A stretch of 64,000 nt of DNA from an uncultured Chloroflexia bacterium (lineage in GTDB: Bacteria > Chloroflexota > Chloroflexia > QHBQ01 > JADMIH01), in contig CAWCNY010000003.1 of assembly GCA_963797095.1 (NCBI GenBank), forward strand, positions 32,001 to 96,000. Direction: 5' to 3'. Positions 1 to 64,000 of this stretch are shown one piece after another. The notes beneath the pieces were generated by a model. It had not been told where the DNA came from. It worked only from the letters and a program-made list of their open reading frames with translations, and did not search any database. Each line of letters starts with the position of its first letter. Positions within the stretch are counted from its first letter, which is position 1. A program made the translations under genes and the position numbers.

Positions 1-174
1 TCTTGATAGCTGCTTCCCACAGTCTGGTGGTTGCACCCCAGTTATACTGGTACCTTGTGCACACGGTAACTGCACGGTCCACCTGCTCACCCAAGATATA
101 AAGACTTCGCGCACGCATATCTCTATTAGCAATAGGTTCTTGTTTAATCATATCTGTAATTCTCCTATTGGACA

Positions 175-729
175 CTACAATATCAGTCTGATCTCATTGT
201 CGGTAAGGGTATTGAGTTCCAAGCGGTCGGTATCTCCGCCTACAGTGGCGGCCCCAGGCTGGGCCGCGGCTCCGGTCGTCGTCTGGCTGCGACTTATCAG
301 AATCAGCGAGGCTTTGGAGGCCACAGGATACGCTGGGTTTCGGTGCCAAGTACCACGCCCAATGATAACGGCCTGGTTGCCTTCAACCAGGAAGGCCCTC
401 ATCTGATCAAGGTCGGGAACATCGGTTGGAGGGGCCGCTACGTGGATAAATGCCTGACCGCCCAATGGAACAAGGGTCTGCGAGAAAGCCCTGTGCCTAT
501 GGAGTTGCCTTACTACGTAGTCGGTGCGACGCATCTCAACGTAGACGACCATGAAGGCGCCGTCGAGCAACTCCAGCTCGGGCGATCCCCAGAACGAGCG
601 CTCCTCGTCACGAGCAAGGGGTTCATGATGAGGCATCCCTACCACATAGCCGAACGGCGCATATGCTTCTGGCGTCAGAACTTCAACCGGGATAAAACGA
701 ACCTTTGTGTTCGGTGCCTGTGCATCCAT
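175..729 (-). CDS. Ureidoglycolate lyase (AllA)-like cupin protein
   Basis: Motifs LTPEAYAPFG, LHRHRAFSQTLVP, RGTWH. ATG at 729 has an AGGAGGT RBS (737-743), so the ORF-track start at 837 is probably too long. Confidence 0.75.
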   Translation of the reverse strand: MDAQAPNTKVRFIPVEVLTPEAYAPFGYVVGMPHHEPLARDEERSFWGSPELELLDGAFMVVYVEMRRTDYVVRQLHRHRAFSQTLVPLGGQAFIHVAAPPTDVPDLDQMRAFLVEGNQAVIIGRGTWHRNPAYPVASKASLILISRSQTTTGAAAQPGAATVGGDTDRLELNTLTDNEIRLIL

Positions 730-936
730 TACATCTACCTCCTGGCATACGTACTGGCATACGTACCCTAAATGGTCCTGCTCTGAGGAACTACCCGGAC
801 GAATATTACGCTCGCCAATTTGGCCGGTAATCCTCATACGGTACCCAACTCGGCCGCTGGGGAGGATTATCTTCTCCCCAGAGCTCGTTCCTCCTTGTGC
901 AGATGGAGCGCGACCAGTCGAACAGCCCGGACTCCA

Positions 937-2673
937 TCATGGAGAGACTGTTGCTTCCCTGAAATCAATCATCCCATTGCCTCTCAGCACTATGCCTTTC
1001 ACCTTCACAGAAGCCATGTGCTGATCCTTCATGTGATCCACGAAGACCCAGGGAGCGTCGTCGTGAATTATCCCTATAGCCTGGTGTACCATCGAGATCC
1101 GCTTGTTTAGGTCGGTCTCGATCCGCGCTGCGTCGATCAACTTGTCCAGGTCGGGATTTGTGTAGTAAGTTGTGTTGAGCCCACCAGTACCTTCGGGTTT
1201 AGGTTGGCGAGATGACGTGAAGAAGTTTGTCAGGAAGTTGTCAGGGTCATTCTGATTGGAATACCATGCCCGTGGAGTCATCTCATATTTGCCGTCCAAG
1301 AACGCCTGATAATAGGACGCGAACTCCTGAGTTTCTATGTCGACCTTGATACCTACAGCTTCCAGGTTAGCCTTAATCACCTGTGCCATATCCGTAGGCT
1401 TCTGCATAGCGAAGCCACTTGTGGGCACGAGGAACTTCACGGTGAAGCCATTTGCGTAGCCGGCGTCCTTCAGTAATTGCTTAGCTTTGTCTGGATCGTA
1501 CGCATAGGGCTGCACACTTGGGTCGGCCCAATCGCCAAATACAGCTGAGAACGGGCCGGATGCGATCACCCCTGACCCATTAAGCACATCGCGGACAATG
1601 GACTCTTTGTCTACAGCGTAGTTCATTGCCTGGCGGACCCGTATATCCTTAAAGGCTGGCACGGTCTTCTCGTTGAGCGCCAGGTACCACACTTGCGGAG
1701 CCAGACCCTCGAAGAGCGTGAAATTGGGATCGCTGGACAAATCTTTGACCGAATCAGGTGGTATGTCGAGAGCAAACTGTACTGTGCCCGACCGCAAGGC
1801 AGCCACCCGACCCTGGTCGTCAGCGATCGGCAGGATAATAAGGTTATCTATAGCCGGTTTGCCACCCCAGTAATCGGGGTTCGCCTGAAGAACCAATCGC
1901 TCGCCCTGCTTGTACTCTGAGAGCTTAAAGGGCCCGGTGCCCACAGGGTTGCTGGCCAGTTGGTCGCCGTACTTGGCCACTGCAGCAGGACTTACCATAT
2001 AGCCCGCCCCCGTAGTGAGCTGGTACAGGAACGGTCCAACCGAGTGGGACAGGGTGAACTTGACAGTAAACTCATCGACCGCTGTGACATCCTTCACAGC
2101 CGACAGGTAGAGGGCCGCCAGCCGGTACTTGCCGTTGCCGGCCCCAGGCGCGTTCGGGTCAGTCTGGCGCTTGATGTTGTATACCACGGCATCGGCGTTG
2201 AAAGCGGTACCGTCCTGAAACATCACTCCCTTTCTCAGGTGGAAGGTATATTCGGTGCCGTCCGGAGAACTCTCCCAGCTCTCTGCAAGTCGAGGTATGA
2301 AGCCGGACTTGTCGTCCCTGGCCTCGAGCAGAGGCTCATATATCAGGTAGTTCCAGCGTAGGGTGCCCGTATCAAACATCTGGCTTACGTCGAGTGTGCT
2401 GGGCATGTTTGAGTAGGCCGCTACCAGCGTGGTGGTTCCGCTTCCTGCAGTGGATATGCTTGTCGGCGTGATCTGCCCTGCTATCGTCTCTGTTGGCGTC
2501 GAGAGATTGCCTGATGATGATCCCTGTGAGGTGAAAGTGGCGCTCGGTGCGATTACAGGAGTCGAAGTAGCTGGTGAGGAGGTCGTATCGCAAGCACTAA
2601 ACACTATCATAATCGACACCACCAGCAGCATCGACAGCAAATGGCCATCTCTTCGAGTATGTAGTCTAATCAT
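937..2673 (-). CDS. ABC transporter substrate-binding lipoprotein, family 5 (DppA/OppA-like)
   Basis: Lipobox IVFSAC, Ser/Thr linker, motifs LAESWE..DG..YTFHLRKGV.F.DG and PVGTGPFK. ATG at 2673 with AGGAGGA RBS. Confidence 0.92.
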   Translation of the reverse strand: MIRLHTRRDGHLLSMLLVVSIMIVFSACDTTSSPATSTPVIAPSATFTSQGSSSGNLSTPTETIAGQITPTSISTAGSGTTTLVAAYSNMPSTLDVSQMFDTGTLRWNYLIYEPLLEARDDKSGFIPRLAESWESSPDGTEYTFHLRKGVMFQDGTAFNADAVVYNIKRQTDPNAPGAGNGKYRLAALYLSAVKDVTAVDEFTVKFTLSHSVGPFLYQLTTGAGYMVSPAAVAKYGDQLASNPVGTGPFKLSEYKQGERLVLQANPDYWGGKPAIDNLIILPIADDQGRVAALRSGTVQFALDIPPDSVKDLSSDPNFTLFEGLAPQVWYLALNEKTVPAFKDIRVRQAMNYAVDKESIVRDVLNGSGVIASGPFSAVFGDWADPSVQPYAYDPDKAKQLLKDAGYANGFTVKFLVPTSGFAMQKPTDMAQVIKANLEAVGIKVDIETQEFASYYQAFLDGKYEMTPRAWYSNQNDPDNFLTNFFTSSRQPKPEGTGGLNTTYYTNPDLDKLIDAARIETDLNKRISMVHQAIGIIHDDAPWVFVDHMKDQHMASVKVKGIVLRGNGMIDFREATVSP

Positions 2674-3047
2674 TGACTTGTCCTCCTTTTCTTTTTGGAA
2701 CCTAAAACCATTTACCACATCGCTCTGGCGCAAGGCGATTTATCGGCTTCTTGGCGTAATGGTAAGTCCAGGTCGTTGATACGGCTCTCTACAGAAGCGG
2801 TCAATTAGCCCCGAAATTGCCTAGTTATCCAGGTACTAGTCATTGTGCTGCGCCTGTTATGCAACAATGCCCAAAATCGATCTGTCCGCAGATTTGTCCA
2901 CACGATAGCTATAGGCTGTGAAAAGCTGCCAAGTGCAAAAGCCCAATAGCCAAGCTCGCCCCATTCTATGTGTGCATAGCCCCCCATTTCCCGGCCTCTG
3001 AACACGCTATTTCAGCCGGCACCAGTAAACCGCCCGAACAATCTCTC

Positions 3048-4466
3048 CTAACCGCTGCCAGCATCTGCAACTACGGTGGCTTCCACCTGCTGTGGTGCGG
3101 ACTCTTCAGACCTTACTGACAGGTATCGCATAATATCCCGGACTCTTGTTTGAGCATCGGACGCCACGACCGCCCGTATGACATTATTCTTCTGCTGCTC
3201 ATTCAGTATGCCGTGCGACAGACGCCTGAACTTCTCGCTGATATCGAGGAGGGTGAGGGGTTGTTCTGGGTCACCCCTGGGAGCGCGACAGGTACCTTCA
3301 AGTACCCGACCATCTTTGATGTAAATCTTTACTGTAGCACCCAGATAACGATCTACTTCTGCCTGGCTCTCTTGATCCACGTGCACGGTGACCCGGCGAG
3401 ACAGGTCATACAGCAAGGGGTCCGTATAGCGGCCAGGACTCAACTGCTCCAGAGACACCTGTCCATCTGCTATGGCAACTGCTACCAAGTAGGGTAGGTT
3501 CATCGAGGCGGCAAGCCAATGCGCCGGGTACATGCGATCAAGTAGGTAATACACATCTATAGTGCCAATGTCTATGCTTTCGATTTGTCCGGGCTGCAGT
3601 TGGTTCCTGGCACGCAGGTCCAATATTGTATCGATAGCCGCATGTGTGAGGGCGGACGAAGCATGAACCTTTTGAACGACATCCATGATCTGATACTGGT
3701 ATCCCAGACCTGTCGTGAGTTTTCCAGGGTTGGCTGATCCTGACACTGCTTGCAGGTAGCCCCTGCGTCCTTCGAGGATGGTGCAACCCGCTGAGTAGCC
3801 TTGCCTGGCCAGTAGCGCTGACATTATTCCATCATGGGCAGCTTTGCCTGCCAACAAGTGCCAGCCGTCGTAGTAGAACGAGGCTTCGTTCAGGCCAGAC
3901 GCCTGGGTGCCGGCCAGCCCTAGCGCATTGCAGGCCATCTCAGCGCTTTCTATGCCCAGCAGAGAGAGTGCCGCTACCGCCGCGCCGAAAGCGTTTGGCC
4001 CGCCTCGCGGATGCCAGCCCTTGTTGAAAGCCCGAGTACCGCAAGCTGCTGCCACACGCATAGTGATCTCGTAACCGAACACGATCGCTCGCAACAGATC
4101 AGCCTCAGAAGCATTTACCATTTCGGCTGTGGCAAGAGCGGCCGGAATCACACCCACGCCAGGGTGACCGAAACCACTTTTCGCGGTATCCTCTAGCTGA
4201 GTGCTTCCAAAAGCCCCGTTCATGAGTGCGGCGTGTGGTGCATCGATCCGCAAGGCAGTGCCTATCACAGTTGCCTGCGGTGGTCCTGCGATTGGCTGGA
4301 CTGATCTGATTAGCTTGCCTACATGCTCTAGCAACGATCCGGCGAGTGTGTATCCGAGATAATCGAGCAAGCATAGTTTCGCCTTGCTTACGACGAGCTC
4401 TGGAAGGGGGACCTCGCGATGATCGTATAGGAACTGAGCTAATATCTTGGTGGCCTCAGACGACAT
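3048..4466 (-). CDS. MmgE/PrpD family protein
   Basis: LLDYLG, GHPG..VIPAALA, GYEI, GWHP, PRGDPEQPL motifs. Confidence 0.9.
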   Translation of the reverse strand: MSSEATKILAQFLYDHREVPLPELVVSKAKLCLLDYLGYTLAGSLLEHVGKLIRSVQPIAGPPQATVIGTALRIDAPHAALMNGAFGSTQLEDTAKSGFGHPGVGVIPAALATAEMVNASEADLLRAIVFGYEITMRVAAACGTRAFNKGWHPRGGPNAFGAAVAALSLLGIESAEMACNALGLAGTQASGLNEASFYYDGWHLLAGKAAHDGIMSALLARQGYSAGCTILEGRRGYLQAVSGSANPGKLTTGLGYQYQIMDVVQKVHASSALTHAAIDTILDLRARNQLQPGQIESIDIGTIDVYYLLDRMYPAHWLAASMNLPYLVAVAIADGQVSLEQLSPGRYTDPLLYDLSRRVTVHVDQESQAEVDRYLGATVKIYIKDGRVLEGTCRAPRGDPEQPLTLLDISEKFRRLSHGILNEQQKNNVIRAVVASDAQTRVRDIMRYLSVRSEESAPQQVEATVVADAGSG

Positions 4467-5670
4467 CTATCATCTCTCGCTCTAGAGTGGTGATATACTC
4501 ATAACCATCATCGGTCACAAGGACTGTATCCTCCAATTGCCATCCGCCGAGCCCAAGGCTATAAAGGGGGACCTCAATGCAGAGCACCATCCCCGCTTCC
4601 AGCGCAGCGCTTCCCGCCTCTGTTGCATACATGGAGCCGGGGTTTGGACTAACTACCGGATAATCGTACGGGTGCAGACCAATCCCATGTCCTATGTGGT
4701 GGCGGTCAAAATGGGGTATCCCAGCCTTCCGCACAGCCTCAATACCAGCCCGGTAAATGTCTCTTGTCAGCGCTCCCGCACGCACCCTGCTGAGTGCCGC
4801 CTCGTATCCTGCTCTTATGGCGTCGTAGGTGGCCTGCGCCTCGTTCCGAACATATCCAACGGCGAGGGTCCGACCAAAATCGGCCCAATAGTCGTTGTAG
4901 CGCATTACACCATCGAATCGTATAAGATCGCCCGCCTTCAGAATCATTCGCCGAGTGTCGAGCCACGGCCCTCCACCCATCGTTCCAGCTCCAGTCGAGG
5001 AAAAAGCGTACTCCCCTCCAAGCTGCGCGATCTTCATTCTATAATGCTGCAGGATGTCTGCAACGGTCAATCCGGGTCGTGCTGCGGCCCGCATTGCCAG
5101 ATAAGCCGCCTCGTTGACCTGCGCCGCCTTGCGCAGACAGTTCACTTCGTCCGGGGTCTTCACTGCTCTGGCCATCCTCATCAGGTCACCAGCATCCAAT
5201 ATATGTGCTTGAGGAACTTGTCGCTTGAGCAATTCATATTGTGTGGCTAGATACCCTTCAGTATCTATACCAATGCGCCCGTTGGTGACTCCTACATCGT
5301 GGAGGGCACGGACAACGGCATCCAAGGCCGTGGGGAAGTTGCTACTCCGCATCAGGTCGGCATATGACCGTTCGTACTCGTTTGCCGTTTCCTCCGGTGG
5401 GTCAGTGACGACAAATTTGCCGTAGAGAAAGGTTCTGGATGATGTGAGTCTCTTGCCGAGAGTGAAGCCTGCGTTCACCCCTGGCAGTATCAGGGTAATG
5501 TCGGGTTGGGTTCCGGTAAGCACGGCGTATTCGTCCAACGCGGGGAAATACTTGGTGAGAGGACTGCTGTAGCCGGTCAGATAGGTGACATTTTCCGGCA
5601 AGGTCACTACCAGAGCGTCAAGCTCAGCTTCTTCTTTGAGTTTAAGGAGGCGCTGCTGGTGAAACATCAT
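4456..5670 (-). CDS. M24 family Xaa-Pro peptidase / creatinase-like protein
   Basis: N-terminal creatinase domain (PENVTYLTG). Metal ligands in D...Y.ADFGRT, GHGIGL, CIE and LEDT. Confidence 0.9.
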   Translation of the reverse strand: MMFHQQRLLKLKEEAELDALVVTLPENVTYLTGYSSPLTKYFPALDEYAVLTGTQPDITLILPGVNAGFTLGKRLTSSRTFLYGKFVVTDPPEETANEYERSYADLMRSSNFPTALDAVVRALHDVGVTNGRIGIDTEGYLATQYELLKRQVPQAHILDAGDLMRMARAVKTPDEVNCLRKAAQVNEAAYLAMRAAARPGLTVADILQHYRMKIAQLGGEYAFSSTGAGTMGGGPWLDTRRMILKAGDLIRFDGVMRYNDYWADFGRTLAVGYVRNEAQATYDAIRAGYEAALSRVRAGALTRDIYRAGIEAVRKAGIPHFDRHHIGHGIGLHPYDYPVVSPNPGSMYATEAGSAALEAGMVLCIEVPLYSLGLGGWQLEDTVLVTDDGYEYITTLEREMIDVV

Positions 5671-5708
5671 ATTCCCTGCTGTCCGGACGGAACTTGCTTA
5701 ATTTATGT

Positions 5709-7112
5709 TCAGTTCTTCCAACGGTCAGAAGCCAATAGTCGGGTAAGGGTGCGAACCGATGGTTGTTCGTTGGCGCTTATCACCCAATCCCATACCTGTG
5801 ACGCACGCTTGTCACTCAATGCTGATGATGCGAGCCTGAGGAACTTGTAGTGGATATCTTCAGGGTGAAGCGGGTCACGAGGATCACCCTTGGGGTAGGC
5901 CCGGTGTCGCTGCAAGATGCGCCCGTCCTTGAGAGTAACGGTCACATCCGAGGGCAGATTTCCCGGGAGTTGTGCCGTGAGCTGCGGGTCGGCCGTTACC
6001 CTCACCCTGTCAAAGAGGTACCTCACAACAGGGTCTTCACGTCTCGACGGGTCGAACTGCGGATCCAATACCTCGCCATCTTCGAAGGCCACGGCCAGCA
6101 AATAAGGCAGGCTGTGTGGTCCATCCAGACGGGTTTTAGGCCATACGCGCTCATGCAGGTAGTGAACATCAATAGTACGAACATCAATGGCCTCTATCAT
6201 ATTAGCAGTAAGTGAGTAGTCAGCTTTGAGTTCGATCATCAGATCAATTGCCGAATGGGTCAGAGAGGAAGAAGCGTGGCGCTTGCGAGTTATCGAGGAT
6301 ATTTCATATTTTTCACCGAGCCCCTCCAGGATACGCTGAGGGTTAGGAGTAGCGGCCACGGCCTGTAGATAGCCTTTGCTTCCTTCGATGACGGTGCAGC
6401 CGGCAGACCAACCTTGGCGGGCCAAAAGCGCGGCCAGCACTCCATCCTGAGCGCCACTACCCGAGAGCAGTAGCCAGCCGTCATATGGTGATGATGGCTC
6501 AACAAGACCCGAAGCTTGAGTGCCCGCAAGACCAAGGAGCGCACAGAACTGATCTTCTGTCTTCAGGTCCAATGCCTTGCCCGCGGCAGCTGCAGAACCG
6601 AACACATTGAAGCTGCCTCGCGGGTGCCAACCTCGGTTGAACGTACTCCAGCCGACGGCAGCACCTACGCGCATCGAAATCTCGTACCCCGCAGTGATCG
6701 AAAGGAGAAGATCGGCACCCGTCCTGTCAAGCGCCTCGGTCACAGCCAACGCCGCAGGCACGACGTTCACGCCCGGGTGGGCGAAGCTCTCAGCTGCCGT
6801 ATCCTCCAGCAAGAAACTGGCGCTGCCCAGCACCCCATTTACGAGGGCGGCATCTCTCATATTGGCCGTGCTACCATCACCGATCAGGGTGGAGTCGGAG
6901 GAATGACCAAACTGCTTTACCATATCGAAGATTTGCCTCGATTGGCTTCTGGTTGAACCAAGAAGAGCGCAGCCCAAGTAGTCCCCTAGGCTGAGGGCTG
7001 CCTGCAACCTTACCATATCTGGCAGGTCCTCAAAGCGGACCCTTGCAAGCCACGCAGCCAATGCCCGGGTAGGTGTAGTGGCGGATTTCTCAATGGGAGA
7101 TTCTGTAATCAT
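5709..7112 (-). CDS. MmgE/PrpD family protein (paralog of 3048-4466)
   Basis: LEDT...AHPG.NVVPAALA, GYEI, GWHPRG, PKGDPRDPL. Clearly homologous to the 3048-4466 protein. Confidence 0.9.
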   Translation of the reverse strand: MITESPIEKSATTPTRALAAWLARVRFEDLPDMVRLQAALSLGDYLGCALLGSTRSQSRQIFDMVKQFGHSSDSTLIGDGSTANMRDAALVNGVLGSASFLLEDTAAESFAHPGVNVVPAALAVTEALDRTGADLLLSITAGYEISMRVGAAVGWSTFNRGWHPRGSFNVFGSAAAAGKALDLKTEDQFCALLGLAGTQASGLVEPSSPYDGWLLLSGSGAQDGVLAALLARQGWSAGCTVIEGSKGYLQAVAATPNPQRILEGLGEKYEISSITRKRHASSSLTHSAIDLMIELKADYSLTANMIEAIDVRTIDVHYLHERVWPKTRLDGPHSLPYLLAVAFEDGEVLDPQFDPSRREDPVVRYLFDRVRVTADPQLTAQLPGNLPSDVTVTLKDGRILQRHRAYPKGDPRDPLHPEDIHYKFLRLASSALSDKRASQVWDWVISANEQPSVRTLTRLLASDRWKN

Positions 7113-7141
7113 TCGGTGCCCCTACTATGAGTGATAACCGA

Positions 7142-7861
7142 TCAGCCGATGTTCGCACGGTCGGCATCATAGTGCCGGGCGCGCTCGATATCCTCGGCTG
7201 CTTGGGCCAAGTGGTCATACATACTCTTCTCAGCGGCTTCAGGATCGTGTGCGATCACTGCCTCGTAGATATGCTGATGGAAGTCTAGAGCGCGGTAGGC
7301 CACATGGGGTACCCTCACTAGAGTCTCGCGGCTGGCTTGAAGCAGGTGGACGATAGGTTGAACAAGCACACGGAGCACGATATTCTGTGTAGCGTTTGCA
7401 AGCTCGGCATGGAAGGCCGTATCATATCGGACAAATGCCTCTATATCGTCAGTTGATGACCGCATTCCCTCAAGATTGGCTGCCAGCGCATCAATATTCT
7501 CTGCTTGAGCATTCCGAGCAGCCAATCTTGCTATGGGTACTTCGAGGAGACGGCGGGCTTCGATGAGGTCATCAAACGAATGATCTTCGAGCTTGATTAT
7601 CAGTTGCAAGCTGTTGACTACAGTCTCTATTGGCGGCTGGGTAATAATAGTACCTCTGCCTGGTACTACATCCACGAGCCCTTGCATAGTGAGAGCTTTG
7701 ATAGCCTCACGCACAACTGTGCGGCTGACCCCAAACTGCTCGCTCAATTCCGGCTCGCTTGGCAGGTGATCTCCCGGGCGCATTCGGCCCGTCAGGATCG
7801 ATCTCGTTATCTGGTCGATGATACCTCTGTAAAGTCGATCTCTGGTAAGTGGCTCGAACAA
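7142..7861 (-). CDS. FadR/GntR family transcriptional regulator
   Basis: PGDHLPSE.EL...FGVSRTVVREA wHTH followed by an FCD domain (D.AFH..LA.AT.N). Confidence 0.95.
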   Translation of the reverse strand: MFEPLTRDRLYRGIIDQITRSILTGRMRPGDHLPSEPELSEQFGVSRTVVREAIKALTMQGLVDVVPGRGTIITQPPIETVVNSLQLIIKLEDHSFDDLIEARRLLEVPIARLAARNAQAENIDALAANLEGMRSSTDDIEAFVRYDTAFHAELANATQNIVLRVLVQPIVHLLQASRETLVRVPHVAYRALDFHQHIYEAVIAHDPEAAEKSMYDHLAQAAEDIERARHYDADRANIG

Positions 7862-7927
7862 AGTCTCCTCCTAAGGTTTCGATAGGAAAGAATCTGGGGC
7901 GTCCTTCTGGGACGTCCTATCGCATGG

Positions 7928-8692
7928 CTAACTTCGTACCGCTTTCAGGAACGCATTTGCACTGCTGGCTATTAGACCCTGGACGGAGTTGAGGCAAATA
8001 GATCCCCCACTTTCGACGATTTTCTTTGCGGCATCAGCCGTACCTGCTACCGTACCAACGAACAGCCCTGCTGACTTCACGAGATCAAATACCTGCTTTA
8101 TCACGTCTTGCACTGCAGGGTGCCCTGGGCCATCGTAGTAACCCATGGTCATTGCCAAGTCACGGGGCCCAACGATTACGCCGTCCACGCCTTCTACCTT
8201 AACCATTTCCGGGAGATACTCAAGTGCCTTGATATCCTCGAACTGGGGTAAGATCAAGGTTTGCTCGTTAGCATAGCTTACATACTGAGCCTGGCTCATC
8301 CGCCCTGTCATGTAATCAGCGGCTCGGATAGGACCAAGACCGCGGATGCCGAGAGGTGGATACTTTACATAGGACACGAAGTTATGAACGTCTTCGGGTG
8401 TATGCAGGCCTGGCATCATTATGCCCATAACACCAGCATCCATGAACTGCAGTATGAGTTTCTCGTCGTTGGTGCGGACCCGGGCAAGAGGAGTAATACC
8501 GACAGCCTCACATGCCCGAACCAGATGTTCTGCATGTGCAGCGCTTAGCGCACCATGCTCGCCATCCATCATATAAAAGTCAAAACCCAAAAGCCCGATT
8601 AACTCTGCGAGGATCGGGTCGTTATTAGGAGCTATTACTCCATAGATCGGCTGGCCATTCTTGAGCTTACTCTTGGCAATATTCTCGCGCAT
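7928..8692 (-). CDS. HpcH/HpaI aldolase family protein
   Basis: DGEHG, LARV, KYPPLG.RG, PQFE, VGPRDL motifs. Confidence 0.92.
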   Translation of the reverse strand: MRENIAKSKLKNGQPIYGVIAPNNDPILAELIGLLGFDFYMMDGEHGALSAAHAEHLVRACEAVGITPLARVRTNDEKLILQFMDAGVMGIMMPGLHTPEDVHNFVSYVKYPPLGIRGLGPIRAADYMTGRMSQAQYVSYANEQTLILPQFEDIKALEYLPEMVKVEGVDGVIVGPRDLAMTMGYYDGPGHPAVQDVIKQVFDLVKSAGLFVGTVAGTADAAKKIVESGGSICLNSVQGLIASSANAFLKAVRS

Positions 8693-8764
8693 AACCTTCT
8701 CCGTGACCTGACTAGATTACCCCGCCGCACAAAAGATCATCTAGAAACGAAGAACATTCATGAT

Positions 8765-9307
8765 TCAATGAAGATCAGCGACTGTACCATCCGCTATCTT
8801 CTGTCGAATGTAGGATATCAAGCCGCCTGCATCCGCAATTTCGGTGACAAAGTCAGCTATGGGCGCACCATAGATTTCCTGCTTGTTGGTGAGGTTACTT
8901 ATGCGCCCGGTCTTGAGGTCTACTTCCAATTCATCACCCGTGCTCACGATCTTGGTGATGCCTCTACAGGTTATAAACGGCAGGCCATTATTGATGGCGT
9001 TGCGAAACTGCAGACGCGCAAACAAATCGGCGACTACAGCCTTGATACCGGCACCCATCAGACCCAATATCGGATGCTCTATGCTCTTGCCCCCCCCTCC
9101 AAAATTGCTTCCAGCAACAACGAAGGTGAATCCCATGTTCTTGAAAGCATTTTCGTCTTGAAAGGCGGGATCCACCCCTTCCATGATCCACCTGCTGTTG
9201 AGTTCGGGATCCAGCGGGTCGGTCCAGTGCTTCTGTGGTACGAGGTCATAGGCGTAAATATGTTCTCCGCCTACCCATGCCTTGCCTCTAATTACTGAAT
9301 TCTTCAT
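8765..9307 (-). CDS. LeuD/DmdB-like aconitase swivel (small subunit)
   Basis: VVAGSNFGGG, FARLQFRNAINNGLP. Start taken at MKNSVI. The usual DTD and GSSRE motifs are diverged. Confidence 0.85.
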   Translation of the reverse strand: MKNSVIRGKAWVGGEHIYAYDLVPQKHWTDPLDPELNSRWIMEGVDPAFQDENAFKNMGFTFVVAGSNFGGGGKSIEHPILGLMGAGIKAVVADLFARLQFRNAINNGLPFITCRGITKIVSTGDELEVDLKTGRISNLTNKQEIYGAPIADFVTEIADAGGLISYIRQKIADGTVADLH

Positions 9308-9326
9308 TGTTCCGGCAAGCTCCTTA

Positions 9327-10592
9327 CTACAATTCTCTGGGGTCAGCAATTTCGCCTTTGAGGGCTGAGGCAGCAACCACTGCGGGTGATGATAGGTATA
9401 TCTCGGCATTGCGGCTGCCCATACGTCCTTGCATGTTGCGGTTGCCGGCGCTTATTATGACATCGCCGTCGCCGGCTACGCCGGTATGGATACCGGCGCA
9501 AGCAGCGCAACTTGAGGTATCGACAGCACCACCTGCCTCCACTATAGTTGCAAGGTATCCGGCGCGTGCCGCTTCAAGATAGACAGTCTGGCTGGCTGGC
9601 ACTACCAGCAAATTGACGTCCGGGTGTACCTGCTTCCCCTGCAGAATGGCCGCCATGATTGCAATATCCTCAAGGCGGCCATTAGTGCATGTGCCCAGAA
9701 ATGCCTTATTGATCTTTCGCCCGACCACCTCTTCTACGGGCTTCACATCGTCAAGTTTGTGCGGGAGAGATACGGTAGGCCCAACGTTTGTGACATCAAT
9801 CTCATATATCTGGTCGTACTTTGCATCGGAGTCGCTTGCCAGCATCACCCATGTGTCGGATGTGCGCCCTTTCAGGTACTGGGCGGTCACCTCATCGGGA
9901 GCGATAATGCCGTTCTTGGCACCCAGATCTACAGTCATATTACACAGGGTCATTCGACCGGCCATACCAAGTGCAGATATGGCTGGTCCCTCATATTCAA
10001 GAGCCTTGTAGATCAGGTGTCCATTCCAGTGCATCATACCCATGATGTGCAAGCTGAGATCTTTAGCCATTACCCAGGGTTGCCACTCGCCATAGATATG
10101 GAACTTCACACTCTCCGGTATTCTAAACCAGCACTTGCCAGTAGCCATAGCCACGGCCGCGTCGCTTACACTCACTGCGTTTCCTACCGCTCCAACAGCG
10201 CCGTATGTATTGGCGTGAGAGTCAGTACCGACGCTTACGGTGCCTGGCCGCACATGCCCTTGTTCTACCATGATCTGATGAGCTATGCCCTGACGGCCCA
10301 GATCGTAAAAATGGACAATATTGTGAGCTTTGACCGCTTGTCGCCATTCGTTGAGCATAGTCGCGAATTGCTGCGTCGGGGGCGGAACCAAATGATCGGA
10401 CACACAGATCACGCGTTCTCTGTTGAAAACAGCCGGAACGCCCAATAAGTCGAATAGGTCGAAGGTAGACCTACCAAGATAGTCCATCGTCATTACTGAG
10501 TAGATGTCTGCGAACACTAATTCGCCGGGTGAGACTGTGTCTCGTCCAGTAGCGAGAGCCATGATTTTCTCTGTGATCGTCATTCCTGCCAT
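9327..10592 (-). CDS. LeuC/HacA-like aconitase-family hydro-lyase large subunit
   Basis: SDH, GTDSHANTYGA, Fe-S ligands GTCTNGR and CAAC, NRNM.GRMG. ATG at 10592 with GGAGGA RBS. Confidence 0.92.
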   Translation of the reverse strand: MAGMTITEKIMALATGRDTVSPGELVFADIYSVMTMDYLGRSTFDLFDLLGVPAVFNRERVICVSDHLVPPPTQQFATMLNEWRQAVKAHNIVHFYDLGRQGIAHQIMVEQGHVRPGTVSVGTDSHANTYGAVGAVGNAVSVSDAAVAMATGKCWFRIPESVKFHIYGEWQPWVMAKDLSLHIMGMMHWNGHLIYKALEYEGPAISALGMAGRMTLCNMTVDLGAKNGIIAPDEVTAQYLKGRTSDTWVMLASDSDAKYDQIYEIDVTNVGPTVSLPHKLDDVKPVEEVVGRKINKAFLGTCTNGRLEDIAIMAAILQGKQVHPDVNLLVVPASQTVYLEAARAGYLATIVEAGGAVDTSSCAACAGIHTGVAGDGDVIISAGNRNMQGRMGSRNAEIYLSSPAVVAASALKGEIADPREL

Positions 10593-10865
10593 CTGTGTAT
10601 CCTCCAAAAGCATCAGATCTATGAGAATATGAACGAATACCTAGAGGGTGCCGTTGGCGATCCGAAGGTAGCATTGGGTGAAAAGCCTATTGCTTATGGT
10701 GCGAGCGAATTAGTGGTAATCCATACAGGAAACCCTACTCCTTGTCCACAGCGTATCGTAGGCGGTGAAAGCACGTAAAGCAGAACAACCTCAATACACA
10801 CCTTCAGCTTCGAAAACTCGGGCTGTAGAGATCCACCAAAGAAACTCAAGCACGGTCAAGGCTAG

Positions 10866-10912
10866 ACATATGATGTTATGATGAGCATATCATAATCTGG
10901 AGTACTTGTCAA
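10866..10912 (-). promoter_or_regulatory. Sigma70-type promoter of the catabolic operon with candidate GntR operator
   Basis: Minus strand TTGACA (10912-10907), 17 bp, TATGCT (10889-10884). CATCATA repeats and a near-palindrome ACATATGATGT lie at the predicted start site. Confidence 0.65.
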
Positions 10913-11345
10913 TAGGTTCGTATTCGGTGGGCAGGGCTTTGTCAAAGTCGGGAGGGCGGGGAAAGAACAAGGTGCAAGGCGCGACAAACGTTGGCGTCAT
11001 AGTGGCGCAAGGCTCGGGCAATGCTGCTCCAGCCACTAACACGTCGAAGGCCCGTGAGTACCGATGAAACAAAATGTCAAGACCTCGAGAGAGATAATTC
11101 GAATCGAACCGTCTTTGGAGGGATAGGTTGCCCCACGGCTGGGCTATGCAGCCCGCTTACGACTTCATATTAGGGGTAAAGAGGTGTTTCTGCTAATGTA
11201 AAAGGGAGCCATTCGATGAAATCTTGACAGTCAAAAAGGGAGCCACTTAGCTCTCTCTTTGCTATCGTTGGGACAAGGCAAAGATGTTGCCTTTCGGTTA
11301 CTCGGCTAGACCGTTAGACCGCAAACGATACGATAGCAAAGAGAG

Positions 11346-13040
11346 GTGGAGATGATTACCGTGGAACAACACGAAGCCATCCGCCGCGCCTTCTACCTCG
11401 AACACAAGAGTGTCAGGCAGATCGCACGAGAACAAAGGCACTCCCGCAAGACTGTTGACAAAGCCATTGCCCAAGCCCAAGCCCAGGCTCAGGACCCATC
11501 CCAGTCCCAATTCTACCAACCGTACCCTTACCCAACTTACCGGCGCACCAAACCTAGACCCGCTCCGGTGTTCGGCTCTTTCCAGACCCGTGTCGACGAA
11601 CTCCTACAGCAAAACGACCGTCTCCCACGCAAACAACGCTACACCGCTCGCAAGATCTTTGAACTTTTGGTCAAGGAAGGCTACCAGGGTAGCGAGTCTC
11701 GCGTGCGATTGCACGTGAGCAGATATCGCAAAGCCCATCACGCACCACCCCTGTTCATACCACTAGAGTTCGAGCCTGGGAAGGACGCCCAGGTTGACTG
11801 GGGTGAAGCTGTTGCCGTCATCGGTGGCGAGCGCCAAACCGTGCAGTTGTTCATCATGCGTCTGAACTACTCAAGGCGATCCTTCGTGATGGCCTACCCC
11901 TCGCAGAAACAAGAAGCCTTCTTTGCCGGTCATGTGGCAGCTTTCCAGCACTTTGGTGGAGTTCCCCAACGTATCAGCTACGACAACCTGGCCTCGGCGG
12001 TGGATCCGGTTGCCTCTTTCAGCTCGGTGCGCCTCCTGATCGAAGGACGAGTACGACGAGAGCAGAGAGCATTCGTAGCCTTTCGTAGTCATTACCTGTT
12101 CGAGAGCCACTTCTGCACGCCTGGACAAGGGCATGAGAAGGGAGGTGTTGAACACAGCGTAGGGTTTAGCCGCCGCAACTTCCTGGTACCTATCCCAGAT
12201 GTGGCCTCATTTGAAGCATTGAACATCTTTCTTCTGAGCGAGTGCCTGCGAGATGATCAGCGCCGGGTTGCGCGCCAACCCACCACCATCAAAGAAGCCT
12301 GGGAGCAGGAGCTACCTCATCTGCGTCCTCTACCTTCCTACCAATATGAATGTTGCGTGACGAGCACGGCACATCTCACTCCATACAGCCAGGTGATCTT
12401 TGAGACCAATCGCTACTCGGTGCCCGTCGAGAGAGCAAGGCGAGAAGTGATCGTCAAGGCTTACCCTTTCCATGTGGACATATTCGACCCCAATCCCAAC
12501 CCCAATCCCAACGATGGCCAGCCACGTAATCAATCGCATGACCAGCCCGGCCGCTCCGGCCTACCAGGATTGCTTGCCCGTCATCCCCGCTGCTACGAGC
12601 GAGAGCAGGATATCTTCGAGCCACTGCATTACCTGCCTTTGCTCGCTCAGCGGCCAGGGGCATTCGATTATGCCAAACCATTGCGCCGGTGGCGAGCCAA
12701 ATGGCCACCTACATATGAGAAGGCGTTGGAACTGTTACGGGAGAAGTGGCCGGAAGGCAGAGGAGTGAAGGAGTTTGTCCGCATCTTGCAACTTCATCAG
12801 GATTATCCCGCTGTGCTTGTGGAGCGAGCAGTTGGGCAGGCTCTTTCGTATGGGTGTGTTCATTTTGATGGAGTTACCCATTGTTTGAGGCAACTCACCA
12901 CGCCTGAAACAGAGCTGACCATGCTTGCAGGTCTTGATCTGGTAGGGCTGGCCGATCACCCACACCTGCAAGCCATTGGCAAAATCGGCAGCCAGCCCAT
13001 CGACTTACGTCGTTATGAGCAACTGCTTCAAGGAGGATGA
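11346..13040 (+). CDS. istA: IS21 transposase IstA
   Basis: N-terminal HTH and DDE motifs AQVDW, YDNL, EKGGVE. Confidence 0.95.
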   Translation: MEMITVEQHEAIRRAFYLEHKSVRQIAREQRHSRKTVDKAIAQAQAQAQDPSQSQFYQPYPYPTYRRTKPRPAPVFGSFQTRVDELLQQNDRLPRKQRYTARKIFELLVKEGYQGSESRVRLHVSRYRKAHHAPPLFIPLEFEPGKDAQVDWGEAVAVIGGERQTVQLFIMRLNYSRRSFVMAYPSQKQEAFFAGHVAAFQHFGGVPQRISYDNLASAVDPVASFSSVRLLIEGRVRREQRAFVAFRSHYLFESHFCTPGQGHEKGGVEHSVGFSRRNFLVPIPDVASFEALNIFLLSECLRDDQRRVARQPTTIKEAWEQELPHLRPLPSYQYECCVTSTAHLTPYSQVIFETNRYSVPVERARREVIVKAYPFHVDIFDPNPNPNPNDGQPRNQSHDQPGRSGLPGLLARHPRCYEREQDIFEPLHYLPLLAQRPGAFDYAKPLRRWRAKWPPTYEKALELLREKWPEGRGVKEFVRILQLHQDYPAVLVERAVGQALSYGCVHFDGVTHCLRQLTTPETELTMLAGLDLVGLADHPHLQAIGKIGSQPIDLRRYEQLLQGG

Positions 13041-13041
13041 A

Positions 13042-14151
13042 TTGGAGAAAGAGAGGGAGAGAACGGAGAGGACGCAGACCGTGAACACGGCGAATACGAA
13101 CACGGTAAAGCCAGCAAGGGCAGCAAGGGCGACAGAACATCACATGTTGCTGGAAAGCTATCTACGCCAGTTACGATTGCCCAGCTTCGTGCAACACTAC
13201 CAGAAGTTGGCTCAAGATGCCGCACAGACCAACCTCAGCTATGAACGTTTTCTGTTAGCTCTGGCTGAAGGAGAGGTAGGCCAACGAGAAGTGCATCGAG
13301 TGGAACGCTCTATCGCCTCCGCCAAATTCCCGGTGCTCAAAGAGCTTGCTGACTTCGATTTCAGTGTCGTGCAGGGTTTAGCCAAGACGAGGGTACTTGA
13401 ACTGGCTCAGGGTGGGTACATTCAGAGGGCAGAGCCGATCCTTTTGGTTGGCAATCCAGGGCTTGGCAAGACCCATATTGCCACAAGTCTTGCCCTTGCG
13501 GCTTGCCGTCAGGGCCATCATGTGCGCTTCTACAACGTAGCAGGCTTAATCAATGATATGATCCAGGCACAACAGGAGCTGCGATTGTCCCGTTTCATGA
13601 CACAGATGTGCAAGCAGCAGGTGATTGTGCTGGACGAGCTAGGCTTCATACCATTTACAGCGGCGGGTGCGCAGTTGCTCTTCCAGTTCTGTTCGACCCT
13701 TTACGAGAGAGTGGCAATCATCATAACTACGAACCTGCGATTTGGAGATTGGAACAGTGTGTTAGGAGATGAGCGAATGACGGCTGCACTTTTGGACCGG
13801 CTCACGCACAAAGCACACATTCTGGAGTTTGTTGGAGAGTCGTTTCGTTTTCGCCAGCGTCTTCAACAGCAACAGGTGCAGGGGCAGGGGCAGGGGCGAA
13901 GTGAAAGAACAGGTGATGGTGCGAACGGGAATTTCGGGTACGGTTCTATTCAGAGTCTGGAGAGCCGAGAGATGGAAGGAGGGGAGGAAGACGAGGGGGC
14001 AGAAGCGGGGAGATCGGGGAGAGCGGGGAGAGCGGGGAGAGCGGGGAGACAGAGGAAGCAGAACCGGCGCAAATGGCAAGCATCGCTGATCGGCCTTAGT
14101 TTTTTCGCAAAATTGACCTCAAAATGGCCGAAATTAAGTCATGACCTCTAA
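13042..14151 (+). CDS. istB: IS21 helper ATPase IstB with a low-complexity C-terminal extension
   Basis: GNPGLGKT, VLDELG, ALLDRLTH, GESFR. Start is uncertain; TTG at 13042 follows AGGAGG. Confidence 0.92.
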   Translation: MEKERERTERTQTVNTANTNTVKPARAARATEHHMLLESYLRQLRLPSFVQHYQKLAQDAAQTNLSYERFLLALAEGEVGQREVHRVERSIASAKFPVLKELADFDFSVVQGLAKTRVLELAQGGYIQRAEPILLVGNPGLGKTHIATSLALAACRQGHHVRFYNVAGLINDMIQAQQELRLSRFMTQMCKQQVIVLDELGFIPFTAAGAQLLFQFCSTLYERVAIIITTNLRFGDWNSVLGDERMTAALLDRLTHKAHILEFVGESFRFRQRLQQQQVQGQGQGRSERTGDGANGNFGYGSIQSLESREMEGGEEDEGAEAGRSGRAGRAGRAGRQRKQNRRKWQASLIGLSFFAKLTSKWPKLSHDL

Positions 14152-14464
14152 CTCCAGCTCTAACCCAAGCGCACTCCCAGCTAGCGAACCTGCCGTCGAA
14201 CCGCCCTCGAAGGTGGTAACGACCTGCCGGGGCTACACACGAACCCTCCACGCTCAACTCGTTTCGTTCCGTTGCGAGTGGTGCAGCGAGGAGCGAGAGG
14301 TGTGGCAGTATCCAGGGGCAGCTCCGCGTTACTGCGATGGTTGCCGAAGGGAAGCCCAAAGGGCGATGAACACGGCGCGCCAGCGGGAGAAGCGCAAGCG
14401 AGACACTAGCCCCTACGGATGGCGACCACGGGTAGGACGGCCTCGCAAGCCTTGGAATCGGTGA
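14141..14464 (+). CDS. Small Zn-ribbon protein with a basic AT-hook-like tail (IS passenger)
   Basis: CEWC...CDGC and a C-terminal GRPRK. Overlaps the istB stop codon. Confidence 0.65.
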   Translation: MTSNSSSNPSALPASEPAVEPPSKVVTTCRGYTRTLHAQLVSFRCEWCSEEREVWQYPGAAPRYCDGCRREAQRAMNTARQREKRKRDTSPYGWRPRVGRPRKPWNR

Positions 14465-14566
14465 ACTGAGCGTATCCTAATTGGCACACCGAGCCTTATT
14501 GCGTCTGGGTAAATGAGCAGGATGGTCCCTGTGCCTACTCTTCCGATGCCAAATGGCTATAACCAT

Positions 14567-15103
14567 TCACTGTGATATCTCTAGCTTCAATATCACCGGA
14601 TCCGAGGGATCGCCGTCTATGTGGGCATACCAAATCTTGACTTGTAGCCCCTCTTTCATTGGCCCCCCAAGTGTACTTACATGGTGAAAGCCAAGGCTCT
14701 CGCTGTATTCGGAGTAACTAAACTGGACCCCTTGCACCCTAAAGCTCTCGGCCTTGCCACTGGCCGTACTGGTTAGGTCTATTACTTGCCCCTCAGCAAC
14801 CTGTGCCTGATTAGTGGCGAGCAAATCGCTGCCAGTATGATATGCGGAAAGCGTCGACGCAAAGAGGAAGATCGCAACGCACAAACCAGCACAGATCAGG
14901 GTTACAGATCCAGATATCCTTATGGCACTAGGTACCTTGGGTATGCGGCTGCGATTGACCAATATTCCAACACCGACGAACGCAACCGCCAGAGGGATTA
15001 TTACAACCCACCATGCAAACGATTGTTGCGAAGCGTCAAAGACCGTTCGATAAGCCACGACCGTGCTGCGGTCCATGTTGTTCCAAATGTCGACTAGAGT
15101 CAT
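14567..15103 (-). CDS. Hypothetical membrane protein (IS passenger)
   Basis: Two hydrophobic helices followed by a beta-rich domain. Lies inside the right IS end repeats. Confidence 0.7.
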   Translation of the reverse strand: MTLVDIWNNMDRSTVVAYRTVFDASQQSFAWWVVIIPLAVAFVGVGILVNRSRIPKVPSAIRISGSVTLICAGLCVAIFLFASTLSAYHTGSDLLATNQAQVAEGQVIDLTSTASGKAESFRVQGVQFSYSEYSESLGFHHVSTLGGPMKEGLQVKIWYAHIDGDPSDPVILKLEISQ

Positions 15104-15256
15104 GTCCGTGATGTCCCCACTAGACTTGCGATTTCCGTGTGGCCCCCTTTTCGATTATCAAATGGCTCCCTTTTTAATTATCAATATTTTCGTCGGGGAG
15201 GAGAAGTGGCTCCCTTTTTGGTTATCAAATGGCTCCCTTTTCTATTGACAAAAACA

Positions 15257-16335
15257 GCGTAGGAAGTACGAGTGGAACACAGAATACCCAAGTAGCTGCT
15301 ATGAACGTGCCCCAACAGGTAGGGCCAACAACGTCCGCGTTAGTGGGACCCAAGTTTGAGGCCACAAAACAGGCAATCCTTGACAACGACCAGAGGCGCA
15401 TGGATGCAGCAAAGACTCAGGTGGCCCAAAATACCCTGAACGATGTACCTACCCGAGTGCGTACTCCTCTGCCAACACCCAAGCCAAGGGATACCCCTGG
15501 CCCCGGGTTAGGAGAGTGTGCGGGAGGCGATAAGGTCTTCTCACTCAGCGGATGTTGGGGCGGTAGGCTCAATGATGAGTTCATCTATATCAATTCAGGA
15601 GCCCAATATAGCGACCGTTCGCAAGGCGCTATTCAAGTCTATACAACAACATTGTCTGGGAGGATAAAGTTGCCCATCATTACGTATAACTCTCCGCAGA
15701 AGGAGGGACCCCTCAAGATCGCTTATGTTTACATGCCTCGTGTGGCACTGATTGCTCCTCATGCGGATCGACCTACGACAATGTTTGTATTCAATCTACA
15801 GACAAGAGAATGGGAAACGGCAACAGAAAACCCTTGTCGGATATATCCTTTGGCATTTAGTGCTGAGACGTTCGATAAATTCCCTGTTGGGGAAATGAAG
15901 AAACAGGTGCCGCTCAATACTGCTGTTGGGGGCGGGAAGACAAATTCAGGAACAGCTGCCGCCAGTTTTGCCTGGCTAAGCTTTACACCCGATACCTCTG
16001 GCAGGAATAACAATCCAGGCCTGCCCGCTCCCGGCGGAAGTGGCACCTTCATGAATCCTGATAACCCGAATGATCACATTCTATCAACAGGCGACTGGAT
16101 ACAAGGGCGGCAGACCATAGGCGCTGATTCGTCTACAAGAAGCGCCTTCGATTTCTTGGAGGCGGGTGGATTCATCATACCGATGCCACTCTGGGATAGG
16201 GTTAGAGGCCAAGGCACGAACTTACAATACCATGTATCCGGGTTTGCATGGGTCTACATGGCGGATCATTCCGCCTTCCCACCGACCGACCTCTCGGTAA
16301 TGTACTGGGGGCAAGCTACATGCTTCGGCAAGTAA
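15257..16335 (+). pseudogene. 5'-truncated secreted protein; central domain homologous to 49044-49880, C-terminal Tad-like domain
   Basis: The ORF start lies inside the IS21 end and there is no signal peptide. Shared motifs CxGG..CW..G..D..QG.I.VY..TY.(S/T)P..G...FVF.L.T..W. Confidence 0.7.
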
Positions 16336-16553
16336 GAGCTAGACGTAGCAGCGAGCCACTTCTCCGTAATATCCTAAACTTGATCTTGCAAAGAGCAGTT
16401 TCCAATCCCGCCGTGCCTGTCAGATAACTTCTCATTCCTTGACATTGATTGACTGGTCAAATCCTGGCTACATCTATGTCCTATTTTCGCTCGTATCATG
16501 TTCATGGGCCTAATGCACTCGTATACAAAGCCAATAGACCAGTCTTCCCGTAG

Positions 16554-19500
16554 CTACGTCACGTTCCCATAGCTCACGAAATCGAGTGTCACAAGCGACT
16601 CACCTAAGCGGTGGCTATAACCGGTACCCACGACGTCAAGCTGTCTGCCATCCGCTAGCTGTAGACTGAGGGGTCTCTCACCTGGATCAGGAAAGTAGCT
16701 GTTAATCACAGCAGTACCATGCCAGGTGTGGCGCCGGAGATCAAACTCATCTACTTCGAGTGAAAGCACGTAACTTGCACCATATTGACTACCGTCAGCA
16801 AGAGTAAGGAATCCGGCTCCTTGCTCTATCTTACCCTCAAGGGAAGCCCATGGTTCCGGCCATTTCTCGGTGGCTTTTTTCCAGTTGTCCTTCAGATCGT
16901 CAATGGTTTGTCGCAGCCATTGACGAACATGTATCGGCCGCTCGGGCCTTAGTGCTTGTTGGAGTTGGTCGATTGTGCTGTCATCTCCCAAGTGAGCCAG
17001 AGCGCGGGCGTAACGCCAATTAGCAAGAACCGCCTCGTTGGTGCCTACACGAAGCAATCGATTGAGGTAGTTGGCTGCCCACGTCCGCTTACGACGCTCT
17101 TTTTTCGCAAGTGCAGCAGCGTCCCGCACCCTTGCGTCTCTATCGGTTGTGAGCTGCCTTTCGAGCGTGGGGACTAGAACTCATTGCGCGCAAGCCATCC
17201 ATATGCTTCAGCTGCCCGCTGGCGCCGCTGAACATCAGCCGAGCGGATGTATACATGGCACACCTCCGCCAGATCCTCAGATGAGAGTCGCAACAGAGCC
17301 CGATAAGCTGATCGGCGCACTGCATACTGGCTGTCACCAGCCAGCATCAGTAAGTGCCTAGTTGCTTTCTCTTTGACCAGTCTAGAGCTGTAAACGGCTT
17401 CCCCTAAGGCATCAGCAAGAGCAGCCCTGGAGTCGGGTATCCAATTGCTAACTTCGGTACTCCAGTCTTCTGACGCTAAGTCATCGGGCAGGATTCGGGC
17501 TAGCAGATCGAATATGCTCGTGTCAGCCATGCCGGCTCCCTGACGTATGCGAGTCTGTGCTAAGATGGCGGCCCGCAGTCTATCCGATACAGGAGGTTTA
17601 TCTGCCCCCGAGTGAGCGAATGCTATCGCCGACAAAAGTTCCCGAGCCTTGAACCATTCCCGCGGGCCGTAACTTTCTAACAGATATACGATCACATCTT
17701 GAAGACCATAGGGATCTAGGGTGTAAAGGAGACCAACTAGTCGGGACCACTCTTCAAATCGAGGGGGATTTGAGACGAGCCGATAGCCCTCTTCTGTTCG
17801 CTCCAGCCCAAGCGCATTTCGAAGGAGTTCGTCCCTACCCTCAAGGAGATGCTTGTGGGCCAGTAATCCAAGAGATCTTCTGCCGAGATCTGTCTGTGGC
17901 TCGGCTGCCCAACCTTGTATCCGATTCACAACTCGCTCGCTAGGCTTGTAGCCAGAAACGTAGCCAAGAATAGCGACAACAGTGCTAAGCTCATATTCGG
18001 GGACGCTCTCGTGGAAAAGCAAGGCTTCCAACTCAAGAAAACCATCGCCCGTAAGCAGGTCATCGAGACTCAGTCGCTCAAGGGCACCAATGGCCGCAGT
18101 ACGATGCCTCGGCGCAGGTGGGTCACAGGCGACCTCAACAAGTCTTTGCTCAATTGTTCTATCACCTGTCCGGATCAGAGATGCGGCCACATCAGCCAAC
18201 GCATCCGCCGAGTCTCGCAGTACCTGCCCATCAACTTCCAGACCGAAGTTCAGAAGGGTCTCGAACGAGTCCCGGCTCTCGGCGCTGGCCATAACCTGCA
18301 TGGCTGAGATTCGCAGGGTGAGTTGGGCATCGCGCTGGATCCCTTCCAATTGCTTGTCAGTATCTAGATGCTCCCGCACCCACCGCGTAAGGGTATCAGG
18401 TATAGGATCCAAGCGGAAACAAGCGAGGCGGTCGAGTATCTTTGCCTGATCAAAGGGGCTCGTTTCGTTCTCCACACCCGATCTGAACCACTCGAGACTG
18501 AGCGCCTCTTGAGATCCAGCCGTGAGGGCAATCTCCCAGGCAGCTTCCTTTTGGAATGCTTCCTCGGTATGTGCAAGGACAAGAATCTTAGTGTCTAAGA
18601 AAGCATCTTCTCGGACAAGTGTGAGAGCAGCGGGCGGTAAGCCTTGACCCCAGCCCTTTAGCTGAAGAGGACGGATAGAGTCAATTAGTCGAGAGTAGAG
18701 CAAGTAGCGAAGCCTCATATTCGTGCTAGTGTCCGAGCCAGTAAGCCATTGAAGGACATCAGGGACTACTCGCTGAGAATTGCACAGAGGTATCACATCA
18801 CTGCCCAAATAGAGGTCCAATTCGTACTCTTCCGACTGCCCGCGCCACAATTCCGCCAGTCGCGACCAGATTGTGTCTTGAAGTGTCTTCTGTCGATCGT
18901 GCTTGTCCGCTACAGAGGTTAGTATCCGTAGTGCATACGATCGGTCAAAACGTTCTATTCCCTTAACCACCGCATCAGACGAGAGCCAACTTTGATAGAC
19001 CACATCCAAGCTCGCTGGACTTCCAAGTAAGCGCAGGGCTTGGTTCAGCGGGAGACTCCAGTGATCTCTGGTCCTTGTGTGTAGAGAGCGTAACAGCCAG
19101 GGATGAGCCCTGGTGGAGGTGCCAAGGTCAGCCAACGCCAGCAGGGCCAGGTCCCCTAGCTCATCCGGATTTTTGCGGGCAATAGAGCGAAGAACAGCTG
19201 GTAGGTCCTCGCGACGATAGCCGATTTGGATGATTGTCCAGATGGCATTTCGTGGATCTGAAGAGGCAACCCGTTGGATCAACTCATCGAGAACGTGGTT
19301 GCGAAGGCTGGTTCGCTCAGGCTCCTGGTACTGTTCTATCCACTTGACCAGGTCCTCCCGAAGGTAATGTAGGAAGTGCCGTTGGCCCACGGGAAGATCA
19401 CGCTGCTCCAGCTCCGGAAGCATGGCGTCCAAAATGAACGACTGTGCAGCCGCAGGGTCGTCCACTGTTGCATCCCTGAGCATGCGGAAGCTGTCAATCA

Positions 19501-19651
19501 GAAGGTAGAACGCATCACGAGCTATTCTCTCATCCTGGTCCCTCATCAATGCCCTTACAGAAGGCAGCAAATCCTTGATCTGCTCAGGGCTGCTACTGCT
19601 GCTGTTCAGCACGGACCTGAGTTCTGCGTATATTCTAGGGCTATCTTTCAT
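16554..19651 (-). pseudogene. HEAT/ARM-repeat protein of about 1030 aa, split by a 1-nt frameshift near 17180
   Basis: Helical repeats (DSQYAVRRSA, ADVQRRQRAAEA). After WLARNE an alternative frame continues VLVPTLERQLTTDRDARVRDAA into ORF 16554-17129. Could be a sequencing error. Confidence 0.7.
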
Positions 19652-19656
19652 AATTA

Positions 19657-21591
19657 CTATTCTCTATCGGGCTGATATAGTGACGCAAGATAATCTTCGA
19701 CAAAGATATGCCGCCAACGCCAGTTCTGCCCTTCGACCGAAATAAGGCCAGCGGACTGCGCCTCATTATAGAGACGATTCGCTTGTGCAGGGCCTATTTG
19801 GGCTGCGGCGTGCTCCCGCCAGAGAGCGGAAGGGTATCTGGTTGGGTTCTGTCCGTGCGTGGCATGGGCGATCTGGGGGAGCACGTGTCTTAGGTCGTTC
19901 GAGTTGAAAGGATTGGCATGTGTGCTCGACGTGGCTTTGTCATTAAACCAATCCACAAAGAAGCTACACATGTCATTCAGAGCGTCTGGATCGCCATCCA
20001 GGATACGATGCTGGACGTGAGTCTCACGAACAAGCGTAAACGCATGCCACATGGCTGGATGACAGAGAGCATTAAGGATATCAGGATGCACACTAGGCAC
20101 ATGAGGCTTATTCTCAAACCTCACAGTGGCCGTGACGCTACTGGAGGCGTCGCCCCCAGCAGTAGCAGACGATACAGTCTGCTTGATGCGAGCGGCGACA
20201 GCCGCGTCACAGGAGTCGGCAGCCAATGCTAGGTCCAGAGGCGAAAAATCACCTACGTCAATTATCTCCAGGCGCCTGTGGGAATCAGAGGGATGTTCCG
20301 CGCGCCCTGGCCAGGAGGCAATGACTGTCTCTTCACTACCAGGGCGACAGGTCGCAAGCAAAGCAACAGGTGTGGTCAATGAGTCATTTGGAGAGGCCGA
20401 GGCTTCGGCCCACGACCAGTGAAGAAGGCTTCGGAGTTCGCTTATCTGCTGAGGGTGCAGCGTATCGGAAGCGACATCATCAAGGCCGAGAGACATCATC
20501 GGATTCGGCATGGTGGGATTCGCCCTACGAAGTCGCAAGCACGCCTCGTTATTGCCCTCGTACCGCCGAGGATGAGAGGCACTAAGATGTGCTGCATCGG
20601 AAATAACTCTCGCGGGAAGATAAGGCCCAAATTCATCGGTGGGAATGACAGCGACTAGAGGACCTAAACCAGAGTGGGGGTAAGAATTGGCAATCTCTCG
20701 TCCCCACTGCCATAGCACTACCGTCTTACCACTCCCACCATGACCGCGAAGTATAATCACGCATGTGCCTCTAGCCCGGATCGCTCGGGTAATATCATCT
20801 AGGACTGAGCGCCTCACGGGCGAGGGAGGCACACGAAGCACTGACTTAATGGCATCGAGTTGCCTGCATGAAGACGTAGCTTGCGCCTCTGGCGTCAACT
20901 GCTGAGCGCCTCTATCGTTCGCAAACGCCAGATGCAGATCCTCGATCCGAACTAATGGGTCGCTAGCAGTGGCAGCCCGATCCACGAGACTACCAAGGAG
21001 GGTATGTATACCTGCAGCTATCTCTGGGTCGGAGCATCCAAGCCGCACAGCATACTCTTTCAAGGCGTCCTTCCAAGATCCAATTGACGGGCTTCCTACT
21101 TCGCTTCGTGGTAACTTACTGGCGACGCGCTTCTGGTCCGACGTAAGATTTGAGGCTTCAATATTGGCTAGTATATTTCGCGTCTGAAGGCTGTATGAGC
21201 GGTTTGTGACAATTAGATAGCGGGTTTGGTCACTATCGAAGCATCCGATGCGTCTGGCTCTGTCACGCATCTTGTTGAGGATCCGCTTGAACTCAGCAGG
21301 CTCAAGCGGCGAATCGGAAGGGGATCTTGAGAACTTATACTGGATGAGTACCCATTCGGAAGGAGCATTTTCCTGGGGAAGTTCGACTACTGCATCCTCA
21401 TCAAAGTACTCACTATAGAGCCTGTTGCTGAGGTCCTGAACGAGCGGGATAAGTTCAGCCAGGCGTCCGAGAAGGGTCGCGTCGGGCCGAGCGTCCTGGG
21501 CAAGGGCCTGAGTGCCTAATACTCCAAGGAACTGATACACATAGCCGGCGAGAGCTGTGCGGCCACCATCTCTTGTTGAAGCGTCGGTCAT
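19657..21591 (-). CDS. Cap4-like PD-(D/E)xK nuclease domain fused to a STAND/NACHT-like NTPase
   Basis: N-terminal GGRTALAGYVYQ...EYFDED...LIQYK, Walker A GHGGSGKT, Walker B-like LGLDD, and a C-terminal wHTH-like WRWRH. Confidence 0.7.
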   Translation of the reverse strand: MTDASTRDGGRTALAGYVYQFLGVLGTQALAQDARPDATLLGRLAELIPLVQDLSNRLYSEYFDEDAVVELPQENAPSEWVLIQYKFSRSPSDSPLEPAEFKRILNKMRDRARRIGCFDSDQTRYLIVTNRSYSLQTRNILANIEASNLTSDQKRVASKLPRSEVGSPSIGSWKDALKEYAVRLGCSDPEIAAGIHTLLGSLVDRAATASDPLVRIEDLHLAFANDRGAQQLTPEAQATSSCRQLDAIKSVLRVPPSPVRRSVLDDITRAIRARGTCVIILRGHGGSGKTVVLWQWGREIANSYPHSGLGPLVAVIPTDEFGPYLPARVISDAAHLSASHPRRYEGNNEACLRLRRANPTMPNPMMSLGLDDVASDTLHPQQISELRSLLHWSWAEASASPNDSLTTPVALLATCRPGSEETVIASWPGRAEHPSDSHRRLEIIDVGDFSPLDLALAADSCDAAVAARIKQTVSSATAGGDASSSVTATVRFENKPHVPSVHPDILNALCHPAMWHAFTLVRETHVQHRILDGDPDALNDMCSFFVDWFNDKATSSTHANPFNSNDLRHVLPQIAHATHGQNPTRYPSALWREHAAAQIGPAQANRLYNEAQSAGLISVEGQNWRWRHIFVEDYLASLYQPDRE

Positions 21592-23119
21592 AAGGTGGAT
21601 TAGGTCTCCTTATCCAGGGGCGAGGTTACTTAATCGAATCACACCGGCGCCTGTTGCACAGTGCAACGCGCTAAAGCTTCTTTGTTATCAAGCGTCATCG
21701 GATGAGTCTATATAGGCGACCACTTGGTATTCACCAAGTCCCCTGTAAACGCCTTGGGTAGCAACGCTAAGATTAGACATTCTGGTTGCTGTTCTACGTT
21801 CCAATGCTATTCCTCAAAATGTGCTGTTGCTGAAACCTCGGTCTCGCGATCACGGCAGGACGAAAGTCGCGCTTGGGAACTCTTGCGGCTCCAGCCGCCC
21901 TGAGGCCCCTTACCGACTTTGATGTTGCGGCGAATGAAGTAGCCTTCGTACCTCGTACCATTCCGCGATCAGTTGTTCCAGATGATTCGCCGCCATCCCG
22001 TCTCCCTCTGGCCGCCTGCAACCGTGTGCACCCCAACGGCCTAGAGCGGCTCCAACTTGGCCGCCTTTGCCATCAGCCGCCTCTTCCCCGCCGTCTTGAA
22101 CAGCACTGTCACAATCTGGTCCTGACCACTCGGCGCGACCTCCAGCACTTGGCCCTCGCCGAAAGTGGTATGCTTCACGCGATCCCCAACTCTGAAGTTG
22201 GCGGACATGGTCGGCTCGACAAAGCTCTGTTGCTGCGGCCTCGACGGGGTGGCGCCGAAGACCGGCCCGGAATTGGCGGTGGGCACTGGCGTCATCTGGC
22301 CGTCAGCGAGACGTGACGCCGACGCAAGGTGTTCACCGGCTGGCATAGCCGCTACCGGTCGTACGGTGGTTGTCGGCGGTGAAGCTGCCGCGCTGTGGGC
22401 AACTACTGCCGCTGGCTTTGCAGGCTCTGGCGTGGGTGCCTTGGCAGTGACTTGCGCCGGTGGGGACAACTTTGCCCCCATGGCAGGTTGAGGGTCCACC
22501 AGAGTCTGGTAGGCTTGGCCAGTGTCGATGGCCTGCTGCATGGCGTCATATATCTCCAGGATGACGCGCTTGGTGCGATACTCGCCATGCGCTGCTTCGT
22601 CCTTGCGCTTGACGATGGGGAAGGTCTCCATGATGTAGGCCACGTCATCGCGAGCGATACCGTAGAGGTGGAAGTAGGCGGCATCAAGCTCGCAGCGCAG
22701 CAGGAAGCGGCGCTCCTCGTCCCAATGGAAAGGCGGGCCGTCGTAGCCGCAATCTTTGGCGAACGGCTCTAGGTCGTAGGCGGTGTAGGTTAGCTCCAGC
22801 ACGCGGGGCAGTATCCAGTCGCGCAGCGTTTGGACGGGTTGCCAGAGGGCTGGCTGGAGGTAGTTTTCGGGCAGGAGGACCGGGAGTTGATTCAGGTAGC
22901 CGTAGGTGAGGTGCGTACCTCCTACTTTTTGCCGAGTTGCATAATCAAATGCAAATGCGGTCAGATTAGCCTGTAGATTTGCTGCTGAGAACTGAGTCGT
23001 TTGAGGGAGCAGCATGAGTGGGCAGGTGTGACCCACCGCTACCCTGGACGGGTGCATTTCAGATAGGGGGCAAGGTTTGAGATAATAGGAGGATCTTGCG
23101 CGTAGCATGGAGGCTCCTG

Positions 23120-24602
23120 ATGAAACGTACCCGAGAACAGATGAAGGCAGAGCTTATGGCACAGGCAGAGCAAGCAATTGAACAACTGATTGGCTGGTCA
23201 GCCGACACCCCCCAACCCACACTAGCTCAGATCGAGGAGGCGGTAGTGAAGCTGCGCAGGCAACTGAGTGAGCAGATGGCACAGGCGGTGCTGGCACAGC
23301 AAGAGGTCTCCACTCAGAATGTACCTGGCCCACCTTGTCCTGAGTGTGGGAGGGAGATGCGCTACAAGGGAGAGAAGGCTCACCCTGTGGAAAGCAGGAT
23401 AGGCACCATCAAAGTACAACGCTCCTACTACTATTGCTCCTACTGCCGTAAGGGGCTTTTCCCCCCTGGATGAGCAGTTGCACTTGTGGGACGTGCATTG
23501 GAGCGAATGGATAATCAAGCAGTCAGTATGGCTGGGAGGATTGGTGGACTTCGAGAGAGGGGCACAAATACTTGAGCAGATAGGAGGTGTGTCCATCTCC
23601 GACAGCACTGTTTGGAGGCTGTGCCAGGAGTGGGGTAGTAGCTTTGGAGAGGTGGAGGCTGCACGGTGGGTGGCAGCCAACTCCGCCAACGATGTACATA
23701 TACAGGTACAGGTCGAGAGGGAAGGTTCTAAGGCAGAAGGTTCCAACGCATTTGCGCCTGGGGTGCCTGGGGTGCCTGGGGTGCCTGGGGTGCCTGGGGT
23801 GCCTGGGCAATTCACAAAGATGGGTGCGAGTATGGATGGCGCTATGATCCATATTCGTGAGGAAGGTTGGAAAGAGTTGAAGGTGGGCTGCGTGTTCGAC
23901 ATTGAAGCTATGGAGATGGAGGCTGATAAAACGGAGCCTGCATTGGCCACTGAGTTTGAGGAGGAAGGAAGCGAAGATAGTCGTGCCCGTGCTACTAACC
24001 AAAGCTATGTAGCCCATCTAGGCGGACCCACCGTTTTCGGACAGATGCTATGGGGAGAGGCACACCACAGAGGGTGGGAGAGGGCTGATCACACGCTGGT
24101 AGTAGCAGACGGTGCCGCCTGGATTTGGAACCTAGCTGAGGAGCATTTGTATGACAGTGCTCAACTGGTGGACTGGTATCATGGAGCGCAGCACCTGGCC
24201 TCAGCATCTTTAGCAGCACACGAAGGCGATGCGGGCGCCTCCAAACAATGGCTAGAGGCACAGAAAAAGCTGCTATTTGAGGGTGGAGCAGGCTACTTGG
24301 CAGAGGTGCTAGCTGACTTGGCAGAGCGGCAACCAAAACAAGCTGAACAGCTAAAGGAGGAAGCGGGTTACTTCAGCAACAACGCACATCGTATGAACTA
24401 CTCCCAGATGCGCGAAGCGGGCTATCCGATTGGGTCAGGCACGGTGGAGAGCGCAGGCAAGCAGTTCAAGGCTCGCTTCGCCGGAGCAGGTATGCGTTGG
24501 AGCCGCCTGGGTGCCGAAAAGCTGTTGCCCGTGCGGACGGCAATCCTCAGTTCACGCTTCGATCAGTGCTGGCACCTGGTCTACAACTCGCCCCCTATCT
24601 GA
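23120..24602 (+). CDS. ISKra4-family transposase in two frames (+1 shift at TTTTCCCCCC near 23460)
   Basis: ORF1 has a CxxC...RxYYYCxxC Zn ribbon. The joined sequence reads FPLDE. Motifs MDG, ADGAAWIW, DWYH, IGSGTVES. Confidence 0.85.
23756..23807 (+). repeat. 9-bp tandem repeat GCCTGGGGT x5.8 (PGV repeats) in the transposase
   Basis: Directly visible and in frame. Confidence 0.95.
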
Positions 24603-27600
24603 AATGCACCCACCCTGGACAGCACGCTGGCTACAACTGTGCGCTCGTTGGTGGTATTGGTAATGTCGCGCCACCCGAGCAACCAACCTCTGTCCCACCT
24701 ACCCACCAGGCGAGCGTCTACCTCAGACTTAGGCACCCAGTACCGAGGCAGAACTACACAGTTGGGGTCGGCCAGTTCGGCGGAAGTCATATCACGAGTA
24801 TCCATCCCACTGTAGGTGGCCCAGCGATGGGTGAAGTGGTGAATCATCTTGGCTTCGTAGAGTGGCAAGTACTCCTGACCGGCCCTGCGAAAGATGTTAC
24901 CCTCTAACCCCCAGCCATCGGGTTCCAACTGCTCCCTCGTACGGAAAAGGCCACTTGCCGTATTCATCATGAACATAAGCAATCCTTGGAAGCCCCAAGG
25001 ATTGCCTTTTTCGCCTTTCGCCTCATTCACAAATACTGGCACTCGCCGATAGATTGCCTTCGTCAACTCAGCGTCCCGCTTGGAACGAAAGATCGCGCAT
25101 GTTCGCGTGTTGGGGTTAAGCAGGGCTATATCCTCAGCTGAGAGAGTGAACCGCCGTTGCTCTTCAGACAGATGCTGGACGTTCAGCGCAAAGAAGACGA
25201 ACTCAGCGCCGTTCACGGGTGCTCGACCCGAACCCGACATAGTGAGAAGACAGAATTTGTAACTGCGGTGAACACCAGGGAAGATTCCCTCACGGTTCTC
25301 AAAGTCGTAAAGACTGATGAGCGAGCGTGTGTCTATCAAGTTTTGAAAGAAGTACTGGTTGAAGGAGTCAGTTGCGATGCCACTAGGAGCGATAATACCA
25401 ATCTGCCCCTTAGGTGCAATTACCAAACGGTTCAACTCACAGAACAGGGGTGCCGTGTTCAATCGACCATAACTTGTCAGTGGATAACGCCCGCTATCGT
25501 GGATGAAATGCTGTATCCCCTCCATTTGACGAAGTTCTTCCGTATAATTGTGGTGCAGATGAGGATCTGATTCCTCAAGCTTGGCTATAGCCTTCTCACG
25601 TGCTGCCATGTGTTGAGCATTTGCGATAGCCGGCGCGCTGGAGGCAAAGAACTCCTGAGGATCAAGTTGTATCTGCTCCCATGGTGGGTTGCCCAGCATC
25701 ACGTCAAAGCCACCGACCCACCCTGCCTGCTCGTTGCTTGGTCCTTCTTCCCTGGCGACCGGGCGGAAGACGGTCGGAAACTGCAGGTGCCAGTGGAAGA
25801 AGCCATATTGCTGGTCTAAGCGCTCGATCTCCTCTTTGCGCCAGCCAGGTATCGCGTATGTGCCCTTCGCCCGTATGCGCCGGAACTCATCCTGGGTGAC
25901 TGGGTAGGAATCCTTTGTTTTCTTCCACACGAAGGCCGCGCACCAGGCGTTCGCCAGCAGGGCCATGTGCTCGTAGGCCGCCGAGTTGACCAGGTCTTCG
26001 TACAGCTTCTGCTTGCGGTGGATGTCGTCCGTGGTGTCGTCGGAATAGCTCTCGATATCGAGCATGGCCGCGCCCAAGTCGCCGAGCTGCTCGAAAGGCT
26101 CCTCCATATCGAAGCCCAGCAGCCTCTGCTGGCCGGTGCGCTCTTGCTTGTTCTTCTTCTTGTATTCCGAGCAAACCGCCTTGTCGTCGCCCTCTATCGG
26201 CTCGAAAGCTTCGTCGGGTATGCCCTCCTTCAGCAGGCGCGGAGTAGCGCCCAGCAGCGAGTTGCCGTGCTGGATGTGGTGGTCCAAAAAGGAGAGGGGC
26301 TTGCCAGGCTCCAGCGCCTCCATCCAGAGCGACACTTTGCATAGCTCCACTGCCATTGGGTTGAGGTCCACCCCAAAGATACAGCGCCCGATCACATCGC
26401 GAAGGGCCTTGCGGGTTGCCTCCGGCGAAGGCTCCTCGTCGCCCGTGCGTACAGCCCCCAGCCGCTTGGCGATGCGGTGGGCGGCGGCTATCAGGAAGTG
26501 ACCGCTGCCGCAGGCGGGGTCACACACTTTCAGGTCAAGGATGGCCTGCTCTGGGTTGGGTTTGCGGGCGGCCTCGTCCAGCACTGGGTCCAGCGCCGAG
26601 TCGAGCAGCGAAGTGATCAGGCTGGTGGGCGTGTAGTACGAGCCTGTCGTCTTGCGCTCGCTGCCGCTCACCGTCTTCAGTGAGAAGGTGCCGGCGTCAG
26701 CGTTCAGGTCGGGCTGCTGTTCCAGCAAGCTCTCATAGACGCTGCCCAGCTCCTCCGAGCCGATATTGCGGTAGTCCACGGGGCGCAGGGTGTTGGCGTC
26801 CACCGTGTAGGCAAGCTCGCGCACCGCCCCCAGCAGGTCGCCGTTGACTAGCTCACACCCCTCAAGGTCGGGCATCGCGCCGCTGCCGCCGTTGAGAAAG
26901 AGGAAGCTGTCGAGGGCAGGCAGGGCGAGGGCCGGGCAGCCGCTGTCGCTGCCTAACTGCTCCATCACCAGTCGCAAACCCTGGAAGAGGTCTGCATGGC
27001 GGGTACCTCGCCGGCGCGCCGCCAGGTTGCGCAGCCGGATGGTGGAGTAATAATCCATGTACCGCTTGCGGGCTTCGACCGAGGCCTTCGGGTCGAGCAG
27101 AAGCCCCCGGTCCTCCGCCGCGAACAGGAAGATCAGCCGGTAGACGAGACGCAACAACTGACGGTAATAGTCCTGGGCGCTCAAGTCGCCTGCTCGCAGC
27201 TTCTCGCGCAAGGGGCGGTTGGCCTGGTGCGAAAGAAAGCCACTTCCCAACGCATTTATGGCCGCCTCTACCCCGCTACGCAGTTGATCGAGAGCGCGCG
27301 TGCCCTTTTCCTGGGCCTCCTTCGACCACTTCTCGAGCCAACAGTCGGAAGTATATTCGCCCTCCACCCGCAACTCGTGGCACAACAGCCACAGCAGCAC
27401 GAAGTCCGAGTAGACCTCCCCATCCATCATCGATTGGAGGTCGAATTCCACGTATGCCTGGCGGGTGAGGCTCTTGTTGTCGCGCAGTATGCGCAACTGC
27501 CTGCCGTTCGACACAAATGCCCACAGGTGCTCTTCAGAGGCGTTCAGAAGCTCTTGCACCATGCTGTGAGGGCTAGAGCGCGCCGCGCCAGCTACACCCG

Positions 27601-28063
27601 CCGTACGCCTATCCAGGTCGATTCCCGCGCTCACAAGGTGAATAGGAACGTGACCCCAGGTATGCGACACAGGGTAACTCTTGCCGCCTACCTCTACTGC
27701 CCGGGCGGTTGGGAGGCGCCCGTAGCCAAGTTCCTGAAAGAGAGGGAGCAACCACTTCTCGCGTGTCTCGGATGTGCCTGGGTCGTCACTATGACGCTCG
27801 GCTATCGCCTTGAAGCTGGCCCATGCACCAAGCAGGTGGTTCCACGAGCGGTTGGTAGCCTCGTTTAGCTTCTCACCCCTTGGCAGGTGATAATCTTCGG
27901 GCCGGAGCCCGTCCAGGGATGGGTCACCGTCGCCGATCCGCTGCAACAGGTCGGCCGGCAGGATTGAGCCTTCAGTGTGGATAGTGGTGAAGATGTCCCT
28001 CTGTTTGGTCTGCATTACGTCAGGTCTCCGCTTCCAACGTTTAGTCGCAATTTGACAATTAAG

Positions 28064-28577
28064 TCAATTCAGATCAGATGTCAGATAGCTGAGGAGCGTG
28101 CTCCAGCTTCGCACCTTTTCAGGATAAGGTTTTACATACCGGCCCGGCGTGCCACTAGTCGACGACAGTTGAAATCACGTCAATATCTGCAGGCAGCTTG
28201 TATGTGATCAAGCTAGCGAACAAATCTGCTGCGGTAGATCCGTTCAGCGCTATGCACTTGATGCGCTGATGCTGCAAAAGGAACTCCTTGAGGTCATTAG
28301 GTTTGGCATTCCGTATGGCAAAATCCGAACTTTCAACTCGCTCACATTCACTGAGAACATCCCACAACGCGATACCCTTCTGCTGCAAGTAGCTGATACG
28401 CTGCTTATAACTGGCCTCCGGGTCGCTGTCAAAGACGCCGTAGACGATCCGCCAGAATTGGTTACGAGGATTGGCATAGTATTGCCGAAGCCGCAAGGAC
28501 TCGTCACCAGGCATCGTTCCCAACACCAGAACCTGAGATTGGTCGTCCACAACCGGATCCAGTGACCTGATCAACAC
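28064..28577 (-). pseudogene. DNA-deoxyinosine (hypoxanthine) glycosylase, UDG superfamily, frameshifted near 28173
   Basis: LGTMPG..SL...QYYANPRNQFW, IALNG. The conserved tail LSSTSGTPGRYVKPYPEKVRSW is in the +1 frame and ends at 28064. Confidence 0.8.
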
Positions 28578-28612
28578 TAATCTCGCTCCTCTACCTTCTT
28601 TCTTCTTTCGCG

Positions 28613-31456
28613 CTATGCCTTCGGCAAGTAAACGTAGATCCCCAGTACGTCGGGAGGGAGTTGCGGCTCAACCCTGTAGCTTATCCCCTTCATGCGAGAC
28701 GCCGTACGCACTCGGCGATGGGCTTCCAGCAGTTCCTCCCCCCGCTCGATGGCTACTTGATCCAGACGGGGGCGCAACTCGTCAAAGCTAGCCATGACCT
28801 CACCTAGGAAATGGCTGGCGACGCCCGCGGGGACGTTGGCGTCGGGCTGCAGGTGTAATAATTCCTCTGCCCTCTTACCGTCTAGCCAGTTAGCACTCTG
28901 CGGAACATCCTCGAACGCCACTAGCTGGCAGTCCTCGGCAAGCAACGGCGTCTCTTCCGCGCCTCGCTGTGAAATGATGTGATACCGGAACCTGAGCAAT
29001 AAGAGCGTTGTGATCGTCGATACTTTGTGGGTCCGCATTACTCCACATCGTCGAGCCAGGCTCTCTCCAAGAGGATCGAGGGCTGTATCCATCACATAGG
29101 ATGCGAGGCCTTCTACTATAGGGTGCGTACGGCTCAGATATAGCTCTTGCTCCCCGACTGGAAGCTCGAAGCGAGCGGCGAACTTGGTGCCTTTCCCCCT
29201 CTCGATCCAGCGCGTGACGTCCATGGCGTCGCGCAGAGCAACCGGCACCTCGGTCAGATCAAAGTGGACCGACCCGTTCTGGCTGATGACAGCGCCTTGC
29301 GCGGCCAACGTCTCCTTGGTGAAGTTGGCGACATCTACACCCGAACCTATGGCAGCACGCACGTCTCGCAACTCGGCGGCTACCTCGTCCACCTTAATAC
29401 CTTCCTGGGCATACATAGTGTGCGAGCGCTTCTCACGCTCCTCGGCGGCATCCCATTGGGCCAGGATCTCTTTCTCCTGAGGTCGCAACAGGTCCTCGAA
29501 GCCTGGCATGTACATCTGGGTACTGCCCGTTTTTTCTCTCAGGAGTAGGCCTTCAAAGACTGCTTCCAGCACCTGGTCAGTATCAACTGGCACGGGCACA
29601 GAGATACCGAGCGAGCTTCGGATCATCTTGTGCTTGCGGATCAGGATTTCTAGGACAATGCCGTCTATCTGGTTATCGAGCCCATAGTAGGTAACCACAC
29701 GCACTGTGGGGCTCTTCTGGCCGTAGCGGTCCACTCGCCCTTCGCGTTGCTCGTGGCGGGTGGGATTCCACGCCAGGTCAAAATGCACAACAGCATCAAA
29801 GTGCTGCTGCAGGTTGATGCCCTCTGACAGACAGTCGGTACACACGAGAACGTGTTTGGGTGCCTCGGCGAGCTGCGCCACGCGCGCTTCTCGCTCGGCA
29901 GGCGGCAGTGTGCCGGTAACGGGGGCCACTTGCACATCCTTCGGCAGCCGCGCACGTAGTTCGGCGGCGACGTACTCTGCGGTCGGGATAAACCGGCAGA
30001 AGATAATCGGACGGTATCCTTCTTTCAGGAGCGATTGCACTATACCAACCGCTTTCTGCAGCTTGGCATCTTTCTCACCAATCAGAGCGTCGGCCTCACG
30101 AGCCATCTCAAGCAGCCGGCGACGGTTCTGTCCACCTACGCTCTCTTCTTCCCCCATGTCGCTGCCGGGCGTGAGGTCCATACCCTCAGCGGACTCTGCG
30201 TCCATCAGGTCGAGCACCGTACGACGCCCTATCTCGTCGGCCTCTTCAACTGTGTCGGTGTCTGCCGTGGAAGCTCGGCTGCGCAAGGTGGCGGCTGCAG
30301 CGGCTGGGCTGGACGCCAGCGAACGCAGGAGGGCTAGCGCTGACCACCAGCGTACCCGCTGCCGGTGTCTGCCCAGAGTGGTGTCCGCCACCGTTTCGCG
30401 GGCATAGCGTAGCACCTTTTCGAAGAGCCGCTTGTACTCTTCGGAGAGCTTGTAGCTAAGCTCCGTCTCCTCCCGCGCTGGGAAAGGAGTGATAGTATCC
30501 AGGTAGGCTTTGATGTCTCGTCGACGGCGCTGCACGAAGTGAGCGGCCAACTGACGGCGGTGGTGCTCGTTTTGAGGGCCGGAAAGGTCTTCGGGCAGAC
30601 CGGCGAAGTCGGGGTCCAGTAGGGTCAGGAGGGAACGGAAAGCCTCCTCGTTGCCACTGTGAGGGGTGGCTGTCACCAGGATCATATGCCGGTCCTTGTT
30701 GTGCGAAAGGCCTGATACAAGCTGATGGCGCTGGTGACGCCCGCCACCGCGCGCCTCTCCGCCAAAGGCGCAAGTATGGGCCTCATCAACGATCACAAGC
30801 TCTGGGCAAGTGCGTAGGAACTCCTCGCGGCGTCGGTCTGACTTGATGAAGTCGGTAGAGACGATCACGTAGGGGTACAGATCAAACAGCGACTGCCCAA
30901 GGCGGGTATTGCGCTCCAGCCTCGTGACGGTGCTTGGCAAAACGAGTTCAGCATCTATATGGAACTTATCGCGCAACTCCGCCTGCCACTGCTCGGCAAG
31001 CTGGGGCGGGCACAGTACCGCGAGCCGATCCACTTCCCCACGGTCGATAAGCTCTCTGGCTACAAGCCCGGCCTCCACGGTCTTGCCAATGCCGACATCG
31101 TCAGCAATGAGCAACCGAATTGGGTCCAGCTTCAGGGCCATGAGGAGCGGCACAAGCTGGTAGGGACGCGGCTCAACGCCTATTCGTGCGAACGATCGGA
31201 ACGGCCCAGCTGAGGACCGAAAGCCCAGCCGTACCGCATCGCGCAGCAGCCTGCTCGAGCGGTAGTCGCCCGGTTTCTGAGGGTCGGGGAGATCGAAGCG
31301 AGCAGGTTCCACCTTTTCTAGAGGCAAGTAGATGCCTGTTACCTCGTCATCGGTCCCACCTAGCGGACGAAGTACCAGCAGGTCATCTTCAGATTCTGGA
31401 AGGACTACCCATTCCCGCCCGCGTGCACGCACCAAGGAACCGACTGCGTAGCTCAT
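28613..31456 (-). CDS. SNF2-family helicase (DrmD-like)
   Basis: PRPYQ, LIADDVGIGKT, VDEAH, TATPH, SEGINLQ, QREGRVDR. Confidence 0.92.
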   Translation of the reverse strand: MSYAVGSLVRARGREWVVLPESEDDLLVLRPLGGTDDEVTGIYLPLEKVEPARFDLPDPQKPGDYRSSRLLRDAVRLGFRSSAGPFRSFARIGVEPRPYQLVPLLMALKLDPIRLLIADDVGIGKTVEAGLVARELIDRGEVDRLAVLCPPQLAEQWQAELRDKFHIDAELVLPSTVTRLERNTRLGQSLFDLYPYVIVSTDFIKSDRRREEFLRTCPELVIVDEAHTCAFGGEARGGGRHQRHQLVSGLSHNKDRHMILVTATPHSGNEEAFRSLLTLLDPDFAGLPEDLSGPQNEHHRRQLAAHFVQRRRRDIKAYLDTITPFPAREETELSYKLSEEYKRLFEKVLRYARETVADTTLGRHRQRVRWWSALALLRSLASSPAAAAATLRSRASTADTDTVEEADEIGRRTVLDLMDAESAEGMDLTPGSDMGEEESVGGQNRRRLLEMAREADALIGEKDAKLQKAVGIVQSLLKEGYRPIIFCRFIPTAEYVAAELRARLPKDVQVAPVTGTLPPAEREARVAQLAEAPKHVLVCTDCLSEGINLQQHFDAVVHFDLAWNPTRHEQREGRVDRYGQKSPTVRVVTYYGLDNQIDGIVLEILIRKHKMIRSSLGISVPVPVDTDQVLEAVFEGLLLREKTGSTQMYMPGFEDLLRPQEKEILAQWDAAEEREKRSHTMYAQEGIKVDEVAAELRDVRAAIGSGVDVANFTKETLAAQGAVISQNGSVHFDLTEVPVALRDAMDVTRWIERGKGTKFAARFELPVGEQELYLSRTHPIVEGLASYVMDTALDPLGESLARRCGVMRTHKVSTITTLLLLRFRYHIISQRGAEETPLLAEDCQLVAFEDVPQSANWLDGKRAEELLHLQPDANVPAGVASHFLGEVMASFDELRPRLDQVAIERGEELLEAHRRVRTASRMKGISYRVEPQLPPDVLGIYVYLPKA

Positions 31457-31481
31457 GGTTTATCGACCCTCTCTACACTCT

Positions 31482-34400
31482 TTACAGCTTGCCGAAAATG
31501 TCAGGGTGCTTGGCCAGCACGGCGTCCCAGTCTTCGTTGTGTCCGAACCGTATAACCAGGTAACCTTTAGCCAGCATCTGCGCTCCCTGGGTGCGATCAC
31601 GCTCCTGGCGGTGCGGATAGTCGTGGATAGGGCCATCGATATAGATGGCGGTCTGCTCATCGTTATAGAAGAAGTCGGGTCGCGTGCCGCAAGCCTCAAT
31701 AAGCGTTTGCCCACTAGTTGGCAGCCGCAGGTTACGCTCTTCTATGTAGCGCAGCCACTTCTTCTCCAACTCAGAACCGGCTATTCGCATCAACTCCTCG
31801 ATATGCTCCTGCTTCGATTTGTGGGCGGGAGCCGCGTCAACGCTCGAGCGCGCCCACTGCATGAGTACGTCTCGTATGCCTTTGCGATCTAGCAGCCTGT
31901 GATCGCGCTGGTTACCGTAGCTCATCAAGCAGTCGTAGCAGGCAGCCTCGCAGTCTTCCTTGGCACGTGGCGCGTGGTGCAGGTCCTCTCCGGTGTCCGG
32001 GTTGAAATGGCATAACTCAAGCGCCTTGCGGGCCATCTCGGCAAAGGCATCCGGGTCGTCCAGGAGCCGCTTGAGCACTCCAGCTCCACCCTCAGCCGAT
32101 TTATAGATCAGGATGATACGTCGATCGTCAGAGCTGGGAAGGGGCTCAGTTGCCAGCTCGTTATCTTCGAGCTGGTAGAGCACCTGTATCGCGCTCTTGA
32201 CGGCCGCTTGCAAAGAAGCCATCAAAGCCGCATCGACGTCCCCTGTTGGCTGTATTAGAAGACAGTTGCGGCGATCTTCAACATATGGGATAACGCGAGC
32301 CTTGGACGGCGACATCGGGTCAGACTGGTCGGCTTCCTCAAGGGCCTCGTTTCGTGCCCAGTAGCCTCTCTCCAAATCCAGTTGGAAACCATACTGCCCC
32401 CGATCACGCCGTCGGGCCCACCCAAGGTTGATGCGCCAGATGGTAGCGGTATGGCCATAGGTGAGAAGCGCCAGCGGATCGCTGCCACCGCTGCCGCCAC
32501 TTCCGCTCTTGTTGTCGGCGCTTCCAACGTCCGTACCAGCCTGAAGGTCGACAGAGGCCGTTTGCATAGAAGGCTGCCCCTCGTGCTCGCCGAAGCGCAC
32601 ACCCGAGATGATTTCGTAGCCCATGCGTTGGCGTTCTTCCTCGTCGGAGCTAATCTTGTCACGCCGCTTTGTAGACACGTTTTGCAGACGGAATAGCTTG
32701 CGTAACGGGTCGCCCAATGGTGCATGACAGTTTTCGCACAGATCAGGCCCGACCCCGTCGGTGATCGGATGCAGATAGCCGCATCGTTCGCAGCGCTTGG
32801 CCTCCAGCATGGCCACATTATTCTGCTCGAGGGCGCCGTCCTCATTGCTGTCACCAACCGGTAAGATCACTTTGTTGATCAGGTAGCGCGAGCCCTCGTG
32901 GTAGATGATGGCCCGCGGCCCGAACTCGGAGACGGCCAGGAAGCGGGGTCGGGACAGGAACTCATCTCGTTGCTTTACCCGGCGCGCCGGAATGAAGGCT
33001 GATATAGGCAGACGGGGGAAGCTGTAGCCTGGCAGGAAACCCTCTGAAGCGAAATACCGGTATGAGTAGAAGTCGGACTGCACCACGTTATCAACTTCGG
33101 TAAGGAGATCGATCTGCGATTCCGCTTCGCGGCGCAACCTCTTCGCCTGGTTCTTATCCTCCGAGCTGCGCGAGGCATCCAGTACGATACGCTGCTGCAT
33201 CTGAGATTGCTTGAGGGCCGCCCGATAGAGGCTGCGCCAGCGCTCAATCGTCTGGTCAAACTGCCGGGCCACCTGGGCGAGCACCTTGTCGAGCCAACCT
33301 TCGCTATACCACTCAGCCGAGAGGAGATCTTCGCCCAGGGAGGTGAGCACCCGTTCGGCACGGGCACGTGCCTGGCGGCGGAACTGCTCGTTGTTGATCG
33401 TATCTTGCACCTCAGGCTGCAGTTCAAGGGTCGGTTGGTCTCCAGAGATGTCGAGGATATCTTTGAGCGACTTCCCAAGGCTCTGGCGGCTCTCGGCGAG
33501 CCAGATTGCATGTATGTGAGAGCGTACCAAGTCCTCATTGGCTAGGTCCAGTCTGGGCGGGGTGACAGCCCCGGCTACCATCTGCTCCGGGCGCTTGAAG
33601 AAATACTGGTCGTGCGGGCTGCCGGTAGTGCAATATGAAAAGACGAGAGCTGGCTGGCCGCTTCTACCTGCACGCCCCGAGCGCTGAGCGTAGTTAGCCG
33701 GCGTTGGCGGCACGTTTCGCATGTTCACCATGTTGAGCTCGGAAATATCTACTCCCAACTCCATCGTAGGCGAGCAATAGAGCACCGGCAGCTTGCCCTC
33801 ACGAAACTCCTCTTCCCTCTCCTCACGCAGTTCGTAGGGCACCTGGGCAGTGTGCTCGCGTGCTCGAAAGCCCTGTAGCTCATCGGCCGCTTGCTTGTAG
33901 AAGTCGACGAAGAACTGGTTTGTTCGACCTCCTCGTATGGTGCTGTTCGCTCCCCGACTTCGGCCTGAACTACCTGAAGCACTGGGCACTCGGATCGGGT
34001 CGTGGAAGGCCCTCGTGCCATCGCCTGCTTGCCACAGCATGGCGGAGGCAGGCACCTGGTAGCCTGGCACATCCTTGCCTGTGCCGTTGCCGTTGCCGTT
34101 GCTTTTGGCGTGGCTCTTACCTTTGCCGCTCTGAGCTTCGCGCACTACTTCCACGAGGCCTGCCACCCGGAGGCCCTCGAGCAGGTCGCAAATCACTTGC
34201 TGGCTATCCTCAACGCTCAGTCTTTCGCCGCCTGGGAAGGTGGTGCGCCGCCGCAGATACTGACCGTATCCGCCTCTGGCCGACAAATACACGTCGCCGC
34301 CGAAATCGCCGGGACGGCTCGGCCGCGGGTAGAGCACGCTTGAGTGTTCCATCTTCTCATTCTCGTCGATGGCCCAGGGGTCTATGAGGCGCTGGCTGCT

Positions 34401-36875
34401 CTGCTGCTGGATCCGTTCCTGTGCGTCCTGGTCCAGGTAATCTACTTTGATCGCAAGCTCGCGCCTCATGAAATCAAGCAAGACCCGAGATATCCTGGCC
34501 CGGGTCTCTGGAGCAGCGGAAGCAAGCGCCGGATGGCGCTCACCCCACACATCCTCCGCCCCGCATACATCATCGAGGGATAGATAGTCGATGCGAAGGA
34601 GCCCGCATTGCTCAAGGTTCGGAGAGGTGATGCGCCAGCCGCGCTTGAGGTCACGGTACAAGCGATAACCCAGCACCTCACGTAGCGCACGCTCGGTCTC
34701 TTTGAGGAGTTGGAAGCGCACGTCCGGGTCGCTAGCGTATAGCTCGATGGGCAGGTTTATAGCAGAGAATACTCTTTGTGTGAGCGACGCATGGTCGAGG
34801 CCTTCGCTGCCGAAGTCACGGACGGCGCGATATAAAGCAGAACGCAACAACCCGATCTCAACGAAGTCATTGAAGTGGCCTGCCTGCAGCGACGCATCCT
34901 GGCGGTTGTCGGTGAAGCTGAGCAGTTTGCGGGCGCGGCGGGGAAGGTCTGACCTCCGCAGCTCGCGTACTGCCGACATGCTGAGGATGGTGGTGGCAGT
35001 GCTCCTCCCTTCAGAGCTGAGAAGAGCCAACTTTGCAAAGTCGTTTTGCTGGCGGAAGTCATACGATACGCCACAATTGAGGCAGAATCGGAATGGGGCT
35101 CCTATGTAATGACACAGGAGGCTATCTTCATCATTAGTTGCCCCATTGTTCTCTCCCCTCTCCTCCTTGCCTTCCCCTCCCCTCTCTCGTCCGTCGGGAG
35201 CTACGCTTACTGTCGTGGGCAAGTCTTTGCGTCGGGAGCCTACCACTCGGCGCACGCCGTTCTGGTCTTCTACCCAATCTTCTGGGAGCCGGTCGAGCAT
35301 TTCGTCGTAATCGGACGGCCACGGCTCATCCGAGCTAAAGTGGAGGAACCCTGCTTCGCTGGCACCGATATCGGCCTGGTCTCCCAGGTCGCGCGGTATG
35401 TAGGTGTAACCGCCACTATCGTTGTCGTACATGCGCCGGATTACGAAGTATTCTTCACCACATTCTCGGCAGAAGACCACGGGCAGCAGCACATGATCCC
35501 GGCTGCCAGGTTTGTATTTCTGGCCATGGACGGTAATATACCTGCTGCTTTCCGGCTCTAACGAGGCGTACACAGCATCACCCTTCGAGATGAACTGGTG
35601 CAGGCGAAAGGCGAATGCCGGAAAGCCGGTTTCGGGGTTGCGCTCACAGGTGTAGCCGGCGAGGAAACCCTCGCGTATGGCGGCAGCGCAGCGTTCCTCT
35701 TCAACCCCCGTGAGCGTGCTCAGTTTGCGAGCCGCACCATCCGGTCCTTCTATGCTCTGGGGTGTGGATCGCACAAGACGTCCGCTTGGGTCGGCCGTCA
35801 CCCCGAAAGTGCTCTCGATCCAGATGGAGAGTGGATCCTTGATGAACTCGGCGAAAGCGCTGGGCGGGTGCATCTCTGGATTGGCTATTCTACGGGTAAG
35901 CAGGGTTACAAACTCGGGGTCGCTCAGGTCGCGCTCGTGTGTGGCACGACGCAATGTCTCACCTATCACGCTATCGGGGCGCACTTCAGAACCGAAGAGG
36001 CGAGTAGCAACCGCGGCCACTTGGGAGCGCTGTTCGTCATAGCTTCCAACTCCTGCCAACGTGGCCGACGTGCCAACGCACTGTAGAGGCGGCTGGGTTT
36101 CATGGCTTTGCAGCCGGTCGCGGACCCTACGTACAAGCAAAGCCACATCCGCGCCTTGCCTACCTCGGTAGGTATGCAACTCGTCGAGCACCAGGAAGCG
36201 CATGCCTTTAGCAGCCTCGATGAGTGGCCGCTCAATAGGGCGGGTGAGGATCAGCTCCAACATGACGTAGTTTGTGAGCAGGATATCGGGTGGGTTGGCC
36301 ATGATGGCCTGACGGTCAACGTCAGACTCCTGGCCAGTGTAGCGAGCAAAGGTGACAGGACCCTTGCCGTCCGGGTAGCCGTAATTGAGGAACTTCTCAA
36401 GCTCCCCGTACTGGCTGTTTGCCAGCGCGTTCATGGGGTAGACCACGATAGCCTGGATACCCTTACCCCGCCCCCGGCGCAGTACATGGTCCACGATGGG
36501 CACTATGTAGGCTAAACTCTTGCCCGAGCCGGTGCCGGTCGTGAGCACATAGTTGGCGCCGCTTCGGGCTGTGCGTGCTGCTTCAGATTGGTGCCTGTGC
36601 AGACGCAGGGGTTGGCCTGGGTCCTGACGGTCGCGTTTTATACGGAAGACCCGAGCGCACTCAGGATGAAGCACGCCTTCGCCAACCAGGTCCTCGATCC
36701 ATTCGCCTGGCTCAAAGGAGGGGTTTAGCTGTGTAAGAGGATCGGGCCAAAGAGCCCCACTATCCAGGCTCTCGCGTACACGATTGCTGATTTCCTCGTC
36801 TCGAATATTTATGAAGCTTGAGACGTAGGTTTTGTAGCCAGAAATGAGTTGATCACGGATATCAAAGACGTTCAT
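31482..36875 (-). CDS. Large DEAD/DEAH (YprA-like) helicase with DUF1998 and a C-terminal Vsr/DUF559-like nuclease
   Basis: TGTGSGKS, DELH, SPTMELGVD, QRSGRAGR, AEGGAG, C..ACYDCL, and C-terminal PDFFY...IYIDG..H. Confidence 0.92.
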   Translation of the reverse strand: MNVFDIRDQLISGYKTYVSSFINIRDEEISNRVRESLDSGALWPDPLTQLNPSFEPGEWIEDLVGEGVLHPECARVFRIKRDRQDPGQPLRLHRHQSEAARTARSGANYVLTTGTGSGKSLAYIVPIVDHVLRRGRGKGIQAIVVYPMNALANSQYGELEKFLNYGYPDGKGPVTFARYTGQESDVDRQAIMANPPDILLTNYVMLELILTRPIERPLIEAAKGMRFLVLDELHTYRGRQGADVALLVRRVRDRLQSHETQPPLQCVGTSATLAGVGSYDEQRSQVAAVATRLFGSEVRPDSVIGETLRRATHERDLSDPEFVTLLTRRIANPEMHPPSAFAEFIKDPLSIWIESTFGVTADPSGRLVRSTPQSIEGPDGAARKLSTLTGVEEERCAAAIREGFLAGYTCERNPETGFPAFAFRLHQFISKGDAVYASLEPESSRYITVHGQKYKPGSRDHVLLPVVFCRECGEEYFVIRRMYDNDSGGYTYIPRDLGDQADIGASEAGFLHFSSDEPWPSDYDEMLDRLPEDWVEDQNGVRRVVGSRRKDLPTTVSVAPDGRERGGEGKEERGENNGATNDEDSLLCHYIGAPFRFCLNCGVSYDFRQQNDFAKLALLSSEGRSTATTILSMSAVRELRRSDLPRRARKLLSFTDNRQDASLQAGHFNDFVEIGLLRSALYRAVRDFGSEGLDHASLTQRVFSAINLPIELYASDPDVRFQLLKETERALREVLGYRLYRDLKRGWRITSPNLEQCGLLRIDYLSLDDVCGAEDVWGERHPALASAAPETRARISRVLLDFMRRELAIKVDYLDQDAQERIQQQSSQRLIDPWAIDENEKMEHSSVLYPRPSRPGDFGGDVYLSARGGYGQYLRRRTTFPGGERLSVEDSQQVICDLLEGLRVAGLVEVVREAQSGKGKSHAKSNGNGNGTGKDVPGYQVPASAMLWQAGDGTRAFHDPIRVPSASGSSGRSRGANSTIRGGRTNQFFVDFYKQAADELQGFRAREHTAQVPYELREEREEEFREGKLPVLYCSPTMELGVDISELNMVNMRNVPPTPANYAQRSGRAGRSGQPALVFSYCTTGSPHDQYFFKRPEQMVAGAVTPPRLDLANEDLVRSHIHAIWLAESRQSLGKSLKDILDISGDQPTLELQPEVQDTINNEQFRRQARARAERVLTSLGEDLLSAEWYSEGWLDKVLAQVARQFDQTIERWRSLYRAALKQSQMQQRIVLDASRSSEDKNQAKRLRREAESQIDLLTEVDNVVQSDFYSYRYFASEGFLPGYSFPRLPISAFIPARRVKQRDEFLSRPRFLAVSEFGPRAIIYHEGSRYLINKVILPVGDSNEDGALEQNNVAMLEAKRCERCGYLHPITDGVGPDLCENCHAPLGDPLRKLFRLQNVSTKRRDKISSDEEERQRMGYEIISGVRFGEHEGQPSMQTASVDLQAGTDVGSADNKSGSGGSGGSDPLALLTYGHTATIWRINLGWARRRDRGQYGFQLDLERGYWARNEALEEADQSDPMSPSKARVIPYVEDRRNCLLIQPTGDVDAALMASLQAAVKSAIQVLYQLEDNELATEPLPSSDDRRIILIYKSAEGGAGVLKRLLDDPDAFAEMARKALELCHFNPDTGEDLHHAPRAKEDCEAACYDCLMSYGNQRDHRLLDRKGIRDVLMQWARSSVDAAPAHKSKQEHIEELMRIAGSELEKKWLRYIEERNLRLPTSGQTLIEACGTRPDFFYNDEQTAIYIDGPIHDYPHRQERDRTQGAQMLAKGYLVIRFGHNEDWDAVLAKHPDIFGKL

Positions 36876-36959
36876 CAAGTCGCCTCATCGTACTTCTTTG
36901 TAGTTTGAGCATCTACTACGATCAAATCCAAGTAGGCCGTACACGTCGGCTCGAAATGT

Positions 36960-37250
36960 CTACCTGCCATCGTGGGTCTTGCGAGGCCTCCCCTTTGGGT
37001 AGCCGTTTGGTCGATCGGCAACAGCTTCAAGGTCTAAAGCGTAAATGAGCAACAAGCCTGCAGCGGGTACAGACTTGATCCGGCAGGCCTCCAAAAGAAA
37101 GGCAAGTTCAGCGGGTTCTCCACGGTGGGCTTTTAGACGGCCGCTCTGGATAAGGGCTTGCACTCGCCTTCGACTAACGCCCAGGCGTATTGCAACCTCG
37201 CCAGTCGTGAGCACTCCGGTTTCTTCGTACACTGCAATACCTCGTGGCAA
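36960..37250 (-). CDS. Excisionase/MerR-like HTH DNA-binding protein with an AT-hook-like tail
   Basis: LTTGEVAIRLGVSRRRVQALIQSGRLKA and a C-terminal KGRPRK. Confidence 0.75.
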   Translation of the reverse strand: MPRGIAVYEETGVLTTGEVAIRLGVSRRRVQALIQSGRLKAHRGEPAELAFLLEACRIKSVPAAGLLLIYALDLEAVADRPNGYPKGRPRKTHDGR

Positions 37251-37321
37251 AACACAACAACATGCACGCTCGTCCGAATATTAGGTCGAGCAAGTACTCG
37301 GATGCTGTTACAAGTCTACAT

Positions 37322-37350
37322 AGTATGCACTTCAGCGAACAGTTTGTCAA
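37322..37350 (-). promoter_or_regulatory. Sigma70-type promoter upstream of the HTH gene and defence genes
   Basis: TTGACA, 17 bp, CATACT on the minus strand. Confidence 0.55.
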
Positions 37351-37632
37351 TAAGACTGGAATGCCGGAACCAGAATGCAGCCTGCAGATGATTGTGGCCG
37401 TAGTGTCGGCTAATGAGGGTGTGGTAAGTCGCGATGTCAGCTCCGCTGACTTGGCGACTCGACTTGGCGAGTGAGGTCTCGAAAAGGAAGCAGTCTCTGC
37501 GGGCGAAGCTTGCGTAGCCTGCTGTGACTGCCTTTAAAGCCTCTTCTCAGAACTTCTCCAATCCAGTCAAATGTACACTGTGCGTATAGGACTCTTGGTT
37601 GTATGTTGCACGCCCGATTTACGCTCATTTGG

Positions 37633-37687
37633 TGTTCGCACGCTAGGGGTCACGTGATAGGAGGTCTACTTACCTAGCGTGCGAACA
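37633..37687. repeat. 15-bp perfect inverted repeat with a 25-nt loop directly after the rep stop codon
   Basis: TGTTCGCACGCTAGG ... CCTAGCGTGCGAACA. Confidence 0.85.
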
Positions 37688-39319
37688 TTATGAGTGCTCA
37701 TTCTGGTCCTCGACGTCGTGCCCAAGCAGGTTCCTCAATGTGACGAAATAGTAAGACATTTTGTTAGTCATGGGATCCCAGGTGGGCCTGCTCTGGTACT
37801 TGCGAGTGAGCTTTCTTGCCTCATGCATGAACTCGACAAACCGTTGCTCAGAGAGGCCGGAAGCTTGCCACAGGTTCAGAGCTTGTTTCATGTTGGATGC
37901 TTCGTGAACGGTGTCACCTAATTCATTTGAGAAATCAGAAGTAACCGAAGCTATGTAATGTGAATAGCCTGGTATACCCGTTTTCGTTTCTCCCGTCACA
38001 ACTTTGTTTTTTCGAGGGTGCCGATTCGAATCAGATTCTTTATGTATTTCTTCTGTTTTTAATGGTTCTATTTCGGGTAAATTGCCCTTCCATCCCCTCG
38101 GTAAACTCGTGTTCGTAGGGGCCATAGAAGGCATGTTTACCATCCCGGTCAATCTCTGTTCTAGCTCCCATGTAAAGCCTTGTTCTACCCCCTCTGTAAA
38201 TGAATGTTCTATCCCCCCTGTAAAGCCTTGTTCTATCCCTCTTGATCGATTGAGTGGAGTACCGTCTTTGCCGGTAGATGGAGACGCTTTTGCGTGTTCT
38301 GTAATAGATTGCGATACTGAAAATCTGGAGTGCCTCAACTGGCGCTGGCGACTGCTAACGTGTTCATGCGATGCCTGCTCGGAACCTATGCCTTCCCGGT
38401 CACCTCCATCCGTTGACATTATCTCCTCTTCGGTAGGCTGGTCAGGTTCTAATTGCTTACGTATCGCCTCTAGTAACCCGCTGAAGTCATAAGCGTTCGT
38501 ATCCTGACCATTCTCGTTGGACCGATGTACCAGGCGCAGGTAACCTGTCTTTACCAGGGTGGACTTGATATTTATGATCTGCTGCCGGCTATAGCCTGTT
38601 CGTTCAGCCATCTTCCTTAAGCTGGGGTATGGGAGGGCAGTATCCCACTGGAACGAAAAAATGTAGCATACGAACCATACCTGCTGCGGCGAGAGCCCCA
38701 ACTCCCTCTGATAAGTGAACAGTGCGCGAGGTATGGCTGCAACGCCATGCTTGCATATGACCCGGCCATAGCGAGCTACAAAGCTCGGATCGTACTCGGC
38801 GTAGTCCTCCTCCCCCGGAGACCTTCCTTCACCTCGAACAGGATTCTCGGCTTGCCCATCTTCCGATAACAGTTCTTCCATACGGCGGAATAACTCGGAA
38901 AAATCGTAGGCGTTGGTATCCTGGTCGTTCTTCTCTCCGCGTCGCGGATATATCTGAAGGTAGCCGCAATTATGAAGTTCATTGCATCGATACTGCAAAA
39001 CGCGCCGTGTCACGCCGGCGCACCGTGCCATTTTGTTCATACTGGGGTAAGGGAGTTCGCTGCTCCACTTATGGGCCAAAATGTAGGAGATGAACCAGAC
39101 CTGCTGGGCTGTCAGTTCGAGCTTCCGCTGGTAGTGATATAAGGCTGACGGTATGGCAGCGATCCCATCACTCAGGATCAGCCTCCCGAATCTTGCGGCG
39201 AAACTGGTGCCTGGTACTGGTGCGGGCCCTGCCCTGCTACTATCTCCTGGGGCACGGGAGGATGCCCTTCCAGCGGGCGGTGTCCCGGATCTTGAATATT
39301 CCCTGTCGTTTTTCGGCAT
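37688..39319 (-). CDS. Putative replication initiator with two tandem DnaD-N/HTH_36-like wHTH domains
   Basis: Duplicated unit SF.AR.GR.I...G.AAIP.AL..YQR.L.L..QQVWF..YI....W...LPYPS..KMA...QDTNAYDFS. ATG at 39319 with GGAGGG RBS. Confidence 0.7.
   Translation of the reverse strand: MPKNDREYSRSGTPPAGRASSRAPGDSSRAGPAPVPGTSFAARFGRLILSDGIAAIPSALYHYQRKLELTAQQVWFISYILAHKWSSELPYPSMNKMARCAGVTRRVLQYRCNELHNCGYLQIYPRRGEKNDQDTNAYDFSELFRRMEELLSEDGQAENPVRGEGRSPGEEDYAEYDPSFVARYGRVICKHGVAAIPRALFTYQRELGLSPQQVWFVCYIFSFQWDTALPYPSLRKMAERTGYSRQQIINIKSTLVKTGYLRLVHRSNENGQDTNAYDFSGLLEAIRKQLEPDQPTEEEIMSTDGGDREGIGSEQASHEHVSSRQRQLRHSRFSVSQSITEHAKASPSTGKDGTPLNRSRGIEQGFTGGIEHSFTEGVEQGFTWELEQRLTGMVNMPSMAPTNTSLPRGWKGNLPEIEPLKTEEIHKESDSNRHPRKNKVVTGETKTGIPGYSHYIASVTSDFSNELGDTVHEASNMKQALNLWQASGLSEQRFVEFMHEARKLTRKYQSRPTWDPMTNKMSYYFVTLRNLLGHDVEDQNEHS
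38147..38242. repeat. 24-bp iteron-like tandem repeats inside rep
   Basis: TGTAAAGCCTTGTTCTA(C/T)CCC at 38171 and 38219, variants at 38195 and 38147, and weaker copies back to about 38076. Confidence 0.75.
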
Positions 39320-39337
39320 TAAAATACCCTCCACCTC

Positions 39338-39366
39338 TTGACTTTCGTGGAGGGCCGTGCTACAAT
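39338..39366 (+). promoter_or_regulatory. Near-consensus promoter antisense to the rep leader
   Basis: TTGACT (39338-39343), 17 bp, TACAAT (39361-39366). Confidence 0.7.
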
Positions 39367-39372
39367 GTGCCT

Positions 39373-39468
39373 GCGAAGCAAATTTAGCAGATGCCCCTCC
39401 CGCCAAGAGGTTCATCAGCAGTCTAGAATTCCGAAACCTGATTGTTCCACCAATCGGGTTTTTTGTTT
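39373..39468 (+). ncRNA. Putative counter-transcribed RNA (about 95 nt) controlling rep
   Basis: Bounded by the promoter above and an intrinsic terminator. Complementary to the rep 5' leader. Confidence 0.55.
39434..39468 (+). terminator. Intrinsic terminator
   Basis: AAACCTGATTG-TTCCAC-CAATCGGGTTT followed by a T-rich tract. Confidence 0.75.
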
Positions 39469-39824
39469 GTCTCAGACTGCCATATTTTTCTGTGTTATGA
39501 ATGCACTCTGGTGCTATGCTTCTTGCCTAAGGCGGCTCCTGTTGTAAGGTGGCCTGGTTGCGAGGTGCCACCCCCGTTTCCAGGCATGCGCCATATGACC
39601 ATCCCTGCCGAGGATGGTCGGTGCATCCACCTTATAGCACATCCTTTCGGGGTAATACAATACTTTTGTGCACATCCTTTGATTATGTCGAGCTCGATTC
39701 GCGCGTGGCGATAGTTGTTCCTCGCGTCCATCTGCGCGATCGTTATTGTAGCAAGGCATGCTGTGGCGTCCATACAGGGGTGCCTGTGACTTAGCAGGAA
39801 AACAGCTTTTGTAGTGTTGTATGG

Positions 39825-40984
39825 TTACCCAGGACATGCTGAACCTGCTTCCGTTTTGGAGGCCAGATCTACCAGCTTATCTCCCACGCTTCCGAAAAGT
39901 GTCCAGGCAAACCCTGCCGTAGTTAGCAGGTCGGCGTATTGCCGGCCCACTCCTTCTGATCCGAAAAGCGCGATTACTGGTACAATCTGTGCGAGGCGGG
40001 AGTATTTCTTAATTCTCGACCCGGAGCTATCCTGCCGTTTAGTATTCCCAATTCTCGACCCCGTTCTGTGTGTCCAGAATGTGCGGCCAGCGCTCGGAGG
40101 ATGTGGTATAAGCACGGCAGTTTGCTCCGCGCACCCAGGTACATATGCTATGTAATCATTGACACTTGTAGGCACGAGCGCCCCAACCTGGCCCGCATGA
40201 AGACGGCTGATCCGATCCTGGAGCCTGGTGACCGGATATCCTTGCTGCAGGAGTTCTCTATGGCCAATTCCTCCTTTTTCAATACAGCTTCCACAAGCTG
40301 GCGTCGTTGTGGCGTTTCCTGGGGTCTCAGTCTAAGCGAACTGTACCGAACGGGCCTGATCAATGACCAGCCAGCCTCTTTGGTCTGGCGGGTGAGCTCA
40401 AGTAGCAGGCCACGCTGCTCGATGGTCTGTCGGCTAGGATGGCGACCATACCGCCAGTGGTACACGACGCCTATTGCCTCCGCTCCTTTCGCACGGATTG
40501 CCCAGTAGCATTGTGATGCGGCCCCTCTCTCTGGGTCGAGTTTGTTACCTCGAATGTAACCGTGATCCCGCAATAGACGGAGCAATCTCCATGTGTACGA
40601 CCGTCGTTTCCCAACGTGCAAAGACTCTCGAATCTGCGCTGTAGTAAGTTGGTTCATCGCCGCAAGAAGTTCGAGGACGGCCCGCTCGCGTGGGGTTACG
40701 GACCGGTCATAGGACACTACACGCCGTTCGTGCGGCACACCTAAGGCGTCTGATCCCTTCTCCAGTAGCGTCCAACACCGCTCAGAAGCAGCGCCGCGCT
40801 CGGGATGTAGCAGACCTGCCTCTACAAAGCCGGCTTGCTTAAGGCATTTTAGCTTCCGCTCGGTTGCTCTCGTCGTCGTAGCAGCCCCCAGGTACTCGTC
40901 TACCTGGCGTGTGGTCAGGTAGTCAAACGCGCCGAGTAACTTCAGAATGTCAGCTTGAGCTGGTGTAGGGATGGTCCGGGACAT
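39825..40984 (-). pseudogene. Replication-relaxation-like protein with duplicated wHTH, frameshifted near 40255
   Basis: Two units L.LL.A...LTT.Q...L...G.....L.PERGAAS..W....KG..A.G. An alternative frame ELLQQGYPV... runs into ORF 39825-40175. Confidence 0.6.
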
Positions 40985-40991
40985 ACAGGCT

Positions 40992-41546
40992 CTATGCCTC
41001 GTTGTACAGATAAGAGTCCAGGTCATGGATAGGCATCGGTACATTGCGGCCAGGATCGAAAACGATGTCATCGCGAGCGCAGTAATAGAGTTGGGTCCAT
41101 TTTACGCGTGCTCGATTTAGCGCTGCGTCGTACCTTTCTTGCTTCCTTATGGCCTGTGGAATGCCAAGTAGTGGCAGCACCGTGAATACGGCAGTGACGG
41201 CCAGAATACCCACGACCCAATTTCCGCACGCAAACAGGCCGAATTCTGGTGTGACCGCGAATAAAGACAGTCCGATAGCAAGAACTCCTCCGGCTAGTAA
41301 AGACAGGAGAGCCAGTGCTATTCTCAAGCCCACCGCGCCTGGCCGCCTGCCCTGCGGGGAAAGGCGCATTGCAAGATCAGTGGTTGAAGTGCCCTGCGTA
41401 CCGATTAGGTAGAAGCTCCTACCGGTGAGGTTCGGCGCCAGACCAAATTGCTGCGTCGTCGTGTTGCCCTCGCTGACGACGGAACTCACCTTTCGTACAG
41501 CATCTATTTGCCCGCACTGTGGGCATACAGCACCCTGAAAGCTCAT
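40992..41546 (-). CDS. Hypothetical membrane protein with an N-terminal CxxC
   Basis: CPQC, two TM helices, C-terminal YYCARDD. ATG at 41546 with AGGAGA RBS. Confidence 0.75.
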   Translation of the reverse strand: MSFQGAVCPQCGQIDAVRKVSSVVSEGNTTTQQFGLAPNLTGRSFYLIGTQGTSTTDLAMRLSPQGRRPGAVGLRIALALLSLLAGGVLAIGLSLFAVTPEFGLFACGNWVVGILAVTAVFTVLPLLGIPQAIRKQERYDAALNRARVKWTQLYYCARDDIVFDPGRNVPMPIHDLDSYLYNEA

Positions 41547-41626
41547 ATTCGATCTCCTTTCGACTCCATCTCCGAAACTCACCTGCTCTTGAAGTCTCAT
41601 TTAGCTTTTGCCTATCTGTTTACTAT

Positions 41627-42247
41627 CTACGCATCTGCCACGTCTGGCGATTCAAACCCGGCCAACTTACCTGCTCCTAGCATTTCTCCGATCGCTGTGT
41701 TCAATCGCCGCCATGGCGCGGCATCCGAGTGCTTCACTTTAATGCTATTCACTTCACTTCCTACCACGAACGCAGACCCTGTGTCTAGATCCTCTACCAG
41801 GGCCAGGTAACGCTTCCGAACCGGGAAGTAAAGGCCTTCCAAAATCTGCACGCGTTTAGCCCTCCCCAGCGCACGAAGTGCGATCTCCTCGATAGATCTT
41901 TGCCGCTCGGCGATCAAAGGTATGACCCTATCGCTAGCTCTTGCTGTGTCCAGGTCAATCGCATTGTGCCTTTCTACCCACATCTCACCGAGCACCTGAA
42001 GACGTATATCCGCAACGGTCGTCCCGCCCGCCAGCCAAAACGAAAGGGATTTTCCAGCCTCCGCTAAATATGTTTCGTGAGCAAAGTTGAACTCGAACAG
42101 CCTTACATCTGGCTGTTCAGCAACTACATCGCAAATCTCTTGCAATCTAAATGGCCAGATCATGCTCACGCTATGCTCGTCTCCCTCAATATCCAATTCA
42201 TGGAAAAGATATCTATTGACCGCGATCCTTATGTCCACTTCGTTCAT
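41627..42247 (-). CDS. Hypothetical protein
   Basis: ORF in the operon. Start taken at MNEVDI, just after the upstream stop. Confidence 0.6.
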   Translation of the reverse strand: MNEVDIRIAVNRYLFHELDIEGDEHSVSMIWPFRLQEICDVVAEQPDVRLFEFNFAHETYLAEAGKSLSFWLAGGTTVADIRLQVLGEMWVERHNAIDLDTARASDRVIPLIAERQRSIEEIALRALGRAKRVQILEGLYFPVRKRYLALVEDLDTGSAFVVGSEVNSIKVKHSDAAPWRRLNTAIGEMLGAGKLAGFESPDVADA

Positions 42248-42266
42248 AGGGTATGAAGAGTGAGAC

Positions 42267-42953
42267 TTAGATGCTGAGGACCTGGATATTCCGGAAACCA
42301 GCGACTGCCTGCCTGATGCGCTCTGTGCGGGCCTGGGTGCAAACCCAGACCACCTGGTGCCCACTCTTCGAGAGCCCACTTGCCTTTTGCCACAACATCT
42401 TTCCATAATAAGCTCCATCTATCTCTACATATAGTATTTCCACTTCGCCATGAGTGTTAACTATCACCGCTTCTGCGTCTGGGATCTCCACAGGAAACCG
42501 TGCTTCTTCCCGGCGCATGTCTGTGGGCCCCCGACGTTTTAGACGCGCTCGGAGCTCGCGCTCGGTCCACCAGTCCACCAGCTTCCTGCCCTCTCCGATG
42601 ATCCGTGCTTGGAGCGCAAGGTAGGCATCCTGAGCCATGAGTTGTTGCCTCATTTCGGGCAAAGCTGGCAGACCAACCTGGAGGCGCTCCCTTTGGGCGG
42701 AGCCAAAGTGCATATATCCTTGCTCGGAGAGGGCAAATACCCGTTCGCCCGGTGTTCGCATGTTGCAGCTGTGCATCTCCAGGTAGCCGGCCTTCACCAG
42801 GCGACGCATCCGCTCCATTGCCGTCATCTCGCTTCTCCCTGCCCAAAAGTGCCGCGCTACCTGGTCCAGGCTGGCGACCCCTGCCCTGCCGATCCACAGG
42901 AGGATTTCTATGTCCCGCGCTGTAAGCTGTTTAGCCGTCGCCTGGTGTCTCAT
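42267..42953 (-). CDS. Replication-relaxation (MOBC-like) relaxase candidate
   Basis: LTARDIEIL..I wHTH and a PDA...VEID nuclease-type motif. Directly downstream of the coupling protein. Confidence 0.75.
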   Translation of the reverse strand: MRHQATAKQLTARDIEILLWIGRAGVASLDQVARHFWAGRSEMTAMERMRRLVKAGYLEMHSCNMRTPGERVFALSEQGYMHFGSAQRERLQVGLPALPEMRQQLMAQDAYLALQARIIGEGRKLVDWWTERELRARLKRRGPTDMRREEARFPVEIPDAEAVIVNTHGEVEILYVEIDGAYYGKMLWQKASGLSKSGHQVVWVCTQARTERIRQAVAGFRNIQVLSI

Positions 42954-42964
42954 ATACTTTCCCT

Positions 42965-45199
42965 TCAATGTGCAACATCGCGTTCCGTAGGTTTGCCGCT
43001 ACTGGCAGGTGCGGCTGCCGTTGTAGGCGGGCGCCGATGCTGGTTGCGTGTGACCAAGAATCGGAACAAATCAGCCGGGTTCTTCACATTCGGCGCCTCT
43101 GAAACATGCCCGAGGTTGTCCAAGATATACGCACTGTCTCTGCCGTTCTTGCACACGGTAACCGCTAGTTCAGTGGCTTCTGGTATAGTGACCCCAAGCC
43201 TGCTGGCTATCACGCTTGCAGCATCCTGAACCCACCCAGGCACCTGCGTGGAAGGCGGAACTGGTAAGTTGGGCTCCATGGCTTGATAGGTGGAAGCACA
43301 ATCATTCGGGACATGCGCGTCGGCCTCCAAAGTGCTCGGATGGCTCTCCTTCGGCGCGATAATTTCGGTAATCTGGTGTCTCGACCGGTTCGCGATAGGT
43401 GAACCTCCCACGGCCGGTAAGACGGGTAATCGTGGTGCTGCTTCAAGACGACCTGTCTCGTTATAGAGGCGCAGAGCCTGGGCATTGGAGGCGTCCTGGA
43501 TAAGCTCACTGTCGAGTTGCACGACTGTCGGAGGCGTGACCTCGCCTCGGCTATCCCTCATCTCAATGAGCACATGGAATTGAGGTAGTGCGCGGATCTC
43601 TGATGGAAGAAAGTCCGGGCGCTCGCGCACCTGTACGCTGCTCCCGTTTGATTGCTGAAGGCTTGAGCTTGAGGCTCTTGAAGATTGCTGCCTTAGTCCG
43701 CTTACGGACGGGCTCAATAAATCTCCGGTCCCGTGACCGCTACCCCTGCTTTGACTGCTGTTGCGTCCCAGGTTCGTGCTCTGGTTGTGCACGGTGTAGG
43801 GACGCTCCTGGCTGCCGAACAACTTACTGAATTTGTCTGCGTCGAAGTTGCCCACTCCCGCCATAACAAGTTTGTTTCCTGCGACAGAGAGGATGTCTTC
43901 TCGCAAGGCGGGCTCGGTGATCTGGCTGAGGTTCTGAAATGCCAGCATGTAACAGCCGCGGTTCTCTCGTGCCATCGCCATTCCTTTTGCGATCGTGGGG
44001 GTAACAAAGTTATGGGCTTCGTCTATTACAGCGGCTTTCAGGATAGCTTTGTTGCAGTCGGGCGAGATCACGGCATAGGTAAACTGCGCGAGCACCAGCC
44101 TGCCCACTATGGGGGCAACCCTGGGGTGGCGACCTACGGGCAAAACGAAGCGTACGCGGACGGGCTGTCGTATCAGTTGCTCGATGCTGTAGCCGCTACT
44201 TGAGGTAGTCAGTAGATCGGCTATCTCCCCTCTGGCGAGAGGGGCAAGGGCTGTGTCCAGGCTACCCAGAGCATCATTTTTCTGAGCTGATAACTGGTTT
44301 ATGCGCTGCAGGTCGAGGAGCTCCTCACAATCCTCTGAGAGCCCGGCGTTCAGTAGCTCCTGCGCCAGGTCTTCGCGCGCTTGCGGATCGCGTAAGTATG
44401 CGAGCAGTCGCTTCAGACCAGGCATCTCGTCGTATGCCTGGTGATGCGCAGCAACGAGACTGGCCATCGTGTCTTTGGCGTTGTTGGCAAAATATGCCTT
44501 GTTCATGCCCATGTCGGGCACCAGCGCTTCGCCCAGCCTCTCTCCCATCTCGCGCGGTGTACGGCCGCTCCAGACGTTGAGGCGCATGCTTGTGTGTGGA
44601 TCGTCGAGGTCGAAGTTGAGGTGGAAGTGCCTGGGGTGGAAGTCATCTCCTTTGGCATCGAAATAGAGGGCTGCCGCCCCGGTTCTCTTGAACAGATAAA
44701 GGGCCGGCTCTAGCACGCTACGAGTCTTGCCGCTGCCGGTGGGTGCCACTACTATGAGATGAGTTCGCAGGTGCTCTGCTGTGAGCTTACACAGATCGCT
44801 AGTGGGTTCTAGCTGGAACTCACCTGGATCGGGGCTCCATGTACGACTATATACCCGCCCCAGCACCCATTCATTGATATTGGGGGGAGCTACTTCATTG
44901 CCGGCTTGTGGATGCTTGGTTGTAGCATGGCCAGCTGCCCAGCGGTCAAACACAACAACAGATGCAATTGCAAAGATGAGGAGCGCGCTTCCCACGGGCG
45001 GAATAGGGTTGGATAGTGGCCACACAGGACCTGGCCGAGTAAAGGGCGGCGCCGTTGCGCCCGCCCAAATAAGTCGCAAGTTTTGGACGATCAGGAAGAG
45101 CGCAGGGCCTGCAATTATGAAATACATAACGCCCACGAATGGCTGTTCCCTGGACCTGGCTAACAGATATCCAAGCAGTTTCCGGGCGAGCTCCAGCAC
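42965..45199 (-). CDS. VirD4/TraD-type conjugative coupling protein
   Basis: Two N-terminal TM helices, Walker A APTGSGKT, FDAKGD, Walker B IDEAH, and AFQNLSQI. Confidence 0.88.
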   Translation of the reverse strand: MLELARKLLGYLLARSREQPFVGVMYFIIAGPALFLIVQNLRLIWAGATAPPFTRPGPVWPLSNPIPPVGSALLIFAIASVVVFDRWAAGHATTKHPQAGNEVAPPNINEWVLGRVYSRTWSPDPGEFQLEPTSDLCKLTAEHLRTHLIVVAPTGSGKTRSVLEPALYLFKRTGAAALYFDAKGDDFHPRHFHLNFDLDDPHTSMRLNVWSGRTPREMGERLGEALVPDMGMNKAYFANNAKDTMASLVAAHHQAYDEMPGLKRLLAYLRDPQAREDLAQELLNAGLSEDCEELLDLQRINQLSAQKNDALGSLDTALAPLARGEIADLLTTSSSGYSIEQLIRQPVRVRFVLPVGRHPRVAPIVGRLVLAQFTYAVISPDCNKAILKAAVIDEAHNFVTPTIAKGMAMARENRGCYMLAFQNLSQITEPALREDILSVAGNKLVMAGVGNFDADKFSKLFGSQERPYTVHNQSTNLGRNSSQSRGSGHGTGDLLSPSVSGLRQQSSRASSSSLQQSNGSSVQVRERPDFLPSEIRALPQFHVLIEMRDSRGEVTPPTVVQLDSELIQDASNAQALRLYNETGRLEAAPRLPVLPAVGGSPIANRSRHQITEIIAPKESHPSTLEADAHVPNDCASTYQAMEPNLPVPPSTQVPGWVQDAASVIASRLGVTIPEATELAVTVCKNGRDSAYILDNLGHVSEAPNVKNPADLFRFLVTRNQHRRPPTTAAAPASSGKPTERDVAH

Positions 45200-45695
45200 G
45201 AGATTTATCGTCCTCAGAAACGCGTCTTCTTCTACTGGCGGGATGCGATGTTTGGGGCCTCATACCTCGCGCTCCTCCTTTTGGTTGGCGCTACCCTTCT
45301 CGATGCCCTCACTCTCAAAATCCCTCACCCCACAGGATTGCTGGTCTCCTGTGCCATCCTGGGGTAAACCCAACATTACTGCATTTTGACGCAATGTAGT
45401 GGGCCTGTCATTTTAGCGCCGTAGTGTCACGTTAGTCCTTAATCGTCCCCGCGCGAGCCTTTGGGCGTTACTGAGTGCAACTCTAGCTGTCCCCGGTTTG
45501 TGACTTTCATTGTCACTGCTTCACATCTGAACCGTTTCCTGCTCTGTACAGATAATTAGCATCCGTGGAGTTATTAACCCATTGATCTTATGATGCAACT
45601 CCACTCGTTGGAAGAATTAGATACTAGTACTGGTCCTAATACTTGTCCAAATGGTATTCTAAGTAATTGATGAGTAAACCGCGGTTTGGTATCTA

Positions 45696-45724
45696 TTGCC
45701 TTTGCGGCCATTTTGAAGTACAAT
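45696..45724 (+). promoter_or_regulatory. Sigma70-type promoter for the cargo genes
   Basis: TTGCCT, 17 bp, TACAAT. Confidence 0.55.
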
Positions 45725-45815
45725 GGACATGAACGACGATCCGATATTGGCGATCAATCATAGTGTTCAGGGCCATTTATGCTCACTATGAGATCTCCCT
45801 CCAGAGGTGCCCTCT

Positions 45816-48800
45816 ATGTCTCGCTTGCTCTCGCCTTCCACACATACACATGTAGGCACATTGAAGTCTGGCACCGCCAGTTGTGATGGTATTCCGAATA
45901 CATCTTCCAAAATACAGACCCCACTTAGTCAGAGTCCTTTCACGACCCCATTGCGCCTTCATTTTCAACGATGGTCTATTTTCGTGCTTTTGTTAGGAGT
46001 TGCGATAATCGGCGTCTTATTACGCTACTATCCTGCTGCTAGTTCCGCAAGCGCCTTCCGCCGAGTCAGCCCGTTGTCTACATGGGTAACGGGAGATGTC
46101 TTCGTAGCCATAAGTGCTGGAACTTACGCCGTCTACGATCACTCAGGAGCTCTCAAGGATTCAGTTTTTTTGCCAACGGGTGGCGAAACTACTGGTTGTG
46201 CCTTCGATGTACAAGCGAACCTATATACAACAGCATGGGAGAACAGCATCGTCTTCAAAGTGGATGGCGCCGATCCCCACGATGTTCTCCAGACTATGGA
46301 TCCAACCCTTCATGGCGGTTCCCACCCCGAATCGATTGCCTTCGCTCGTAATGGCGATTTCTATGTGGGAGTTACGTTCGGCAACGCAGACATACAGAAA
46401 TATAACGCGGCTGGAGTTTGGCAACAGAATTATGATGTAGCTGGCGAAGGTGCTGGCTCAGATTGGATTGACCTGTCCAGCGACCAGCATACAATGTTCT
46501 ATACGTCTGAAGGCAGGCATATCAAACGTTATGACTTGGCTACAAACCAGCAATTATCGGACTTTGCTACACTTCCCGGCACTGGTACTGCTTTTGCGTT
46601 CCGCCTATTGCCTCCAGGCGATGGAACAGGCGGTCTACTTGTCGCTGATGGAGATGACATCTTACGTCTGAACGGTAGCGGCCAAGTCGTGCAAACATAC
46701 GATGTAAGCGGTGCGAACTTTTGGTTTGGCTTGAACATTGATCCTGTTAATAATGGTGCCTCGTTTTGGACAGGTGATTCTGAAAGCCGAAGTCTTTATC
46801 GGTTCAACATCGCAACTGGTGCTGTGGAGGTCAATGTCCCTGGTATTACGACTCTTATCATGGCGGGAATTTGTGTCAAGGGTGAGGTCACTGCCGGGCA
46901 ACCCACAGCTACTCCCACACCTATCGCCACTCCCACCACAACCCCCGTACCGACTATCACATGTGTAGCAGGGTCGGCTTGGTGTACTCAGCTTGGTGTG
47001 AACGTTGGCACCGGCTCAAACGAATTAAGGGGTATCGTTGCCACAAGCAATGACGATGTGTGGGCCGTTGGAGGGTATGATATAACAGTTCAAGGTGGTC
47101 AACCGCTTGTGGAGCGTTGGAACGGCACTATGTGGTCCACATCGAGTCCTGTCCCCACTATCGGCATCTTGAATGGTGTGGCAGCGCTCGCCAGCAATGA
47201 TGTGTGGGCTGTGAGTGATAATGGTGTTATCCATTGGAAGGGCACTAGCTGGGCGACGTCCCCAGCCCCCAACGGAGCTAAGGCAGTTGCTGTTTATGCA
47301 ACAGTCTCACCTGCAGCATATGACGTCTGGGCCGTTGGCGCAACTAATGTAGAGCACTATGATGGCGTATCATGGTCCATAAGTACCCCCGTTCCAAGTG
47401 GAGGTGTACTTAACGGAGTAGCAGCCATAGATCATAACAATGTTTGGGCTGTTGGTAATATGGGAACAAACCCATTAGCCATGCACTACACTGGTAGTTG
47501 GACCACAGTAGCTATCCCAACCCCTACAGCTGCATCCGTCGTTACATTGAATAGCGTTGATGCTTACAGTTCGGACAGCGTGTGGGTTGTCGGTTCTTAC
47601 TATGCCAATGATTACTATCACACTCTAGTCGAATACTGGGACGGCGCTACCTGGCGCATTGTCCCTAGCCCCAACCCAAGCCAAGAGGGGAATTACTTGT
47701 ACAAGGTGTATGTAACGTTTCCGGGAGATGTATGGGCTGTGGGCGCTTATGATAATAGCCCATTGAAGGCACCGCAGGATTCGGTCACCCTGGGCCAGAA
47801 GACGCTTATCTTGCACTGGAATGGTCAATCGTGGGACCAGATAGACAGCATATCGCCTGGTGTGGGTAGCCAGCTTCTGGCGATTACGGGAGCAACGTCA
47901 CTATCGAGTGCTGGCAAAATAATCAGCAGCAATTGGGCGGTGGGTAGCTACATAAATAGCGGTCTTAGCCCATCGCAAACCCTGATAGAGCACATCACGC
48001 CTCCTACAGCACCTGTCCGCACAAGGAGTTATTACGAGCAAACAACAAACAAGGCCATACATCACCAACAAGGGTGCGCAGCCGCCAATCAGGATCCTAG
48101 CAACAACCCCAACGGTTTGGTGATACTAGATTACGGTCAACCAAAGGATTGGCCAGCACCGACCTCACATGACTGGGGTACGTTTCTGATAACTGATCTC
48201 TGTCATCCACTACCTGTCTCAGCGCGTAAGGCCCGCATAACTGACATAATGGCGGCAGTAGAGAGCTTTATGGATGGATATGTTGAGTGCGAACTAACAG
48301 GTCTTACTCAACTTCACATAGCGGTCTCTATTAACAATGATAATATGGCTAATGTTAGCGGAAGTCCGGCACTCAATGCCGGCCACGCCGCTGCTTGGGC
48401 ACAGATGGTGAGCAATCTCCAAGACTATGCAAAGGGTTATCCAGAAATATTTGTTTCAGCAGGAATCGATGCGGAACCTAACTTCGACCCAGGCAATTTT
48501 GGAACAGGATTATCGGACACAGAAATATGGATGCAAGCTTACAGTGACGCTAGCGTTAGTCCTGTATTCAATTTTGGCAGTCTTGATGGCTATCCTTGCA
48601 GACCTTCGGGTTATCCCGGTTTCCCACCGCCCCGTCCATGCCGCGGTGACTCTTGGGATCAAGATAGAGATTATAACGTTACGTGGGGTATAGAAGCAGC
48701 CCGACCCGCTCCTGAGATATATAACTCAGGCTGGGCTAGGGATTGGTATATCGTGAAACGTTGGGGTATGGAACGTTACCCAGACAAAGCACCTATGCAA

Positions 48801-48986
48801 TTTAAAGGCGTGATGAGCGAATGTAACGCTGGTTTCCCCATCTGCCAATCTAATTTCCCTGATGGTGGTCGTGGACTAGAATATCGCCAAGCATGGTCTA
48901 TTCTTTGGTTGGAACTCAATTCCGATCCCGTAACTGGCCTGTATCCTGATTGGGCAACCTATATCGACCTCAGTGCTCAACAATGA
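45816..48986 (+). CDS. Large secreted multidomain protein (two beta-propeller regions plus a C-terminal alpha/beta domain)
   Basis: TM/signal segment, SGL-like propeller, Pro/Thr linker, DVWAVG...HW.G..W repeats, and a C-terminal domain starting GLVILDYGQP. Confidence 0.8.
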   Translation: MSRLLSPSTHTHVGTLKSGTASCDGIPNTSSKIQTPLSQSPFTTPLRLHFQRWSIFVLLLGVAIIGVLLRYYPAASSASAFRRVSPLSTWVTGDVFVAISAGTYAVYDHSGALKDSVFLPTGGETTGCAFDVQANLYTTAWENSIVFKVDGADPHDVLQTMDPTLHGGSHPESIAFARNGDFYVGVTFGNADIQKYNAAGVWQQNYDVAGEGAGSDWIDLSSDQHTMFYTSEGRHIKRYDLATNQQLSDFATLPGTGTAFAFRLLPPGDGTGGLLVADGDDILRLNGSGQVVQTYDVSGANFWFGLNIDPVNNGASFWTGDSESRSLYRFNIATGAVEVNVPGITTLIMAGICVKGEVTAGQPTATPTPIATPTTTPVPTITCVAGSAWCTQLGVNVGTGSNELRGIVATSNDDVWAVGGYDITVQGGQPLVERWNGTMWSTSSPVPTIGILNGVAALASNDVWAVSDNGVIHWKGTSWATSPAPNGAKAVAVYATVSPAAYDVWAVGATNVEHYDGVSWSISTPVPSGGVLNGVAAIDHNNVWAVGNMGTNPLAMHYTGSWTTVAIPTPTAASVVTLNSVDAYSSDSVWVVGSYYANDYYHTLVEYWDGATWRIVPSPNPSQEGNYLYKVYVTFPGDVWAVGAYDNSPLKAPQDSVTLGQKTLILHWNGQSWDQIDSISPGVGSQLLAITGATSLSSAGKIISSNWAVGSYINSGLSPSQTLIEHITPPTAPVRTRSYYEQTTNKAIHHQQGCAAANQDPSNNPNGLVILDYGQPKDWPAPTSHDWGTFLITDLCHPLPVSARKARITDIMAAVESFMDGYVECELTGLTQLHIAVSINNDNMANVSGSPALNAGHAAAWAQMVSNLQDYAKGYPEIFVSAGIDAEPNFDPGNFGTGLSDTEIWMQAYSDASVSPVFNFGSLDGYPCRPSGYPGFPPPRPCRGDSWDQDRDYNVTWGIEAARPAPEIYNSGWARDWYIVKRWGMERYPDKAPMQFKGVMSECNAGFPICQSNFPDGGRGLEYRQAWSILWLELNSDPVTGLYPDWATYIDLSAQQ

Positions 48987-49043
48987 CTTAGAATTTGATA
49001 CTCTATAACCAATCGCCATGTTCATGAATAAGAGGATCACTAT

Positions 49044-49880
49044 ATGAGCCAGCACCAAAAGCAGCAAAGCAAATCTCGTGCATTTGTTCAAGTTCTTGCA
49101 ACATCGTCCCTGATTATGCTCGGCCTCCTATTAGTGGCCTGCGGGACTATTAAGTCCACTGATGAAGGTTCAGTACCTCAGGTTGCGACTGCTATTGCTA
49201 CTGTGACCACTATCGCCAGTTCGACAGCAGGTTCTTCAGCAACTGCCCAGCTAACGCCGCAAGTAACGGAAACAAGCCCGCCTGTGGCTACAATGGAACG
49301 TACTCTAATACCCGGAACTCAAGCTCCCACCTGGGTGCCAAGAACAAGAACCTTCGTACCTAAACCTACATATGTTCCCGGAGATAGCAAGTCTGCGTTT
49401 GATACACGTGTGGCACAGAACCAAGCTACCAGATGGGCTATTCTCGATTTGACACCTTCCAACACTCCCGGCTCTCCCACAGCAACTTCCACCCCAGCAC
49501 CCACTGCTACAGAGATCATTGGCTGGACGCCATTTTGTGGTGGCGCGGCAAACTCATATGAAAACCAGTATGCAAGTTGCTGGCAATTGATAATGAACGG
49601 GCATCTTTACAGTATTTGGGCAGGACGATTTGGGTATCTATCTGATGAGGGACAAGGGTTGATTACAGTTTATGAAATGGGCACTGACAACAGGTTTGAC
49701 TTGATCGGAACTTACCTGACACCATCAAGACAGGGGAGCGTGGAGATAGCCGCAGTTGATGGCACCAGAGTTTACCTAGTGCAATCCCAATCAGTTCAAC
49801 CACCCGATATTGATGTAACCCCTATTCCCAACTTTGTGTTTGTGTTTGATCTAGCTACTCTACAATGGGTCTCGCCATAG
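49044..49880 (+). CDS. Lipoprotein of unknown function
   Basis: Lipobox LLVAC, Thr/Pro linker, and a beta-rich domain homologous to 15257-16335. Confidence 0.8.
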   Translation: MSQHQKQQSKSRAFVQVLATSSLIMLGLLLVACGTIKSTDEGSVPQVATAIATVTTIASSTAGSSATAQLTPQVTETSPPVATMERTLIPGTQAPTWVPRTRTFVPKPTYVPGDSKSAFDTRVAQNQATRWAILDLTPSNTPGSPTATSTPAPTATEIIGWTPFCGGAANSYENQYASCWQLIMNGHLYSIWAGRFGYLSDEGQGLITVYEMGTDNRFDLIGTYLTPSRQGSVEIAAVDGTRVYLVQSQSVQPPDIDVTPIPNFVFVFDLATLQWVSP

Positions 49881-50034
49881 CACTCAGAGCGGATAACTTC
49901 TAGTAGGTAACAAGGCTATTGACGTGGGGGAAAATCACACAACAGACTAGCAGGCTATACGGGTGAGTTTATAGTGCGGCGAGGAACCCTGTGCCTTTAC
50001 AGGCCTCAAAATAACCAGTCAGCGCTAAGAATTA

Positions 50035-50820
50035 TCAGATCGGAAATCTCCCGATCACCTCATTGTATTCCCGCTGTGCATCGCTCATTGCCAGTCGAGA
50101 ATAGATTTCTAGTGACTGGCGGCTCGCATGCCCGGAGTATGGCTGGATTGCAGCATCATCGATCCCTTGTTTCTTCAACCAGGTCAGTAGGAAGTGGCGC
50201 AATTTGTGGGGTGATATCGCCTGGGCGAACCCTGCCGCCTGGCTGTAGCGTGCCAGGATCTTACGCACACCACGCTCACTGTAAGGCTTCTTCCAACTCG
50301 ACTCAAAGAGGTAACTGGCATCTTTGTGGCGCATCGTCTGTATGTGCAACCCCAACGCCTCTTTGAACGTCGCCGGGAATGGCACCCGCCGGTCTTTGCC
50401 CCCCTTGCCACCGTTGATGCTGATTTGGCACTGCCCAAGGTCTATATCGGCAAGCTGAATCTTCACCAACTCGCCGACACGTACTCCTGTGACCAATAAC
50501 AGCTTGATCAATATTACGTCCTGCAGATTCTTGCTCTCCCACACCACTCGGTAGTAGCGCTGTATTTCCTCCTCTGTTGGTACGTAGGGCAGTTTCTGCT
50601 GCTGACGAGGAACCTTAATCTCCAGTTCCGTTCGCAGATGTCGGAACAACTCCTTCATATATATGTAGTCAGGCCGCTCTCCCCGCAGATACTTTGCTAA
50701 CTCCTTTGCCTTCTTGCGCGCCGGTGTTCGGGAGGTTCGTACCGATGTCTTCGTTGCTGTTCCTTCGGTTTCTTTGCTTGCTGTAAGTTCTTTGTTTACG
50801 TCATTCTCCAATCTGCTCAT
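50035..50820 (-). CDS. Tyrosine recombinase (probable Tn3 cointegrate resolvase)
   Basis: GVRVGE, GKGGK, HKLRH, SGH, EIY. Overlaps the tnpA stop codon. Confidence 0.9.
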
Positions 50821-53800
50821 ACAACAGCCTCCATCAAGGGCAATCGCTCCTCCATGTTCAAGCGGAACAGACCATATGGGTTGATATGGCTGTAGATCAG
50901 AGGAGTGAGTGCTCGCAGGTCTTCCGGCTTCATTCGCTCAAGCCAACCCTCCTCGCCAAGCACCTCCTGCAACATCAGTGTGTTAACGTAGACCAGGCAA
51001 TTCTGCACCAGGTGCAGTGCAAGCAGACCGAGTTCCTGGTCGTCCCGGCTGTTGCTGGCTAACTCTCCACCTCGCCCATAAAAGATGAAGCCGTTTGCTG
51101 AATTCCAATTCTCGATAACGTTCAATCCCTCGTGGATTTCCCGCCGCAGTGCTTCTGAACGTAGGTAGCGACAAAGGAAGATAGTCTTTATGGCCTTTCC
51201 CAGTTCGGCTAGTGCTTGATAGGTCGGGTGTTGCAGGTTGTTGCGAGTGAAGCGTCGCAGAATTGCCTCCGTTTCGGCGGTTCCCAGACGCAAAGCAGTT
51301 GCGTACTTCATCATTTGATCGTACTGCTGACGGATCAGGTCCCACTGAATAGGTCTGGTGAGGATCAACTGCAGATTTGGGTATGCGTCAGGTTTTCCGA
51401 TGTCTGGGCGGTAGAGTTTCTGCGCGTGAATAGCCTTGAGCCTGGGCAACAGGTCGAAATTCAAGAGCTTGCAGAAGGCAAACGCTACCTCCGACTGGCC
51501 ATGGGAGTCGACGAAGTTGCGCTCAACCTCCATCGTGGTGCAATGCCGAAGCAAGCCTTCCAGCATGGCGGCCACCTCAGAGGACGAACAACTCTTGAGT
51601 TGCGAGTAGATACAAACCGTACTCTTCTCCACTGACCAATACACCATAACCCCGGGGCCGCGGTAGCGGATATGCCACTCGGTCAACAGGTTCTGGTCCC
51701 ATGCTCCGAATTTCTTGGAGTCAGACACGCATGTCGTCGTGCCCTCGCCCCATATCTGGGGTAGACGCTGAGCGAAAATCGCGTTGGCCACTGTGGCATT
51801 GGCAGCGCGTAACTGCTCACGATCCAGGAAGCGGCGCCGCACATATTGTAGATCCTTGTACGCTTCTCCATGGTCACCGGCGCAGACCCGCTTGAGACCG
51901 GTATTGGTGCCCAGCGCATACAAGCACAAGAGCAAGCGCTTTTGCAGCGTTGAGCGGTCGAGCACTTCCCATGCGGTCGCGCTCTTGAAGTGATTGGTGA
52001 ACCCAACACGTAGGTCCGTTTCCTTCAGGATATCCAACAGAGAGGTCATAGGCCAACGGGCGAAGACGGCAGCTTTTAGCTGGTTCAGGTTACGAGGCTC
52101 CGGCTGCGCATCGAGCGGGGTTAGAGATATCCAACCGCCACCACGGTTCAAAAGGCGCACCTTCTGATTCTTGGGTAACGTTCGGTCCAGTTCCCCTAAC
52201 TCATGGGTCAATTGTTGCTGTAGGTCATGGATGAAGCTCTCCACATCTAATGGCTTCTCTAACGCTTCGTAGTAGGCAGCACGGTGTATATCGAAGTCGG
52301 GCGGCAAGTCCTCTTCAGGATTACGGTAGTGATCGGCGCCCAGCACCCATATTTCTTTACAACGCAGCCTCTCGCGTAACGTTTCCAGCACGCATAGCTC
52401 ATAGTTGATGCGGTTCAGGCGAGGCTGACCGTACTTGTCTTCACCGATAACTATTGGCCTCCAGGGTGACCGGATGACCCCTTCAATCGGCACGGTTTCT
52501 CCTGGTGGATAGTATTGGATGCTGCTCTCAGCGTATTTCTTCAGCAATGCGAGGGCGGAGACCAGCGGTCGATGCACATTGTTATTGGAGTGGAACTCTA
52601 GCACCTCCAGGATACGAGGCACCATACGGCGGTAGTGGTGGCTGTATGAGGAGCGCATACGCAGATGGACCTCCTGTTGATAGGTGCGGCTCGCTTTGTA
52701 CTCCTCAGATACATGGCGCAGGGTTTCCTCACTTACTACAGGGAAGGCGACTTCTTTGACCAAGCCGTCTGGATTGGCAACCAATGCACCGGCCAATTGG
52801 CCGAACATGGCGTTCTTACCCTCGACCTTACGCAACTCGGCCACAAACTGCTGGGTAACCTTCTTCTCAGCCCGCGCTCCAATAGCATGTACAATATCTA
52901 TGAGCAGTTCCACCAGGTTGTCTGTGATCTCCTGTCGGCGCAGATAGCAGTAGGCGGCAACCAGCGTGTAGCGAATGTTGTCGGGGTGGCGGCGTAGTTC
53001 GTACAGTTCTTCGGCGACAGCACGCTGGCGATAGCCGGTCAGTACTTTCGGAGAAAGCCCGGCAAACAGGCTGGCCGGTAAATCCAATTCACGTAGTCGA
53101 GCTAGCTTACCTATCTCGGTCAGTGCGCTTTCGAGGCTTGGTCGGCCAGGGTCATGCCGCAACTCCAGCCAGAAGGGGCGGTCGTCAAGCTCGTTGTAAT
53201 TGGAACTGTTTACGCTGTTTGCTGCTTCAACACTCACACTACTCATACTTGCTGACATAGACCTAGAGGTGGTCACATGCAACAACTTCTGGAGACTCTG
53301 CTTGGTAGTTACGGACAAGCGCCCGGAGATGTCTACGAACAGGCGCTCCTCATAGGTGTGGAAAGCCGAGCGGATTAGGCGCATAATGGGATCAGGCGCA
53401 GGAGGCTCGATGTGCAACTGCCGGAAGCGAGCATAGACCAGTTCCTTGAGGTGTTCAATATCCTGGTCCTGAGCGAGTACATAATTGCAAAGCCAATCAC
53501 TCACCTCCTCTGTATCCGCTCGCAAGGCCTCACGAAAGCCAAAGAAGTCGCGGATTTGCACGCGGTGATTGCTAATCATGCGGCCACGCCAGTCGTAGCG
53601 CAGGTATTCGTCGGCTTCCACGCTCACCTGTTTGGCAACATAGCTAACGACCAGGCGAGGGATTTCGTTCTTGGCTTGGGGAAAGCGAGCTTCTAATTGG
53701 AAGAACTTGAGCAGAACGGCGAAGCCGAGGCGTGTGGGGCCGGTTTTGTTACCCATCAACTCCAGTTCCTTGGGCAACAGGGTCCAGTGCTCGACCAGTT

Positions 53801-53825
53801 CTTCGGTAGTCCAGTTGCGCTTCAT
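50817..53825 (-). CDS. tnpA: Tn3-family transposase
   Basis: 1002 aa. DUF4158-like N-terminus ([11 protein letters not shown]), [24 protein letters not shown]. Confidence 0.96.
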
Positions 53826-54274
53826 CAGGTTTCACTCTCAGACTTGAGGTGCGGCAAGCAGTTTGCAGAGAAGTTCCCATAAGACATGGTGACGGCACTT
53901 CCTGTTCGCTTCGCCGGTACCGCCGAGTATATCTTCTTGAGCGAGTGAGCACAAATCAGGCGTGAGCCAGCCGTTCCTCAGGCACGGGCACAGACTCGAC
54001 AAAGTGAAAATGTGCATAAGTTCCAACTCCAAAACGGAGAAGGGAACCGAATACCTCTTTGGACATACCCGCTTTCGACCCGTTACATTGCGTCAAAATG
54101 CAGCATTGTTGGGTTTACCCCATATAAGCGCCACGCTCATTCTCCGATGAGTACGGCTTAGTTTCTGGTTCATGGTTTCGTCGCTCCTCTTTTGCTCTGC
54201 AAAATCGCATGACATACGATCGAGCAAATACTTCGAAGTGTGTTTGAGAATAGAGTTTACAGCCACGACTGAGG

Positions 54275-55621
54275 TCAATTGGTTGGCGCGTTCATCATGA
54301 AGTATGCTGGCGCAAGCCCTGTACATGGGCAATTCGGCTCACAGTCGGGGTTGAAGGATAGCAAAGCTAACAGAGAGCCATCAGGAGACCATTTGGGCCG
54401 CATCATCTCTGCACCGCTACTCATAAAAGGGCCGGGCCCGGTACCAATTGACGTCTTCTTGCGCTCTGGGACGTTGACCACATATACTTGGCTCTCCCGT
54501 GGAGGGCAAGGACTCGTGTCACCGTCGCATCCACCGTCTATGACAGAGAAGGCAAGCAGACTGCTGTTAGGGCTCCAAACAGCATCGTAACCACTGTGAC
54601 CAGGCGGCGTAACGACCACCCATTGAAGTCCATCCGCACTGATCATCACACCATACAAATCGCCGTTAACGATCGCACTGGCATATATCCAGTTTGCATC
54701 AGGGGACCAGCTAAAGACTTCCCATCCCATCCCAGGTTGGGTGAGTTGAAGGCGGTCACCGGTCAACAGGTTCAGCAAATAAATGGTTTGAGGTGTCGAT
54801 CCAACAAATGGCGTATCGGTAGTTTGTTGGCTGGTGGCATATGCCAACCATTGACCTCCTGGTTTCACAGCACCAGTTTCCATATAGGGCACATTGAGGG
54901 TGGATACGACTCCCCCGCTAGCTTCCAGGGTAACCAGTTGCTCACCACCTACATAGCCGTCGCGCAATGGACCACCTGTGACCCCGCTTGCTCTGATTGC
55001 GCTCCACCAACGAATCTGAGATAGTCCCAACGTAGCAGGCGCAGCGGTTATTTGGGGTGCTTGGCCGGGAGTGAATTGCATTGCATAGCCCGGTACAAAC
55101 AGGGTATTGCCCTTTGGCATCTGATCATCAAGGATACTGTAATTCGCAGCTGGGTCATAGGTATCGATTAATGTAGCATTAGAACCATCAATATCTGACC
55201 AGTACAAGTTCCCCGATATCGTCATGTATACGAGTTTGTCGCCCGTCGGAGCAAAAGCAAGGGAATGTACTGGTTCTGGACGATCAACCGAGATCTTTTC
55301 GCCGAGGTTTAGGTTCGCGTTGACGAGCAGAGTTGACGTTGTAGGCGTGACAATAGTTGCGGCCCCCAAAGATGCAGGAAGAGGTGTGTTGGAGGGGACG
55401 GGTCGCGATGGCGTCACTTCAGGAATAATAGTAGGCTCCTGAGTGCCTGGTGGAAGCGGTACCTGCGCCACATTGCCACCCTGAGATGACTGATCCTTGC
55501 TCCCAGCGGATTGACCAGTCCCACGCGACAAAATGCCTGCAAGCGCTATCGCCATGGCCAACCCAAGCAGCAGAGTAAAAAGCAAGCCTCTGGTGAAATC
55601 CTTGTAACTTTCGCTTCGCAT
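54275..55621 (-). CDS. Membrane-anchored TolB-like beta-propeller protein
   Basis: N-terminal TM, Pro/Thr linker, WSPD/WSPN repeats. Confidence 0.8.
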   Translation of the reverse strand: MRSESYKDFTRGLLFTLLLGLAMAIALAGILSRGTGQSAGSKDQSSQGGNVAQVPLPPGTQEPTIIPEVTPSRPVPSNTPLPASLGAATIVTPTTSTLLVNANLNLGEKISVDRPEPVHSLAFAPTGDKLVYMTISGNLYWSDIDGSNATLIDTYDPAANYSILDDQMPKGNTLFVPGYAMQFTPGQAPQITAAPATLGLSQIRWWSAIRASGVTGGPLRDGYVGGEQLVTLEASGGVVSTLNVPYMETGAVKPGGQWLAYATSQQTTDTPFVGSTPQTIYLLNLLTGDRLQLTQPGMGWEVFSWSPDANWIYASAIVNGDLYGVMISADGLQWVVVTPPGHSGYDAVWSPNSSLLAFSVIDGGCDGDTSPCPPRESQVYVVNVPERKKTSIGTGPGPFMSSGAEMMRPKWSPDGSLLALLSFNPDCEPNCPCTGLAPAYFMMNAPTN

Positions 55622-56105
55622 AGTAGCCTCCTGTTTTACCCGTGTAGAACAGTTGAGGGCGCCGCAAGGTACTCAGCAAACCGATAGCTCAGAGCGTCAT
55701 TAGCTAATACCCAATCACCAACTGTCCGCCATTAGTAAGTTACATATCAATGCTCCGAACTGCATGGTTGGTTTACTGTAGCTTAACGAGCATTAGTAAT
55801 AATACGGGTAACAGAATGGTGAAGGATTGGTGAAAATCGATACGTGAGTAATCACTATTCTTGATGCCAATCAATAACCAAGGCCAAGGTGTACTTTATA
55901 AGTGATTGGGGAATGCACTAAAAAGCCGTGGATATCACGAGAGTAGTCCATAACGGGGCCTATACAACAGCGGCATTTGCCACAACGGTTATAGGCCAGA
56001 ACCCCCATCCGCGTCAAGTTAAGCAATTCACAAACTGAATAAAGGAACCCTTTTTGGCATGATAGGAGGTAGCAAACCCAATCCTACAGCCGAAAGGAGT
56101 TCCTG

Positions 56106-56747
56106 ATGCCTGAACTTACCCCAAGTACTGCTGTCTTACAAACCCTCGCCTCCCAAGAAGGGGGAGCAGTGAAAAGTCGGGGGCATACCTCCCATGATTT
56201 GTGGTATGCTGAAGCGCCAGTAGGCTCATGTGTGGCACTCATGTGGCTACATCGGCTATCCGCCTGTATCAGGACCGGAAAACGTTCGTTTCTTAGAGCG
56301 CCGCCATCCGCCCTGTTTCAGTTCATCGAAGCCATAGTGCGAGTTGCATACAGCACGGGAGTCGAACGTGAGCAACTTAAGCAACGATCCGATGCACTGC
56401 GGCAATGTATTGGTTGGCTTGAACAACTGGAGCAAGGAAAGCAGGTAGCAGTAAATCTGCGACTGGAGACAGACCCCAAACCGAATATGTGCCATTCGAT
56501 GGGGAAACGGATACGCAGGATCTTGGGTCGGATCGCCTCAGATGTGGATGAGTTGGCCGGCACATGGGAAGGAAGGGTGGAAGCTCAATCCGGACCTTCC
56601 GGGCCTTTGGGGCCTGAAGAAACTGAAGAAGCAAGACATCGACGTAGGTTAGCGGAACCATCGGAACCGCCAGAGCAGAAACGACGACTGAGTCTACGCG
56701 AAGAACGGATGCTGCTCCGGACTGAGGCAGGTTTACCACCCGAGTAA
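56106..56747 (+). CDS. Hypothetical protein
   Basis: 213-aa ORF with AAGGAG RBS. Confidence 0.55.
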   Translation: MPELTPSTAVLQTLASQEGGAVKSRGHTSHDLWYAEAPVGSCVALMWLHRLSACIRTGKRSFLRAPPSALFQFIEAIVRVAYSTGVEREQLKQRSDALRQCIGWLEQLEQGKQVAVNLRLETDPKPNMCHSMGKRIRRILGRIASDVDELAGTWEGRVEAQSGPSGPLGPEETEEARHRRRLAEPSEPPEQKRRLSLREERMLLRTEAGLPPE

Positions 56748-56786
56748 GCTCCGCTAACCAGGCACTATGTTCACCAAACTGAACAG

Positions 56787-56996
56787 CTAAACGTACTTCT
56801 CTGCTCCGTTGCTACTCATACCCCGGCTAACACTAGGCGTTATGCTGATAGCTGGCGATGCTGTTAGTTCAGTCACTAACGCTACTTCTGTCGGCCGCTT
56901 ATGATCGGAGTTTGCTGAGAACACGATTACAGCCGCTATTATAGCCAGAAATATCAACAAAAGCCCCATAAATGGGCTGATGCCATGAGTATTCAC
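56787..56996 (-). CDS. Small membrane protein
   Basis: Single TM helix and AGGAGGT RBS. Confidence 0.5.
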   Translation of the reverse strand: MNTHGISPFMGLLLIFLAIIAAVIVFSANSDHKRPTEVALVTELTASPAISITPSVSRGMSSNGAEKYV

Positions 56997-57014
56997 ACCT
57001 GACCTCCTAAGCGA

Positions 57015-57359
57015 GTGAGAAAGGCTCTTTACTCAGATAACAGAAAGGCCAGTCAGACAAGCCCGTTCGTCATTTGCTGGCTTAACTATAACAGAGTTTA
57101 TGTTTGGACTGCACCCCTATATAAGCTGCATGAATTGAAGGGGGAATACTTCACCGAAGCGACAGTGCAAGCCAGGCAACTCCCCACAATAGCCGCAGAC
57201 TGGCTCATTTTCCTCGCCGATATTAGCTATGAGTGGGCTGTTTATGAGATAGGAGCCACCAAAGGGGCGGATACATACTATATTTTCGGCGGGCAACCCG
57301 AACCAGAAAATGTCTTCCTACCCATGGAGCAATTCGGCCTGGACAACTTCGCCAAATAG
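57015..57359 (+). CDS. Hypothetical protein or gene remnant
   Basis: 114-aa ORF with weak start evidence. Confidence 0.3.
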   Translation: MRKALYSDNRKASQTSPFVICWLNYNRVYVWTAPLYKLHELKGEYFTEATVQARQLPTIAADWLIFLADISYEWAVYEIGATKGADTYYIFGGQPEPENVFLPMEQFGLDNFAK

Positions 57360-57427
57360 CAGAGGAGCGCCAAATATCTCTGAAAGGGAAGTGCACCGTT
57401 TTGGGGGGATATGCAAAAACCCCCATC

Positions 57428-58543
57428 TTACCCCGAATAGGCGTTGAGGGGGAGCCTTTCCACACGAGCAGCCAGTTGTGACACAGCAGGTTGGCTGTAA
57501 AGGCGGGTGGTATTGAGCGAACTGTGCCCCAGCAGCGTTGCCAACCCAACCACGTCTCCGGGGTATATAGATAGGTAGCTTCGTGCAAATGTGTGGCGCA
57601 GGGAATGAACGCTCGTCTCTTGCGGGACCAGCGTGCCCGCTGCCTTCACAAGCTCGGCCATCATCTGACCTATGGCCGAGCTTGTGAGCGCTCCGCCTTT
57701 ACGGCTCAACCACAACGGCTCAAGAGCCTGCGCAGTTCCTGGCTTGGGCCACTTTGCGGCCAGTGTCTTGAGGAGCACCTTCAGTGATACCTTCTCTTTC
57801 TTCTCCCACATCTCCCCACCCTCAGTACCTTCCAGATCAAGTCGAGGCGCAACGTAGACAGCCAGCGCCTCACGAGCTGAAGCATTGAGCGGCACAGAGC
57901 GAGCTTTGTTACCCTTGCCTGCTCGGATCAAGAGCATGCCACTGCGCTCCCCGAAAGTGACGTCTCCGAAGTGCAGGCCGCTGCACTCGCTCAAGCGGAT
58001 ACCTGTCTGCAGCAGCACCTGGACAATGGCATAGTTGCGCTCCGTCTCATTGGAGGCTTGAGCCTGCCGAAGAAGAGCATTGACCTGAGAGCTGTTCAGC
58101 CCTTCTCGCTTAGGACTGCTCCCAGTAGCATCTTTACCCCTACTCACCAGTTTCACCCGAGAGGATGGGTCGGACGTCAGATAGCCCTGATCAACCAGCC
58201 AGCTGCACCAGGCGCGTAGAGCGCTGACGCGCAGGTTGATGGTGCTGACCGACTTCTGTTGTTCGTGCTGCAGATGGTTGCGGTAACCGATTAGCGCGAT
58301 AGGCGTTAGTGCCTCCAGTTGCAATGGCGCACCCTCCACTTCCCCTCCGCCTTCTTCCTGCTCGTACCAGTCGAGGAAGCGTAGCACTGCCTCCGCATAC
58401 TTCTCGACGGTGCCGGGTGAACGATCCTGCTCTTGCAAGTACCGTCGCCACTCCTCCAGTTGCCCCAATAGCCGCTCTTGAGTCCACTCCAGACGACCCT
58501 TCCTGATTGGGATTGCCTGTTTTACTGGTTTCACTGGTTCCAT
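57428..58543 (-). CDS. XerC/D-like tyrosine recombinase, divergent from tnsB
   Basis: SAM-like N-domain and the full catalytic set GIRLSE, GKGNK, HSLRH, LGH, RLY. Confidence 0.92.
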   Translation of the reverse strand: MEPVKPVKQAIPIRKGRLEWTQERLLGQLEEWRRYLQEQDRSPGTVEKYAEAVLRFLDWYEQEEGGGEVEGAPLQLEALTPIALIGYRNHLQHEQQKSVSTINLRVSALRAWCSWLVDQGYLTSDPSSRVKLVSRGKDATGSSPKREGLNSSQVNALLRQAQASNETERNYAIVQVLLQTGIRLSECSGLHFGDVTFGERSGMLLIRAGKGNKARSVPLNASAREALAVYVAPRLDLEGTEGGEMWEKKEKVSLKVLLKTLAAKWPKPGTAQALEPLWLSRKGGALTSSAIGQMMAELVKAAGTLVPQETSVHSLRHTFARSYLSIYPGDVVGLATLLGHSSLNTTRLYSQPAVSQLAARVERLPLNAYSG

Positions 58544-58787
58544 TTCCGCTATCCTTTCCCTCTCAATCTACCGCCGATGCCCCGCCGATACCATCGGAAG
58601 ATATTTCCCGCTGTTATTCTTGCTTCTTAACAGAGCTTAGCAGCCCTCGAAGTTGCGGTTGCCAGGCATGGACAACATCTCTCAAGGAGTATACAACAGA
58701 GGGTAAACAGAAAGAAATGGTAATTTCACGGTAACACATCGGCTTATCAGAAATCGGGCAAGAGCAACAAGAAAGGAGTTTGCAGCA

Positions 58788-60521
58788 ATGAAACAACAAC
58801 CAGAACCAGCACCAAAGCCAGCACCACAAGGACCATCCGACCGAGTGGCCCGAAAGGACCCGCCGAACCCGGATGTCGGAGCTCTCTCCGAGCAAATACG
58901 AGACGAGCTTTTCCGGCGTCTTGCTCTGCTCGGGGATCTGGCAGATCGGGAACGATTGAGCAATCCCAGTTTGAAGGAGCGTGCTCAAGAGGTAGGGGTG
59001 TCATATCGCACTCTACGACGCTACCACACCCGCTACCGGCGCTACGGCCTGGTAGGTCTCGCTCCTCGTGCTCGCACCGACAAGGGTAAGCGCTACACAA
59101 TCAGCCCCCAAATGGCCCAAATCGTTGAGAGCCTGAGACTGACCCACCGCGATGCACCGGTTCGCCATGTGTATGAGCTGGCCTGCCAGTATGCCGCAAC
59201 CGCTGGAGAAGCAGTGCCCAGCCCCTACCAGGTTCGCTCCATTTGCGCACAGATTCCGGAGCCGATTCGATTGCTCGCCGACGGGCGAGAAGGGGAGTTT
59301 CGCAACCGCTACCGCCTGACCTACCCCTTACGTCATGACCCTCATCGCATCGTCTGGCAGATTGACCACAAGGATCCTCTGCACGTGATGGTACGTGACC
59401 TCAGAGCACCCTCTCACCGGCGTCCTTCAGGAGAAGTGCGACCATTCCTAACGATGGTGGTTGACAGCGCTTCTCGCTTGGTGATGGCCGGACTGTTTAG
59501 CTATGACGAACCCAATCGCTTTACGGTGGCCGCTGCCATTCGCGATGCCATGCTAGGAGGGCTCACCAATGAGCACAAGCTGTTTGGAGGCGTGCCCGAC
59601 GAGATATGGATCGACAACGGCAAAGACTTGGTCGCTCACCACGTTTACCAACTGGTCGAGGGGTTGGGTATCAAGCTGATTGCAGGACCTCCCCATGCGC
59701 CGGAGATACGTGGCGTAGTCGAGCGGCTGCACCAAACGCTAGATACAAGGCTTTGGTCTACGCTCCCCGGCTATGTGGGCTCCAATGTCGTGGCGCGCAA
59801 CCCCAGGGCTAAAGCCGAGCTTACCATTTCCCAGCTCAACGAGCACTTCCGAGCGTTCATCGACCGCTACCACAACGAGGTCCACAGCGAGACTGGACAA
59901 ACACCTCTGGAGTTCTGGCAGCAACACGCCACCCCAATCCCTGTGGATGAACAACTCCTGCGCTTGCTCGACATGTTGCTCAAGGAGCCTGCCACCAGGC
60001 GAGTGCATAAGGATGGGATCAAGTATGCCGCGGAGCGTTATTGGCACCCGGAGTTGTCAGTGCTCGTTGGCGAGGATGTGTTGGTGCGGGCTGCTCCCCA
60101 TTACACGGCTCCAGACGAGATCGAGGTGTTCTTCGAGGGGAAGTGGCGCTGCACGGCTTTCGCACTCAGTTCCCCACAAGGTCAGACGCTTGAGCGCCAG
60201 GTGATCGTTGAAGCACAGCGCCGACAGCGCGCGCATGCTCGTAGCCGCATTAAGGCTGCCCGCGAGACCGCCATTGATGTCTACCAAACGCTCGAGTCAG
60301 CTTCGCCTTCTTCACCTGTCCCATCTGCCTCCTCCGCTCCCGCCTCTAAACAACAGAGCAGGCGACAACCAGCCTACACCCTCGACACACTCGACGCTCC
60401 AAGTGTTCTTCCAACAACCCGTCAGCCTGACCTGTTTGATTTCCTCATCGCCCAGCAAACCCAGCAGACCCAGCAGACTGGCCAGAACAATCCCAAAGGA
60501 GAACTCGGATGGAATCCATGA
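58788..60521 (+). CDS. tnsB: Mu/TnsB-like DDE transposase
   Basis: HTH (GVSYRTLRRY), LAPRAR.DKG, DDE motifs WQID, WIDNG, VERL, and a Mu-transposase C-terminal barrel. Confidence 0.9.
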   Translation: MKQQPEPAPKPAPQGPSDRVARKDPPNPDVGALSEQIRDELFRRLALLGDLADRERLSNPSLKERAQEVGVSYRTLRRYHTRYRRYGLVGLAPRARTDKGKRYTISPQMAQIVESLRLTHRDAPVRHVYELACQYAATAGEAVPSPYQVRSICAQIPEPIRLLADGREGEFRNRYRLTYPLRHDPHRIVWQIDHKDPLHVMVRDLRAPSHRRPSGEVRPFLTMVVDSASRLVMAGLFSYDEPNRFTVAAAIRDAMLGGLTNEHKLFGGVPDEIWIDNGKDLVAHHVYQLVEGLGIKLIAGPPHAPEIRGVVERLHQTLDTRLWSTLPGYVGSNVVARNPRAKAELTISQLNEHFRAFIDRYHNEVHSETGQTPLEFWQQHATPIPVDEQLLRLLDMLLKEPATRRVHKDGIKYAAERYWHPELSVLVGEDVLVRAAPHYTAPDEIEVFFEGKWRCTAFALSSPQGQTLERQVIVEAQRRQRAHARSRIKAARETAIDVYQTLESASPSSPVPSASSAPASKQQSRRQPAYTLDTLDAPSVLPTTRQPDLFDFLIAQQTQQTQQTGQNNPKGELGWNP

Positions 60522-61522
60522 CCTCGATGATCCCAGAATATGCCGACGACCTCGACTTCGAGAACCGCCTGCCGTTCGGCCAGGCACCCATCATGACCAA
60601 CAGCGTCCAGCGCTTCCACGCCTGCATGCAGTTTATCATGCAATCCCGTGAGCAGACCGGTTATGCCACCATGGGCCTCGTCACCGGCGATGCAGGCCTT
60701 GGCAAGACCATCGCTATTCAGACGTATCTGCAGGATCTCAAGCCAAGAGCTTACAGCGGCTTTCCTGCCTGCGTCAGCATCAAAGTCAGCCCACGCTCCA
60801 CCGCTAAGGCCCTCGCCAAAACGCTGATCACGACCCTCAACGGCGAACGCGGCGGGTACAACGTCTATGACATGGAAGGTATGGTCGCACAAGCCATCCG
60901 GCGTAATGACCTGGACCTGGTGTTGGTTGATGAGGGAGACTGGCTGAACGTAGAGAGCTTTGAGATGCTGCGTCACATCTTCGACCGCACCGGCTGCCCC
61001 ATCGTGGTTGTGGGGCTGCCTCGTATCCTGAGGGTGATCAACCGCCATGAGAAGTTCGTGAGCCGCATAGGGTTGCACATGGAGTTCCTGCCCCTCACCC
61101 AGGAAGAGGTGCTGACCACTGTGCTGCCTAGCATGACCCTGCCGCTATGGCAATACGATGTCGACAACCCTGCGGACCAGCAAATGGGTGTCCAGTTGTG
61201 GCAGCGAGTATGCCCTTCATTCCGGAAGTTGCGTGTGGTGCTGCAATATGCCAGTCAAATCGCATGTGCACGAGAGGCGGAGAGGATCACGCCTGAAATC
61301 CTGGCCGAGACACTCCGCCTCATACTGATCCCACAATTACCATCATTGCGACAAGGACCACGCGAGCCTGGAAGATCGCAAGGTTCGCAAAGCCCACAAG
61401 ACGGAGTTTGTGCGGTCGGAGCGACCGGACCTTACGAGGCGGCGTCGGAGCAACGGCCATCCAAACGACAAGCTAAACGACCACCCAGGCGAGTATCACA
61501 CAATGAGGCCCTAACCCAATGA
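60509..61522 (+). CDS. tnsC: TnsC/TniB/MuB-like AAA+ ATPase
   Basis: GDAGLGKT, LVLVDE, VVVG, SRIG. Overlaps the tnsB stop codon. Confidence 0.88.
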   Translation: MESMTSMIPEYADDLDFENRLPFGQAPIMTNSVQRFHACMQFIMQSREQTGYATMGLVTGDAGLGKTIAIQTYLQDLKPRAYSGFPACVSIKVSPRSTAKALAKTLITTLNGERGGYNVYDMEGMVAQAIRRNDLDLVLVDEGDWLNVESFEMLRHIFDRTGCPIVVVGLPRILRVINRHEKFVSRIGLHMEFLPLTQEEVLTTVLPSMTLPLWQYDVDNPADQQMGVQLWQRVCPSFRKLRVVLQYASQIACAREAERITPEILAETLRLILIPQLPSLRQGPREPGRSQGSQSPQDGVCAVGATGPYEAASEQRPSKRQAKRPPRRVSHNEALTQ

Positions 61523-63063
61523 GAACGAACCCGTTTAGCATCGCAGATGCTCCCCCCTGGCTCTCAGATCTGGAAGGTTCGGAGCAGCCTGCCAAACTAC
61601 CGAGACAACTAAGGCAACTGGGAATGGTCCCGCACATCCTGGGGCGATTACTTGAAGTGGCCGAGGCTATCCCGCGACTGTACGATGCGCTTCCCTGGCT
61701 CAGAGACATGAGTGTGGAGGCACTAATCACGGAGCGCTATTCGAGGGCACTGTTCTCAAACTCCTTGGGCTTCTCAGACCGAGATCAGTTGTCTTCAGAG
61801 CCAGAGCCAGAGCCAGAACCAGAGCTGGAGCAGGAGGCGACCCTGACCACCTTCTTCCGGGAGGTAACTGAGCCGGTAGCTGGGATGATCGAAGCCCTCT
61901 ACGTTTCGCCTTTGCTTCGTGAGAGACATACGGTCTGGGAGATCGTTGGTCGGATGGCGCGATCTGCGCGTGAGAATGCATTACCTGAAGACGTAGTGAC
62001 AGGTGTCTGTGCCAGCGTCCTTCGCGAGCGCGCTGCGGTGCTGAGAAAAGGGATACAACCACGACCAGCAAACTGGAAGGTCACCTGGCGTCCAACATCG
62101 GTGTGCATACGGTGGCCGACACGGTGGCCACGTCGGCCACTTCCGCTCGATCCTCCTGTGAACTCGTTTGTGGTTGTGGTGACGGAGGAAACGACCGGCG
62201 AAGGAGGCAGAGCCCCAAGGGGAGGTAGAGTTGGGGCAGAAGGCAATGGGAGAGAGGGAGAAGTGCGAGAAAGGGTGCTGGCCTTTCGTTGCACACCTGG
62301 TGTACCTGGTACTGGTATCTGTGGTGCCCGTGATACCTGCGGCGTCATTGACATTGAGGCCCTCGAAACTGCCATGGAGCTGGCTCTTTACGACGCGTTG
62401 GCGTTCCCCCTCTCGGCTGAGGGCCGGTTCGTATGGTCTCCCTGGCACATTTCTCCGCCAACGCATCTTTATGTGCAGGCTCCTATGCCTAAAGCAATTC
62501 GACAAGCAGCGAGTGTGTGGCGCATCAAGGCGGAAGAAATCATCCAACCAGGGTCGCAACGAGATTCAGAGCGTAAGAAGGATCGGGAGTGCGAGTGGGA
62601 ATGGGGGTGGGAATGGGAATGGGAGAGGGACCTGACTGGCAGGGTGCTCGATCCTCTTCAGTATCTACGTATCCTGGACCGAGTATGTGAACGAGCATGC
62701 GGCAATGCACCCTTCCTGGCAAAGCAACAGGTAACCCGTAACCTGGGCTGGCACATGCTTCCTGAGCACGATCCTCTTATGCACTGCCCAGGCCTCGGAG
62801 AGTTACTTCCCTCATATCCTGCGGTGGTGGGAGGGGACGGAAGCGTGGAATGGAACGAGTGGCACTACCGTGACTACGACGAGAACGTACTGCGCTACTT
62901 CCCAGGGTCACGCGTCACGATCCGTCCATCTCCACTCGCTGAGGCGGCGGTGTTGGTGTACTGGCGCGGCTCGGTTCTTTGTTACGCGGTGGCCGAGGAA
63001 CTACGTCACGAAGATGGTAGCTACCGCCCTTACTGGTTTCCGTACCCACGCCTCGGCGAGTGA
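61519..63063 (+). CDS. Catalytically degenerate TnsB paralog
   Basis: Colinear similarity to the neighbouring TnsB without the DDE acidic residues. The C-terminal Mu-type barrel is retained. Confidence 0.7.
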   Translation: MRTNPFSIADAPPWLSDLEGSEQPAKLPRQLRQLGMVPHILGRLLEVAEAIPRLYDALPWLRDMSVEALITERYSRALFSNSLGFSDRDQLSSEPEPEPEPELEQEATLTTFFREVTEPVAGMIEALYVSPLLRERHTVWEIVGRMARSARENALPEDVVTGVCASVLRERAAVLRKGIQPRPANWKVTWRPTSVCIRWPTRWPRRPLPLDPPVNSFVVVVTEETTGEGGRAPRGGRVGAEGNGREGEVRERVLAFRCTPGVPGTGICGARDTCGVIDIEALETAMELALYDALAFPLSAEGRFVWSPWHISPPTHLYVQAPMPKAIRQAASVWRIKAEEIIQPGSQRDSERKKDRECEWEWGWEWEWERDLTGRVLDPLQYLRILDRVCERACGNAPFLAKQQVTRNLGWHMLPEHDPLMHCPGLGELLPSYPAVVGGDGSVEWNEWHYRDYDENVLRYFPGSRVTIRPSPLAEAAVLVYWRGSVLCYAVAEELRHEDGSYRPYWFPYPRLGE

Positions 63064-63249
63064 TATCTATCATCTCACTCTAGCTCACTAGCTCACTTAC
63101 TCACTTTTCCAAAGTGGAAAAGCATACCAAACTACCTGGCACGATGGTAGGCTATTTCGCGCGTCTGTATTACCAGCAAACCCGTACACAGGCGGAGAAT
63201 GGTTCACATATGAACCAGGGACAACGAAAGCCGCAAATCGGGGACACTC

Positions 63250-63329
63250 AAAATTGCACTCAGGTGTAACGTTAGCCTTTGAGTTGCACTGATTTGTGGC
63301 TTTGAGTTGCACTGGTTCAGTGCTAAACA
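63250..63329 (-). repeat. Candidate transposon right end: terminal TGT plus repeated transposase-binding sites
   Basis: Reverse complement reads TGTTTAGC-ACTGAACCAGTGCAACTCAAAG-CCACAAATCAGTGCAACTCAAAG, then a third weaker GAGTGCAATTTT. Confidence 0.55.
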
Positions 63330-63391
63330 ATTGGCTGGGCCTGGCTCGCCGCTGATGAAGGTAGGACAGGACGGTCGCTGGTCATTCCTGA

Positions 63392-64000
63392 TCATTCACC
63401 CAACCGAGGGTAGGGGAACCAGTATGAGCGGCATGTGCCGTCCTCGTGGCGTAATTCCTCGGCAACCGCATAACACAGGATCAATCCTCGCCAGTAGACC
63501 ACAATAACAGCCTCATTTAGCGGGGAGCATCTGACCCTGACGTGGGCGTGCTGGAAATAGCGCAACACGTCCGCCTGGTAGTCTCGATAGTGCCAACCAT
63601 GCCCGCCACGCGGCCATTCAATGCTTCCATCATCGCCCACCTCTGCGGGATAAGACGGGAGCAGTTCTTGGAGGCCTATGTAGTTCAGCAGCGGGTCATG
63701 GTCGGGGTGCATGCTCCAAAGCCAACCCTGACGGTGTATGACCCGCTGTTTGGCGAGGAAGGGTGCATAGCCATAGGTCCTCTCCAGTGCGCGGTCCAAA
63801 ATACGCATGTAGTGGAGAGGATCGAGCACTCGGCCGACTAACTCCTTCTCCCACTTCTCCCATTCTTCTTCTCGTTCGCCGACCCAGTCTGTTGCCTCTC
63901 TTTCCGGTGGGCTACCAACTTCTTCAATCTGTTCTACCTGCTCTACCTGCTCTACCTGCATACCCCACACACTGGCTGCCTCCCTGATCGCTCCGGGTAC
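63392..64000 (-). CDS. Second degenerate-TnsB paralog (3' part; open at the window edge)
   Basis: AIREAASVW, GRVLDPL.Y.RILDR, APFLAKQ, YAVAEELRHEDG and the identical terminus YWFPYPRLGE. Confidence 0.85.
   Translation of the reverse strand, partial: VPGAIREAASVWGMQVEQVEQVEQIEEVGSPPEREATDWVGEREEEWEKWEKELVGRVLDPLHYMRILDRALERTYGYAPFLAKQRVIHRQGWLWSMHPDHDPLLNYIGLQELLPSYPAEVGDDGSIEWPRGGHGWHYRDYQADVLRYFQHAHVRVRCSPLNEAVIVVYWRGLILCYAVAEELRHEDGTCRSYWFPYPRLGE

Follow-up and report, generated by a model that had tools for sequence, protein, structure and literature searches.

The window analysed here, a stretch of 64,000 nucleotides from an uncultured Chloroflexia bacterium, raises the question whether a STAND-regulated nuclease can be paired with a sensor that is encoded by a separate gene. 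An initial annotation, made from the sequence alone, had described a protein with a Cap4-like N-terminus and a P-loop NTPase that stops directly after its winged helix-turn-helix. Five bases downstream it placed a frameshifted gene for a protein of about 1030 amino acids with HEAT repeats and a small C-terminal beta domain. The pair was located in a defence island and was interpreted as an Avs-like, two-component anti-phage receptor.

Organization of the gene pair

The two genes are termed gene A and gene B. Their features in the window are the following:

19657-21591, minus strand: gene A, open reading frame with ATG start, 644 amino acids; predicted Cap4-type nuclease plus NACHT-like STAND NTPase, without a sensor domain
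20917-21591, minus strand: Cap4/DUF4297-type PD-(D/E)xK nuclease domain of A (predicted), residues 1-225; E61, D66, Q84 and K86 retained
19660-20907, minus strand: STAND module of A (NBD-HD1-WHD), residues 229-644; the chain ends after the winged helix
20722-20745, minus strand: Walker A motif GHGGSGKT of A, residues 283-290
20467-20493, minus strand: Walker B region of A, family consensus LGLDGLDE versus LGLDDVASD in the window (from the alignment)
17174-19651, minus strand: first piece of gene B, open reading frame with ATG start, 825 amino acids; HEAT/ARM alpha-solenoid
17174-17182, minus strand: interruption of gene B by a shift of the frame by one base; TAG at 17174-17176 closes the first piece
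16554-17180, minus strand: second piece of gene B, frame open for 208 amino acids; last HEAT repeats and C-terminal beta domain
about 16557-16838, minus strand: C-terminal beta domain of B, inside the second piece

A gap of 5 nt indeed separates the start codon of B from the stop codon of A, and B is read in a different frame from A. As a called open reading frame, the second piece of B comprises 191 amino acids with a GTG start (16554-17129); its frame is already open from position 17180. Aligned to the B profile of 1021 positions, the first piece covers positions 1-811 and the second piece positions 820-1006. Intact B homologues have lengths of 1015-1099 amino acids. The profile spans of both pieces and the lengths of the intact homologues thus agree with the annotated gene of about 1030 codons interrupted by a frameshift.

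Domain structure of protein A

The N-terminal motifs are found in the translation of A as GGRTALAGYVYQ (residues 9-20), EYFDEDAV (residues 61-68) and IQYKFS (residues 83-88). Seven of their residues (G16, Y19, Q20, E61, D66, Q84 and K86) fall into invariant or nearly invariant columns of the family alignment. Structural comparison of the modelled domain using VIA-align (model residues 8-225) revealed a match to the nuclease of HerA-DUF4297 (9c1m_G) with Z 14.3 and an rmsd of 3.1 over 177 aligned residues. LmuA (9nxx_B) was matched with Z 13.4 and an rmsd of 3.7 over 185 aligned residues at 17% identity. The annotated Cap4-like N-terminus is thereby supported by conserved columns as well as by the predicted fold. 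The best PADLOC match of A was a weak one to LmuA (E 0.042, co-linear, residues 7-207 versus 6-206), and weak PADLOC matches were also obtained in the family, namely to LmuA in 3 and to SAVED_PDDEXK in 1 of 73 members. The Pfam family Cap4_nuclease was not matched by window A at E ≤ 1, nor does it belong to the 16 families that the 73 members hit. Beyond the weak PADLOC matches, the Cap4-type resemblance of the modelled A protein is structural only.

The annotated P-loop NTPase was clearly recovered. G283, G285, G286, G288 and K289 of the Walker A motif are invariant across 73 sequences, and the stretch from G283 to K289 is invariant or nearly so. The AF2 model of the whole A protein reached a pLDDT of 91.1 and a pTM of 0.90. 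In VIA-align comparisons the STAND module gave its best match to NLRC4 (8fvu_B, residues 95-461; Z 19.1, rmsd 5.0, 326 aligned residues), followed by the wheat resistosome (Z 14.8) and CED-4 (Z 13.8), while A matched chains of Avs3, Avs4 and Avs5 with Z 11.7-12.9. The best structural matches of the NTPase part are NACHT modules. Both the model and the alignment to NLRC4 residues 95-461 place the end of A directly after the winged helix, as had been annotated, and this C-terminus is conserved and well folded.

An extended Walker B motif of the form hhhhDGxDE is the hallmark of NACHT proteins; the family consensus LGLDGLDE is NACHT-like. Pfam gave two sub-threshold matches for window A, AAA_16 and nSTAND_NTPase5, and no match to NACHT. 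Among the 73 members, AAA_16 was matched by 33, nSTAND_NTPase5 by 30, NACHT (PF05729) by 21 at E ≤ 0.01 with a best E of 2.9e-6, and NPHP3_N by 20.

The solenoid of protein B and its occurrence without gene A

The HEAT repeats of B were detected in its first piece by Pfam HEAT_2 with 34.4 bits (cut-off 27.7). The model of the intact homologue L007_B (1029 amino acids, pLDDT 88.7) exhibited an all-alpha solenoid at residues 1-923 and a beta domain at residues 935-1022, so that both annotated parts of B were borne out. The first B piece of the window is 34% identical to the intact homologue P0004 (1019 amino acids) over 97% of its own length, and the second piece is 37% identical to residues 832-1007 of P0004. 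The B model resembles CAND1 and karyopherins (E 1e-8 to 1e-6) and matches ARM/HEAT proteins with Z 9-13. These are generic HEAT/ARM proteins; a specific match of the model to a solved defence sensor was not found. With a mean identity of 28.6% across the loci versus 27.8% for A, B is as conserved as A. It shows no obvious hypervariable or class-specific region, unlike some fast-evolving sensors.

A B-type solenoid also occurs without gene A, in three of five metagenome loci having upstream DNA, where an N-terminal domain of about 300 amino acids is fused to it instead. Two of these proteins (loci L016 and L018) comprise 1309-1315 amino acids; in both, the N-terminal domain bears an RNRVMHH (Rx4H) motif and precedes the B solenoid. 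Leads towards a HEPN assignment of this domain are weak: Pfam HEPN_Swt1 with E 0.007 in the piece from locus L017, and atlas leads of 0.86-0.90. This variant showed no SIR2 domain, and its sequence gave no link to Dsr proteins. Fused to a HEPN-like domain in the absence of A, the B solenoid behaves as a portable sensor module would.

The even conservation of B along its length, without a hypervariable patch, would also suit a partner that restrains A as an antitoxin-like inhibitor or scaffold, and so would the tight translational coupling of B downstream of a potentially toxic A. The signal of infection would then be that B is lost, displaced or degraded; alternatively, A itself would sense infection through the winged helix or with the help of a host factor, in a guard-type logic. 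A host factor has a precedent in EF-Tu, which is involved in SeAvs7 (PMC13581612). We regard a restraining role of B as improbable. The same solenoid sits on a HEPN-like putative effector in three loci without A, which one would expect less from an inhibitor devoted to A; fusion to another effector is how recognition modules behave, as in Dsr1, Dsr2 and Avs7. Moreover, the window retains the catalytic residues of A next to a broken B; if A needed B as its antitoxin, the cell could not survive this combination unless A were inactive too.

Conservation and distribution of the pair

Gene B follows directly after gene A in all nine loci with DNA downstream of an A homologue (the window, L004, L006, L007, L008, L013, L014, L015 and L021). 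These loci belong to at least four phyla and include public records from Anaerolineae, Actinomycetota and Isosphaeraceae. Based on longest-ORF calls, the distance between the genes lies between -44 and +54 nt. The pairwise identities of the A proteins correlate with those of the B proteins (r=0.82, Mantel p about 0.002, 8 loci). The A family comprises 423 representative clusters. None of the best 150 of the 423 matches exceeds 723 amino acids, and therefore no fused nuclease-STAND-sensor protein was seen among them; 133 of the 150 have lengths of 574-723 amino acids. The initial annotation had named single fused homologues and a lack of co-occurrence as findings that would speak against it, and neither was observed among the best 150 matches and in the nine loci. 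The interpretation as a split receptor is supported.

Could the division into A and B nevertheless be an artefact of one fused gene, caused by sequencing error or by recoding readthrough? In the window and in L006, gene B is interrupted by a frame error; errors or pseudogenes thus do occur in these records. Against such an artefact, the boundary between A and B is found at the same place in nine independent loci from different assemblies, always as a stop with a frame change or as an overlap. The lengths of the A homologues and the conserved, well-folded C-terminus of A argue in the same direction, and an artificial split is extremely unlikely.

The occurrence of the pair is sporadic, with one real match in 60 relatives, two of 400 in the phylum of the window and none of 400 in another phylum. 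Two copies from the same genus are only 27% (A) and 35% (B) identical. With the queries used, searches of viral contigs and plasmids yielded no copies. A and B are a rare pair that is kept across bacterial phyla.

Genomic neighbourhood

In the window, the pair is accompanied by genes for a DrmMI-like methylase, a DpdE/DrmD-like SNF2 helicase and a DruE-like helicase as well as by IS21 and conjugation genes. These neighbours bear out the annotated position in a defence island. Restriction, defence or mobile-element neighbours were also found in six of seven other loci: methylases with HSDR_N, a second STAND protein, SMODS, integrases and a ResIII-type restriction enzyme (ResIII-REase). For L015 this evidence consists only of a weak HSDR_N match (E 1.9e-6), and L006 is the one locus of eight without a defence or mobile neighbour.

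The window locus lies on an element with a relaxase, a coupling protein and replication-like genes. This setting would be compatible with a role outside defence, for instance as a nuclease under STAND control that acts in DNA repair or recombination, or as a module that maintains the mobile element or causes addiction to it, and STAND NTPases do include non-immune regulators (PMC13581612). Such a role is very unlikely in our view. The Cap4-type effectors matched by A (Avs3, HerA-DUF4297 and LmuA) are defence proteins, restriction or defence genes are neighbours at most loci, and the solenoid has been swapped onto a HEPN-like effector. The patchy distribution, with same-genus copies about 27-35% identical, also speaks against it.

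Relation to known defence systems

No model of PADLOC, NCBIfam or Pfam assigns the pair to a named system. PADLOC, which the initial annotation had proposed as a check, gave no match of window A to Avs1-5 at E ≤ 1; what it did return was the weak LmuA match to the nuclease domain. NCBIfam Avs5 matched window A with E 0.25 and 9.1 bits (cut-off 1000). Among the 73 members, Avs4 was matched by 14 (best E 4e-4) and Avs2 by one. The designation as Avs-like is supported by structure: the top Foldseek match of the whole A model is Avs3 (8dgc_A, E 1.1e-9), and residues 5-641 of the model align to residues 2-600 of Avs3 with Z 12.9 over 456 residues (VIA-align), in addition to the domain matches to Cap4-type nucleases and NACHT modules.

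As in SeAvs3 (8dgc), an N-terminal Cap4-type nuclease precedes the STAND NTPase in A, and both probably share activation of the nuclease through oligomerization. Unlike A, which ends at the winged helix, Avs3 carries a TPR sensor of about 1400 amino acids in the same chain; the repeats of B are of the HEAT/ARM type and are encoded by a separate gene. The nuclease folds closest to residues 8-225 of A, those of HerA-DUF4297 (9c1m) and Lamassu LmuA (9nxx), are regulated by the products of separate genes, a HerA hexamer or the SMC-like LmuB, whereas in A the STAND module is fused to the nuclease. No HerA, LmuB or SMC-like gene adjoins A in the window. Membership in Lamassu was rejected, given the missing adjacent SMC-like LmuB and an LmuA match of E 0.042.

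Sensing and execution are also divided between two polypeptides in NAIP-NLRC4 and in the sensor/helper NLR pairs of plants. There both partners are complete NLRs with an NTPase, whereas the putative sensing partner B has no NTPase at all.

The bNACHT proteins likewise combine a NACHT-like module with an N-terminal effector, and HEAT repeats are a known type of their C-terminal sensors (preprint of Kibby et al., 10.1101/2022.07.19.500537). In contrast, Pfam NACHT recognizes just the 21 members of the A family given above, and window A is not among them. In the Avs7, Dsr1 and HEPN proteins one solenoid sensor type is shared across varied effectors, with or without a STAND NTPase (PMC13581612), and the B solenoid is similar in this respect. 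The sensor of those proteins is covalently fused, whereas the STAND version of the pair described here has its solenoid in trans.

Proposed function

We propose, with a probability of about 0.6, that A and B form an unnamed two-gene anti-phage receptor of the Avs/bNACHT-like kind in which the candidate sensor B acts in trans. This agrees with the two-component receptor of the initial annotation, and the missing fused homologues, the co-occurrence in nine of nine loci and the Avs-like structure of A support it. The proposal is based on the domain architectures, the adjacency of the genes, the lack of close fused forms, their co-divergence, the sporadic spread, the neighbourhoods and the reuse of the solenoid with a HEPN-like domain.

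In such a receptor A would be executioner and switch, a Cap4-type DNA endonuclease on a sensor-less NACHT-like STAND NTPase, and the translationally coupled B would be the sensor. B might bind a conserved phage protein and then contact A at its C-terminal winged helix, which is strongly conserved; autoinhibition of the NTPase would be released by this contact. Exchange of ADP for ATP would lead to oligomerization of A, and the Cap4 domains gathered in this way would form an active nuclease that degrades DNA. The outcome would be abortive infection or destruction of the phage DNA.

More tentatively, and at somewhat less than even odds, the B solenoid could be a portable pattern-recognition module that switches a STAND NTPase non-covalently by docking on the winged helix of A, while the same module would drive the fused HEPN-like RNase directly. 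If these proposals are true, bacterial NLR-like immunity would include a new class of two-component systems, in which the signal transfer from sensor to NTPase is separable genetically and biochemically.

State of the window copy

A frameshift in B and an atypical Walker B motif in A raise the possibility that the window copy is inactive, provided that the frameshift does not stem from faulty assembly. It is about an even chance that the locus is a decaying remnant with both genes under relaxed selection and without function; this would concern the present copy only and is compatible with a two-gene receptor. A contig of the soil-metagenome run X1 that is 92-95% identical carries one extra base beside position 17179, by which B stays in frame (a call made by hand alignment of a 30-letter loose end of the matching contig), and the break is also absent from all intact homologues. 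A second copy of B was not found in the same genome. Of the 78 columns that reach a consensus of 80% or more, protein A differs from the family in 14 (median of the family 6, rank 69 of 73). D371 is kept in its Walker B region; the equivalents of D374 and E375 are replaced by A and S, and the deviations further include R556S. IS21 and a truncated-looking UvrD-tudor open reading frame are located near the pair.

Several features speak against decay. The frame break at 17179 may have arisen during assembly, and A retains its nuclease residues and Walker A motif as well as D371 and the sensor-1 residue R416. In NB-ARC proteins a DD pair serves as Walker B, and the DD of LGLDDV could act likewise. 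Apart from the frame break, both pieces of B are open and conserved.

Organization of the A-B Locus

The locus is encoded on the reverse strand. Gene A is followed by a HEAT-repeat gene, B, which is present in two pieces.
19657-21591, reverse strand: gene A, open reading frame (ORF) of 644 aa
17174-19651, reverse strand: gene B, first piece, ORF of 825 aa with an ATG start
16554-17129, reverse strand: gene B, second piece, ORF of 191 aa from a GTG, its frame being open back to 17180

In the window sequence 5 nt separate the stop codon of A from the start codon (ATG) of the 825-aa ORF, which lies in a different frame, so the ORF coordinates confirm the five-base spacing given in the initial annotation. 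Intact homologues of B comprise 1015-1099 aa. One of them (P0004, 1019 aa) is matched by the two pieces over its residues 17-807 and 832-1007, respectively, and the pieces cover positions 1-811 and 820-1006 of the 1021 profile positions. Since both align successively to the intact homologues and to the profile, the 825-aa and 191-aa ORFs represent one gene B. The earlier proposal of a protein of about 1030 aa split by a frameshift was thus borne out.

A soil metagenome (run X1) contained contigs 92–95% identical to the whole A-B locus, with all 30 depth bins covered. Three further runs (X2-X4) contained short parts of the locus only. The aligner left 57 further letters of the X1 contig over 17179-17779 loose. 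When the printed 30-letter X1 consensus was aligned by hand, 29 letters corresponded to window positions 17150-17178 with three substitutions, and one additional base was located next to 17179. With this extra base the first B frame continues, uninterrupted by a stop codon in the hand alignment, into that of the 191-aa piece. Consequently, B of the window carries a one-base deletion relative to its nearest known relative. This deletion may be biological or may be an assembly error. A search for the source reads of the assembly was negative, the runs listed being small-share holders throughout. The genome of the window contained no second copy of A or B, and a promoter and terminator scan of 16200-22200 revealed nothing beyond chance.

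Gene A Encodes a Predicted Nuclease-STAND Protein

The sequence motifs originally quoted for A are present (GGRTALAGYVYQ, EYFDEDAV, IQYKFS and the P-loop GHGGSGKT). Pfam yielded only sub-threshold matches to AAA_16 and nSTAND_NTPase5 (residues 257-332), PADLOC only a weak co-linear match to LmuA (E 0.042), and NCBIfam a match to Avs5 at E 0.25. A sequence search of the PDB gave P-loop-level matches at most. A word-based search with the A protein (P0001) returned the query alone and is uninformative about rarity. When 1.84 billion representatives were scanned exhaustively with HMMER, 423 relatives reached E<=1e-3 and 122 of these reached E<=1e-30, each relative being a cluster at 50% identity of public data. 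Among the best 150 of these 423, 133 have a length of 574-723 aa and 17 are apparent fragments of 131-522 aa. None of the best 150 exceeds 723 aa; the suggested check for fused homologues was therefore negative for this set.

An alignment of 73 family members revealed the (nearly) invariant residues G16, Y19, Q20, E61, D66, Q84 and K86, which constitute a PD-(D/E)xK-type set. The Walker A motif (G283-K289), D371 and R416 are equally (nearly) invariant, and the extreme C-terminus is strikingly conserved at W624, W626, H628 and L635. The AlphaFold2 model calculated from this alignment had a pLDDT of 91.1 and a pTM of 0.90. A Foldseek search of the PDB with the model gave Avs3 as the best match (8dgc_A, E 1.1e-9), followed by NLRP3, CED-4, NOD2 and Apaf-1. 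Using VIA-align, residues 229-644 were superimposed on residues 95-461 of NLRC4 (Z 19.1, rmsd 5.0, 326 aligned), which we take to be its NBD, HD1 and WHD. Residues 11-225 matched the DUF4297 nuclease of HerA-DUF4297 (Z 14.3, rmsd 3.1, 177 aligned), residues 8-225 matched LmuA (Z 13.4, rmsd 3.7, 185 aligned), and residues 5-641 matched Avs3 residues 2-600 (Z 12.9, 456 aligned). Based on these structural alignments and the domain limits of NLRC4, A is predicted to combine a Cap4-type nuclease with a NACHT-like STAND module; the chain terminates at the winged helix and lacks a sensor. The initial description of a Cap4-like N-terminus and a P-loop NTPase ending right after the wHTH agrees with the model and with its alignments to NLRC4, HerA-DUF4297 and LmuA.

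Gene B Encodes a HEAT/ARM Solenoid

The first piece of B matched Pfam HEAT_2 above threshold (34.4 versus 27.7 bits). For modelling, the intact 1029-aa homologue from locus L007, which is 32% identical to the first piece of the window, was used with 17 sequences. The resulting model (pLDDT 88.7, pTM 0.84) exhibited an uninterrupted alpha-solenoid up to residue 923 and a small beta domain at residues 935-1022. The HEAT_2 match and this model support the HEAT-repeat gene with a small C-terminal beta domain that had been postulated. Structure searches with the whole model retrieved generic HEAT/ARM proteins only, namely CAND1, karyopherins, SF3B1 and designed armadillo proteins. No match to a solved defence sensor stood out in these whole-model searches, by which the beta domain was barely probed. 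A word-based search with the B profile gave at least two new proteins and is uninformative about rarity.

Conservation and Distribution of the Gene Pair

Homologues of A were collected from three sources (relatives of the window genome, one species-representative genome collection and a 400-genome phylum sample), homologues of B additionally by a metagenome scan. The proposed search for a conserved gene pair placed B immediately after A, in the same orientation, in 9/9 loci with DNA downstream of A. These are the window, L004 (G021, an unpublished genome), L006 (Isosphaeraceae), L007 (Anaerolineae), L008 (Actinomycetota), L013 (genome G289), L014 (genome G248) and the metagenome loci L015 and L021; L005 and L012, both ending inside A, were left out of the count. 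Besides one of the nine loci, the same-genus identities and the restriction-type neighbours of L004 rest on G021. In L006 B also consists of two ORFs, which are split elsewhere than in the window. The gaps between A and B range from -44 to +54 nt in longest-ORF calls. Pairwise identities of A and of B correlate over 8 loci (r=0.82, Mantel p ~0.002), which argues for inheritance as a unit, not for binding.

The pair is rare and patchy. Among 60 relatives of the window genome one real match was obtained; a second match of 57 aa at E 8.7e-4 is not credible. Within the phylum of the window 2 of 400 genomes contained the pair, and a 400-genome sample of another phylum (that of genome G452) gave no further matches. 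Two copies from the same genus share an identity of only 27% for A and 35% for B, and these low values point to horizontal acquisition. No relatives of A or B were found in viral contigs with the patterns used, and A gave no tblastn match at 1e-10 in the plasmids of PLSDB.

The B Solenoid Occurs Fused to a Putative HEPN-Like Domain

The B profile detected nine metagenome loci. Upstream DNA was available for five of them, and two of these five contained A; in the other three (L016, L017 and L018) no A was detected by hmmsearch at E<=1e-5. L016 (3116-7063) and L018 (998-4927) encode single chains of 1309-1315 aa, in which the B solenoid and beta domain form the C-terminal 1000 residues. Their N-terminal domain of about 300 aa contains RNRVMHH, a HEPN-type Rx4H motif, and no STAND gene is located near these fusions. 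In L017 the same domain is a separate 260-aa ORF ending just before RNRVMHH, a break that probably results from a frameshift. Weak support for a HEPN assignment came from Pfam HEPN_Swt1 (E 0.007 in the L017 piece) and, likewise weakly, from atlas neighbours with HEPN families at 0.86-0.90; a PDB search with the domain gave nothing. HTH-M78 and DUF4411/PIN genes are found beside these loci.

Since the solenoid occurs both beside A and fused to the HEPN-like domain, it is a module shared by at least two different putative effectors, in trans with a STAND switch and fused without STAND. A windowed comparison of B conservation between stand-alone and fused proteins revealed no class-specific region as candidate A-docking site; the comparison included only 2 near-identical HEPN-type sequences and, in the stand-alone class, 5 sequences without known context.

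Comparison with Known Defence Systems

The sensor-less A, the presence of B in all nine loci and the lack of a fusion in the best 150 relatives lend computational support to the two-component anti-phage receptor proposed initially. The computational results favour an NLR-like defence module whose sensor is supplied in trans and is shared with a HEPN-like fusion. Its way of working would resemble that of Avs/bNACHT receptors. In contrast to Avs, the repeat sensor lies outside the chain of A, and the Avs sequence models of PADLOC and NCBIfam did not recognize A. Multi-gene AVAST types exist in PADLOC naming, so STAND systems made up of several genes have precedents.

Membership in Lamassu or HerA-DUF4297 was rejected, because their respective partners LmuB and HerA are absent. 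A fused-gene artefact as source of the A/B split was also rejected.

Kibby et al. (10.1101/2022.07.19.500537) describe HEAT repeats among fused bNACHT sensors and bNACHT genes only rarely in poorly conserved operons. In Lee et al. (PMC13581612) fused sensors of at least 400 aa are analyzed, and split proteins are mentioned only in the methods for Avs7/Dsr1. There, one sensor is combined with different effectors, a pattern matched by the B solenoid. A term search of six supplementary files of that article gave 0 occurrences of the pair. The articles searched likewise did not describe a Cap4-NACHT gene whose HEAT-repeat partner is encoded separately, and PADLOC (2023), NCBIfam and Pfam models assigned no label to the A family.

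By analogy with Avs3 and Avs7 (PMC13581612), we infer the following mechanism. B would bind a conserved phage protein, and the signal would reach A, plausibly via its conserved C-terminal winged helix. The NTPase of A would then exchange its nucleotide and oligomerize, and the Cap4 domains would assemble into an active DNase. Complex prediction with the partial chains A 229-644 and B 1-580 gave scores of 0.00 and 0.00, which are uninformative as to binding.

As a rule, STAND/NLR immune receptors consist of one chain. Therefore, the passage from ligand binding at the repeats to the NTPase switch is hard to study. A natural version with the sensor in trans would open this signal step to experiments in which the parts are mixed, titrated or exchanged. 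Reuse of the sensor with a different effector adds to the value of the split system, and the pair would extend the list of bacterial defence systems by an unnamed family.

Genomic Neighbourhood

In the window the pair is located between an IS21 element and a three-gene methylase/helicase block.

Features flanking the A-B pair in the window
11346-14151, forward strand: IS21 element, istA (rve and Mu-transposase C domains) and istB, separated from the end of B by 2.4 kb
14567-15103, reverse strand, and 15229-16335, forward strand: two ORFs beside IS21, no significant family match
22041-23108, reverse strand: 355-aa ORF between the methylase block and A, sole Pfam match PcrA/UvrD tudor (residues 307-350)
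24581-28015, reverse strand: DrmMI-like N6-adenine methylase of the three-gene block, 1144 aa
28613-31456, reverse strand: DpdE/DrmD-like SNF2 helicase (PADLOC DpdE full-length E 1.6e-270; DrmD 1.8e-89)
31482-36878, reverse strand: DruE-like DEAD helicase, 1798 aa, MZB/DUF1998 domain (best match DruE, E 1.3e-109)
37688-45199, reverse strand: replication-like (DnaD_N/HTH_36), Replic_Relax relaxase and TraG/TraD-type coupling-protein genes
45807-48986, forward strand: 1059-aa ORF, no PADLOC or Pfam match
50817-53825, reverse strand: 1002-aa ORF, no PADLOC match

Judged by its sequence matches, the block at 24581-36878 is DISARM/Druantia/Dpd-like and fits no single named system cleanly. The 355-aa ORF could be a UvrD-like helicase remnant or a separate small protein. 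Owing to the replication-like, relaxase and coupling-protein genes, the defence genes are assigned to an integrative-conjugative or plasmid-like element within the 1.15-Mb contig; the 1059-aa and 1002-aa ORFs may be further uncharacterized cargo of this element. For the window genome, the A-B pair rounds off the picture of a defence island carried by a conjugative-type element, one system of which is probably broken.

At the other loci, neighbours include two DNA methylases plus an HSDR_N protein in L004, a further STAND NTPase in L007, IS110 together with a SMODS cyclase in L008, a pair of integrases in L013 and a ResIII helicase-REase in L014; in L015 an HSDR_N-like match is weak (E 1.9e-6). 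No defence or mobile neighbours were found at L006.

The second STAND NTPase of L007, an Anaerolineae MAG, is encoded directly downstream of A-B (5593-8172, forward strand). It has NPHP3_N and TANC1-like lid and winged-helix domains, and with more than 860 aa it runs off the contig.

State of the Window Copy

Of the 78 columns in which the family consensus reaches at least 80%, A of the window differs in 14, compared to a family median of 6, which places it at rank 69 of 73. Among the residues changed are the DE of the extended Walker B motif (LGLDGLDE in the family, LGLDDVASD in the window) and R556. No change affects the nuclease residues, Walker A, D371 or R416. The window copy may be decaying or broken; alternatively, it may represent a divergent lineage that is functional, the break in B being an assembly error.

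Within the Cap4 domain, a 264-base stretch at 21054-21319 (A residues ~91-179) has the same length in the X1 relative and is too diverged to align. It marks a segment of the nuclease domain that is locally fast-evolving.

Follow-up and report, generated by a model that had tools for sequence, protein, structure and literature searches.

A compact TnsB/TnsC transposon without TniQ from a soil Chloroflexota, with a predicted inactive TnsB paralog at the usual operon site of TniQ

A transposon in the 6.0-Mb genome of a soil Chloroflexota raises the question of which protein could do the job of TniQ when no TniQ gene is present. In the window of 64,000 nt analyzed here, the genes yrec, tnsB, tnsC and orf3 lie where a previous sequence-only reading had placed them. 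They form a compact TnsA-less and TniQ-less TnsB/TnsC transposon (Mu/Tn5053/Tn7-like), referred to as E1, in the order end, yrec, tnsB, tnsC, orf3, end.

Gene content and boundaries of the element

The yrec gene (57428–58543, minus strand) encodes a XerC/D-like tyrosine recombinase of 371 amino acids, presumed to be a cointegrate resolvase. It matches Pfam Phage_integrase (1.4e-24), a SAM-like N-domain and NCBIfam XerC (2.5e-42, under the family cut-off), and its catalytic set is complete (R183, K213, H313, R316, H340, Y349), in agreement with its first description as a tyrosine recombinase. The intergenic region (58544–58787) between yrec and the divergent tnsB, presumed to hold the promoters, is 77–80% conserved with respect to a second copy, E2 (inverted pairs I11 and I13). 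The tnsB gene (58788–60521, plus strand) encodes a 577-amino-acid DDE transposase of the MuA/TnsB type (Pfam Mu-transpos_C, 6.1e-8), for which ShCAST TnsB is the closest relative of solved structure (E 4e-32) and whose intact triad (D193, D276, E312) is invariant among 28 relatives. It is followed by tnsC (60509–61522, plus strand), coding for a TniB/MuB-type AAA+ ATPase of 337 amino acids (Pfam AAA_22, 4.6e-17; TniB, 2.9e-9) in which Walker A residues G63, G65 and K66 as well as E142 are invariant among 16 relatives, and by orf3 (61519–63063, plus strand), coding for a 514-amino-acid CasMuC-like protein. The coupling of these three genes by stop/start overlaps was read directly: 13 nt between tnsB and tnsC (tnsC ATG at 60509, tnsB TGA at 60519–21) and 4 nt between tnsC and orf3, where stop and start share ATGA (61519–22). 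The reported absence of TniQ and TnsA is borne out as well, as Pfam detected neither domain in the four proteins, Orf3 had no TniQ match (PF06527) at E ≤ 1, and a six-frame search of the whole genome with PF06527 returned zero matches.

The extent first assigned to the element, 57428–63329, stands for the genes, which reach 63063; the remainder takes in a spurious 77-amino-acid ORF, and the stretch that it covers holds transposon-end repeats of two elements. That E1 has damage at either end and lies directly against a second copy, which appears intact, had also been missed. The recombinase-side end of E1 has given way, within a few nucleotides of the yrec stop, to a 38-nt repeat (57385–57422). 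This is the terminal inverted repeat of an unrelated repeated element, and copies of the repeat bound elements on contigs C1 and C5; a Tn3-family transposase gene (50817–53825; Pfam DDE_Tnp_Tn3, 4.7e-139) lies upstream of this repeat. The segment C3:86120–89425, on the contig of the window, is 100% identical to C5:166392–163087, and the identity stops 3 nt from the yrec stop. What remains of the orf3-side end (63197–63264, plus strand) consists of the palindrome TGGTTCACATATGAACCA at 63200–63217, two 16-nt repeats (63217–63232 and 63240–63255) and the first 3 nt of a third, and the homologous intact end of a relative, L002, has four repeats and the terminus GAAAGTGACA.

E2 starts at 63265 on the minus strand (63265–64000 in the window), with the terminus TGTAAC at 63265, 16-nt TnsB-type repeats at 63275–63290 and 63298–63313, and the C-terminal part of its own orf3 (orf3', 63392–64000, minus strand). 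The whole element extends past the window end (C3:95265–101439, or 63265–69439 in window numbering) and its 6175 nt are filled by the four genes. Its termini, TGTAAC...GTTACA, are inverted repeats, and two repeats at the near end and four at the far end are spaced 22–23 nt. Three of its genes are ~20% diverged from those of E1, and orf3 further still; the two copies are arranged tail-to-tail, E2 cutting the end of E1 in the assembly. Deprived of both termini, E1 is probably immobile; from its sequence, the adjoining E2 looks intact. No target duplication was found around E2 (TCAGG vs GCTGC). Subterminal repeats are present in E1, E2, L002, L003, L004, L015 and L018, and the left end of L003 was not found within 2.6 kb upstream of tnsB. 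In another genome, the relative G225 has termini that match these and is flanked by a 5-bp duplication, TGATC, in a target of ordinary DNA; its orf3 contains a stop and its yrec is split, which, together with the damaged ends of E1, indicates that some copies are decaying. The recombinase gene lies within the element boundaries both in E2 (yrec') and in this duplication-bounded relative.

Fold and active site of Orf3

The sequence-only reading had aligned Orf3 colinearly with TnsB by eye, an alignment that alone was no better than chance, since pairwise BLASTP found nothing significant (best E 0.39; E 1.5 for the stretch then quoted). A search of PDB sequences gave no TnsB match either, the best hits being unrelated proteins (phmmer E 0.57, profile 1.4). 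With these sequence-level searches failing, homology had to be sought by profile-profile and fold comparison, and at the family level the colinear alignment stands: when 79 relatives of Orf3 were compared with 28 of TnsB by hhalign, the probability was 99.0% (E 2.6e-18) over 319 columns, and Orf3 residues 95–494 fell on TnsB residues 84–461. The aligned blocks include VTEPVAGMIEAL/ISPQMAQIVESL, FVVVVTEE/FLTMVVDS, LALYDAL/AAIRDAM and the C-terminal barrel, and neither the first DNA-binding domain of TnsB (1–83) nor its long C-terminal tail (462–577) has a counterpart in Orf3.

The AlphaFold2 model of Orf3 (mean pLDDT 70) supports the proposed TnsB-like fold, which was checked in the way first suggested: ShCAST TnsB was matched by Foldseek with E 9e-11 and, over its residues 198–488, by VIA-align with Z 14.6 (rmsd 3.6, 217 residues). 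With the same method, Z was 13.1 for the MuA core (262–560) and 13.7 for Tn7 TnsB, and at most 8.7 for retroviral integrase cores. Pfam Mu-transpos_C was found in 19 of the 24 family members scanned (E ≤ 0.01), several of which exceed the 21.7-bit cut-off. As modelled, Orf3 is a protein of TnsB/MuA fold in which an HTH-like domain (~95–175) precedes an RNase H-like core (182–~345), followed by helices and a Mu-type beta-barrel (431–493); its C-terminal tail is conserved, and three of its loops are of low complexity. Insertions such as EPEPEPEPE and EWEWGWEWEWE are found in loops with pLDDT < 50.

In the hhalign alignment, D193, D276 and E312 of TnsB are opposite T189, Q320 and a gap. The loss of the triad, already proposed from the sequence, is confirmed, with Q320 facing D276 as first stated; the residue facing D193 is T189 of the motif WKVT, and not the WRPT initially indicated. 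Among the 79 relatives, the column equivalent to the first aspartate is acidic in 3 and that equivalent to the second in 26, and the core has no D/E column at any triad position. Judging from these alignments, Orf3 is a catalytically dead TnsB paralog occupying the operon position of TniQ.

Such a protein could act as a structural, non-catalytic subunit of the transpososome, filling the non-catalytic TnsB/MuA protomer positions on the ends and binding the repeats through its HTH-like domain. In the solved strand-transfer complexes of TnsB and MuA only some of the protomers are catalytic, and Orf3 retains those parts of TnsB through which DNA and adjacent protomers are contacted, namely the region aligned above with its core and barrel. 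Against this role, which we consider rather unlikely, the first DNA-binding domain and the C-terminal tail of TnsB are those that are absent, the homologs of the sister clade are coupled to Cascade genes (see below) and not to ends, and Orf3 diverges far faster than TnsB, yet the repeats of E1-type and E2-type ends remain similar.

Conservation, linkage and possible role of Orf3

Orf3 has 25 close homologs, and its family comprises 180 cluster representatives (E ≤ 1e-3). The dN/dS ratio, whose computation had been proposed at the outset, is 0.28 between E1 and L002 (dS 0.41) and 0.13–0.25 for deeper pairs, and the gene is under purifying selection. Values for tnsB and tnsC are 0.05–0.13, and the weaker constraint on orf3 also fits a less critical accessory role. 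Between E1 and E2, dN reaches 0.40 for orf3 and 0.105–0.115 for tnsB, tnsC and yrec, a fast divergence that resembles the evolution of a selector. That orf3 evolves faster than its neighbours, carries low-complexity insertions in poorly modelled loops and is interrupted in the G225 copy could instead be read as the decay of a duplicate without function; this is strongly disfavoured by the dN/dS values, by 60 columns that are invariant in 24 sequences and by the conserved synteny of a family of this size.

A scan of metagenomes used a narrower alignment of 20 rows as query, the 79-row one being too diverse. Where 1 kb or more of upstream sequence was available (35 loci), tnsC was adjacent to and upstream of the orf3 homolog in 31, and the other 4 are orf3 fragments. 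Where 1 kb or more was available downstream (32 loci), the gene next after the homolog is cas6 in 31. The close-clade loci have tnsC upstream of orf3 too, so that the linkage of orf3 homologs to tnsB and tnsC, another point of the first proposal, is found in both sets, and one protein, P0057, is a natural TniB-Orf3 fusion. A distant branch of ~400-amino-acid homologs, matched by the profile of the window clade with E 1e-56 to 1e-10, occurs in loci ordered tnsB-tnsC-orf3-cas6-cas8-cas7-cas5. Two of these distant relatives, L016 and L017, share ~26% identity with Orf3 in tblastn (E 1e-19 and 3e-19), and the L017 locus carries cas6, cas7, a mini-CRISPR and end repeats. In a tree obtained with a quick method and rooted only at the midpoint, the window clade is set off from the cas-linked clade by a long, fully supported branch; with an identity of ~26%, this means that its function may differ.

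The kinship with the cas-linked clade would be compatible with Orf3 bridging TnsC to a Cascade that a host locus supplies in trans, as in CasMu-I. We deem this very improbable: tblastn with Cas6, Cas8, Cas7 and Cas5 of L017, the only queries used, found no homolog in the 6.0-Mb genome at E ≤ 1e-3, and in six close-clade loci (E1, E2, L002, L003, L004 and L015) a transposon end follows 100–440 nt past orf3 without a cas gene.

Orf3 could also be a negative regulator, a dominant-negative look-alike that competes for the ends or for TnsC and thereby limits transposition or mediates target immunity. Other families provide precedents for inhibitors that are inactive or shortened forms of a transposase, such as the Tn5 inhibitor protein, and the ATGA overlap suggests a shared transcript and translational coupling of orf3 and tnsC. 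The same operon position, along with the linkage of the sister clade to Cascade, points rather to a positive role in targeting, and two related elements lying end-in-end in one genome are the opposite of strong immunity, which makes a regulator quite unlikely.

Most likely, Orf3 would serve TnsC as an adaptor or as a selector of targets, in the manner of TniQ. Taken as a whole, a compact TniQ-less transposon in which Orf3 does the TniQ/TnsD job and the recombinase resolves cointegrates is the explanation that we favour, with slightly better than even confidence. In such a system, TnsB would bind the 16-nt repeats of both ends and transfer the 3' ends only; since TnsA is absent, transposition would be replicative. 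TnsC would mark the target and activate TnsB, and Orf3 would couple the chosen target to TnsC without Cascade, either by its own DNA binding, via the retained transposase-type domain, or through a host factor. The tyrosine recombinase would resolve the cointegrates, probably at the palindrome TGGTTC-N6-GAACCA located just inside one end. A prediction of the complex of TnsC (16-row alignment) with Orf3 (24-row alignment) gave a median score of 0.29, the mark being 0.32, and carries no weight for or against binding.

A more specific version, which we hold to be doubtful, is that in the CRISPR-less clade the dead paralog is a self-sufficient, protein-only replacement of TniQ/TnsD that predates, or is independent of, the capture of Cascade, and that may steer copies to the ends of relatives. 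Being derived from a transposase, the DNA-binding domain of Orf3 may recognise DNA resembling transposon ends. Steering of this kind may account for the position of E2 in the end array of E1 and for a solo E2-type end on contig C5, located 2 nt from the terminal unit of another element. Inspection by eye of the flanks of five orf3-side termini revealed no shared attachment sequence, hence a sequence-specific selector is not evident. Insertion of all family members into the ends of relatives was considered and is unsupported by the G225 element, given its site in ordinary DNA.

In a natural, four-gene, CRISPR-free relative of 6.2 kb, the contribution of a dead transposase paralog can be considered in isolation. 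If Orf3 loads or positions TnsC alone, evolution would have solved the TniQ problem a second time and independently, in a system simple to reconstitute. The element also bears on the order of events, as the adaptor may have come first and enabled the capture of Cascade, or such elements may have lost Cascade later.

Comparison with known systems

The sequence-only reading knew of no described family with this layout, a statement that does not hold for either of its unusual traits. By description and locus architecture, the dead paralog matches CasMuC, a name given in 2023 to an inactivated MuA/TnsB paralog of CasMu-I, which are CRISPR-associated Mu-like transposons of type I-A (Altae-Tran et al., Science 2023, PMC10910872). 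Tn7-like transposons that lack TnsA and carry tyrosine or serine resolvases ('tnsR'), Tn5053 among them, are known from Benler et al. (mBio 2021, PMC8649781), as stated in excerpts of both papers. In the excerpt of Altae-Tran et al., CasMuC is proposed to be an adaptor, and its contact with Cas8 is an AF2 prediction (PMC10910872). CasMu-type CASTs lack TniQ/TnsD according to an excerpt of PMC12669027. From an excerpt of the 2025 CRISPR classification paper, CasMu-I is experimentally uncharacterised, and a novel coupling of Cascade and transposase is expected because TniQ is absent. The term CasMuC appears in PMC10910872 alone within the literature searched, which contained neither a dead TnsB paralog outside CasMu-I nor CRISPR-less relatives of CasMuC.

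Like CasMuC as described there, Orf3 is a predicted dead paralog of the adjacent transposase; in both cases the gene directly follows that of the MuB/TnsC ATPase, and the element has no TniQ/TnsD. By profile search, Orf3 belongs to one protein family with the gene found between tnsC and cas6 in the cas-linked loci, a gene that locus architecture and description assign to CasMuC. In contrast to CasMu-I as outlined in the excerpt, the window element has no cas genes, CRISPR array or HTH (Xre-like) gene, and possesses an internal tyrosine recombinase; the Cas3-less type I-A effector module and the CRISPR array are also absent from E2, and with them goes the Cas8 partner proposed for CasMuC. What is new here is a deep-branching, CRISPR-less orf3 clade whose compact element (~6.2 kb) has a recombinase within it.

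The elements of Benler et al. (PMC8649781) resemble the window element in having tnsB and tnsC, no tnsA and an internal site-specific recombinase, a combination that predicts replicative transposition with cointegrate resolution, but, in the excerpted text, mostly carry tnsD/tniQ (73–97% per clade), where the third gene is here a putative dead TnsB. Tn5053/Tn402 (tniA-tniB-tniQ-tniR) shares the TniA/TnsB transposase and the TniB ATPase, and differs by TniQ and by its resolvase, the serine-type TniR instead of a tyrosine recombinase. The TniQ/TnsD proteins of Tn7, Tn5053 and CASTs occupy the same slot after tnsC and presumably share with Orf3 the coupling of target choice to TnsC, whereas the folds are unrelated, a zinc-finger TniQ domain versus a TnsB/MuA-like one. 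The TnsB of the type V-K system ShCAST (PDB 7svw, 8ea3 and 8aa5), the closest solved relative of TnsB and, by fold, of Orf3, is catalytically active and has TniQ and Cas12k as partners, unlike the predicted dead Orf3. A parallel is offered by TnsF of Tn6022 (Faure et al., Mol Cell 2023, PMC10293859), which, as presented in the excerpt of that study, is likewise a dead recombination enzyme recruited as accessory factor or target selector; TnsF descends from a tyrosine recombinase and acts together with a short TniQ, whereas Orf3 appears to derive from a DDE transposase and to act without TniQ.

The transposon, its inverted neighbour and their ends

The window corresponds to C3:32001-96000, and the transposon in it (E1) comprises four genes. 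The yrec gene (57428-58543, minus strand) encodes a XerC/D-like tyrosine recombinase according to Pfam and NCBIfam (Phage_integrase, 1.4e-24), and tnsB (58788-60521, plus strand) a Mu-type transposase with several HTH domains (Pfam Mu-transpos_C, 6.1e-8), whose closest solved relative is the TnsB of ShCAST (E 4e-32). They are followed by tnsC (60509-61522, plus strand), encoding a TniB-type AAA+ ATPase (Pfam, NCBIfam), and by orf3 (61519-63063, plus strand), identified by profile-profile comparison and fold as a dead TnsB paralog. The reading frames of tnsB and tnsC overlap by 13 nt, and an ATGA combines the stop of tnsC with the start of orf3. Orf3 has no family match in Pfam or NCBIfam. TniQ is absent from the four proteins and from the whole host genome (PF06527), and no TnsA domain was found in the four proteins with Pfam.

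A tblastn search of the host Chloroflexia genome with the four proteins revealed a second gene set, E2, inverted and directly to the right of E1. It spans contig positions C3:95265-101439 (6175 nt; window 63265-64000 and beyond), tail-to-tail with E1, and its products are ~38% (orf3'), 79% (tnsC'), 79% (tnsB') and 78% (yrec') identical to those of E1. Judged by its sequence, this copy appears to be intact, with inverted termini (TGTAAC...GTTACA) and 16-nt repeats of the AGTGCAACTCAAAG type, two at the orf3' side and four, spaced by 22-23 nt, at the yrec' side. The four genes take up the whole of E2, which thus has no space left for genes of TniQ, TnsA or Cas proteins.

E1 itself is damaged. 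On its yrec side, an unrelated repeated element has its 38-nt terminal repeat (57385-57422) a few nucleotides past the yrec stop. A 3.3-kb stretch there (C3:86120-89425), shared with contig C5 (C5:166392-163087) at 100% identity, stops 3 nt short of that codon. In addition, C3:84000-86123 recurs at C1:576560-574438 with 99.9% identity, indicating that recently duplicated mobile DNA forms a mosaic in this region. A 1002-aa Tn3-family transposase is encoded upstream of E1 (50817-53825; DDE_Tnp_Tn3, 4.7e-139). On the orf3 side, the end array of E1 is interrupted by the E2 terminus; what survives is the palindrome TGGTTCACATATGAACCA, followed by two repeats and the first 3 nt of a third. In L002, from a genome of the same genus, the homologous end is intact, with four repeats and GAAAGTGACA as its terminus. 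No 5-bp duplication was found at the flanks of E2, which would be compatible with replicative transposition within one molecule or with rearrangement at a later time.

The four-repeat, palindrome-bearing end stands beside orf3 in E1 and in the related loci L002 and L003, and beside yrec' in E2. Its palindrome, TGGTTC-N6-GAACCA, a candidate resolution site, occurs once per element, adjoining the inner end repeat; the arms are conserved and the 6-nt centre varies (ACATAT, ACTCAT, ACACAT, ATATAT). In two cases, E2 in E1 and a solo end on C5, E2-type termini lie inside the end arrays of other family members. The solo end (C5:5738-5829) has four repeats, is 94.6% identical to that of E2 and is truncated on its inner side; 2 nt past it are another 16-nt site and the GCAAGTGACA terminus of a different family member. 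Remnants of further copies are scattered in the host genome (C1:116930-117814, C1:587108-587728, C1:591809-591922, C2:714950-715309, C2:712847-712887, C3:1106426-1106761 and C3:1079238-1079588): pieces of yrec (57-91% identical) and tnsB (88-89%), and a piece with an E1-type palindrome and the first repeat. A third tnsB/tnsC pair outside the window (C3:8195-10600) is only 28% and 25% identical, and the orf3-family profile found no third family match in this genome.

Orf3 as an inactivated TnsB paralog

The sequence-only reading had aligned orf3 with TnsB in colinear blocks. Pairwise BLASTP between the two is uninformative (best E 0.39), and PDB sequences gave no TnsB match with either orf3 alone or its family profile. 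A word-indexed search returned 25 orf3 homologs at E<=1e-3 and an exhaustive profile search 180 cluster representatives; Mu-transpos_C (Pfam) was detected at the C-terminus of 19 of the 24 family members scanned (E<=0.01). In a profile-profile alignment of 79 orf3 relatives with 28 TnsB relatives, 319 columns matched colinearly with a probability of 99.0% (E 2.6e-18), pairing orf3 95-494 with TnsB 84-461, and the blocks first aligned by eye were recovered. The AlphaFold2 model of orf3 (mean pLDDT 70) retrieved ShCAST TnsB, MuA, Tn7 TnsB and IstA with Foldseek (E 9e-11 to 9e-6), with VIA-align Z scores of 14.6, 13.1, 13.7 and 9.2, respectively, versus 8.7 or less for plain integrase cores. The family-level evidence, unlike the pairwise search, makes the assignment of orf3 as a dead TnsB clear.

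The catalytic residues D193, D276 and E312 are invariant across the TnsB set and face T189, Q320 and a gap in orf3; the first triad position is acidic in 3/79 orf3 relatives and the second in 26/79. The orf3 acidic columns with a conservation of 70% or more (158, 223, 292, 387, 418, 475 and 494) do not coincide with the triad positions. Orf3 lacks the first ~83 residues of TnsB and its C-terminal 116 residues, and has parts of its own: an N-terminal region, in which an NPF motif is conserved, and a conserved C-terminal tail. Its low-complexity inserts (window 61790-61820, 62200-62260 and 62550-62610), namely EPEPEPEPE, a G/R/E-rich loop and ECEWEWGWEWEWE, fall in loops with pLDDT below 50, and in E2 a 9-nt unit is repeated ten times in tandem within the orf3' coding region (L001:10327-10434).

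Between E1 and L002, the least saturated pair (dS 0.41), orf3 has a dN/dS of 0.28, and in deeper pairs of 0.13-0.25; values for tnsB, tnsC and yrec are 0.05-0.13. Between E1 and E2, orf3 reaches a dN of 0.40 and a dS of 2.5, and the other three genes 0.105-0.115 and 0.84-1.07. Taken together, these values indicate that orf3 is constrained yet fast-evolving and, possibly, was exchanged as a module.

The family includes a natural TniB-orf3 fusion protein (P0057, 703 aa), which supports a direct functional link between orf3 and TnsC. We favor, with some reserve, a role of orf3 as adaptor or selector. That the protein is instead a structural subunit of the transpososome seems unlikely, a negative regulator is more doubtful still, and little weight falls on any remaining reading. 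Another family member, P0027, opens with a TnsB C-terminal-core fragment that is joined straight to the orf3 body, apparently through a deletion that removed tnsC.

CRISPR-less and cas-linked relatives

A relative in another Chloroflexota genome (L015/L078 in G225) covers 10.6 kb (G225:C32, joined coordinates 9788-20414). It has TGTCAC...GTGACA termini with two repeats at each end and a clean 5-bp duplication (TGATC), which supports these elements being real Mu/Tn7-type transposons with the recombinase inside; its target is not an end array. Cargo between tnsB and yrec encodes a MalT-like LuxR-type regulator and a SnoaL-like protein, and in this copy orf3 has an internal TGA and yrec is split over two frames. 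In L002, an IS with a DDE_5 transposase (L002:1641-2993; 9.3e-27) separates tnsC and orf3 of an E1-like element.

The close, CRISPR-less clade occurs in 5/401 sampled genomes of the phylum, with strong matches in the host and G225 only, and in 9/401 genomes of the class, including 4/26 of the genus (host counted); the matching contigs are labelled as Chloroflexota. Distant relatives of ~400 aa, about 26% identical, have a different setting. At the L017 locus, genes for an Xre-type HTH protein, TnsB, two TniB-like proteins and the orf3 homolog precede cas6, a 540-aa gene, cas7 (DevR/Csa2) and a 240-aa gene. Behind these follow a mini-array with repeats of ~37 nt and the repeats of the transposon end. 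The host genome yielded no homolog of the L017 Cas proteins by tblastn at E<=1e-3. One metagenome scan yielded 49 loci, 48 with an orf3 match. Of the loci with 1 kb or more upstream, 31/35 have an adjacent tnsC (the other four hold orf3 fragments), and of those with 3.2 kb or more upstream, 20/21 have tnsB. Where 1 kb or more is available downstream, cas6 is adjacent in 31/32, the one miss being a fragment within a 220-kb contig. One of the 48 has a yrec-like match.

A quick maximum-likelihood tree of 36 orf3 proteins, without the truncated L015 and with a midpoint root only, splits the CRISPR-less E1/E2/L002/L003/L004 group from all cas-linked proteins (branch length 1.66, SH-aLRT 100) and nests a small CRISPR-less group (L018, L050, L051) within the cas-linked clade. 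L018 has an extra 309-aa gene between tnsB and tnsC (L018:868-1797) with no Pfam or NCBIfam match. Among the CasMu-I-type loci L017 (8092-9979), L020, L021, L026 and L028-L033, some have two tandem tniB-like genes, and several carry a second, incomplete cas6-tnsB-tnsC set ahead of the full one, a pattern resembling nested or tandem elements.

Proposed mechanism and known systems

Folds, the lost triad, synteny, end architecture and the 5-bp duplication of the G225 relative are established here. By analogy with Mu, Tn7, Tn5053 and CASTs, TnsB would pair the ends via the 16-nt repeats and transfer the 3' ends, TnsC would mark the target, and orf3, in the place of TniQ, would link the target to TnsC, here without Cascade; cointegrates arising from replication would then be resolved by Yrec.

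For CasMuC, the inactivated transposase paralog of CasMu-I, which the cas-linked relatives match in description and locus architecture, a contact with Cas8 has been predicted by AlphaFold2 and an adaptor hypothesis proposed (Altae-Tran et al., PMC10910872). These I-A CASTs are reported to be devoid of TniQ-TnsD and to be uncharacterised (Makarova et al. 2025, PMC12669027). Tn7-like transposons devoid of tnsA and equipped with tyrosine or serine resolvases are also on record, with replicative transposition predicted (Benler et al. 2021, PMC8649781). Literature searches gave no mention of a CasMuC relative outside a CRISPR setting, nor of a dead TnsB in elements of the Tn5053 kind, although such loci may be listed in the supplements of the papers cited here. 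What the sequence-only reading observed was right, well above chance. Its interpretation, a dead TnsB paralog replacing TniQ and a recombinase resolving cointegrates in a layout that it did not know from any described family, holds in part. The protein family and the layout with a recombinase had each been described before, separately; what is new is their combination without CRISPR. A parallel case to orf3 is TnsF, an inactivated tyrosine recombinase that serves as target selector (Faure et al. 2023, PMC10293859).
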